This document shows, piece by piece, positions 1-52,897 of a DNA stretch of 52,897 bases. This stretch comes from Chiloscyllium plagiosum. Taxonomy: Eukaryota. The position numbers and the translations under genes were made by a program. How positions within the stretch are numbered: the stretch's first letter is position 1; the number at the start of each line of letters is the position of its first letter. The notes under the pieces are model-generated. The model was not told the DNA's origin and made no database searches. It saw only the letters and a program-made list of their open reading frames with translations. The stretch is from contig NC_057718.1 in the NCBI RefSeq assembly GCF_004010195.1, positions 102,634,315 through 102,687,211 of the forward strand, read 5' to 3'.

Positions 1-447
1 GGTCTAACATATGAGGAATGGCTGAGGATCCTGGGATTGTATTCATTGGAGTTTAGAAGATTAAGGGGAGATCTAATAGAAACTTACAAGATAATACATG
101 GCTTGGAGAGGGTGGATGCTAGGAAATTGTTTCCTTTAGGCAAGGAGACTAGGACCCATGGACACAGCCTTAGAATTAGAGGGGGTAAATTCAGAACAGA
201 AATGCGGAGACATTTCTTCAGCCAGAGAGTGGTGGGCCTGTGGAACTCATTGCCACAGAGTGCAGTGGAGGCTGGGACGCTAAATGTCTCCAAGACAGAA
301 ATTGATAAATTCTTGATGTCACAAGGAATTAAGGGCTACGGGGAGAATGCGGGTAAGTGGAGTTGAAATGCCCATCAGCCACGATTGAATGGTGGAGTGG
401 ACTCGATGGGTCGAATGGCCTTACTTCCGCTCCTATGTCTTATGGTC
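1..447 (+). mobile_element. CR1 (HER1-like) LINE 3' end
   Basis: YSLEFRRLRGDLIETYKI...FFSQRVVGLWNSLP; tail cctatgtcttatggtc. Confidence 0.9.
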
Positions 448-611
448 TTCTAGTATGAGATGAAGCTACCTAGAATCCCAAAAAAAAGATAGCGAGAAGT
501 TCCACAGGTGTGTAAAAAGCAAATGAGTAAGTAAAATGACAGCTAAATAAGTGTCATATCAGACTCAGAATATTAACTCTCTCCTCAAAGCTGCTGCCTG
601 ACTTAAATACA

Positions 612-800
612 GACTGAAAGAACCGTGGATGCTGTAAATCAGAACCAAAAATAGAAATTGCTGGAAAAGCTCAGCAAGTCTGGCAGCAATCAGAGTTAAT
701 GTTTTGGGTCCAGTGACCCTTCCTCAGAACCTGAGGAGTTACTCCAAAATTTCCATTTTTATTTCAGATTTCCAGCTTCTCCAGTATTTTGCTTTTATTT
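612..800. mobile_element. PLE pLTR remnant (third variant) with decayed hammerhead on -
   Basis: Reverse complement ctgaggaagggtcactggacccaaaacattaactctg. Confidence 0.6.
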
Positions 801-1328
801 AAGTAAAATAAGCCTAGACCCTCTAGAGAATAAATATATAAGGACATGTTGGATGAAAGGAACAAGTAGAGTGCTTGTCTTCACTATAGAAGTTACCAAA
901 AAAATCCCAATAATAGCTCTTAATCAGGAGATTGAAGAGAGAAAGGAATATAATGGAATTACCATCACCAGGTAAATGGTATGAAGCAAACTGATGGAAG
1001 GTGTGGGCTGACAAGTCCTTAGGTCCAGAAGAACTTCATTTTAGGGTCTTAAATGAAATCGCTGATGAGATAGTAAATGTGATGGTGACAATTTTCCAAA
1101 ATTCTCTTAATTTAGGAAAAGTTCAAATGAACTCACAGTAGAAAATATCTAATCAAAGAGGGTGCGAGGCAGAATGGACTTGAAGCGTTAACTCTGTTTC
1201 TCTCTTCACAAAACGCTGCCAAAATTGCTGAGTTTTTCCAGCACTTTCTGCTTTTATTGCTGGAGGTCGATTTGCAATTTCTGGAAACTCCAGGCTAACC
1301 TTGGTGGCTTGGCAGCCTTTACAAATGG

Positions 1329-1509
1329 AAAAGTGTGGTGCTGGAAAAGCACAGTCGCATAGTGTGGTGTGAGAAAAGCACAGCCGGTCAGGCAGCGTCC
1401 CGAGGTATCCATCTGGAACTCCTGCTCCTCGGATGCTGCCTGACCTGCTGTGCTTTTCCAGCAACACACTATCCAACTCTGAACAACTGCAGTCCTCACT
1501 TTCCCTTCT
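1329..1509. mobile_element. Short fold-back PLE pLTR remnant
   Basis: gaaaagcacagccggtcaggcagc / gctgcctgacctgctgtgcttttc inverted arms. Imperfect 15 bp TSD agcc(t/c)ttac(a/g)aatgg at 1314-1328 and 1510-1524. Confidence 0.7.
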
Positions 1510-1708
1510 AGCCCTTACGAATGGGTGAGTTGAGAGCAATGGAGTGGAAAGGGGACGAAGGAAATTTGTCCTCTCTCCACTAATGCTGCGATCTCCAGCA
1601 TTTGCTGTTTTCAAGTACAGAACAGCTGGCCCGAATGGCTTCGCCCACGTGGTTTGAGTACTCGGATACAGGCAGCTCGGGTAATTGCGCCTGCGCTGAG
1701 GGGGCAAC

Positions 1709-2486
1709 CACTCCCTCCGCGACTCCCTTGTCAGATCCACACCCCCCACCAACCCAACCTCCACTCCCGGCACCTTCCCTTGCAACCGCAGGAGGTGCAA
1801 CACTTGCGCCCACACCTCCCCCCTCACTTCCCTCCAAGGCCCCAAAGGAAACTTCCATACCCGCCACAGATTCACCTGCACCTCCACCCACATCATCTAC
1901 TGCATCCGCTGCAGCCGGTCTGGCCTCCTCTATATTGGGGAGACACGCCGCCTACTTGCGGAGCGATTCAGAGAGCACCTCTGGGCCACCCGGACGAACC
2001 AACCCAACCAACCTGTGGCACAGCATTTCAACTCCCCCTCCCACTCCACCGAGGATATGCAGGTCATTGGACTCATCCACCGCCAAACCACAACAACCCG
2101 ACGGTCGGAGGAGGAGCGTCTTATCTTCCGACTGGGAACACTCCAACCGCAGGGGATGAACTTGGACTTCACCAGTTTCTTCATCCCCCCTCCCCCCACC
2201 TTGTCTCAGCCGGATCCCTCCAGCCCGGCACCGCCCTCCTGACCTGCAGTCTTCTTCTTGACCTCTCCGCCCCCACCCTACTCCGACCTATCACCCTCAC
2301 CTTGACCTCTTTCCACCTATCACATTTCCAACGCCCCTCCTCCAAGTCCCTCCTCCCTACCTCTTATCTTCTCCTGCTGAACACTCTCTGCTCATTCCTG
2401 AAGAAGGGCATGTGCCCGAAACGTCGAATCTTCTGTTCCCTAGATGCTGCCTGACCTGCTGTGCTGTTCCAGCAATAAAGTTTCAA
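1709..2486 (+). mobile_element. 5'-truncated Penelope-like element (Cys-rich linker, GIY-YIG endonuclease and pLTR)
   Basis: Open frame 1709-2242: FPCNRRRCNTC...FTCTSTHIIYCIRCSRSGLLYIGETRRLLAERFREH...LGTLQPQGMN. 13 bp TSD ctgagggggcaac at 1696-1708 and 2487-2499. Confidence 0.92.
2394..2429 (+). ncRNA. Minimal type I hammerhead ribozyme motif (PLE-associated)
   Basis: ATTC-CTGAAGA-A-GGGC-ATGT-GCCC-GAAA-C-GTC-GAAT: stem I ATTC/GAAT, stem II GGGC/GCCC, palindromic ACGT stem III, GUC site at 2425. Confidence 0.8.
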
Positions 2487-2498
2487 CTGAGGGGGCAA

Positions 2499-2670
2499 CG
2501 GCCGTCAGCCCGACGGCACCTGCGCCTGCGCTGCCAGCCCCCGGCCGTCCGAGCGACGGCAATCGCGCCTGCGCTGTCAGCTCCCGGCAGTGAGCCCGAC
2601 GGGCACCTGCGCCTGCGCTGTCAGCCCCCGGCCGTCAGCCCGACGGCAACCGCGCCTGCGCCGTTGACGG
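2499..2670 (+). promoter_or_regulatory. WDR92 CpG-rich promoter: four ~43 bp tandem units, each with GCGCCTGCGC (NRF1-type motif)
   Basis: Unit ~cggccgtcagcccgacggca..cgcgcctgcgctgtcagccc repeated 4 times directly upstream of the ATG. Confidence 0.75.
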
Positions 2671-2684
2671 AGACTGTGGACGCC

Positions 2685-2870
2685 ATGAGTTCGGCGCTGG
2701 AGAAGCCGCAGATCATCGCCCACATCCAGAAATCGCTCAATTACACCGTGTTCGATTGCAAATGGATCCCCTGCAGCGCCAAGTTCGTCTGTATGGGCAA
2801 CTTTCCCCGTGGCACCGGCGTGCTGCAGGTCTACGAGGTGTCGCACGGGGAGTTGGTGCTGGTCAAGGAG
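2685..2870 (+). CDS. WDR92: WDR92/DNAAF10 exon 1 ([16 protein letters not shown]...ELVLVKE)
   Basis: gccATG Kozak context at 2685. Translation matches the recalled vertebrate WDR92 N-terminus ([27 protein letters not shown]). GT donor at 2871; 62 codons. Confidence 0.97.
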
Positions 2871-2915
2871 GTCGGTGGTCAGTCAGGAAAGACCAAGGCT
2901 TCGGGCCTAGACCCT

Positions 2916-2960
2916 GTTGCCTGGTTACTGGCCCGAGGTTGCTATGGTGACGGGGGTAAC
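2916..2960. promoter_or_regulatory. RFX X-box cluster at the start of WDR92 intron 1
   Basis: GTTGCCTGGTTAC (2916-2928), GTTGCTATGGTGAC (2938-2951) and overlapping GTGACGGGGGTAAC; consensus GTNRCC-N0-3-RGYAAC. Confidence 0.7.
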
Positions 2961-3289
2961 TTTGCAAACGCGAGATTTCTTAATAAGTACTTTTTAACAA
3001 TAAGAGAAGGCGCAGTTGTTGGGTTGGTTTTGTACCAAGTTGGTTTAATCTGATGCTCCATTTCTGTCTCCAACCCTTTTCAGACATATGTTCAAATAAA
3101 TCATTAACGCGATGGGCTGAATGGCCTCCTCCCGTCTTGTTTCTGTCCGATTCTATTGTATTAACAATGTGTACAGTGGTCATTCAGTCCATCCAGTGCA
3201 TGCTGATGTTTATGCTGTGCAGATCCAGCTCCTCATTGTTTCACTCCATCAGTTTCCTTCCATTACTGCTGTCAGGTGTGGTTTAGCAG

Positions 3290-3480
3290 GTAGAAGACTC
3301 ACCTCTGAATTGTGTTTAAATTCCACTCCATAGCTTACAAACAAAAATCAAAGCTGACATTCCAGGGCAATACTGAGGGAGAACTGCACTGTTAGAGCTG
3401 TTGTCTTTTGCATGAAACATCAAACTGACACTACCTGCCCAATTAGGTGGATGCAGAAGATCCCAATATTTTGAAGACGT
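3290..3480 (+). mobile_element. Ancient Deu-domain-like SINE remnant (similar remnants ~23000-23360 and ~47300-47670 on -)
   Basis: gtcttttgcatgaaacatcaaactga...aggtggatgcagaagatccc resembles the recalled Deu-domain consensus. Confidence 0.55.
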
Positions 3481-3769
3481 TTATCTAAGATTACAAAGAC
3501 ATCTTGATCAATTGGGTCAATAGGCTGAAAAGTGGTAGATGGAATTTAATTTGGCTAAATGTGAGGCATTGCATTTTGGTAAATGTTGCTGCCTATTCTA
3601 CTCATAGGATAGTAATGTGACAAAAGGTTTAAGGTGACAATTCTCTCTCCTCTCCATTTCTCTCTCGAAATGTTGATGCTGTTTCTGTCTCTGCAGAAGC
3701 TCCCAGACCTGCTGGGTTTTCCCAACACTTTGTGTAGTTTGTTGGAGCACATGGGATTGGGATAATATA

Positions 3770-5085
3770 TGGTTGTAAATTGAGAACTGTCTAGCAATCA
3801 GAAAACAGAGGAATTAGTGGTTAATGCTCCAATGGCAGCCTGTCAGTAGTGCAGTACTGCACTGATCAGTTCTAGGATCACAGCAGTTCACAATCTGTAA
3901 ATGGTTTGGATGAGGGGTCTAAATGTAATATTTCTAGATTTGCTGATGTCACTAAACCAGGTGGGAATATAAGTTGTGAGGAGAATGCAGGAGGGTTTCA
4001 AGGAGACTTGGGCAGGTTAAGTGAAGGGTCTAGAACATGGCAGATGGAATATAATGTGAATAAGTATAAAGTTATGAATTATTGTTAAAAAAAAGTAGAA
4101 AAATGCAATTCCTGTTAATTGTGAGAGGATGGGAAGTGTACCCAAAAGGACCCAGGTATCTTAGTTGCTGCAGGTACAGTAAACAATAAAGAAGTTGAAT
4201 GGTATGTTGGCATTCATTGCAAGGCGATTGAATATTATGTAAAAGTTCTTGCTGTAATTGTATATAGCCTTGGTGAGCCCACATCTACTACAGTATTATG
4301 TTAAGTTTAGATCACTTTAACTAAGAGAAAATAGAAACATTTCAAAAAGAGCAGAAACAGGCCATTCAGCCCTTTGGACCTGCTCTGCCACTCATTATGA
4401 TCGTGGCTGATGATCTGACTCATTAGCCTGTACCTGTTTTTCCTCCATATCCTTTGAATCCTTTAGCCACATGCAACTTCTTGAAATCGTACAATGTTTT
4501 GACCTCGACTGCTTTCTGTGGTAGTAAATTCCGCAGGGTCACCACATCTTGGGTGAAGACATTTCTCCATATGTTGGTGCAAATTGATTTACTTGGTATC
4601 CTTAGACTGTGACCTTGGTTCTAACTCCCCTGCCATCAGGAACTTTGTTCTTGCGTCGATGCTGTCTTCAGTAAGTATACTTGCCATAGAGACGAGATAG
4701 TTTTGCAAACTGAGAGATTGCAGAATCAATGCCTTTATTCTCTTGAATTTCAAAGAATGAGAGATGGTCTAATTGAAATTTATCAAATTTTGATAAGCTG
4801 AATGAGGACAAGATGTTTCTGACTAAGCTGGTAAGGCTAGCATCAAGGGATATAATTTCAAACCAAAGGTTAGGAAATTTATGACTAGGTGAGAAGGGAC
4901 TATTTCACTCAAGGTGGTGAATCTTTGGAATTCTGTACTCCAAAATGCTCTGGGGGGGGGGCAATCCTTGAGTATGTCAAGATGGGAATAGGAATAGCAC
5001 AAGGACATGGCATTAAGGTAGAGGATCAGCCATGATCTAATTGAATGATAGAGTAGCCACAATGGGCTGAATGGCCTATTCCTTG
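3770..5085 (+). mobile_element. Decayed CR1 with an opposite-strand CR1 3' fragment (~4335-4670) nested inside
   Basis: ISRFADVTK, WQMEYNVNK motifs; CR1 tails. Confidence 0.75.
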
Positions 5086-5162
5086 CTGAAATTCTTCTTG
5101 TAATTCAGAATTTAGCTCACTGCCTACTGATTTTCATAATTTGAAAATAAATTTCTTTTCAG

Positions 5163-5263
5163 ATAGAAAAATCAAAACCTTTTAAATGCGGTACCTTTGG
5201 AGCCACCTCTTTACAACAGAGGTACCTGTCAACTGGGGACTTTGATGGAAACCTGCACATGTG
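5163..5263 (+). CDS. WDR92: WDR92 exon 2 ([34 protein letters not shown])
   Basis: ttttcAG acceptor, GTATGT donor, 101 nt, phase 0 to 2; homologous peptide. Confidence 0.96.
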
Positions 5264-6039
5264 GTATGTAGTCAAAACATTGAGAAGCTACTGTTGTAGA
5301 AATTGTAGTCTTGAAGCTGTGATGGGAGTTGATCTGTTCTTAATGGAAGAATTATTGTTGTGAAGACAGTTGAACAGATAAGTAGGATGGTCATTTTTGA
5401 ACGTATTATGGCATCTCGTAGGTCCTTTTAGCAAGGTTTATGTGGCTTCTAAATTTTCTGATGAAAGATGTTTGACTAAATGAAGGGTGGAATTTTCAAA
5501 CCTGGTTTATTACTAATTCATGGATTAAATTGATAATTCCCATTTAATAAATTATGGTTGCATAAGTAATTTTCATGGTGTTGATTAGGATGAGACAGTG
5601 GAATCCTTTTCAAAAACTGCTACACCTTTTCGATCATTCCATATAGTGGTGACAGTAGAACTGTTACATATATTTTTCTTCATATGAGCGCTGATCGTGC
5701 GCTTACCTGGAATACTCCTCAGAATTTTAAAATAGTAAATGCTTTTGTATTTTCTGTTCCATAAAATAGTGTTCTATTTTCCTCCTTCCTCACCACTACC
5801 CTGTATTTGCTAGGGCTTAAATGGTTAAATTATAAAGTCTCGCTGCATGCACTTGGGTTGTATTCCCCTGAATTTGGAAGGTTCAGGGAGTGACCTCACC
5901 AGAATGATCTAGAAGTCATTGGTTGACCCCGTTAATTTGTTTGAGCAGGTTCTTGTAAAACATTTTACGATGGTATAAGTGTTATGTAAATGCAAATTGT
6001 TATGTAGCACATTTTAACAGAGTATGATCTCTTAGACTT

Positions 6040-7330
6040 CACAGGACCATAATAAAGACGTGGTGTAGGATGGGATTTTAACATGACTAAAGGATTAATT
6101 AGCTAGCAAGATGCAGAGAGCAGGGATGCATGCATCGTTTTGCAAGGTGTATACAGTGGAATTCTGCAAGGATCAGTGTTGACACTTAAATTATCTACAA
6201 AGTATGTCAAAGCCTTGGATGTTGGGACCAAATGTATACTAGCTAAATTTGGTTTTGAAACAAAGGCAAGAAAGAGTGCAAGTTGTGAAGATGCTCCTTC
6301 GACAGCACCTTTCCTCTTGAAGGATAACTGCAGATACATGGGAACATCACACCTGCACCCACTCCTTGCCACTTACCATCCTGACTAAGAATTATATCAC
6401 TGTTCCCTTGTGGTTGCTAGGTTAAAATCCTGGAACTCACTTCCTAATGGCTTTGTGTCTCTCCCTATGTTAAATGGATTACAGAGGTGCAAGAAAGCTG
6501 CTTACTACCACTGTCTTGAGGACAGCTAGGGATGGGCAAAAATGCTGCCTGTGCCAGCAATGCCCAGGTCCCACGAGTCAATAAAGAAAAGAGTTCATAT
6601 AGTCTAGTGATATAGATCAAGCAATATAGACAGATTAAGTGAGTAGGCAAAAATTTGGCACAAGGAGTACAATGTAGGAAAATGTGAACTTGTCCACTTT
6701 GGCAGGAAGAATAGGAAAACAGTATACTATTTAAATAGAGGGAGAGATGGCAGAACTCTGCGCTACAGAGGCAGCTGGATATCTTGGTACATGAATCACA
6801 ATAGGTTAATCTTCAGTACAGCAAGTGATTAGGAAGGCAGATGGAATGTTGTTGCTTATTGTGAAGGGAATAGAATATAAAAGTTGGGAAAGTTTAGTGC
6901 AGTCATACAGGACCTAAATGAGACTGCATTGGGAATAAAGTTTTAGCCTCCTGATTTGCAAAAGAATAAAGTTGTATTAGAAGCAGTTCAGAGAAGGTTC
7001 TCTCAACTTATTCTGAAGGTGAAGAATTATGAACAGGATTGGAGTCTATATGAATAAAAGGTAATTTATTGAAACATAACATTCTGAGGAATTTGGTAGG
7101 GTAAATATTAAGAGGATTTTTCCTCTCGTGTAGGAGAATAGGACTAAGAGAGAGAATTTATGAATATTCAAAGGTGAAGAGAAATCATTAATCGCTTCCT
7201 CAGAAAGCAATGGAGGTTGAGTCACAGACTTTATTCAAAGATTTTAGAAAGACAAATGAGTTGAGGATAATGGTGAACAGACAGGAACCATAACCAAATC
7301 AGTCATGCTCTTATCGAATGGAATGTGCTA
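6040..7330 (+). mobile_element. Decayed CR1 interrupted by an L2/CR1-group LINE tail (~6290-6590)
   Basis: SGILQGSVL, AKF motifs; tail gggatgggcaaaaatgctgcctgtgccagc. Confidence 0.65.
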
Positions 7331-9009
7331 GCTTCCTGTTTCAATTAGACAGAAATTGAGACAATCCAAAAGAAAAGTATCTGGAGGGATGATCACATGC
7401 CTGGTCAAAGAGCGAGTGTTTTTGAAGCATTACCCTAAAGGAGGAATGAGGGGTGTGCAGGTTTGGTTTCTACTCCCAAAGCCCAGGCAACTGAAGGCAT
7501 GACTGCCAATGATGGAATGGAGAATATGAGTTCAACAAAAGATCAGGCTTAGGAAACAATGTTCTTAAAGGGTTGAGGGGCTGGAGGAGCTTTATAGTGT
7601 GTATAATGAGGCCACAGTGTGATTTAAACACGAGTCTGAGAATGTTACTGTGGAGTTATGTCTGGACTGGGAGCCAGGACAGAGCAAATATAAGGATGTT
7701 GGAGCCATAGCACTTGTGCGAGATTGGATACAGATGACAGCTTTGGGTGAAATGAAGGTTTAGAGGCTCGGTACAGAGATGCTATTTATTTCAGATGGAG
7801 AATCCAAACAAGTGACTATAATCTTAAAATTGGTGGCAGAACATTTAGGGTTGACATTTCGGAGTGAAAGGAGAGAACAGAAGATAATGGAGACCTGAGA
7901 CTTTTTTCCTAAGCATTGTGAATATTGGATCAGTTGAAATTTTCAAGGACAAGACAGATAGTCTGATCAAGTAAGGATATTTATGGATATGGCTCAAAGA
8001 CACAATATTGGAGTAGAGTTATTGATCAGTCATGACCTGCTTGAGTGCGAGAAGAGATTTGAGTATCTGAACTACTCCTGTTCCTAGATTCCTGATTAGC
8101 TGTATTTTTTTTTAAGTTTTAGCAATAAACACACTCTTAACCTGATAACTTGTAGGAGCACTCTACCGGAGATAGGCAATAAATGCTGGCCTAGCCAGTG
8201 CCAACCACATTGCATGTTCGATTGATTGAAGAAAGATAATGTGTGCCTTTGACATTATAGTGTCTGCAGACTTGTATCTCCATTCCTGGAATGTATGCAC
8301 AGAACTGAATTGAACAAGATAAAGGCATTGAGATCACAACACATACCAGAAGGCTGGGGTAACTTGTGTTACTTGTGCTATCTTAACATACAAATTTGCT
8401 AAATTCGCTTCTATCCCCAGCAACACTTGTAGGACAGTTTATCTTTAAACCAGTAATGTTTTGTTTATTTTGTTAGGCTGACTAATATTTGGCTCAGATC
8501 TTTTATCATTTTTACTTCTGTTTCTTTGGCTGAATGCATCACAAACATTTGTATCATGCAGCTTTTAACAGAGAAGAAAATGTTTGTCTCTTAGCTGCCT
8601 GTGTTTAGTTTTCTTTAACCTCAAGTCGATTAAATAACTCGCCTGATGACCTGCAAACAACCAGTTTCACAGAAGTGGGTACAACAGCAGTTTACTGCCA
8701 TCATGTGACAATACTTTGACAGGAACCTGTTTTTTTAATCATTTCACTCTGAATTAATATTCTATTCCATAACTTAATGTACAATTCTATGACACACTCT
8801 GGAATCTTAATGTTAACTAACCTCATGGTGCAGTTTAAAAAGAAAATTTGTCCAGTAAGCTTTGCACTGCTTACATTTCCAGTCGCTATTTAAATTGCGT
8901 GGTGTCTTCTTATTTTTTATCATCAAGATTGGATAGACTAGATTGCAAACAACCAATGTTGGACATTACAGCAGGTCAGACAGCAAGCTAATGTTTTGAC
9001 TTGCAACGT

Positions 9010-9350
9010 TAGAATCCATACATGTGGGGACAGGCCCTTTGACCCAACAAGTCCACACCGACCCTCTGAAGAGTAACCCTCCCAGACCCATTCTCCCTAC
9101 CCTATATTTACCCTTGACTAATGCACCTAACCTACACATCTCTGGACACTATGGGTAATTTAGCATGGCCAATTGACCTAGCCTGCACATCTTTGGATTG
9201 TGGGAGGAAACCAGAGCACCCAGAGGAAACCCATGCAGACACTAGGAGAATGTGCAAACTCCACCCAGATAGTTGCCCAAGGCTGGAATTGAACCGGGGT
9301 CCTGGTGCTGTGAGGCAGTAGTGCTAACCACTGAGCCACCTTGCCACCCT
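9010..9350 (-). mobile_element. HE1-type tRNA-derived SINE
   Basis: Head ggtggctcagtggttagcactactgcctcacagc, body tgtgtggagtttgcacattctcc. Confidence 0.85.
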
Positions 9351-9889
9351 CTCTCCACGGTTAGCTTGCTCTCTCACCATGGATGCTGTCTGACCTGCTG
9401 TGATTTCCAGCATTGATTGTTTTCAGTACAGATTCCAGAACCTGTAGTAATTTGTTCCTACACTTTGGATAGGCTAGAGTCGTTTCCCTTGGAGCAGTGA
9501 AGTTTGAGAGTGGGCATGATAGAGTTATAAAAGGAAAGGTGGATTGCAAGACACTTTTTCCACTAGTAGATAGTTCAATAACAGGGGGTGAAGATTTAAG
9601 TTAAGAAGTGGAAGACTGAGTGGAAAGTTGAGGAAATTTTACATCTGGAGGGTGGTGGGAATCTTCAACTCACTGCTTGAAAGCATGGTGAGTCAAAGCT
9701 TTTTTCTAATGTTTTAAGCAGTATTTAGTATTCACTTGCATTTCCATTGCGATCTTTATGAAGTATTGTCTGTGCTGTAAATGACTTTGAGTCTGTGTTG
9801 CCAGTAGCTGCAATGTCATTGCACTTTGCCAGATTTATTTTCCAGTGATCTTATGAGCGTTTCTCTCCTTTCTCATCCTCTTTACCTAG

Positions 9890-10020
9890 GAATCTGGAGG
9901 CTCCGGAAATGCCTGTCTATTCTGTAAAAGCGCACAAGGAGATCATAAACAGCATTGATGGTGTAGGAGGCCTGGGAGTTGGGGAAGGAGCTCCAGAATT
10001 GGTTACTGGCAGCAGAGATG
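9890..10020 (+). CDS. WDR92: WDR92 exon 3 ([43 protein letters not shown])
   Basis: Polypyrimidine tract plus ctAG, GTAAAT donor, 131 nt, phases fit. Confidence 0.96.
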
Positions 10021-10711
10021 GTAAATTTCATTCTTGCTCTTGCAACTGTCACCTGCTTTTTTCTGTTGAGATGTGCAATGATTAAACCTGTTGAAATGTT
10101 TATTTCACTGGTTGACCGTGGAAGTCTCTCCAGTGTTGTGAACAGCTAGAACTTTCGTGACTGTTATTGTCGAATCATTAGATATGCGTGCCCTATATAT
10201 TGTGAAACAGAGGAATGCAGACCAGCCATCATTAATCTTCTAGTTGGTGCATTTCAACTTCCTTCCCAGCTTTATTATCAAGCCAGCATTTGCTTGCTTA
10301 GAGTTTGTTTGTGGGACATGGGTTTCTCTGGCTTGACCATCCTTATTTGTTAACTCCTGTTGTCCTGGAGTGAATGGTGCTGAGCTGCCTCCATGAACCA
10401 CTATCTTGCCATGTTGGGTAGCTACACCCACGGTGCTGTTAGGAAAGGAGTTTCTGGATTTTAGTTAAGCGACAGTGAGGAGTGGCAATATAATTCCAAA
10501 TCAGGATGGTGAGTGGCTGGTGGAACTTGTAGGTGGTGGTGTTTCCATGTATCTGCTACACTAGGTGGTAGTGGTCACGGCTTTGGAAGGTGCTGCTGTA
10601 GTTGTGCATTTCTGCTGGAGTATTTGGAATTTTCTACCAGGGACATGCTGTTGCCAACACTTCCCAACAAACCATCTAAAAAGATGTAACTCCTCACACT
10701 TGCAAGAAATT

Positions 10712-11060
10712 TGGGTGGCACGGTGGCTCAGTGGTTAGCACTGCTGCCTCTCAGCACCAGGGACCTGGATTTGATTCCAGCCTCAGGCATCTGTCTGTGT
10801 GGAGATTGCACATACTCCCCGTGTCAGTGTGGGTTTCCGCCCGGTGCTCCAGTTTCCTCCCACAGTCCAAAGATGTGCAGGTTATGTGAATTTGCCATGA
10901 AATTACCCATAATGTCCAGGGATGTGCAGGCTAGGTGAGTTAGCCATGGGAATTGCAAGGTTACAGGGATAGGGAAGGGGGTGGGTCTAGATGGATGCTC
11001 TTTGGAGGGTCAGTGTGGACCGTTGGGCTGAATTGCCTGCATCCACACTGCAATTCTATG
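10712..11060 (+). mobile_element. HE1-type SINE
   Basis: Same head and body consensus. Confidence 0.85.
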
Positions 11061-11295
11061 AAACCACTTGAAACAAATGTGATCAGTTAATTTTTAGACA
11101 GTGTCTGAGATTGTAGTTAGCATACTTTTCAGAGAATAAAATCAGAGACGCAGATGTCAGTGAGAAGTGAATTAAGTTGGATTTGTCCCATAAAGGTCTT
11201 GTATATTGCTGAGTTTTCACTGTAAACGACTTTGAACTTTTGTGTTTATGTATTACCCCATGCAAATGTGATCATGTAGATTGTGTTTTCGAAAG

Positions 11296-11397
11296 GAATG
11301 GTGAAAGTCTGGGACCCAAGGCAAAAAGACACTCCTGTGGCAAACATGCAGCCTGCAGACGGAGATACCAGGAGGGATTGCTGGACCGTGGCATTTG
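11296..11397 (+). CDS. WDR92: WDR92 exon 4 ([34 protein letters not shown])
   Basis: aaAG acceptor, GTATGT donor, 102 nt, phases fit, WD motif. Confidence 0.95.
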
Positions 11398-11769
11398 GTA
11401 TGTTGTAAATATAGTTTTTATGTTGAAATTATCTGTAATGTTTAATAACTACACAAGCAAACAGAATACTATATGAATGAATATTTTACAATGATATTCT
11501 TTCTATTAAAAATGCTTTGTATGGGGGTTAAACTGACAATCATGGGAACAACGAAAGTAAAAATGTTTGTTTCTTGATATGCCTTGACTAAATGATGTGG
11601 TCATCCACTTTAGAGTTTGACGATAAATTTGGTTTTGACTGGATATAGCGGATGTTATATTTGTTCTCTCTGCTTGACTTACATTTCAAGCACCTTGAAC
11701 ATAAAAACGACATTTAGCCACATTAGAACTATTTTTTTATTTTTATAATTAAGCACAACTTGACAAATC

Positions 11770-13750
11770 ATGGAAGGAAAACAAAGTTTTGGAGAAACTC
11801 AGCAAACTTGGAGAGAAAACAGAGTTAACGTTTTGAGTCCATTTTGACTCTTTTTCAGAAACTAAATGGGGCTGAAAAATGATGGTTTTTGTGCAGTTGA
11901 CAAAGTGGGAGGGGATTGAATGGAACATACCGTGGGGTTACCAAGAACAAAAGTCAAATGAAGTGCTAATGGTAGTAAAGGAGAAATCTACATGCAAGAT
12001 AGGTGTTAATGACAGATGTAAATATTCAAAAATAGGTTGACTTTGAAGAGCAAAACCATTCAAAAGAGAAAATTCAGAGGAGACTCAGCAGAGAAAACAT
12101 AGAGTTAACATTTTGAGTCTGATATGACCCCTATTAACATTTGCTGCCAGACCTGCTGAGTTAATCCAGCATTTTCTCTTTTCGTTACATAGTTCAGCAG
12201 TCATAGTTTCCTTTTGTTTTTTTGCAAACCAGATGTGGGGAGAGAGGTTGTAATCAGAATTCATGTTCTGAAGTTATCAGATTCTTATTTTCTCCTGAAG
12301 CCTATAAGGTTTCTTACATTGGGTTTTGCTGGAGCATTGCACTAGGGCCGGGGACAGAAGTGTTACCACAAGAGCCAGATGATGCATTGGCAAGCAACTA
12401 CTGTATAAGGTCAACATCATTCGTTACAGACAGAGCAGAGGTGTTCTGCAAAGCAGCTGTTTTATCTGCATTGGACCTGCAGAAACCATTCCTTATGCGT
12501 GAAATGTCGACTTTCCTGCTCCTCGGATCATGCCTGACTGGCTGTACTTTTCCAGCACCACACTCTTCGACTCTGCATTTGACCTCTACTATGTAAGGAA
12601 AACCATACTGTCAGCAGCAGATACAGTAGACTAGATCAGCACGAATGTGAATAAAACTCTGCTTCATCTTGAAGATGTGCTTGGATTCTTGGACAGGGAG
12701 GTGGAGAGAAGTAAAAGACAAGTGTTACACCTTCTGCGACTCCATTAGAACTGACTTGAAGGAGTGACAGAGGGGTGTCACAGACAGGATGCTGACAAGG
12801 TAAAAGTGTGATGGGGGGGATATATTCGGTGTTGTATCTTGCTAGACATGGTGGAAGATCATCCTTTGAATGTGGAGAACGGTGGGATGGAATGTGAAGA
12901 CAAAGGGTTCCTATCATTGTCCTGGGATGAAGGGGAATGGGTGATGGCAGAAGGTTGGAAAATGGGTCAGATATGTTTCAGGTCCTGTCAATTATGGTGG
13001 GAGAGAAAGAATCCTTGGTTGAGGCAAAAGGGAGATGCGTTGGATACATTTTTGTAGAAGGTATCATCAACAACACATTGATGGAGAAACTGGGAGAATG
13101 GAGTCCTTGCAGGTTGTGTGAGCAAGTGTAGTCAGGGTAACTGTGGGAGTCATTGGGTTTGTTGTGGATATCATTGTTTCCATTTCTAGGGACAATGACG
13201 TCAAAGATGGAAAGGAAAGATTCAGGGAAAGACGAGGTGAAGGTGTGAGAAGGATGGCAGTTGATGACATTTTTTAAATTTGGGAAGAGAGCAAGAAGCA
13301 GCTCTGACAATGTCATTGATATACAGGAGAAAGAGATGTGGGAGGGCCCTGAGTAGGACTGGAACAAATATATTCCACAAACGTCACAAAGAAACAGCAC
13401 ATCACCCATACACATGCCCACAATGACACCTTTGACTTGGAGAAAATGGGACAAAGTGAGAACAAGCTGAGCCAGGTGAAGAGTACTGAGGTGGATGGTG
13501 ACTATTCAGACATCTTTCCAGCCCATGGTGGAGGTGTAAAGGTATTAGATATCCATACTGAAGAGGCAGTGGCTGGGGCCACAAAAGTGGGAGTTTGAGG
13601 AACTGATGTGTAATGTCAGCAGAATCACAAATCTTAGTGGAAAGAGACAGGAAACTGTTAACTCTGTTTCTCTTGACATGGATACTGCTAGATCTGCTGA
13701 GTTTCTCCAGTATTTTGTTTTCATTTCAAATCTCAGCATCTGCAATATTC
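11770..13750. mobile_element. Cluster of decayed PLE fragments (RT/EN region mostly on -, plus pLTR ends)
   Basis: Degenerate QVKGV..GMCMG, YNKPNDSHSYPDYT and SPFS motifs. pLTR tails (gacctgctgagtttctccagcattt) in both orientations. Confidence 0.6.
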
Positions 13751-13923
13751 TGCATCTATTTGTCAAATCATGGATTTCATGCAACTCAATCTGCATGCAA
13801 AAGTCGAAAGCATCTATTCTGTTTGAGATTGTTTTATTCTGAGAGGCTTGGGAGGGAAATCACATCAGTTGACTTGTTTATTTTTCCCTGAACACATTCA
13901 TGCGGTGGTGCCTTCATGGAAAG

Positions 13924-14039
13924 GTCATGCCTACAGCTCCCAGGAGCGCTGTGTGTGCGCTGGATATGACAATGGTGATATCAAGCTATTTGATCTAAGA
14001 ACTATGTCGCTCCGTTGGGAAAAGAACATCAGGAATGGG
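13924..14039 (+). CDS. WDR92: WDR92 exon 5 ([39 protein letters not shown])
   Basis: aaAG acceptor, GTAAGA donor, 116 nt, phases fit. Confidence 0.95.
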
Positions 14040-14909
14040 GTAAGAAACAAAACTAGATTTTAAACCAGACGTAAAACCCAAAACCACCCCTCTTGTGGTG
14101 AGGAAAATGGAGGTACTTGGCAGAATGCAAAGACAGTGACATAATTGCAGTCAGATTTGAATCAAGCAATCTCCAGTTGACAATTCCATAGTAACCACTT
14201 TTCAGAATATGTTTTCTCCCTCTATTTGTTTTCTATTCCTTTAGTCTTTCTGCCTCTTATATCTTTCCTCATCTTGTTCTCAGTTGGTATCTGTTTATCA
14301 GAGACACTGCTCATGAGACAGTAAGGAGTGTCTTTTTGCCTCACCTTTCTCTTCAGTGGTAAATAGTACTCCGGGAGACCCTGCAAGTTCAGTTTCTCTC
14401 CCCAACTCTCCTTTTTGTCCCCCCAATCAAGTTAACAGGTGGGGAAGTTTGTGTTTGTGCCATTTGGGGTTTTTCAGATACAAATGTCTGGCAAGGGGTT
14501 TTAAGAGAGCATTTGGTCATGGTGGTGAATGTGGGTACAATTGCAATGCTTATTTGGATAGCTATATGAATAGGAAATGTTTGGAGGGCTATGGGCCAGG
14601 AGCAGGCAGATGGGACTAGTTTAATTTGGGATTATGGTCTGCATGAACTGGTTAGATCCAAGGGTTCAGTTTCAGTTCTGTATGACTGAATGGCACAAAG
14701 ACCTAATCTTCATTGTTTATTGGATAGTTGGGGTAGAATTATTCTGTCGCCGTGCCTGAAAATGATTAAAGTAGAGAGTTCGGCCTTGCTCTGCCAAACC
14801 AGTTTCAGCTCAGACATCAAGTCTTCTGATTCACATTCAGGGGAATGTGTTTCTAATTGCAACAAAGAAATGTTGGAACTATTCAGTAGGTCAGGCAGCA
14901 TTTATAGAT

Positions 14910-15124
14910 ACAGGTCATTCTGCTATAATGCACATTTTGTTAGCGCGAATTCGTTGTAATGTGATTGAAATTGGGGACGCTGTTTCTAAAGTGTGAAATT
15001 TTAAAACGTGTTGGTCACAATGTGATTACATCGCCAACACTTTCAGCACTGTCTTAACGTGCAATTTTACTGGAATGTGGGATTGCCCAAGATTGCAACT
15101 ATTGCTGTATAGAAGAACTACCTA
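14910..15124. mobile_element. Possible Tc1/pogo-type MITE remnant
   Basis: TA-caggtcattctgctata ... tatagaagaactacct imperfect terminal inverted repeats. Confidence 0.4.
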
Positions 15125-15614
15125 TCAAACAGAATTGATTATATAGACCTAAACTGTTTATCTGAACTCCGTTTTCTCTCCAGGAACGGTATATGCTATT
15201 TTGTAAACTACCAGTTACTTTTCTTTTTGTTCAAATATGTCCAGGATGATGCTTGGTTTAAACGACTCTTAAGTAAAAGCAGGTAGACAGGTTATGACAG
15301 TAGACAGCCTTCTGCTTTTTGAATGTGTGTCATTGGTTTTAACTGCAATACCAAACACTCCTGGCTTTATTTTCATTATTATAGTTACCTTGGCATCAAA
15401 TATCAAAGAAACTTTCAAACATTTGCCAAGAAATAAGCAGTAGCATTCCTTGTAAATTCTAAATGTGCATTTTCTCCTCATTCACTGTGGTAAAACTAAT
15501 TATGCCGATGTGAGTCATGTGTAAATCCTTTTACTTTTGCTCTTAAAATGTCCTATCTTTATAAAAATGATACATTCTCACCATTGACATTTGGGATCTT
15601 CCCTTCCTTTGCAG

Positions 15615-15749
15615 GTCTGTTGTGTTGAGTTTGATAGAAAAGACATCAACATGAATAAGCTGGTGGCTACTTCCTTGGAGGGGAAGTTTCATGTGTTTGA
15701 CATGAGGACCCAGCACCCAACCAAAGGCTTTGCTTCAGTCAGCGAGAAG
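15615..15749 (+). CDS. WDR92: WDR92 exon 6 ([45 protein letters not shown])
   Basis: ttgcAG acceptor, GTATTT donor, 135 nt. Confidence 0.97.
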
Positions 15750-15865
15750 GTATTTGACTTGGAGAAAGCAGAGTTCTTGTGATTTCTGAGGGTGGATATA
15801 GAATGGTGAATCTTGGCTGAAATTTAAAGGACTTGGGTTTTTGTCTCTTTGATAACCAATTTCCT

Positions 15866-15946
15866 ACCAGGATAGCTGAGTGGTTAAGGCATTGGACTTA
15901 AGATCAAATGGACATATGTCTGTGGGTTCAAACCTGACTCCTGGTA
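15866..15946 (+). pseudogene. tRNA-Leu(TAA) pseudogene
   Basis: Colinear with the recalled vertebrate tRNA-Leu-TAA (ACCAGGATGGCCGAGTGGTTAAGGCGTTGGACTTAAGATCC...CCTGGTA), with CpG-type substitutions and a 2 nt deletion. Confidence 0.85.
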
Positions 15947-15957
15947 GCTGCATTTTA

Positions 15958-16308
15958 GGGTGACATGGCAGCTCAGTGGTTAGCACTGCTGCCTCTCAGC
16001 GCCAGGGACCCAGGTTTGGTTTCACCCTCGGGTGACTGTCTGTGTGGAGTTTGCACATTCTCCGCGTGTCTGTGTGGGTTTCTTCCGGGTACTCTGGTTT
16101 CCTCCCACACTCCAAAGTAGTGCAGGTTAGGTGGATTGGTCATGTTAAATTACCCACAGTATGCAGGGATCTGTAGGGTAAATTAGCCAGGAGAAATGCA
16201 GAGTGTTGCAATTGAAGGGTTGGTCTGGGTGGGATGCTGTTCGGAGGGTTGGTGTGAATTCAATGGACTGAATGACCTGCTTCCACACAATAGGGATTCA
16301 GTGATTCT
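15958..16308 (+). mobile_element. HE1-type SINE
   Basis: Same head and body consensus. Confidence 0.85.
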
Positions 16309-18235
16309 GTGAAATTACACAGGCTGCAGTGGGAGTGTCCACTCAAACATAGAATGGCTGTGTCACAACTAGAGGCTGTTTGGCCCATTATGTCTGTGTC
16401 TAATCTCAGAGTGGGCAACTCACTCCCACTCTCCTGGCTTTCTCTGTAGCCTAACAATTCCATTGCTCTTCAGGTAATTCTCTGATGCCCTTACAGAAGC
16501 CACAATTAACCTGCCTTGATCACACTGTTGGTTTCCAGATCCAAACTGCACTACACGCAGCCTTTATAACAGAAGCCAACTTGGAATCAGTCCCACTAAG
16601 AGCATTAGTTTGTAAAACCACCCAGTCAGTACAGTCTTTTAAGTATATCAGATTTCCAGCTGTGATAACTTTATAATAAAGAAGTATGCTGCAGTATGTT
16701 CCAGTTTATTCATGGCAACCATAAAGTAAACATTGTCTCAAAAAACAGATACCAGCTAATACAGAGACAAAAATCTTTCCCAAAAGATTAATGCATAAAT
16801 GGTCCAGGAAAATTCTCAATTATGTGCAAGTAAAGCCTAACACAGTGTTATTAATTGGAAAATGAAAAATAACATTTCAGATTGGTTGTTCCAAGTGCCG
16901 CGTTCATTCTGATCAGTGCATAACTTTTGGATTTTTATGCTTTTCTTGGAGTTTATACTCTGTGTAGGTTTTTGATTTTGGAATCGTGTGAATTGGATAC
17001 AGTTTGGTCACGAAAGGCCAAACAGTTCACTGCTGGAGATGTAATTTGCATTCTATTTCAGACTCAGCCAGTGATCATTGATCATCCCCAGCCCAATAGC
17101 CAGATAGATTTGGGGCCATTAAGTAGGTTTTTGGAGCTCTGTAGTAAGAACAACTCATTCGTTGTGGTTCCTGGATAAGCTGTTGACAGGTGACTGGGAT
17201 TTAGTGCGAATAAGAGCAGGAGGCAGCAGAGTTTTTATTGATCTGCAGTTTTCAGAGGTCAGCCGGAAGAATGCTGGAATAAAAGGTAAAATCACCATGG
17301 TGTCAGAAGGACCATAGGGCTGCTCTCTTTCGCCTCACGTGAGGGGAGAGGAGGAGAAGGTGGGATCTTCATGGTAACCTCAGCTAGTAGGGGAAATGAG
17401 CCCACGTTGTTGGCATCATCCTGTATAACAAACCAGCTGTACAGCCAACAGAACTAACTGAACACCTCACCCTCTCACTGTTGCACGTCCACGAGGTTTG
17501 GATTTTCCTGGGAATTAAATTGAGCCTCGTTCCCTTCACCACCTCTGCCAGAACCTCTGGAGAGGACACTGAGAACCTGTCAGCAGTCTCTTGCTCAGTT
17601 CCTCTTGGCAGCAAAGGTTAGTTATGTCAGAACGAGGGGCAGCAACCAAAGGACATGGTTTCTAAGAGAATTGTTGCAAAATAATCCCTCCCGGGGATTA
17701 TGTTGGTTGAGTGTTTTATTAAAGCTACAAACTGTTTTCAGCTGGAACACGCAGCTTAAAAGGACAGTGCAAGTAGATTCAGTCATTGTTACCAAGTGGA
17801 CAGATAGTGGAAAATGAGAATACTTTCAGGGCTGTTGGGGACAGACCACAGAGTGTGGGGCAAAATTTGATAACACGCTTTAAAAACACCTGGTCCTGAC
17901 AATGGTCTTGCACTGTACTGCGGAAGTTTATATGTGAATTCAAGCCTCCTTCTTCCCTCTTTAAAAGGAGATTTTATTCATGCTTTCTGTAAGCTTCCAA
18001 AGAGCCTGTAGAAAGCCTGTCCTGAAATTGGACTTGAGAGTTAAATTTGGGGGAAATGGGCTTCATTTTGATGGCCCGGGGCAGGTTTCCTGACCAGTTT
18101 AAATTAAAACTCCCCCTGTGAATTTGCTGCAGTGACTCAGTCTGTATCCATTGTAGCTGTCCACTGTGGGTGAAATGGAAGGGAGTGAGATCTGGGAAGC
18201 AGCTCTCTGGTCATTATCATAGATAGCTAGGCCGG

Positions 18236-18386
18236 GTGTGTGTGTGTGTGTGTGTGTGTCTGTGTCTGTGTCTGTGTCTGTGTGTGTGTGTGTCTGTGTG
18301 TGTGTGTGTGTCTTTCTCTCTCTCTATCTCTGTCTCTCTCCGTGTGTCTCTGTCTGTCTCTCTCTCTCTCTCTTTCTCTGTCTCTA
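18236..18386. repeat. Compound microsatellite (TG)n/(TGTGTC)n/(TC)n
   Basis: Read directly. Confidence 0.97.
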
Positions 18387-18454
18387 CCCCTCCACACCCC
18401 CAATTTTTATAATATATAAAAACAATTCTTTCATTTGTCTGCCATTTTCCCCAG

Positions 18455-18552
18455 GCATATAAATCCACCGTCTGGCAGGTCCGCCATTTGCCACAAAACA
18501 GAGACGTTTTCATGACAACAGGAGGTGCTGGTAATCTGCACCTTTGGAAATA
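18455..18552 (+). CDS. WDR92: WDR92 exon 7 ([33 protein letters not shown])
   Basis: ccccAG acceptor, GTGAGT donor, 98 nt. Confidence 0.96.
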
Positions 18553-20268
18553 GTGAGTAACCACCTCCTCACAGTAACATGTTTTAAATACATGTGAAGT
18601 ATCAGCTTTGTGGCTGCTGCTGATGCTTGATGATTGAGCAGTTAAGCATTGGCAAGTTTGAGTTGAGATCAGGGAGCAGGCTTATGTTATGGGGAGACCA
18701 GTTCGGTGATGGGTTCCAGGTGTTGCTAGCTGGGCCGTTGTTTATTGTTCATTTCTAGTTCCTCCTGAAAAGGTGGTGGTAAGCTGCCTTCTTGATCTGC
18801 TGTTGTCGGTTTGGTGTAAGGTACACCCACACAGTGCTGGTAGGGAGGAACGTCCAGGATTGTGACCCAGTGACACTGAAGAAATGACAATATATTTCTC
18901 AGGAGACCAGTGTGTGTGTCTTGGAGGGGAACGTGCAGGTGTTCCTGTGTGTCTGATACATTTGTCCTTTAAGGTGAGAGAGGTTACAGGTTTAGAAGGT
19001 TCTTTGTCAAAAAGGAAAAAAAATGGATTTTGTAGTTTTTTTTCAACATTTGAGGTCAGATTTAAATGCTGATTTTCACCTCATCTCAACTACCACTCCA
19101 GTACAGTCAAGCCTATCTAGCCCCACTGACTTTTCAAAACAAAAACCTGAACCTGGTTGAACTTCTGAATTCAGATATTGCGTGTACTATTTCTGACCCC
19201 AGTGGGACCTCTGACTGAATATTTTGTTGCTGTGTGGGTTTCTGGGTCTCTGGCCTGCTGCTGTTTTTTTTTTAAAAAAAACTAGTTGGCGTCAAACATT
19301 TCTTCAGGGTGTGCTGGCTCCAATGAAATTCTGAAATGCGTGCATCTGGAGAGAGGCTGGAGGTACCTTTTCTGATTATGAAAGACCATGACATCCTTCA
19401 AAATTGACCCTCTTTTGATGTTTATTACTAACAGAATTGCAGATGCGTGACTTGTAAGATATTTAATGATGTGTTATTTAGGTAAACTATGAAGTCCTCT
19501 GCCTCCACTTTGAGGATGTACCCAGGCATTGAGGCTTGTTAAGGAGGGTTTTGATTAACTTTTGTCAACCTCCATCCCAAAAGTAGACATTGTAAAGATC
19601 TTGGGCCCCTTTATCTGTACCATGTTTTTGCTCATTGTGCATTTTAAGGTTTTGACAGCCACGTAAGTCATAAAATCAAACCTGAGTTCTGATACATGTT
19701 GATGTTTTGGGGCAGTGTCTAATTTTTAATTTTGTACAAGTGGGTTTCCAGCAGTTTTCTATTTTGAAATTGGGAGGTGGGTTGAGTGCAAGATTTGAGA
19801 GGTGTGGAAGTCAGTTCTTTCTTTTATAGCTAAGCATTGGAACTTACTCCCAGATTCGGATAATAGCGGTGGTTTTTATTTATTTGTAGAATGCTGAGAA
19901 TTTGACTTTGTTTCCTCTGTCTAGTTCTTTGAGGTCCTTAAGGAGGGTTTTCATTTTTGACTCTGTGCAGTATCTGATAAGGATTGATAACAAAAAGATC
20001 CTGTCTTAATTCATGTGTCAGAATCATGACTTTGTAGTGTGCAAGACAAAAGTTTATAAAGCGCCATTTACAGCAATTCTACACTTTGGAAGAACATTTG
20101 AGGGATAGAGCTGGTGAGTGGGTCTCATTGTGACTAGCTGTTATTATAGGACTGTGGGGGTTGAATATCCTTCTGTCTACCTTGTTGTGTGCTATTTATT
20201 GTCAGGGCAATAGCTGAAAGGTATGGTTGTCTGAAACTGACATGTCCCTCTTCTCATGTGTTCCCCAG

Positions 20269-20476
20269 TGAGTACCCTGCCCAGCGTTCAAAAAAGGACT
20301 CTGAGAACATGGATATGGGAGTTGCAGGCACAGTCACACTGCTCCAGAATGTGACTGTGTCCACCCAGCCCATAGGAAGCCTTGACTGGAGCCCAGATAA
20401 GCAGGGCCTCTGTGTCTGCACAGCATTTGACCAAACAGTGCGAGTTCTGATTGCCACAAAACTGAATCGAGTTTAA
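20269..20476 (+). CDS. WDR92: WDR92 exon 8, terminal coding part ([10 protein letters not shown]...[31 protein letters not shown])
   Basis: ccccAG acceptor, TAA stop. Total spliced CDS is 1077 nt = 358 aa plus stop. Confidence 0.97.
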
Positions 20477-20747
20477 CAAATGGAACAAGGTATTATGTAA
20501 ACAGCCAACTCTGATCAACAGCAGATTGTATTCTTTGTACAATATAAAATGTTCCTGATGAATGTATTGAGAATTTGAGGTTTAATATTTTTAATACTGA
20601 ATAGAGAGACATGTTATTGAGTATTTTTTGGCCTCCATACAGGACAAACACAAGAATGCTGAATTTTAAATGATCACAACAATTTCTACTACTGGAGGAA
20701 AGGGCAGACAAATCAGGAGCAGGAGTAGGCTATTCAAGACTGCTTAT

Positions 20748-21082
20748 AGAATCCCAACAATGTGAAAGCGGCTCATTCAACCCACCAAGTCCACAGTGAC
20801 CCTCTGAAAAGCATCCCATCCAGACCGACCCCTCTACCCTATCCCTGTAACCCTACATTCCCCATGGCTAACCCACCCTACCTGCACATCCCTGGACACT
20901 ATGGGACAATTTTTGCATGGCTAATTCACCTAACCTGCACATCTTTAGACAGTGGGAGGGAACTGGAGCACCCAGAAGAAACTCACACAGACACTGGGAG
21001 AATGCAAAGTCCACACGGACAGTCACCCGAATTGAACCCAGGTCCCTGGTGAGGTCGCAGTGCTAACCACTGTACCACCGTG
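20748..21082 (-). mobile_element. HE1-type SINE
   Basis: Same consensus, reverse strand. Confidence 0.85.
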
Positions 21083-21089
21083 TACTCTA

Positions 21090-21620
21090 CCAAAAGATCA
21101 TAGTAAGATCATGCTGGATATTATCGATAGCTTTAAATCCACATTCCTGGCTACTCCATATAAGCATTTATCCCCATGCTTACTTTGCTTAACATGAATA
21201 TATCTCCCTGAGCCTTAAAAATATTCCAGGACTCTCCTCCCATCACCTTTTCAAGGAGAGAGCCAAAAACTCATGCCGCTCTGTGAGAAAATATTTCCGC
21301 TAGTCTCTATTTAAATGTGTGACCCCAGATGTGTGATTTTAAACAGTAACGCCAGATCTAGATTCTCATAGGAGGTAACATTCTTTCCACATCTCAAGAG
21401 CCATCAGGATTATTTATGTTTCACTCAAGTCGCCTCTCACTGGAACAGGTACAAACGTAGATTGTCCAACCTTTCTTCGTGAAGCAACTCATCCATTCCA
21501 GATATGGCTCAGTAAACATTCTTTGAACTGTGTCCAATGCATTTACATCTGCCCTTAAATAAGGTGAACAATACAGTATATAATACATCAGATGCCATCT
21601 CACCCATGCCTATAACTGAA
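21090..21620 (-). mobile_element. Decayed CR1 3' fragment
   Basis: SPYLRADVNALDTVQRMFT motif. Confidence 0.7.
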
Positions 21621-22732
21621 TGGAGCCTGTAACATCAACTGTGATCAATAAAATTTGGCATTCTTTCATTTTGCACCAGTCTGAACTGGTGCAAAACAAA
21701 CCGCTTCATCAGCATGTCTCTTTTCAGCAAATCAATTCTCTCCTACCAAACAATTTATCAATATTTCGTTTAAAAATCATTTGCAAAATAGCTGATATTA
21801 TTTATTTCGTCCTCCCTTTATAGGACATGCTGTGCTGACTATTCTCTTGCTTTTTGATGAGAGTGATTTTGGAGCCCTGTACCACCAGCTAATAAGCCTT
21901 TGTTTGGGTGGATTATGTCCAATTGCGCATCTTGAGAGAACATTTTTCTTCTGATGGTGCTCCACCTGATGGTTTGAATGAGGATTGCTCAGCTGAAGTG
22001 TCAGTCTGATGGCCGTGTTTTGGTAGTGCAACGTTTGCGCTCAGTGACCCCTGCAGACTTGTATTTAAAGTGTTTAAAATGTTGGTTTATTGGGACAATT
22101 CCAGCTTTATATTCAGCTCATGGTTACAAAATTTCCAATTGAAATAGGGTGTGAAGAATTTGCACTTTTTCTTGTAAATTTATACGTAAGGTGTTAAATG
22201 TGTTCACATTCTAGGGGTGTCCAGCTTGGTTGCTATACAGTTGGGTGCTTGTAGAATGCATGATTGAACTGTATCTGATTATGCACACATATAAGCTTCC
22301 ATATAAGAACAGGAGTGCCATACATGTACACACATGTGCGCACACACGCATGTGCATGCATGTAAGCTGCTCCCTTCCCATCACATTTCCAGCTTCTACT
22401 TTTCCCTTTTCTTGAAACTCAAAACAGAAAATCCCATCTCTTTTAACCATTTGGTCTGAAGAATGGTTACAGGCTAATTCCTGTTTGTTACAAAACCTTT
22501 ACTTCCTGATCGGTGAGACATTCACTGTGACAAGAACAGCTTTTTCTTTCTCCATGTGTAAAATAATCTGTGTGCAAGCAATTTCCTTTTTTTTCTTCAC
22601 TGTTTCAGGACAGGGACCTGACATCTAAATTCTGCTGCTATCTTTACTTGGGGAAGTAAATTGTTCTTGGGTTATTATGATCTCCCATAGGGAGAGGTTG
22701 GTTTAAACCTTTTATTTTTAGCCACATTTGTA

Positions 22733-22867
22733 AATAAAGTGAATCCAAAAATATTTCTGGCATTTTGTTTTAAAGTTGAGTTTACTATTTGCTTAACATA
22801 TTTTGCACATTAGTGTGTACATTTGCATGAGAAAGTGTTACTGATAATTTGTCACCTCTCAAATAAA
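22733..22867 (+). terminator. Candidate WDR92 polyadenylation signals (AATAAA at 22733 and 22862; also 21647)
   Basis: Hexamers in AT-rich unique sequence followed by T/GT-rich tracts; which one is used is unknown. Confidence 0.35.
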
Positions 22868-25800
22868 CTGTACAAACTGTAAAAATGTAGTCAAACATTT
22901 GCTGGATTTTTATTTCTATAGTAACACCTTGTTCTCTATGTGAATTTGTTGGCCAACTGAATTTTTAACATGAATGCAAAACCTATTGCTAAGTTTATCA
23001 AAAATAATTGTATTTATATATCGTATATTCTGCATTTTCAGAATGTCCCAAAGCAATACTAAGCAAGTATGATCAATATATGATCACTATTGGGAAATAA
23101 CTTGTGACCCACAAGCAGCAAATGAGATAAATGACTGATTTAATTGTTTAATGGTGATGTGTTGGCTGTGGATATTGGACAAAATTCCTTGCCATGTTTT
23201 GAATAGGACCAAATTAAGGATGTGTTCTCCCTGTAAGGGGACTGAAGTAGGCACAGATAGGATGGGTTCTAGCTTGGGTACTTCTAGATGTACATAAAAG
23301 CAGCCTTGCTGTTTCAATAAAATCATGTTGCCCACTAGATTGAATACCGTTAAAGCTTACCTCATTTCTGAGCCTAAAACTGTTCTAAACACCAGAGCTG
23401 GAATTGAATAGTAAATGTCCAGCCCATGGTAAACCTTACTAGCCTTTTGGAATTAATTGGAGAGATGGACAGCCTGTTTAATTCTCTATGCTGTTTCGCA
23501 GGACTGAATACTCGGCTGTATTATCAGGTCAACCACCATCTGTTCTCAACTTCTAGTTCTGGGGAATTACATCTTGGGGCCAATAACAACCTCAAAAATC
23601 CACTCATAAGCTTCCTCACAGATTGAAAATTTACAGCATTACTCTTAAACAGAGTAGGTATGTTTCCCTAGTTTGAATGCTGCTGCCTTTGCCCCGGTAT
23701 AGAATTTTTTTTAATCATGTGGTTTTTCTGTGTAATTATACAAGTGCTGAATTGATTTGCTTTTTTCATTTGTTAAAATTGAGATGTGTTGCTTTTAAAA
23801 CTTACACCTGAGAATCCAGGGTTCTTTCGGTAGGCTTGGCATAACTGATAGAAAATCACTGGATCAACCCTAATCTTGATCAGGATCCAGTTACAGCAGA
23901 TGCCAGCCTTCTGACAAATGTTTCTAATCCACAGATACAAACCGAGCTAGCAGCAGAATCTTCCAGTGAAGGTGTACGTCTATACACCTGTCAATGCGCG
24001 TTCCCTGTTGTCTTGTTGACAATTGTCAATGCCGACTTTTCAATTTTAATCTCATCCAACTAACTCAAAAATCCTGGATTTAGAGAGAAATCAGCTAAAA
24101 CTCAATTGGAAGACTTTAAAATAGTCAAAGTCACCTGACCTGAAAGTAACCAAGCTCAACAGGAATTTTCAAAGGAATATCTATCCAAGTGTAATTATAA
24201 GGACATTAAAATTCACCATCTCAAATGCATAGTTCACAATTAGACTACTTGAATGATGTTTTTGCTGGAAAGAACTAGCCTCTGAAACTCATTTTAAAAA
24301 GATTATTGAACAGTGCACTTGTCTGAGGTATATCAAAGGATAACAGGAATTCTGACAATTGACTGTCAAAACCTGGTTAAAAATAGATGATCTCTATTGT
24401 GGACCAATGGCCAGTTTTCACACATCGAAACACATTCAGGGAGATTTTGTCAGACCTCTGGAGCAAGAGGGACATGAGCCCACGCCTCCTGGCTGAGAGG
24501 TAGGGACACCACCAGTGCACCTCAAGGGCCCAAGCCATGGTTATAACTTGCTACAGCAAACAGTAACACAAAGAACTTGTAGAATGTAAGCTGTCATTTG
24601 AAATTGTATGCCCAGTTCTAAAACAAAAGATCAATGTTGGAACATGATTGACTGCACAACAAAATCTCCTAAAATGTGGAAATTTGCTCGTGATTCCACC
24701 TCCCCTCACTTTGTACCTCATATTTGTTCGCATGGTAGCATACACTAGAATTTGAGATTGTACTAAGTTTGGTACCTTTACAGTTGTTAGTAAACATGGG
24801 TCTTGAGTATTGGTGAAAAAAGCCATTTTGCCAAAGCTCTTTGTGATAAACCCATCAGAAAATTGACAAGATACCACTGTAAACATTTTCCACTGATGAG
24901 AAGAGAGTGCTTACTGATTGGCCAATGAACACTGATTGGTATAGTATTTTACAATGGAGAATGCACCAGTTAGTTAATGACTGAGAATTAACTAGAATCG
25001 CAAGTTTACTAGATAGGTACTTTGATCAGTTAAACCAGAGGTCCTCAATTCTTCCTTAAAACCTGTTTCATCAGAATTGGAATATGTTCAGGGCACAAAG
25101 GTCAGTAATCTGAAACATTAACAGTTAAATGCTGTCAGATGTGCTAAGCATTTCCAGTTTTCATACTTGAAAATTAAATACAGAGTGCTGTAGTATTAAT
25201 AGTTAACACAATAGTGTAGGGATGAGGAATTTGATGCATTTTCTTTCTCTTTATGTTGGGTTGTCAACTCTTCAGAATTTGAAGATTAATCACCAGGATA
25301 CTGTCATGAAAATCATGGATTCTGTTAGCTAAATTATCCATTTTTTGTTTAATGCTTTGGTTGTAGAAATGACCTCACAAAGAATGGGGAAAAATCAGAC
25401 TGGGGCATACCACTGGATTGCAATTAAATATCTCTTGCTGACTAACTCAGACTAGGTTATCCAAACCACTAATGATGTAGAGGACTACCTAGATGGGGCA
25501 GGAAGGGGACATATAAAAATTATTTATAGCAATTGATGAATTTGTTTGTGATTGATGATAGAATACATTGAACAGTGTTAATTCAGTCATTTAATTCAAG
25601 TCAGGAGCAGGTTACACAATATTGAATTATCTTATAGTATTAAAGTATAAATTACTCATTCAATATTCATTTTAAAGTGTAAGGTGAAAAAGTATTAGGT
25701 GTTTGGGCACAAATAGCCTGAAAATTCTGCAATGCAGTGTACTGCAAGATTGCCAGCATGTGAAACATATGGTCACCCCAAGTTATTGGGTTGAAGTTGT

Positions 25801-26252
25801 GTGACAGTGCTCTGGTAAAATAGGTTCTTGTGAAGCAGTCATAGTACAAGACATAGGTAGTTATACTCCACTTCTCTTTGTACAAATAGTAGTTTCCTGG
25901 AAATTAATTAAATTATCCAGTTGAGTAAGTAACCAACAAATTCTAATTCTGGAAGTTGTTCTGTAAAACAGTCCCATCATCTTATAATCAGCGTCTGTTA
26001 CTTAAGAAACATTTACCTCAGAAATGCTAACAATGACGCAAACCATAGAACTATTTTAAACCTACAGAATGTTTAGTGAAATGAACGGAAGGAAAACACA
26101 AAATTGCTGCTTGTTTAGGCTGATACAAAATTTAACACAATTGACAAAACCTTTTGACAACATATGATTCCATTCAACAGGTTAACCTTTAACCCTGAAA
26201 TCTTTATGCAGACTATGGATTTGTGACACTTTACTGCTAATAGCAAGGCATC

Positions 26253-26392
26253 CTATATCCAATGTTTGAAAGTGAAGAATGCTTGAAGTTCTGTATCTTC
26301 AATAGATTTATCATGGATTCCTGCGTAGACTTTCATCAAAATCTCGTTCTTCATTTTCCGGTCAAGGGTGTTAATGTAATTATCGATGGAAG
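26253..26392 (-). CDS. Unnamed TPR-like gene terminal coding exon (ASIDNYINTLDRKMKNEILMKVYAGIHDKSIEDTELQAFFTFKHWI*)
   Basis: ttgcAG acceptor, phase fits, TAG at 26253-26255. Confidence 0.88.
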
Positions 26393-26743
26393 CTGCAAAG
26401 CATTGCAAATATTACGTAGAGGACACAGACTTACGGTAACAAGTTACTATTAATACAAACTGAATCCACATAAGTATGTTTTAATTTTTTGGACTTTTCT
26501 CTTAATTGTAATATGGATAAAGGTTAAACTTTAATTATTCCTGCCTGCTGATCAGGTACACAATGTTTTTCACATTTTCATATCTTAGCTTTAGTATCTT
26601 AACATGTGCTCCTCAGAACTTATATTCTGCCAAACTGTCTCAATCTAATCGTGCATGCTTAGTGGCATGAATCCATTTGCTGTGTATCATGCTTTTGATA
26701 TAACTTGGCAATAGCCATTTTATGCAGAACTCTTCCTTTTGAT

Positions 26744-27297
26744 CGGAAAATGTGTTGCTGGAAAAGTGCAGCAGGTCAGGCAGCATCCAAGGAACAGGAG
26801 AATCGACGTTTCGGGCATAAGCCCTTCTTCAGGAATGAGAAAAGTGTGTCCAGCAGGCTAAGATAAAAGGTGGGGAGGAGGGACTTTGGAAATGCGATAG
26901 GTGGAGGGAGGTCAAGGTGAGGGTGATAGGCCGGAGTGGGGTGGGAGCGGAGAGGTCAGGAAGATGATTGCAGGTTAGGAAGGCGGTGCTGAGTTTGAGG
27001 CGGTGCAACACCTTCCTAACCTGCAATCATCTTCCTGACCTCTCCGCCCCCACTCCACTCCGGCCTATCACCCTCACCTTGACCTCCCTCCACCTATCGC
27101 ATTTCCAAAGCCCCTCCCCCAAGTCCCTCCTCCCTACCTGTTATCTTAGCCTGCTGGACATACTTTCCTCATTCCTGAAGAAGGGCTTATGCCCGAAACG
27201 TTGATTCTCCTGTTCCTTGGATGCTGCCTGACCTGCTGCGCTTTTCCAGCAACACATTTTCAGCTCTGATCTCCAGCATCTGCAGCCCTCACTTTCT
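26744..27297. mobile_element. Fold-back PLE pLTR pair with two oppositely oriented hammerhead motifs
   Basis: Arms 26747-26983 and 27011-27260. Perfect 14 bp TSD ctcttccttttgat at 26730-26743 and 27298-27311. Hammerhead motifs at ~26801-26836 (-) and ~27171-27206 (+). Confidence 0.9.
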
Positions 27298-27786
27298 CTC
27301 TTCCTTTTGATGTATTGAATGATAAATGTTACTGTCTAACCCACTATTCCCATTGTGATCTTGTTTCAAGGTCTGCCAGGTGGCCCTCATGGAATGAGTT
27401 CCCTAACTGGGGCTGTTAAATCTGGCTCTAGCTGACAGATATAAACAAGAATGGTAAAGATTTGTACGTATTGTGTCTTTCACTGTGTCTCACACCTGCA
27501 AAAATAAGAAAAAAATGAAAAAGAGAAGGAAAAAAGAAATAAACAAGAACGGTAGAAAAAAAAACAAGAGTGGCAGAGGCTCAGTTCACTCTGAGAGCTG
27601 GCTCTAAGGGAACTGGATGAGTGTCATGGACTGTTCATTTGTAAGTCCAAGGGTAACTTAGTGATGGCATATTGCCCTCTCTGGAGCTATTTCTGATATG
27701 TCACTGGAACAATCTACATAATGTAGCGTTGAAGAGAATTCTGTGTAAAATGTCCCCTAGCTTTCGGAGATGCACAGATTTAATAA

Positions 27787-28011
27787 TGATTTGATGATGC
27801 CAGTGTTGAACTGGGGCGTATAAAGTTAAAAATCAGACAACATCAGGTTATAGTCCAACAGGTTTATTTGGAAGCACTAGCTTTATGTTGCTATAAATTC
27901 TGTGTCTTACAATTTTATACTCCACAACCATCTGATGAAGTAGCAGCGCTCCAAAAGCTAGTGCTTCCAAATAAACCTGTTGGACTACAACCTGGTGTTG
28001 TGTGATTTTTA
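27787..28011. mobile_element. Fold-back remnant of a second PLE family with decayed hammerhead
   Basis: Arms ~27825-27884 and ~27954-28013; ctgatgaagtagcagcgctccaaaagcta. 13 bp TSD acagatttaataa at 27774-27786 and 28012-28024. Confidence 0.8.
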
Positions 28012-28705
28012 ACAGATTTAATAAAACCTGATTGAGACAATAACGATGGCTCCTTTTATAACAGAGGATCAGGTAACAGTATAAGAGAATGCACTGCCTC
28101 TCATTAAACCCATTCTATGTATTTTTTCATAACCAAACTGCTACATTTCTTTTTATTTAATGTCATGTGGGTGTCACTGGCAAGAATCTTTAACTGTCCT
28201 TGAACTGAGTGATTTGCCAGGCCATTTCAGAGGCAACCCCATTGCAGTGGTTCGGGAGTTATATGTAGGCCAGACTGGGTCAGGATTTCCTTCCCTAAAG
28301 GACATTAATGAACTAGATAGGTTTTTACCAAAATCTGTGATGGTTTCATTACTGAGACCAGCTTTTGACTCCAGATTTTATTAAGTGAATTTAAATTTTA
28401 CCAGCCATTATCATCTCCTCCTCTACCCGACCCCCAACCCTAACAAAAAAAAACAGGATGGGTTGTCTTATCTCTGCATATCGTGCTGAAACTGCATTTT
28501 GTCAAGTATATGAGCAATGTTGAAGTAACTAGTAAATATGATACAAGTTTTTCATTTAGCAGCATCCACTGTACGTGGGCCATTATGCTACTGGGTGCTC
28601 TAGCAGAAAGGACATTCTAATGTAAAGTGACATGTCACAGTGTCCATGCTGCCAAGATGTCAATCTGTTACTAATTTCTGCTGACGCAGTAGTTCCTATA
28701 CGCAC

Positions 28706-28928
28706 CTAGTCCCATTACTCTCCCATACGCAATCAGGTTTGGCACCAGGCGCTTGTCATCGTACTTTTCATACTTCATTAACAGGCGAGCAATCTCTCCA
28801 GTAATGAAGGCATCGTCATATGTTTGTGAATTAAGGGGTTTTAAAGGAAATTTGCTGTAAACGTCCACTGCTTGCAGGGGATTGGTCTTGAGGAGAAGAT
28901 CTGCTAATTCCATGTAAGCATCATGGAC
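28706..28928 (-). CDS. Unnamed TPR-like gene exon (VHDAYMELADLLLKTNPLQAVDVYSKFP...YGRVMGL)
   Basis: ttttcAG acceptor, GTGCGT donor, 223 nt; TPR-like DAY.ELA.LL. Confidence 0.9.
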
Positions 28929-30089
28929 CTGAAAACCAGAAGGTCATTTCACTTTATTCAGTTAGATGTTTAAATCTGCATTGTATACAGACATGTCCAA
29001 TCTTTGTACTGCTTAATCTCACATTCAAATATTTTGCTGTATTGCATAAAGTTTGTGAAGTTTCAGACTAGTTGCTCCCTAATCTCACTCTACCTTAATT
29101 CAATTCCCAGGGGTTCAGGCCTGCAGTCAGAGAATATAGACTTGATTTCCACCATGGAACCATGAATTGATTTGATTTATTGTGGTCATGTGTACCTAAG
29201 TACAGTGAAAAGCTTTGTTTTGTGAGCAGTACAGGCAGATCATAACAAACAAGGACAAACAGATTATAGGATGCAGAGGTAATCATGCTCCCAGTACACT
29301 ACTTGAAATGCCAACATATCTTTGCCCTCAGCTCTATGACTTAGCTTTCAGCACTCGGTCCTTTTAAAGTGAGTGTGACTCTGTAGGAATCTCATGGCAG
29401 ATATCTCATCTCCCATTTTCAAAAAAGTGAGGATAGGAGTCAAATGAAGGCACAAAAAACAGTCAGCCTGTAAGATCCAGGGTAGTTGACTGCTTTCATG
29501 TTGGCATGAATCCAATGCATTGCAATCTCATTTAAATATTGTGGGAATTAGAAACAATAGCATCAAAAATAAAAAAAAACTTGAGCCTTGACATCCATGG
29601 TTACAGCACATATTCCAATTATCCCAAATCTCAACCCAATTAATGACCCATCACTACTACAACATTGCCTGCAATTTCATTTCAGCAAACACTTTCTAAC
29701 ACAGGGGCTTACCAAATCCATGCATATGACATGCATTCTCTCTTTACGAACTTTATCAAATAATTCCATTAGGCTATTTAGATTTAACTGCACTACACTA
29801 CAGGGTGGAATCTGAGCTAGCTGAAGCCAACAACCGTAGTCGCACACTGATTCCAGGCAGAGCAGTAAAGACATCGTATGGACACTCACAGCAAAGCAAA
29901 CTCAAAAGAGAATGAGGATCAGTGATAGACCCTACCTCTGCCCACTTAAACAAAGGTATCTCACAAGGGACTGTAGGATCAGCAGAAATAAGTGCTGGTA
30001 GGTAATGACAAACCAATATCCTGCACTGGTTGCCTATTAAACCTCCGAAAATTACATGATTGAAAATACAAAGGATTAATTTGCAGTAC

Positions 30090-30253
30090 CCCTGGTGCCA
30101 TTTTGATCACTTCATTGTAGTAATTCTGGGCCTCAGCGGATAATTCATCCAAGCGTGACAAAGCACGAGCCAGTGCTAAGCGATAGGCAAAAGAAACTGG
30201 GTTTATGGCAGGGGGCATTGGTGATGATTTACCACCCTGACCAGTACCAGTGG
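30090..30253 (-). CDS. Unnamed TPR-like gene exon (STGTGQGGKSSPMPPAINPVSFAYRLALARALSR...YYNEVIKMAPG)
   Basis: Long polypyrimidine tract plus gtAG, GTACTG donor, 164 nt; TPR-like (LALARAL...A..YY..VI.MAP). Confidence 0.88.
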
Positions 30254-30920
30254 CTACAAAAAGAAAACGAGAAAAAAGAAGTTATTTATCAGCTTGAACT
30301 TAATGCAACCTAAAGAAAAATTATTCTAAAAATATCTAATACCTTTATGGTGTCTGATTTCAATAAAAAAACTGCCAATGAAGCAATTCAAGCTTTCATT
30401 TTGAAAGAATTAAAGTCCACTCTTTTAATGAGTCAGATATAATTTATGTAACAACATTGAAAAAGAAGATTAGGTTTTTAAAAAGGAGACCGTATGATTC
30501 TCTTACTGTCACGGTGGGACTGTATAAAGGAGATCTTAACAGCGATTGACAATGGTCAGAAAGCTGTGGAAGCCAGAACAAGGCTGGTGCAGTTGTAATA
30601 TTAATAGAACCTTTGGCCTTTTTGAACAGAAACCTGTGGAATTAGCACTCTTATTTATTTTGAAATTTTAGAAATGAGAAAGTGATTTGCAATGACAGAG
30701 TAGCCATTGCAGTAAAATGGTAATGTGCAGATGTACCAGGCAACAATAGGTCACAGTACTGATATACAGGTTACACTTCATAGTGAGAGCTGTAGAACTC
30801 AAGTGACAGTACAATACAGGATTAAACAGGTGTGATTTATTATTTAACCAATTAACAATGCTCTCGGAGTGATTTGTCATTATTGTGAAACTACATATGT
30901 GCATGGAACATACTGCACAA

Positions 30921-31210
30921 CGGAACGGTGGCTCAGTGGTTAGCACTGCTGTCTCACAAGGACTCGGGTTCAATTCCATCCTTGGGTCACTGACTGTGTG
31001 GAGTTTGCACGTTCTGTCTGTGTCTGTGGGGGTTTCCTCTGGGTGCTCCAGTTTCCTCCCACAATCCAAAGATGTGCAAATTAGGTGGATTGGCCATGGG
31101 AAATGTAGGGATACAGGGATAAGGTGGGTTCAGGTGGGATGCTCGTCAGGGGGCCGGTGTGGACCCAATGGGTCAAATGACCTACTTTCACATTGTTGGG
31201 GTTCTATGAT
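30921..31210 (+). mobile_element. HE1-type SINE
   Basis: Same consensus. Confidence 0.85.
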
Positions 31211-32242
31211 CTATCAGGTTGTGTCTGATGCCTACAATCCCCACCCTTCTTTATCTAATGATGATTGTCCTGCTGTAGTTTGCAAACTTTTCTTGTTTAT
31301 TTCCTCTCATATTTATAGCATTTGCCTTGGAAACACTGTCATTCTGATCATACAAGCTGTTTTTGTGATCTGCTTTTTAAAGCAATGCATCTACTTCAAA
31401 CAAAGACTTGTCAATATTAGGATGACCAATGGAGAAACATGAGATGCCCAAAATGTCATAATTAGGATTTTAAATGTTTGGACATTTGTAGAGTTTGATA
31501 CATACCACTGTTTTAGAATATTCCTGAATCTTTCCCTAAGCAATTGCCAGAAATAGTCATTCTTACAGAAACATATCTTACGGACAATGTTTTAGACACT
31601 ACCATCACAGCTCTGGATATGTTCCACTGACAGGACAGACCAACAGCACAATGATATACAGTTGAAATGAAGTTGTCCTGGAAGCCTTTCAAATTGGCTC
31701 CAGAACCCGTGTCAAACATAGGCACAGAAGAATCCTGCTGATTACCACCTACTGCCGCTCTTCCCTCGGCTGGTGGACCAGTACCACTCCATATTGACCA
31801 CCACTTGGAGGATCGATCTGAGGGTGGCAAGGCTCCAGACTCTGGTGGGGAGACTTCAATAACCATCACCAAGAGTGGCTCGGCAGCACTACCACTTACA
31901 GCTTGTTGTATCCTAAAGAACACAGCTGCTGGACTGGCTCCGTGGCAGATTGCTGAGTGAACCAATAAGAGGACAAATGTAGTTCACCCTATCATTACCA
32001 ATCTAACTGCTGCAGGTGCACCCTGGTCGTATCAGCATTGGTAGAAGTGACCACTTCAGTCCTTCTACAGTTGGCGTCCTATCTTCATATTGATGGTGAT
32101 GTAATGTTGTGGCTGTACCGGACATTGGTAAGGCCACTTTTAGAATACCACCTTCAACTCTGGTTGCCCTTCAATAGGAAGGATGTTGTGAAACTTGAAA
32201 GAGTACAGAAAAAATTGACAAGGGTGTTACTGGGATTAGAGA

Positions 32243-32378
32243 CTGGGATTTCTGATGAAGGGCTTTTGCCCGAAACGTCGATTTTGCTGCTCGTCGGATG
32301 CTGCCTGAATTGCTGTGCTCTTCTAGCACCACTGATCCAGAATCTGGTTTCCAGCATCTGCAGTCATTGTTTTTACCC
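32243..32378 (+). mobile_element. 136 bp solo PLE pLTR end with hammerhead core, inserted in a CR1
   Basis: CTGATGA-A-GGGC-TTTT-GCCC-GAAA-CGTC at 32252-32279. 13 bp TSD ctgggattagaga at 32230-32242 and 32379-32391. Confidence 0.85.
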
Positions 32379-33659
32379 CTGGGATTAGAGAGTCTGAGCT
32401 ATAGAGAGAGGCTGAAAAGGCTAGGGCTTTTTTGGAGGCTAAGAGGTGGCCTTATAGGGGTTTATAAAATCATGAGGGGCGTGGATACGGTGAATAGTCA
32501 AGGTCTTTTTCCTAGGACAGTGGAGTCCAAAACTAGATTGCATAGGTTTAAGGTGAGAGGGGAAAGATTTTAAGGGACCTTGAGAGCAACTTTTTCATGC
32601 AGAGGATGGTGCACATATGGATTGAGCTGCTAGAGGATGTGGTGGAGGCTGGTACAATTACAAACATTTAAAAGGCATCTTATGGGTACATGAATAGGAA
32701 GGATTTAGAGGGATATGGACCAAACACAGGCAAATGTGCCTAGATCTTTTTAGATTATCTGGTGGGCATGTACAATTAGACCATGCTGTATAACTCTATG
32801 ATTGTCCACTCAATTTATGGGATAGATTTCAAACAGATCAAGCAACTCAAGACTGCATATTCATTTGGTGTCTTGGATATCAGTAACAGAGGAACAGTAT
32901 CCAACCACAATCTCAAACCAATTGGCGTAGCACAATCCCCACTCGGTCATTACCATCAAGCCAGGGTCAACTCGATTCAACAAATAGTGCAGGAGGACGT
33001 GTAAGGAGCATCACTGGCCACACTAAAGAATGACATATCAATCTGGTGAAGCTACAAAACAGGACTACCTGCATGTCAAGCAGTGCACACAACATGGGAT
33101 CGACAGAGCTAAGTGATCCCACAATCAATGAATTAGATCGAAGCTCGGCAGTCTTGTGACATCGAGTCAAGAATGATGGTGGACAATTAAGCCACTCACT
33201 GGAGAAGGAAGCTCCACAAATATCCTCTATGATGGAAGTGCCCAGCATAACAGTACAAATAATAAGGCTGAAGCATCTGCAGCAATTTTCAACCAGAAGT
33301 GCCAAGAGGATGATCCATTTCCTGTGGGCCCTAGCATTACAAATACAAGGCTTCAGACAATTCAATTTACTCCACGTGATATCAAATAATGATTGAAGGC
33401 ACTGAATACTTCAATGGTTGTGGGTCTGACAACATTCCAGCAAGGGTACTGAAGACTGGTGCTCCAGAACTAATCAGTTATAGCCAAGCTGTTCCAGTAC
33501 AGCTATAACACTGGCATATACCTAACAAAGTGGAAAATTGCCCAGATAATATCCTATACATAAAAAGCAGGTCAAATCCTAGCCTAATGCAGTTTCATCC
33601 ATCTCCATCGTCAGCAAAGTTATGAAAGATGTGGTCTTCAGTGCTAATAATTTCTGGCA

Positions 33660-33958
33660 GAGCGGCACGGTGGCTCAGTGGTTAGCACTGCTGCCTCTCA
33701 GCACCAGGGTCCCAGGTTCGATTCCAGCCTCGGGCGACTGTGTGTGTGGAGTTTGCACATTATCCCAGTGTCTGCGTGGGTTTTCTCTCTGGGTTCTCTG
33801 GTTTCCCCCCACAGTCCAAAGATGTGCAGCTCAGGTGAATGAGCTGTGCTAAATTGTCCATAATGTTAGGTGCATTAGTCAGAGGGGGGTGTGCGTCTGG
33901 GCGGGTCAGTGTGGACTTGTTGGGCCGAAGGACCTGTTTCCACATCGTAGAGAATCTA
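33660..33958 (+). mobile_element. HE1-type SINE
   Basis: Same consensus; possible TSD ctaataatt. Confidence 0.85.
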
Positions 33959-35818
33959 ATAATTGGCACTTACTCGCAATGACCTGCTCACTGACACTCA
34001 GTTTGGGTTCTGCTAGACCCACTCAGTTCCTCACCTCATTATAGCCTTAGTTCAAACACATTCAAAAGAGCTGTAGTCAAGGGGGAGAAGAGAGTTCCCT
34101 TGACATCAAGGCAGCAGCATTTGACTCATCGTGGCATCAAGGAGTCTTAGCAAAACTGGAGTCAAAGGGAAAACTATCTGCTGGTTGGATTCATACTTGG
34201 CTCAAAGGAAGACAGCTATGGTTGTTGGAGGTCAATCATCTCAGCACAGGGCAACTCTGCAGCAGTTGCTCGGGGTAGTGTCCTGTACCCATCCTTCTTC
34301 AGCTGTTTCATCAAGAATTTCTCTGCATCATAAGCTTTAGAAGTAGAAATGTTTACTAGTGTTCGCACAGTGTTCAGCACCATTTGTAACACATCAGATA
34401 CTGAAGTATGCTGTGTTGAAATGCAATAAGACCTGGAAACATCCAGGGTTGTACTGATAAATGGCAAGAAATATTCATGCCATACAAAGCAATAGAGAGT
34501 CCAACCTCTCCACATGGCATTCAGTACCATTACAGCTGCTGAATCCCCCATTCTTAATATCCTGGGGAGAGCTGACCACTGGCTAGAAACTGAACTAGAT
34601 TAGCCTTATAAAGTACTTAGGCCTCAGGAGCAGGTCAAAGGCTGGAGATTCTGCAGTGAGTAACTCACCTCTTGATTCCCCAGTATCTGTTCATCATCTA
34701 CAAGGCACAAATCAGGAGTGTAGTGGAATTCTCTCCAATTTTCTGATGAATGCATCTCCAATAGCACTTAAGAAGCCAACATTATCCAGGACAAAGCAGA
34801 CGACTTGATCAGTACTCCATCCATAATCTTCAACATTCACTTCCTTCACAGTAGTAACAAAAATCTCACAGCTCCTTAGACAGCACCATGACCTCCATCA
34901 CTGTGTAGGGCAGCAGATTCATGGAAATAACGCCAGCAGGAAATTCCCCTCTTAACCACATTCCATCCAGGCTTTGGACTGTATCACTGTTCTTTAACAA
35001 ATGCTGGGTCAAAATCCTGGAACTCTCACCCAACAGCACTGTGGCTGTTCCTACACCATGTAGCCTGCACAAGTCAAGAAAGCAGCTCACCACCACTTTC
35101 TCGAGGATAATAAATGCTGATCTAATGAGTGCCACCCACATCCTGGGATGAATAACAAATAGATGTGCTCTTGGATTGGCAAAGTGGTGATGACAGCCTT
35201 CATTGGACTGGTTTAGGTAAGACAGTGGAAGCCAAGAGGAAATTTGATAGAGCTGTACAAAATCATGAAGTATTTTGGTAAAGTGTGGAAGGAGGAATTG
35301 TCACCAGAAGGGTAATCAATCCGATGGCAAGATTTAAAATGAACAGAAAAAAATCCAGAGGTTACATGAGGGCAAAGAATTTTTTTCAGCTACTTATTCT
35401 GATCTGGGATTCACTGACTGAAAGGGTGGTGAAATAATTCAACATATATTTGAAGGGGAAAAAATGCCAGTGATGCAAGGAAGGAGCTGGGGAGTGGACT
35501 ACTGGATGTTTGGCAGAGTCCCTTTTTTTCTGCTGAATCATTTTTAGCTTGGATTTTGATATCCATGACTTTAGAATCTCCAAAACCAATCCATATTTAA
35601 CCAAAGATTCAAACTTTTCCCATTGCCTGAGATCTGAAAATTAAAAGCACTACATGATAAGAAGTGCACACATCAAATATGCCTGTCTGGTCAGAGCAGG
35701 AAATATATTTTCTTTTCAACATGAGCTCTGCCAGGCAATACAAGAGAACATATCTGGTTTGTAATTGAGATGACAGAGATAGCTACGGGTATGAGACTTT
35801 TAGAGCTCTGCTTCTTAC

Positions 35819-35898
35819 AGGTGCCGGGGACTGCATCTTTTCCAGCTGGTTTTTCAGGTTGTCTTGTAGGAGTCATAGGCTTGGCAGCAGCACGTCCC
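35819..35898 (-). CDS. Unnamed TPR-like gene exon (GRAAAKPMTPTRQPEKPAGKDAVPGT)
   Basis: ttttccaccAG acceptor, GTAAGA donor, 80 nt. It is needed to reconcile phase 2 to phase 1. Confidence 0.8.
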
Positions 35899-36167
35899 CT
35901 GGTGGAAAATGCAAAATGCTCTGATTACTGTCACGTCAACACTACATGCAACATTTATTTCACAATCATAGTAAAACAAAATACACACAAGCTTTTAAAA
36001 AATCTCAAATCAACCTTTTTCATATTTCCATAAGCGACTCTCATCTTGCGGAATTCCTGAGTAAATAATGGGGTTGGTGAATAAAAACCTTTAGCTAATC
36101 TCAGGAAAATAAAATTCAAGATGAGGTAGATGGAGAGTAGCGTGGAGCATAAACTCTAGCAAAGATT

Positions 36168-36295
36168 TACCTGAGGAAGGGGCAGCACTCCAAAAGCTCA
36201 TGATTTCAAATAAACCTGGTGTACCATAGCCAGGTGTCATGTGGCTTCTGACTTTGCCCAACTCAGTCCAACACCGGCACCTCCACATCATGGCT
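36168..36295 (+). mobile_element. PLE family-2 pLTR remnant
   Basis: ctgaggaaggggcagcactccaaaagctc...aaataaacctg, similar to 27932-28011. Confidence 0.6.
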
Positions 36296-36726
36296 TGGAA
36301 CATTACAGTACAGTACAGGCCCTTCAGCCCTTGATGTTGTGCCGACCTGTGAAACCAATCTGAAGCCTACCTAACCTACACTATTCCATTTTCGTCCATA
36401 TGTCTTTGCAATGATCATTTAAATACCCTTAAAGTTGGCGAGTCTACTACTGTTGCAGGCAGTGCGTTCCACGCCCCACTACTGAGTACAGAAACAACTC
36501 TGACATCTGTCATATATCTATCACCCCTCAATTTAAAGCCATGCCCCCTCATGCTAGCTTAATTGAGCAGACTGGCCAGTTTCTCCTCAGAAGTGACTAC
36601 CACTCCCAGTTGGGTAACATTAAAATGTTGGGAAAGTACAAAATCAGGATGTATTGATGAACCTTTATGAAATGCTGGTTCAGCCTCTACTGAAGCACTG
36701 TGTCTAATTCTGTGCACCAGAAAAAG

Positions 36727-37352
36727 AATCATAGAGTCAGAGATGTACAGAACGGAAACAGACCCTTCAGTCCAACCCATCCATGCTGACCAGATATCCC
36801 ATCCCAATCTACACCCACCTGCCAGCACCCGGCCCATATCCCTCCAAACCCTTCCTATTCGTATACTCATCCAAATGCCTTTTAAATGTTGCAATTGTAC
36901 CAGCCTCTACCACCTCCTCTGGTAGCTCATTCCATACACGTACCACCCCGTGTGTGTGGAGTGCAAGTTCATAGCTCCTTGAAAGTGGAGTCGCAGGTAG
37001 ATAGGATAGTGAAGGCGGCGTTTGGTATGCTTTCCTTTACTGGCCAGAGTATTGAGTCCTGGAGTTGGGAGGTCATGTTGTGGCTGTACAGGACATTAGA
37101 TAGGCCACTGTTGAATATTGCATGCAATTCTGGTCTCCTTCCTATCGGAAAGATGTAGTGAAATCTGAAAGGGTTCAGAAAAGATTTACAAGAATGTTGC
37201 CAGAGTTGGAGGATTTGAGCTATAGGGAGAGGCTGAATAGGCTGGGGCTGTTTTCACTGGAGCGTCGGAGGTTGAGGGGTGACCTTATAGAGGTTTACAA
37301 AATAATGAGGGGCATGGTTAGGATAAATAGACAAAGTCTTTTCCCTGGGGTG
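36727..37352. mobile_element. CR1 copy with 5' inversion
   Basis: 3' end on - (36727-36950) abuts the upstream ORF2 segment on + (36953-37352); compared with the colinear copy at 47938-49947. Confidence 0.8.
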
Positions 37353-38298
37353 AATTGATGAGAATGAAATCTCCCACCGCTGGAACCAGTTATGTTAAAC
37401 ACACTGGAGAAGATGAGACTGTTCTCCTCTCAGTGAGGAGATTTGATCAAGGTATTAAGCTTTAGCAAATGGGTTGAAAACCAGAGGCCAATGACTGGTG
37501 AATGGGAAAGAACAAAAGATGACTTGAGGAAAATACATTTTCAATCAGTGAATGTTAGGATCTAGAATATACTGTCTGAGCAGGTGGTTGAGGTAAATTC
37601 ACTTATGAAATTCAGAAGGGAACTGGATAAGCATTTGAACAAAAAAAACAGTTTTCAGAAATGTGGGGAAAGGGTGTAAGAATGAGAATAGCTATATTAC
37701 TCTTACACTGAGTCATAGTTTTATGCTAAGGGATAGCAGATTTAAAACAGAGGTGGTAAATTACTTCTCCTGAAGAGTTATGAATCTGTGGAATTTATTA
37801 CCTCACAGTGCAGTGGATGCTGGAACACTGAATAAATTTAAGGAGGAGGTGGAATGATATTTAATTTGCTGTGGTTAAAGGGTTATAGAGGGCAGGAAAG
37901 TGGAGCTGAAGCTGAGATGTGATCAGCCGTGATCATACTAATTAGTTGAACAGGCTCAAGTTCTTATGTAAAGGAAAGGAAATTCATATCTGAATGTGAC
38001 GAATGAGTTTAAAGTGTTTTGTTGATTCTTCGTGTAGTCAGTATAAATTGGAAACACTAAATCCATTTGGTTACTCCTCCTTCAAGCAATGCTAGCAATG
38101 TGCTTCGGTGATTGAGGTTAGGGCCATTTCATTATTAACTCCTAAATAGATTAATTATTGGAAAATCTGTGCTAATTTTTAAATCATGTTTATATTATTT
38201 TTGCATATGTTTTGGCAGGAAGAAGCAATAGTTCCCTTTAAATAGTATTGTATTTGTAAGATTTTAAAGTTAGATCAAATGATACAGAAATTAGTTAC

Positions 38299-38554
38299 CT
38301 GCCCCCTCTCGCAGCTGCAGCTGCACCACGGGGTGCGTTGGCAGCTTTTTGAGGAGAGGCTACTGCAGGTCCTTTTGTGGCAGTGGCCCTGCCCCTGGCT
38401 GCTCCACCTTTTGGAGGAGCAGGAGCTGCTGATGCTGCACCTTTCAGTGCCTGTTGCTGCTGCTGCTGTTGCTGTTGCTGGTGCTGGTGCTGCTGCTGCT
38501 GCTGCTGAGCTTTGAGGGACTCGTCCATTTTCCAATCCCGCCACCATTTCTGTT
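38299..38554 (-). CDS. Unnamed TPR-like gene exon with polyQ and Ala/Gly/Lys/Pro-rich linker
   Basis: ttatttcAG acceptor, GTAACT donor, 256 nt, phase 1 to 2 consistent with neighbours. Confidence 0.85.
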
Positions 38555-38943
38555 CTGAAATAAGAGAGAAATAAAAATACCCAGATCTATGAAAGATGAT
38601 AACACTACTCGACATACAATCTATCATTTCCTAGGCTTCTCATTCTTTTCAATCAGAGAAACTGTAGAACACATAGATCTATGCATTAATTTATAAGAAC
38701 ATAAAAAAATGGAGGTGGCCAGTTGGCCCCTTAAGCCTCAATGAAATCATGGCTGGTCTTTTACTTCAATACAGTTATCCTGTACCATACATCAATGTGC
38801 ACAAACCTCAGTTTCTGTCTTGAACACAGTTAATGATTGAGCCTACACAATCCTCTGAAGAACAGAATTCCAAAGATTCACCACCTACTGAATGAAGAAA
38901 TTCCTCATCTGTCTTAAATGGCCTGCCCCTTATTCTGAGTTGA

Positions 38944-39670
38944 AGAGTGTGGTGCTGGAAAAGCACAGCCTGTCAGGCAGCACCTAAGAAGCAGGAGAAT
39001 CGATATTTCAGGCATATGCCCTTCTTCAGGAATGAGGCTTGTGAGCAAAGGGGGCTGAGAGATAAATGGGAAGAGGGTGGGCTGGGGGGGAAAAGGCAGC
39101 TGGGAATGCGATAGCTAGATGAAGGTGGGGGAGGTGATAGATCAGAGAGGAGGGTGGAGCAGATAGGTGGGAAGGAAAATGGACAGGTGGGACAGTTCAA
39201 GAGGGTGATGCCGAGTTGGAAGGTTGGGAGTGGGATCAAGTGGCCGGGGTGGGGTTGGGGAAAGTGGTGAAATCCATATTGATCCCATGTGGTTGGAGAC
39301 TCCCAAGGCGGAAGATGAGGCGTTCTTCCTCCAGGCGTCGGGTGGTAAGGGTTTGGCGCTGGAGGAAGTTCAGGATCTGCATGTCCTTGGCGGAGTGGGA
39401 GGGGCAGTTAAAGTGTTCAGCCATAGAGTGGTGGGGTTGGTTAGTGCGGGTGTCCCAGAGATGGGCTCTGAAACAATCCACAAGTTAGCGTCCTGTCTCC
39501 CCAATGTGAAGGAGACCACATCGGGTTCAACAGATGCAGTAGATGACATGGGTGTAAGTACAGGTCAATCTCTGCTGGATGTGGAAGGATCCTTTGGGGC
39601 CTTGGATGGAGGTGAGGGGGACGTGTGGGTGCAGGTTTTGCACTCCTTGCAATGGCAGGAAAAGGTACCG
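38944..39670 (-). mobile_element. Penelope-like element 3' fragment (GIY-YIG and pLTR with degenerate hammerhead)
   Basis: ORF track shows HVIYCIC, AEHFNCPSHS...LIFRLGSLQPHGIN, homologous to 1709-2486. Hammerhead-like motif ~38998-39033. Confidence 0.88.
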
Positions 39671-40065
39671 AGAGAGAACAGTGAGTTGGTTGTTCCTGTC
39701 AGTTTGTGTCATTGTCCTCCATTTTCAGTGGCAGGGCACAGAGGCAAGTCCCATACAGAGGCAAGTCCCATATGCATTGAATTCTGTGCTCATGGAGATC
39801 AGGAATTGAACCTGAATTGATAGCTTTAACCAGATTCACAATACCCAATCTACAGAACTGAGTTAACAGTGCCCCCTATCTCCCCCGCTACTTTCAGTAT
39901 AGCAACTTTAAATAATTGAAGGTGTTGTTGTGGAATTTGCAGAGTAGGCAATGAAGAGCTATTTAATGCTAAAGTTACTCAGCATTTTTCAACTCCAACA
40001 CAGACAATTCGCATAGGTAGTATGACTGGAAGTTATGTATTTGAGCTCCCGTACTCAGATTTATG

Positions 40066-40290
40066 GGAATTGGTTTAGCTCAGTTGGCTGGATTGTTGGT
40101 TTATAGAGCAGTGTGATGTGAACAGCATGGGTTCAATTCCCCTCACTGGTTTGAGACCACCATGAGGGACGTTCCTTCTCAGCCTCGTCCCTTGGCTGAT
40201 GTCTGGTGGCCCTCAGGTTAAATCACCACCAGTCACTTTTCTCTAATGAGAGCAGCCACTATGGTCTGGTAAGACGATGGCGACACAACA
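40066..40290 (+). mobile_element. Second tRNA-derived SINE family (another copy ~17283-17465 on -)
   Basis: A-box tagctcagttgg, B-box ggttcaattcc; 13 bp TSD actcagatttatg at 40053-40065 and 40291-40303. Confidence 0.8.
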
Positions 40291-40603
40291 ACTCAGATTT
40301 ATGTAGAAAGCCTATAGTATGCATAGGTTGCCGCTTGAGTACAATACCAAGGGATGCTGCATCCATTGCTGGAGTTCATTCTTGGGTGAAAATTTAAAAT
40401 GAGGCATATCTCATTCAGATTTCCTTAACAGATGCTATGTTACTAATGGAAGGAACGGAGAGGAGTTCTCTTGGCAACTTTGCCATTAATTATCCTTCAA
40501 TTGACCCCATCAAAAAAACAAATGAATCACTCATTTACTTCATTGCTTCCTAGGAACCTTGAGGGGAGTAAACTAGCTGCCTTAAAATAATAAATGCGCT
40601 TTT

Positions 40604-43600
40604 TTAAAGAATATATTTTTATTGAAAAAAATAGATTTTTAAAAAGTATTCCAACAAAACAAAACAAAACAATACAAAGAAAAAGGCCTTCTCTGCATCT
40701 AGAGAAATCACCAATCCCTGTATTGACTGTTGTTGACATGCTTGAATTACATTATTGGAGGATCTGCAGTCCTTTACGAAGGCTGTCTGGTCCTCTTTAA
40801 TAATAGGAAGTAACACAGTCTCCAGCCTTAATACAAGAGTCTTTAAAATCCTCTAAGTCCACATTTAAGAGTGAGATGGGTCTGTACGAAGCACAGTCCT
40901 CCGGGACCTTCCCTTTCTTAAGAATAAGCAAAATATTGACTTCTCTTACAGATGCAAGAGATGATCACGGCTGTATAGTCATTAAACATATTGAGCATCG
41001 GGCCTGATACTATGTTTATAAATTCCTTATAGAATTCACTGGGAAGTCCATCAGAACCAGACGCCTTCCCACTCTGAAGCTGCTTCACAGCCTCCTGCAC
41101 CTCTTGCTCTGATAAGGGGGCATTGAGAAAGGACTCTTGTCAGGGGTCACGCCCGAGAGCTCCAGATCCTTATAAAAGGATTCCATTTTGGCCCGTCCCT
41201 CCTTACAATCCTCAGATTGGAATAATTCAGAGTAAAATCTCAGGAATGCCGCATTAATCTTTTTGGAATCACATGTTAGGTTCCCAGACCCTTCCCTATT
41301 TGCTGTAATGGCTTGAGGGGCGCTCCTTTTCCTGGCGAGATACGCTAGGTACTTGCCAGGTCTGTCACCATGCTCATATAACCTCTGTCTTGCAAAAGTA
41401 GGCTCCTTCTTGCTGTCTCCATGAGCACAGAATTCAATGCAGACTGCAGTGCCGTAATCCTCTGTAGCTTGACCAACGAGGCCCTGTCAAAGTAAGCCTG
41501 CTCGGCTGCCTTCAACCGTGCTTCGAGTTGTTGCTGCTCGCCCTTCTGCCACTTCCTACAGGCAGAGTAGGAAATAACTAACCCCCTGGCATAAACTTTG
41601 GCAGTTTCTCAAAGGACGGACAGGCTACTAACCAAGCCTGAGTTATTATCTCGGAACGCCTGAAATTCCCTCGAGAAATACTCCACAAGCCTATTATTCT
41701 TAAGGATAAAGGGATCCATTTGACAGTGCCTCAGGCCCACTATAGCATCCTTAGTCTTAACCAACAGGTACACTGGAGCATGATTGGAGATGGTAATATT
41801 ACCAATCGCACAAGATGCCACCAAGCCCAGGGGTCAGAAAAATAAATCAATCCTGGTGTGACATCTGTGTGGATTGGAAAACAAAAAGTTAAATCCCTGC
41901 CTGTAGAGTGGAGACGCCTCCAGACGTCCACCAACCCTAACTCCACACACATATCCACATAGTTTTTACAGAGGGTATCGAGGGGCCTTTGGTCAGCCTG
42001 TCTACGGTGGGATCCATGAGACAGTTAAAATCTCCCCCTGTAATAATATGCTGGGACTCGAGACTGATCAGTTTAGAAAACGAATCTATCAAAAATGGAT
42101 GAGCTGGAGGGCAATAACCATTTAAAACTCCATATTCTTCTCCATTTTTCAGGGCTTTGAGAATTACAAAGCTCCTGTGTGTGTGTTTAACATATTTTAG
42201 TAACTTAAATGGGAGATCCCTCCTAACCAACACAGCCACTCCCTTACTTCTGGTATTAAAAGTTGAAAAGTAAACCCGATCAAAGCCATTCTGCGGTAGT
42301 TTCAAATTCCCCCTATCATCCAAGTGTGTCTCCTGTAACAAAGCAATATCCACCTTCTTTCTAAGACTCAAAAGTACGTTCTTCCTCTTAAACAGTGAGT
42401 GGCTCTTCTTGATATTCCAGGTACACCACTTAATCAAGTCATTAGCCAAAGCCTTCTGCAGTAACATTTAAATTCCAGAGAGGAGGAACTTGAACCACAA
42501 ATCGCTGAGCCTTCGTGTCACATAATCCATCAAATATAAAAACAACAAACTAAAACCACTACAGTTGACAAACCTACAAAGCTTTCAAAGATTGTACACA
42601 ACAAGAACCAAAAGAACAGACCAACACAAAGCACCAACAGCGCTGAATAGGGGAACTCACCTCCTGCCCAAAGGGGACAACTACTCATCCCAAACTGCCC
42701 GTAATTAGGCATCTAACCATCCCAACCATTTTCCCTCCTCCTAGCTAGAGCTGTACCACAAACACAAGCAGAAAAGGAAGTAAATACAACATGGAATAGC
42801 AATATGAATAAAGAAAAAAAGAAAAAAGGGGTAAATACCCCAACCATCCTTTGGTATAACTTAGAAATTGAAAGTACACATCTCAACTGCCGCCAAACAT
42901 AGGAAAAGAAAGATCCAACCTGACTTGCTTTGTTTTTTAAAAAAAAGACATACCCAAACAACATGTCTACTTGCACATACTAAATCGTTCTGATTAGATT
43001 AATTTGTCCACCAAGTCTCTTGCCTTCTCGGACGTGTCAACGAGATGTACGGATCCATCTAGATTAGATTAGATTAGATTACAGTGTGGAAACAGGCCCT
43101 TCGGCCCAACAAGTCCACACCGACCCGCCGAAGCGAAACCCACCCCATACCCCCACATTTACCCCTTACCTAACACTACGGGCAATTTAGTATGGCTAAT
43201 TCACCTGATCCTGCACATCTTTGGACTGTGGGAGGAAACCGGAGCACCCGGAGGAAACCCACGCAGACACGGGGAGAACGTGCAAACTCCACACAGTCAG
43301 TCGCCTGAGGCGGGAATTGAACCCGGGTCTCTGGCGCTGTGAGGCAGCAGTGCTAACCACTGTGCCATCGTGCCGCCCATCTAAGGTGATCCGAAGCACT
43401 GCCAGATACCTCAGAGTGTACTGGATCCCAAGCTCCCTCAGTCTTCTCTTGACACCGTCATAGGAGTTTTGTTTCTGGATCACCACCGCTGAGAGGTCCT
43501 GGAAGAACATGATCTTAGAGCCCTCGTAAAGAAGGGCCTTCGGATCCTTCCCCTGGATTCTGGAAACTTCCACAACTCTCTCCTTATCTCTAAAGTGATG

Positions 43601-44296
43601 AAACTGCACCAGGAGAGGACGAGGATGTTGACCCAGACCTGACCTCCATGCCGTGACTCGGTGAACCCTCTCAATCTTCAAGCCTCTCACGCCAGCCTCC
43701 AAGTTAAGGAATTTCAGCAACCAGTCCTCAATAAGTTCCACCAGCCACTCACCTTCCTGACCCTCCGGCAGACCGACAATCCTAATATTTCTTCTGCCCC
43801 TGTTCTCAACGCCATCATGCAAACTACGGACCTGCCTCCCCAGGGCTTGGATCCTATCCTTGGAGGAACTGGCATCAGCTTCCACCACTGTGACCCTCTC
43901 CTAACTCATCCGCCCTTTTTTCCTAGGTCTCCCAGCTGCTGTTTATGCTTCTACAGCATGATAGAGGAGAAGCTGGTCCCGATCTCTATCTGCTTCCCCA
44001 ACATAGAGAGATTTTGTGAGCTCCTTCACCAGGGCCTGGTAGGAAATAGAGTCCGAGGATCCTGCAGGCTGAGCCGTGGGCCGCCTCAGACGCTCCACCT
44101 CCCTTCTTCGGCATCTCTGGACGGCAAAAACGCAGATAAGTTAATTTTTCACAGTCTCCTGGGACTCTGACCTTTCCAGAGTCCCAGGATAATGCAATGG
44201 TCCGGGTTGGGAAGGTTAGAAGTTCGTTCTGCTTGTGATGCAGTGTGGAGCTCTGCAATGCGCTCTTCCTAAGTCACCGCCATCTTGGATCCCCCC
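40604..44296 (-). mobile_element. L1-clade LINE with both ends and an internal deletion of most of RT
   Basis: 5' end ggggggatccAAGATGGCGG. ORF1 (ENRGRRNIRIVGLPEG, KIERVHR), APE (TWNI..., ALLQETHL, GGDFN), and RT up to ISLDAEKAF, then 3'UTR, AATAAA and A-tail. TSD ataaatgc(g/a)ctttt at 40590-40603 and 44297-44310. Confidence 0.92.
43062..43376 (-). mobile_element. Young HE1-type SINE inserted in L1 ORF1
   Basis: CpGs retained, (AATCT)n tail, TSD ccatcta at 43055-43061 and 43377-43383. Confidence 0.9.
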
Positions 44297-44439
44297 ATAA
44301 ATGCACTTTTAAGGGAAACCCATGCACTTACTTTTAGAGGTATAAGTTCTGGTTCCTGCTTTCTTACTTCACTGGGCTCACAGTGTATGTTTTTCCCATT
44401 ATTTAAAAACAGATGGGTGTGCAGAACCAGTTCACTTAC

Positions 44440-44638
44440 TAGTCAGTTCCACTGGTGGTGTTCCAACGACTGGTTTGTTTTCCAGGGTGATGCTGGCTCG
44501 AAAACAAAGGCAGGCATCTTCAAGGAGAACTTTTTTATCTTTTGTGGGCTCACTGTCATATTCAGCCATGAATGCCAAGCCAAGCATATACAGAGCATTA
44601 CCGTTGCATGGTGTTGTTTCAACTCTTAATTGGCACAC
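44440..44638 (-). CDS. Unnamed TPR-like gene exon (VCQLRVETTPCNGNALYMLGLAFMAEYD...DACLCFRASITLENKP...)
   Basis: cttttcgtAG acceptor, GTAAGT donor, 199 nt. P..ALY.LG.A / A...F..SI.LE pattern resembles a TPR. Confidence 0.88.
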
Positions 44639-44729
44639 CTACGAAAAGAGGGATTGATTTGTCATTGAGGAAAAATGCCAGCAACATCACAAACTTAAAA
44701 AACAGCTGAGTGGTGAGGCTGATGTAACT

Positions 44730-46050
44730 ATTTAAGACCACAAGAAATAGGAACAGAAGGCAGCCGCTTGGTTTTTAGAGTCTGCTGTGCCATTCAATAG
44801 GATCATGGCTGATCCAATATTCCTCAGGTTCACTTTCCCGCCTTTTCCCCACATCCCTTGATTTCTCTCCTGAGCAAGAATGCATCCCAGTCTTAAATAT
44901 ACAGAGTGACTCTGCCTCCACCCCACAGCTCTCTGTGGTAAGGAATTCCAAAGACTCAACTCCCTGAACGAAGAAATTCCTCCTCATCTCAGTATGAAAT
45001 TGGCTTCCCTTTATTGAGGCTATATCGTCTGGTCCTAGACTCTCCCATGAGGGGGAACATCCTCTCAGCATTTACCCTGTCAAGCCCCTTAGGAATCTAA
45101 TAAGATTTACTGAAATTACCTTTCACTCTTCGAAACTCCAATGAGACCATGATGCTATTGTTTCTAATTTTTGAGGTAACAACCATTATATGGTCATGTC
45201 CTGAAACGTGTTTTATTGAATCATGCAGCTTTTGTTTGCTGTGGCTGCAGTACATACGTTTGCTTCCTCCAGGCCATTCACATGTTTTGCTAACATTTGC
45301 AATCTCAACACTGATCCCTGTGTCAACCTGAAAAATAACCCCTTATGACCATTCACTGCTTCCTGCCCCTTAGCTAATTTTCTATCCATACCATTATACT
45401 ACCCCAAACACCAATGGGTCTTATGAATTAACCTCTTGTGAGGTCCCTTGTCAAATGCCCTCTTGAAGTCCAAATACAACACACACACCGGTTCCCCTCT
45501 ACCAACTCTGGGTGGGACATCCTAAAAAAAAACTCAAATAAATTAAGCGTCGAAGGCTGAGGGGTGACCTTATAGAAGTTTACAAAATCATGAGGGGCAT
45601 GGATAGGATAAATAGACAAAGTATTTTCCCTGGGGTCGGGGAGTCCAGAACTAGAGGACATAGGTTTAGGGTGGGAGGGGAAAGATAAAAGAGACCTAAG
45701 GGGCAACCTTTTCATGCAGAGGGTGGTACGTGTATGGAATGAGCTGCCAGAGGATATGGTGGAGGCTGGTACAATTGCAACATTTAAAAGTCATCTGGAT
45801 GGGTATATGAATAGGAAGGGTTTGGAGCGATATGGGCTGGGTGCTGGCAGGTGGGACTAGATTGGGTTGGGATATCCGGTCAGCATAGATGGGTTGTACC
45901 GAAGGGTCTGTTTTCATGCTGTACATCTCTATGACTCTATAAATTAGTCAGACACAATTTCCCTTTCATGGTGCCATGTCAACTCAGCATGATTAGATAA
46001 TGATTTTCCAAATGTGCTGCTATTGCTTCCTTGATAATTGATTTCACAGC
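44730..46050 (-). mobile_element. Decayed CR1 with a younger + strand CR1 3' piece (45546-45938) inserted
   Basis: 8 bp TSD ataaatta at 45538-45545 and 45939-45946; host motif NLFEFF. Confidence 0.8.
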
Positions 46051-46937
46051 TCATCACCGGGATCTCAAAGGTGGACGCTTCAAGAAGCAACTTCAGTCTT
46101 TAGTGGCAACTCATCCACTCGTATAATAGACGGTTCAGGTTCGCAATATTATAATGTTAGTTGAGGAAACTGACTTTCAACAATAGGAAATTGCTAGTAA
46201 AATAATCATTACAACTAAGCATCACACCAGAATGGAAACATCAGATGGGTAATGGCTTTAGAAAGCAATATTTCAATCTAATGTCACAAATGCCGAACAA
46301 TGGAATAATGCAATATAAATTTGCCTTCCTCACAAAGCCAGTTCCAGATCTCAGGGAATGTGGTTGTCAAGGAAAAGATGATAATAGTATATTCAGTTCT
46401 TTGCAAGTAGTTGAGAAAATTGAACAGAAGTCACACTATAGAGGCCATTCTGCACTGTCACTGAATATTATTGACAGAGGCCAGGAAGTAGATTGCCTGT
46501 TCATTTCAGTTCAGTTCAGTTCAGTTAAGAGAGAGATAAATGGGGATAGGTTGAAAACAGAAACAACAGATTTTTGAAGGGAAATCTATAATGGATGCAT
46601 ACACGATAATCTTAAGAGTGTCCATTTAGAGTCTCTTTTGAAAACAGAAATTATTAAATCTTACAGTTATATTGAGAATGACAATGCGTCTACAATGTAG
46701 GAATAGATCAAGATTAACAAATTAAATTATTTATGTAAGCAGAAAGGTACAGTAGCAGGAAAATAATGTCTTTGTTATTACTTTTACATCTCTAAAACAT
46801 AAAAGATTAATGATGAAATCACAAATGAGTACAATAGAAAGAAAACACTAAGATCGAATGATTAATCGGAGTGCCACTTAATCAATATTTGATTGTCAAT
46901 ATCCAACACTGAATAACAGTAATTCTTGGTTTCATAC

Positions 46938-47166
46938 CGTTCGTTGCATCTCTTGAAGTTCTGCATTGGTTTGAAGGTTGGTATTTTTTATCAGTGCAGA
47001 CAAAGCCTGGCATCTTTTAGAAACCAAATCCTCATTTACCAATGTCTGATGGGCAAGTAATTCTAAAAGGGTAAAATGAGCCTCAAGCAGTAGCAATTCC
47101 AATTCCTGACTTAAAATTCCACGGTACGGATATTTGCACAGGCTTCGGGAAGTTAAATCGACAGCA
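46938..47166 (-). CDS. Unnamed TPR-like gene, most 5' exon found (AVDLTSRSLCKYPYRG...QEMQRT)
   Basis: tgtcAG acceptor, GTATGA donor, 229 nt open frame. Ends in phase 0, matching the next exon. Not in the ORF track because it has no start codon. Confidence 0.8.
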
Positions 47167-47937
47167 CTGACATCAATACAGAAAAATAATTGCAGATGAA
47201 ATATTCAGTAAAGACTTAAAATAGAGTGTTAATCATATCTAACAAATTAGTCTTGAGGAGAAGGGGAGAGAGAAATTGACCCCTTTCAAGTACTGAGTCA
47301 TATAAAAACTTGCATGTCTATAGTGTCTTTCATGACCTGTGGATGTGCCCAAGTACATTACAGCCAGTTACTTATTGGTATAATAACTATCACGTTATAA
47401 GAAATGCATCAGGCAATTTATTCTCAGTAGGACTCCACAAGTATCAATATAATTTAGAAAATGTGTTTGGCAATATTAACTGAGAGATTAATGTATAGGG
47501 TATAGGGAATGGTATTGGCATGGGATCTTTTCAACACCAGCAAAGAGTCCGAATGGGGCTGTGACTTAACATCTCAACCCAAAGATTGAACTCCAATGCC
47601 TCAAAGGTTATGAGTATGATTCCTGTTCGGAGTCACCCAACTTCAAGACTGGTAGCAATGGGAGTGCTGAAGTTCGTTTCAGTATGACAAGGCTTCTGCT
47701 CCTGATCAATGAAGCTTTGTCGGCAATGGGACTGCGAGAACTGACTGAGGTTACTGTTGGGCTCAGTATTCATATTTTCCATTGTTCAACAAATCTCCAA
47801 CACTCACAGCTGAAGAAAGACTTTTGGTGGAAATGGTGAGGAACGTATGCAGTTCATTTTGTGTCAGTCTTCACTATAGAGGATACAAGCAATATTTCAG
47901 AATTCACTGTAAATTAGGAAATGGAAAGTAGGCAGGA

Positions 47938-49947
47938 ACACATTCCTGTCAGGGTGAAAGGAAAGGCTGGTAGGTATAAGGAATGCTGGATGACTAAAGA
48001 AATTGAGGGTTTAGTTAAGAAAAAGGAGGAAGCATATGTCAGGTACAGACAGGATAGATCAAATGAATCCTTATAAGAGTATAAAGGCAGTAGGAGTAGA
48101 CTTAAGAGGGAATTTAGGAGAGCAAGGAGGGGATATGAGAAAGCTTTGGCAAATAGATTTCAAAGAGTTTTTACAAATACATTAAGGACAAAAGGGTAGC
48201 TAGGGAGAGAATAGGGCCCCTCAGAAATCAGCAAGGCGGCCTTTGTGTGGAGCCACAGAAAATGGGGGACATACTAAGTGAGTATTTTGCATCAGTATTT
48301 ACTGTGGAGAAGGACATGGAATATATAGAATGTAGGGAAATAGATGGTGACATCTTGAAAAATGTCCATATTGCAGAGAACTGCTGGATGTCGTGAAACG
48401 CATAGAGGTGGATAAATCCCAAGGACCCGATCAGGTGTACCCTAGAACTCTGTGGGAAGTGATTGCTGGGACTCTTGCTGAGATATTTGTATCATTGATA
48501 GTCACAGGTGAGGTGCCGGAAGACTGGAGGTTGGCTAATGTGGTGCCACTGTTTAAGAAGGGTAGTAAGGACAAGCCAGGGAACAATAGACCAGTGAGCC
48601 TGACGTCAGTGGTGGGCAAGTTGTTGGAGGGAATCCTGAGGGACAGGATGCACATGTATTTGGAAAGGCAAGGATTGATTAGGTATAGTCAACATGGCTT
48701 TGTGAGTGGAAAATCATGTCTCATAAACTTGATTGAGTTTTTTGAAGAAGCAACAAAGACAATTGATGAGGGCAGAGTGGTAGATGTGATCTATATGGAC
48801 TTCAGTAAGTGTTCGACAAGGTTCCCCATGGGAGACTGGTTAGCAAGGTTAGATCTCACGGAATACAGGGAGAACTAGTCATTTGGATACAGAACTGGTT
48901 CAAAGGTAGAGGACAGAGGGTGGTGGTGGAGGGTTGTTTTTTCAGAATGGAGGCCTGTGACCAGTGGAGTGCCACAAGGATCGGTGCTGGGTCCTCTACT
49001 TTTCGTCATTTATATAAATGATCTGGATGTATGCATAAGAGGTATAGTTAGTAAGTTTGCCGATGACACCAAAATTGGAGGTGTAGTGGACAGCGAAGAA
49101 GGTTATCTCAGATTAAAAAGGGATGTTGATCACATCAGCCAATGGGCTGAGAAGTGGCAGATGGAGTTTAATTTAGATAAATGCGAGGTGCTGCATTTTG
49201 GGAAATCAAATCTTAGCAGGACTTATACACTTAATGGTAAGGTCCTAGGGAGTGTTGCTGAACAAAGACTTGGAGCGCAGGCTCATAACTCCTTGAAAGT
49301 TGAATCACTAGGATAGTGAAGGCGGCGTTTGGTATGCTTTCCTTTCTTGGTCAGAATATTGAGTACAGGAGTTGGGAGGCCATGTTGCGGCTGAACAGGA
49401 CATTGGTTAGGCCAGTGTTGGAATATTGCATGCAATTCTGGTTTTCTTCCTATCGGAAGGGTGTTGTGAAACTTGAAAGGGGTCAGAAAAGACTTAAGGA
49501 TGTTGCCAGGATTGGAGGATTTGAGCTATAGGGAGAGGTTGAACAGGCTGGGGCTGTTTTCCCTGGAGCGGAGGCTGAGGGGTGACTTGTAGAGGTTTAC
49601 AAAATCATGAGGGGCATGGATAGGATAAATAGACAAAGTCTTTTCCCTGGGGTCGGGGAGTCCAGAACTAGAGGGCATAGGTTTAGGGTGAGAGTAGAAA
49701 GGTATAAAAGAGACCTAAGGGGCAACTTTTTCACGCAGAGGGTGGTACGTGTATGGAATGAGCTGCCAGAGGAAGTAGAGGAGGCTGGTACAATTGCAAC
49801 ATTTAAAAGGCATTCGGATGGGTATATGAATAGGAAGGGTTTGGAGGGATATGGGCAGGGTGCTGACAGGTGGGACAGATTGGGTTGGGATATCTGGTCG
49901 GCATGGAAGGGTCTGTTTCCATGCTGTATACCTCTATGACTCTATGA
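47938..49947 (+). mobile_element. CR1 (HER1-like) LINE, ~2 kb 3' portion with frameshifted RT
   Basis: VPEDWRLANVVPLFKKG, QHGF, YMDFSK, SGVPQGSVLGP, KFADDTK; (ctatga)n tail. Confidence 0.95.
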
Positions 49948-49959
49948 TTCATGAAATTT

Positions 49960-51260
49960 ACTATCACTAGGCCTGAAGGCTTACAATCCTGGATCCTGAT
50001 GGATTTTATCATAGGATCTTAAAAATAATGGGTAGTGAGATATTTGATGCATTGTCAAGAATTCTCTAGACTCAGGGACAGTTTCATTAGAGAAAAAAAA
50101 TAGAGACTGTAATTCCTTTATTCAAAACAAGAGGGAGACAGAAAGCAGGAAACTACAGGACAATTAGATTAGCATCTATTATAGGGAAAATGTTAAAAGC
50201 TATTATTAAAGATGTCATAGCTGGGCACTTAGAAAACAAAATCAAGGTAATTAGCAGGATCAGCGTGGCTTTGTGAAGGGGAATGCCCTGCCAGTAGCAG
50301 TGGTGGACTCTCCCTCATTATGGGCATTTAAGCGGGCATTGGATAGGCATATGGAGGATAGTGGACGAGTGTAGGTTAGGTGGGCTTGGATCAGCACAAC
50401 ATCGAGGGCCGAAGGGCCTGTACTGCGCTGTATTCTTCTATGTTCTATGTTTAGCCAATTTATTGGACATCTTTGGAGAAGTAACACATGCTGTGGATAA
50501 AAAGGTAGATATGCTATACTTAAATTTCCAAAAGGCATTTGATAAGGTGCCACATCACAAGTTATTGTGGAAAATAGATGATCATTGTGCAGGCATTAAC
50601 ATAATAATGGTTAGTTGACAGGAATTTCAGAGTAGGCATCGATGGGTATTTTTCTGTTTGGCAAGATCCAGTGGGTGGTGTGCCACAGCGATCAATGCTG
50701 TTTCATTCAATTGATAGAAATGTCTTGGATGAAGGAACTAATATATGGTTGCTAAATTTGCTGAAGACATGACGATAGACAGGCAAATAAATTTGGCAAA
50801 AATGAGCACTGCAGATACTGGAGATTAGAGTAGAGAGTGTCGTGCTGGAAAAGCAGGTCAGGCAGCATCCGAGGAACAGGAGAATCAACGTTTCAGGCAA
50901 AAGCCCTTCATCAGGAATTACAAACTTAAAAACCACAACACCAGGTTATAGCTCAACAGGTTTAATTGGAAGCACACAAGCTTTCGGAGAAGTTGGAACC
51001 ACTGTTTAAAACTAAGTATTAGTCATTTAAGAGAGACATAAGGAGAACCCTTTCCTCATAAATAGTCCTGGGTCTTTGGAAAGCTCTTTCACAAAAGAAG
51101 GTGAAAGTAGAGTCATTGGATACATTTGAGGCAGTAGTAGATAGATTTTTGATAGGCAACGGGTGAAAGGAGCAGGCAGATACATGGGACAATCAGATCA
51201 GCCATGATCTTTATGAATGGTGGCAGAAGTTCGTGGGGTTGAGTGGCCTACTCTTACTCC
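49960..51260 (+). mobile_element. Older decayed CR1 with nested CR1 tail (~50283-50449) and PLE fragments
   Basis: YLNFQKAFDKVPH motif. Confidence 0.7.
50805..50990 (-). mobile_element. Two adjacent PLE pLTR fragments (families 1 and 2)
   Basis: Reverse complement attcctgatgaagggcttttgcctgaaacgttgattc (~50883-50918), then a family-2 arm like 27825-27884. Confidence 0.7.
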
Positions 51261-52095
51261 TAATTTAATTGTTCATGGAACTGCAATTTAGTAAATGTAA
51301 CCCAACATCAGTTATTGCTTTCAGGTGAGATAGAGTAAGAGAAAGAACAAAAGAACGTATAATTCAATACTTATTGTGGTTTGTGAATTTATGATGCTGT
51401 AATAGATCTCAAATATATCTATCTTTTATTGAATGATAAATCCTTGAAATCATTCATTAAAATGACAGTGATGTAACTACTTTGTGGTTACGGTAATGAT
51501 TATTTTTAAGAGTCTTCTATCCTTCTAACAATAAATTATTTTCCAGCTTGCATCTTAGGTCACTCTCATGAACAAGTTTCAATTCCTAATTCTTTGAAAG
51601 TGTCGATCCCAGCTTTTAAAATGCAAGTATTCCTCAGCAACATGCTTGAAATAACGAATTGTAAGCAGTCTGCAAATTATTTTTTAGCATTTATGCAATG
51701 CATTTAAAGACCATTCAGATCATCAGCAGCGATAAAGGATCACTGTTTCATTTAAAATATTAAATGCATTTATTAAACAACCAGCAAGCAATTGTCATAT
51801 AGATGTGATTTTTGAAAAACTAATTTAGGATATTATTGACTCGACATTTATCCACATCTTGGACTTTTTGGAAAACAGTACTTTGTAAACCAGTGGAGGC
51901 TGGCAGCAGCAAGGGAAAAGTTGCATTTACAAAGAACACAAATTAAGATGTTATACTCTAGTCATTATATTTTTACCAAGGCTTTGAGGTTGTGTTTTTG
52001 TCTGTTTGTATATATTTGCATGTTTTAAATCTTGTGTAAATAATCTCGACATCTTTGTTTAAGTAATTTTCACTTTCAATAAATTAGTTTTTTAT

Positions 52096-52897
52096 TAGAA
52101 CATAGAACATAGAAAAATACAGCGCAGTACAGGCCCTTTGGCCCTCGATGTTGCGCCGTTCCAAGCCCACCTAACCTACACTAGCCCACTATCCTCCATA
52201 TGCCTATCCAATGCCCGTTTAAATGCCCATAAAGAGGGAGAGTCCACGACTGCTACTGGCAGGGCATTCCATGAACTCACGACTCGCTGAGTAAAGAATC
52301 TACCCTAACATCTGGCCTATACCTACCAGCCCTTAATTTAAAGCTATGCCCCCTCGTAATAGCTGACTCCATACGTGGAAAAAGGTTCTCATGGTGAACC
52401 CTATCTAAACCCCTAATCATCTTGTACACCTCTATCAAGTCACCCCTAAACCTTCTTTTCTCCAATGAAAACAGCCCCAAGTGCCTCAGCCTTTCCTCAT
52501 ACGATCTTCCTACCATACCAGGCAACATCCTGGTAAACCTCCTCTGCACCCATTCCAGTGCCTCCACATCCTACCTATAGTATGGCGACCAAAATTGCAC
52601 ACAATACTCCAGATGCGGCCGCAAAAGAGTCTTATACAACTGCAACATGACCTAAGGGCTCCGGAACTCAATTCCTCTACCAATAAAAGCCAGTACGCCA
52701 TATGCCGCCTTCACCGCACTATTTACCTGGGTGGCAACTTTCAAAGATCTGTGTACATGGAAACCAAGATCCCTCTGCTCATCCACACTACCAAGTATCC
52801 GACCATTAGCCCAGTACCCCATCTTTTTGTTACTCTTACAAAGTGAATCACCTCACACTTAGCTACATTGAACGCCATTTGCCACCTTTCTGCCCAG
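52096..52897 (-). mobile_element. CR1 LINE 3' portion running off the window
   Basis: ALEWVQRRFTRMLPGM...GDLIEVYKMIRG; (ttctatg)n tail. Confidence 0.92.

Follow-up and report, generated by a model that had tools for sequence, protein, structure and literature searches.

A shark gene facing WDR92 belongs to an animal family of TPR proteins with a predicted TRAF6-like, U-box-like module

The window analyzed here, 52,897 nucleotides of the Chiloscyllium plagiosum genome (contig NC_057718.1, positions 102,634,315 to 102,687,211), contains WDR92 and, on the opposite strand, an unnamed gene that converges on it. Which protein does this gene encode, and is its function related to that of its neighbor? 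The initial annotation read in it a protein of 429 aa with TPR-like blocks, and suggested that it could be a cilia- or chaperone-related scaffold, given that WDR92 works with R2TP-like TPR co-chaperones (RPAP3, SPAG1) in axonemal dynein preassembly.

The seven-exon chain, on the minus strand, is confirmed. AG precedes and GT succeeds each exon, the last one closing with TAG, and the joined exons (1,291 nt) have compatible phases and encode 429 aa with a single terminal stop. Pieces of the same lengths taken from the same span and joined at random had at most one stop in none of 20,000 trials. Shark and ray relatives match all seven exons in order (tblastn), and the spliced frame aligns end to end with the orthologs of catshark and smooth-hound, at 74–76% identity (Scyliorhinus residues 541–957, 74%; Mustelus residues 472–893, 76%). 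Exon 1 (46938..47166, phase 2 to 0) encodes a helical solenoid (Mobula residues 669–745), exon 2 (44440..44638, 199 nt) a TPR-like helix pair (Mobula 745–813), and exon 3 (38299..38554, 256 nt) the end of a long helix, a poly-Gln run (CAG-type repeat, 38455–38507), and a basic disordered linker rich in Ala, Gly, Pro, and Arg. The linker runs through exon 4 (35819..35898, 80 nt) and ends in exon 5 (30090..30253, 164 nt), together with a conserved TPR repeat. A further TPR repeat and the beginning of the conserved C-terminal cap, of predicted helical fold, are in exon 6 (28706..28928, 223 nt), and the cap ends in the coding part of the last exon (26253..26392, including the stop). The probable 3′ UTR (25425..26252, minus strand) is covered by contigs extending to 25573 (run X1) and 25425 (run X9), ends that cannot fix the real 3′ end of the gene; ATTAAA signals lie in or near it, at 25595 and 25353.

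Among the matches listed, two of the six junctions have transcript-type support: a contig assembled from a related organism (record 6 of run X1) has exons 5, 6, and 7 in consecutive coordinates, with both introns absent, and continues to 25573. Four of the six junctions lie inside the stretch compared and two wholly or partly outside it, and repeats dominated the joint table. Repeats also predominate in single-cell reads (X10, about 2% read), and no record of RNA type was among the carriers listed, which weighs neither way. An open frame at 34216–34599 was rejected as part of the gene, since no relative matches it. Pfam gave no matches on five single exons of the gene, and NCBIfam gave sub-threshold TPR and Rad18 matches only.

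The 429 aa had been taken for the whole gene, which is wrong. The first exon is internal and starts in phase 2, and nothing in the window convincingly matches the ∼670 residues at the N terminus of full-length relatives (best E 0.36). The window contains only the C-terminal 40% of a protein of ∼1,100 aa; the upstream part of the gene, with the informative domains, lies beyond position 52897.

WDR92 occupies 2685..23287 on the plus strand (start at 2685, stop at 20476, and a 3′ UTR exon of its own beginning near 21822) and was rightly described as converging on the gene; its exon 1 matches human PDB 3I2N with E 7e-30. Its main 3′ contigs stop about 2 kb before those of the facing gene. An indirect sign of the same WDR92-linked block is found in a teleost. 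The block also contains PNO1, PPP3R1, and C1D (PMC5501828). A PNO1-like tail in one relative (P0273) was confirmed neither by comparison with PDB nor in the window. The position of the gene next to WDR92 belongs to an ancient, conserved block; adjacency does not indicate partnership and gives no pointer to function.

Orthologs of the gene range from sponge to frogs, all of them annotated as "uncharacterized" or misnamed, in agreement with the initial annotation, which named similar uncharacterized proteins in fishes and invertebrates. The gene is single-copy, its carriers include Xenopus, teleosts, amphioxus, and Ciona, and the family tree is species-like. Motile cilia occur in every animal named as a carrier. 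No human ortholog was seen, in line with the initial annotation, which matched the gene to no named human one. A possible loss in mammals had also been proposed; the loss seems to extend to all amniotes, reptiles, birds, and mammals all being missing among the 120 listed matches of a newt query (two unnamed fragments are unplaced). Nematodes and arthropods are likewise missing among the matches listed in word-limited searches, and so are algae, protists, and any other nonanimals. A motile-cilia gene with a profile like that of WDR92 would be expected wherever axonemal dyneins occur, in amniotes and algae too, and within the scope of these searches the listed matches run against such a profile. 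In an exhaustive profile search 132 of the 150 listed rows were cadherin-like repeat proteins, and members below 460 bits, nonanimal ones for instance, were not visible. A UBQLN/CUE fusion in relative P0020 is a tandem-repeat artifact. On this distribution of homologs, the gene appears to be an ancient animal gene that was lost in amniotes.

The TPR-like blocks described on either side of a low-complexity linker hold up. Pfam TPR_11 and TPR_17 pass the cut-off in several full-length relatives, and the AF2 model is a TPR superhelix. Whole-model fold searches give generic TPR and cadherin matches only, and the TPR matches to IFIT2, SKI3, and CTR9 are no better than those to designed repeats. Six TPR A-helices were read in register across 143 sequences, with a numbering that we take to be the standard one for clamp residues, and none has the carboxylate clamp pattern. 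The cap has one weak K/R-x3-N pair and no K-x3-R pair at 50%. The clamp (Lys, Asn, Asn, Lys, Arg) is what binds the EEVD of Hsp70/90 (PMC13153604). RPAP3_C has no match in any of the 27 relatives scanned with Pfam (E up to 0.1 or 1). Hence, with TPRs lacking the Hsp70/90 clamp and no RPAP3_C, the idea of an R2TP co-chaperone is unsupported. It also sits poorly with the N-terminal part of the relatives, which holds a TRAF6-like RING–zinc-finger module.

This module is described from relatives, and the one of this shark is predicted from its close relatives. The full-length model is compact (pTM 0.81). Residues 192–297 of the P0189 model have TRAF6 RING+ZF1 as best match among 48,161 chains (Z 11.9, rmsd 1.9 Å, 100 residues), followed by TRAF5, LNX2, RING1B, and U-boxes at Z 8–11 (Ufd2 8.9, UBE4A 8.6, CHIP 8.4). 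A phmmer search of PDB with P0189 gives TRAF6 chains only (six of six matches, best E 9e-4), the family profile gives E 3e-6, and the language-model look-alikes of the middle module fall in RING/U-box clusters in all ten listed rows (top 0.95). Pfam U-box has no match in the 27 relatives scanned, weak zf-Nse and zf-C3HC4 matches being found instead.

Zinc ligands of the RING region are mostly lost. Among 129 sequences, all eight are kept in one (the distant P0130, which passes Pfam zf-C3HC4, 22.4 > 21), five in one, four in two, and at most three in 125, including all vertebrate members. The RING is thus intact in P0130, half-kept in sponge, and zinc-free, U-box-like in vertebrates, and the domain is, to judge from the aligned ligands, a descendant of the family's own C3HC4 RING. 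Its conservation equals that of the TPR parts (the top residue has a mean share of 0.67, versus 0.61–0.72). Of 129 members, 97 keep the following C2HC finger intact; it is lost in the molluscs, annelid, nemerteans, tunicates, and sponge examined.

Two PF12733 stretches, cadherin-like β-sandwiches of bacterial type, are found in full-length relatives (up to 106 bits for a cut-off of 24.2). None of 52 such domains has the two classical calcium-binding cadherin motifs. No signal peptide or membrane helix was found in seven full-length members (maximal 19-residue hydropathy 1.59), and no ATP-grasp or PC-esterase Pfam match in the relatives scanned. CPED1/C7orf58 also has PF12733, but it is one of the secreted PC-esterases, a family that carries an ATP-grasp domain (PMC2824669); the seven members of our family have no hydrophobic leader. 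The tree of these domains is weakly supported (0.72 and 0.17) and does not show transfer from bacteria. The N-terminal architecture is already listed for five invertebrate proteins in the 2010 supplement of Anantharaman and Aravind (PMC2824669), as a cluster CadL+CadL(+ring+cart) of 1,083–1,269 aa with two Branchiostoma proteins, Strongylocentrotus LOC580673 (labelled CadL+CadL+ring+cart), Lottia, and Capitella. By size, taxa, and architecture this is the same family; the cluster entry gives no vertebrate, TPR, or function. We found no functional study of the family in the openly accessible literature searched.

The predicted plan of this soluble protein is two PF12733 β-sandwiches, a RING-derived domain with a C2HC finger that together resemble the catalytic module of TRAF6, a long solenoid of TPRs, a linker that is basic and disordered, and a helical cap. 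We lean slightly toward a cytosolic E3 ligase, or else a ubiquitin adaptor, of TRAF6-like/U-box-like kind, the activity being predicted. The U-box-like domain would, probably in dimeric form, bind an E2 charged with ubiquitin, of UBE2N or UBE2D type as in TRAF6 and U-boxes, the TPR solenoid and cap encoded in the window and the β-sandwich pair would hold the substrate or dock the protein itself, and the whole would act as a cytosolic E3 ligase or ubiquitin-signaling adaptor. The place of TRAF6 I72 is Val/Ile in 120 of 126 members and that of L74 is Leu in 125 of 126; the loop-2 Pro is kept in 125 of 128, and the Arg-link position is Lys/Arg in 82 of 128 (roles of E2-contact and Arg-link residues from PMC5702613 and PMC13290226). 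The family further shares with TRAF6 the strand before the RING and a Pro-x-Asp loop. It differs from TRAF6 in the loss of zinc ligands, in the missing Arg-ZF1, in the single finger of vertebrates, in having a TPR solenoid instead of coiled coil and MATH (no MATH in 27 Pfam scans, and no strand of at least three residues after residue 284 of the AF2 model), and in the additional β-sandwich pair. With the U-box ligases (CHIP/STUB1, UBE4A/B, Ufd2) it shares a RING fold that does without zinc and has Ser/Thr/Asp in place of the ligands, and, like CHIP, it joins such a domain to TPRs. In contrast to these, the domain comes from an own C3HC4 RING, is followed by a TRAF-type finger, precedes TPRs without the Hsp70/90 clamp, and has no Pfam U-box match.

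As far as aligned residues tell, several features count against ligase activity. The linchpin Arg is replaced by Glu/Asp/Gly, and the position of Arg-ZF1, which with Arg-link locks ubiquitin in TRAF6 and whose loss abolishes TRAF6 activity (PMC5702613), is Ser in 79, Gly in 18, and Thr in 11 of 127 members, with an adjacent Glu. The U-box triad for E2 binding is a loop-1 Ile/Leu, a helix aromatic, and the loop-2 Pro (PMC13290226); 109 of 128 members have Leu where the aromatic would be (Ser in TRAF6), and the finger is lost in 32 of 129. The domain may instead have ceased to drive ubiquitin transfer and serve as a ubiquitin-binding, dimerizing, or structural module in a pseudo-ligase scaffold whose TPR solenoid assembles a complex, a possibility that we consider less likely. 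The lost RING ligands and the C-terminal TPR and cap being the most conserved parts (0.69–0.72) fit it, and so does the precedent of IFT172, or that of a silent partner in RING heterodimers. IFT172 has a zinc-less U-box-like domain beside its C-terminal TPRs, a TPR covers its E2-type face, and its ligase activity is uncertain (PMC13290226); no homology to the family was seen beyond weak TPR similarity, and domain order and context differ. Against such a scaffold, members as distant as sponge and frog show hardly any change in the Ile/Val, Leu, and Pro of the E2 contact, and TRAF6 itself has no linchpin Arg; its eighth ligand is Asp, which 46 of 129 family members also have there.

An R2TP-like role alongside WDR92, whether in the preassembly of axonemal dynein or in some other process of motile cilia, is quite improbable. 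The adjacency with its teleost sign, the motile cilia of all named carriers, the lack of nematodes and arthropods among the matches listed (weak, given word-limited searches), and the TPR plus U-box-like combination of IFT172 speak for it, and the TPR fold resembles that of RPAP3/SPAG1 in a generic match to RPAP3 TPR2 (Z 10.9, rank 26). Yet clamp residues are missing from every register, and all 27 relatives lack RPAP3_C, thought to be bound by WDR92 (PMC6727741), having RING-derived and cadherin-like domains that RPAP3/SPAG1 do not. Amniotes, moreover, retain WDR92 (human 3I2N) and motile cilia without a match among those listed, no alga or protist is among the matches listed, the genes converge and therefore share no promoter, and the block holds PNO1, PPP3R1, and C1D as well. 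A ciliary role other than R2TP or dynein preassembly may exist. Very unlikely, in our judgment, is an adaptor that binds RNA or a ribonucleoprotein through its basic RG/RGG-rich linker and TPR groove and tags it by the RING-derived module, for quality control or antiviral defense, loosely like IFIT or SKI3. The linker is basic in all ten members examined (net charge +8 to +32, +13 in the window), nine have RG dipeptides, and Arg/His are conserved on inner TPR helices; but linker sequence and length vary (92–256 aa), the snail has no RG, and the IFIT2, SKI3, and CTR9 matches are generic.

A bolder reading, which we consider unlikely, is an animal-wide cytosolic sensor-ligase discarded by amniotes. 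The cadherin-like pair, putatively bacterial in origin and like the domains that glycoside hydrolases and surface proteins carry as fusions, would detect foreign or misplaced glycan in the cytosol, and the TRAF6-like module, by a RING-to-U-box conversion independent of known U-boxes, would build K63 chains in response. As a conserved single-copy gene in Xenopus, teleosts, amphioxus, and Ciona, the gene is directly testable. Intact, half-kept, and zinc-free U-box-like RINGs within one orthologous family make a natural series on how U-boxes arise and whether they remain active. If the absence from amniotes holds, the gene would have been cleanly lost on the stem of that group. If the sensor-ligase reading were true, a pathway of innate immunity or quality control, hidden from mouse and human biology, would exist in fishes, amphibians, and most invertebrates.

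The seven minus-strand exons at 26253..47166, rebuilt from sequence, have AG/GT at all splice sites and phases in agreement, and their joined frame encodes 429 aa with a single stop at its end. None of 20,000 random joins of pieces matching the exons in length was as open. Shark and ray proteins match all seven exons in order, and over its whole length the frame aligns with Scyliorhinus 541-957 (74% identity) and Mustelus 472-893 (76% identity). The open seven-exon GT-AG frame described in the initial annotation is thus upheld, and the gene is real. A 1,432-nt contig from sequencing run X1 of a related organism, presumed to be RNA, covers exons 5, 6, and 7 at consecutive coordinates with the introns absent, and extends to 25573, slightly beyond an ATTAAA at 25595. 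Among the rows shown, transcript-type support covers two of the six junctions (exons 5-6-7); homologue support covers all six. The first window exon is internal, and nothing in the window truly matches the N-terminal ~670 residues of full-length relatives; the window holds the 3′-terminal 40% of a gene that continues beyond it.

Several repeats accompany the gene. A coding CAG-type repeat (38455-38507) yields a 21-residue Gln/His run, exceeding those of Scyliorhinus and Mustelus. Intron 2 contains a fragmented L1/Tx1-like element (40500-43900, minus strand) with an ORF1-like piece (weak Transposase_22) and an endonuclease (Exo_endo_phos, E 1e-10). A GIY-YIG endonuclease frame of a Penelope-like element lies at 1700-2242 (Pfam E 5e-6), with a further copy at ~38856-39690, and LINE reverse-transcriptase fragments lie at 48351-49950 (RVT_1, E 3e-5). 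Repeats internal to the window make up about 19% of it, among them a ~340-bp SINE-like family of about seven copies.

The neighbor is WDR92, and the convergence reported earlier is borne out: the principal 3′ contigs face each other, ending at 23089-23287 for WDR92 and at 25425-25573 for the focal gene, ~2 kb apart, and none of the pieces listed spans both 3′ ends. WDR92 has an apparent 3′ UTR intron (within 20476-23287): contigs of three runs end at ~20487-20490, a dozen bases past the stop codon, and restart at ~21822, with AG/GT-type sites there. Its 3′ region carries AATAAA at 22733 and at 22862, and single-cell reads with poly(A) fall in the 22408-23034 bin; a GC-rich 43-bp tandem repeat of 3.8 copies (2499-2661) lies immediately 5′ of its start codon. 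The Notothenia model P0273, named PNO1 in its source, belongs to the focal family through the end of the penultimate exon and then has an unrelated tail; it is a chimeric gene model. We take this tail to be PNO1-like, an identity that neither the PDB search nor the window confirmed. If so, the order focal gene, WDR92 (opposite strand), PNO1 is common to shark and teleost. The human and mouse order is PPP3R1, PNO1, WDR92, C1D (printed "CD1"), ETAA1, with no further gene named in the available part of the source (PMC5501828). Gene order shows that the block is old, not that the focal gene and WDR92 are partners.

Three word-seeded searches yielded 22, 29, and 150 matches. Among the matches listed, the family is carried by sharks, rays, chimaera, coelacanth, sturgeon, gar, bowfin, and many teleosts; by all three amphibian orders (25 rows, counted by hand); by amphioxus, tunicates, and one crinoid; and by molluscs (including two land snails), nemerteans, one annelid, and the sponge Oscarella. 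Cnidarians, arthropods, nematodes, and nonanimals are not among them, the searches being too narrow to infer absence. Relatives are named "uncharacterized," "hypothetical," or after domains, except three teleost models: PNO1 (P0273) and two more with unrelated names, "target of EGR1" and "membrane protein." In trees of 62 and 40 sequences, built without linker and gappy columns, the branching is largely that of the species, and the window sequence groups with Mustelus and Scyliorhinus. An amniote orthologue would be expected among the top rows for a newt query. In that search (proteins of 583-1,855 residues, best 120 of 150 matches), none of the 120 was amniote (118 named, read by eye; two unnamed, one grouping with teleosts). 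This agrees with the possible loss in mammals suggested at the outset, but a firm claim of amniote loss is weakened because two shorter fragments, P0164 and P0183, fall near tetrapods. P0164 is sister of amphibians (support 0.98 in one tree, 58 in the other); P0183 lies within the tetrapod clade (97) in one tree and at the base of jawed vertebrates in the other. The two fragments meet at the junction of window exons 1/2, and their scores against sturgeon and amphibians are equal, a pattern consistent with a single lungfish-like gene that was split; an amniote origin may also explain them.

In an AlphaFold2 model of the Mobula orthologue (143-row alignment, pLDDT 87, pTM 0.81), residues 1-190 are predicted to form two β-sandwiches and 200-297 a small α/β module; a helical solenoid spans 350-842, the linker at 849-937 is disordered, and 947-1096 make up a helical C-terminal block. 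Residues 669-1100 are encoded in the window. The TPR-like helical blocks seen earlier on both sides of a linker are therefore retained. The solenoid matches TPR proteins only as a generic fold, and conservation is highest in the C-terminal cap. The seven members checked have neither a signal peptide nor a membrane helix. The sandwiches are PF12733 in Pfam scans of relatives, are 32-39% identical to repeats of giant unnamed proteins that, judged from their termini, are read as probable bacterial surface proteins, and have fold matches including bacterial galactosidases and glycan-binding proteins (Z at most about 8). Anantharaman and Aravind put forward that this domain came from bacteria and binds carbohydrates, and the portion of their supplement available includes five invertebrate proteins with the focal architecture, one labelled CadL+CadL+ring+cart (PMC2824669); to that extent the family was partly foreshadowed. 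The literature searched contained no study of the gene's function.

The middle module is TRAF6-like by sequence, by language-model search, and by predicted fold. A model of the family member P0189 (306 aa, pLDDT 93) has TRAF6 RING+ZF1 as top match (Z 11.9, rmsd 1.9 Å over 100 residues), followed by TRAF5, LNX2, RING1B, and U-boxes. Among 129 sequences (14 of 143 were excluded, the region being missing), RING ligands number eight in P0130, five in P0061, four in Oscarella and P0084, and at most three in the other 125, with Ser, Thr, and Asp as substitutes. P0130 exceeds the Pfam zf-C3HC4 cut-off and also matches RING1B, BMI1, RAD18, and TRAF6. This most distant member has an intact C3HC4 RING, then several Cys/His fingers, and six RGG repeats in its linker. 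Because the tree root on P0130 was chosen and not derived, we infer, rather than read from the tree, a change from RING to U-box-like. P0061 lies within the bilaterian clade, so ligands may have been lost more than once.

The TPR co-chaperone role in dynein preassembly suggested initially is not borne out. Six TPR helices read in register lack the Hsp70/90 carboxylate clamp (as defined in the part of PMC13153604 seen), and RPAP3_C, which WDR92 is thought to bind according to the available text of PMC6727741, occurs in none of 27 scanned relatives; an R2TP factor is improbable. The linker is basic, mostly RG-rich, and variable; an RNA-linked adaptor is more improbable still. A pseudo-ligase scaffold, as proposed for IFT172, is a more serious though doubtful alternative. 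The linchpin Arg and Arg-ZF1, the latter one of the TRAF6 arginines locking ubiquitin, are missing in the family, the helix-aromatic position is Leu, and the zinc finger is broken in 32/129, all of which argue against activity. On the other side, the equivalents of TRAF6 I72 (120/126) and L74 (125/126) and the loop-2 Pro (125/128) are kept, and the Arg-link position is basic in 82/128 (residue roles from the accessible parts of PMC5702613 and PMC13290226).

We lean, with some reserve, towards a soluble E3 ligase or ubiquitin adaptor, its activity being predicted from the build of the module. The U-box-like module would engage an E2, while selecting or docking the target would fall to the TPR solenoid, the cap, and the sandwiches. 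The protein belongs to none of the TRAF, CHIP, or RPAP3/SPAG1 families, but in its predicted build and presumed working it would resemble TRAF6-type and U-box ligases.
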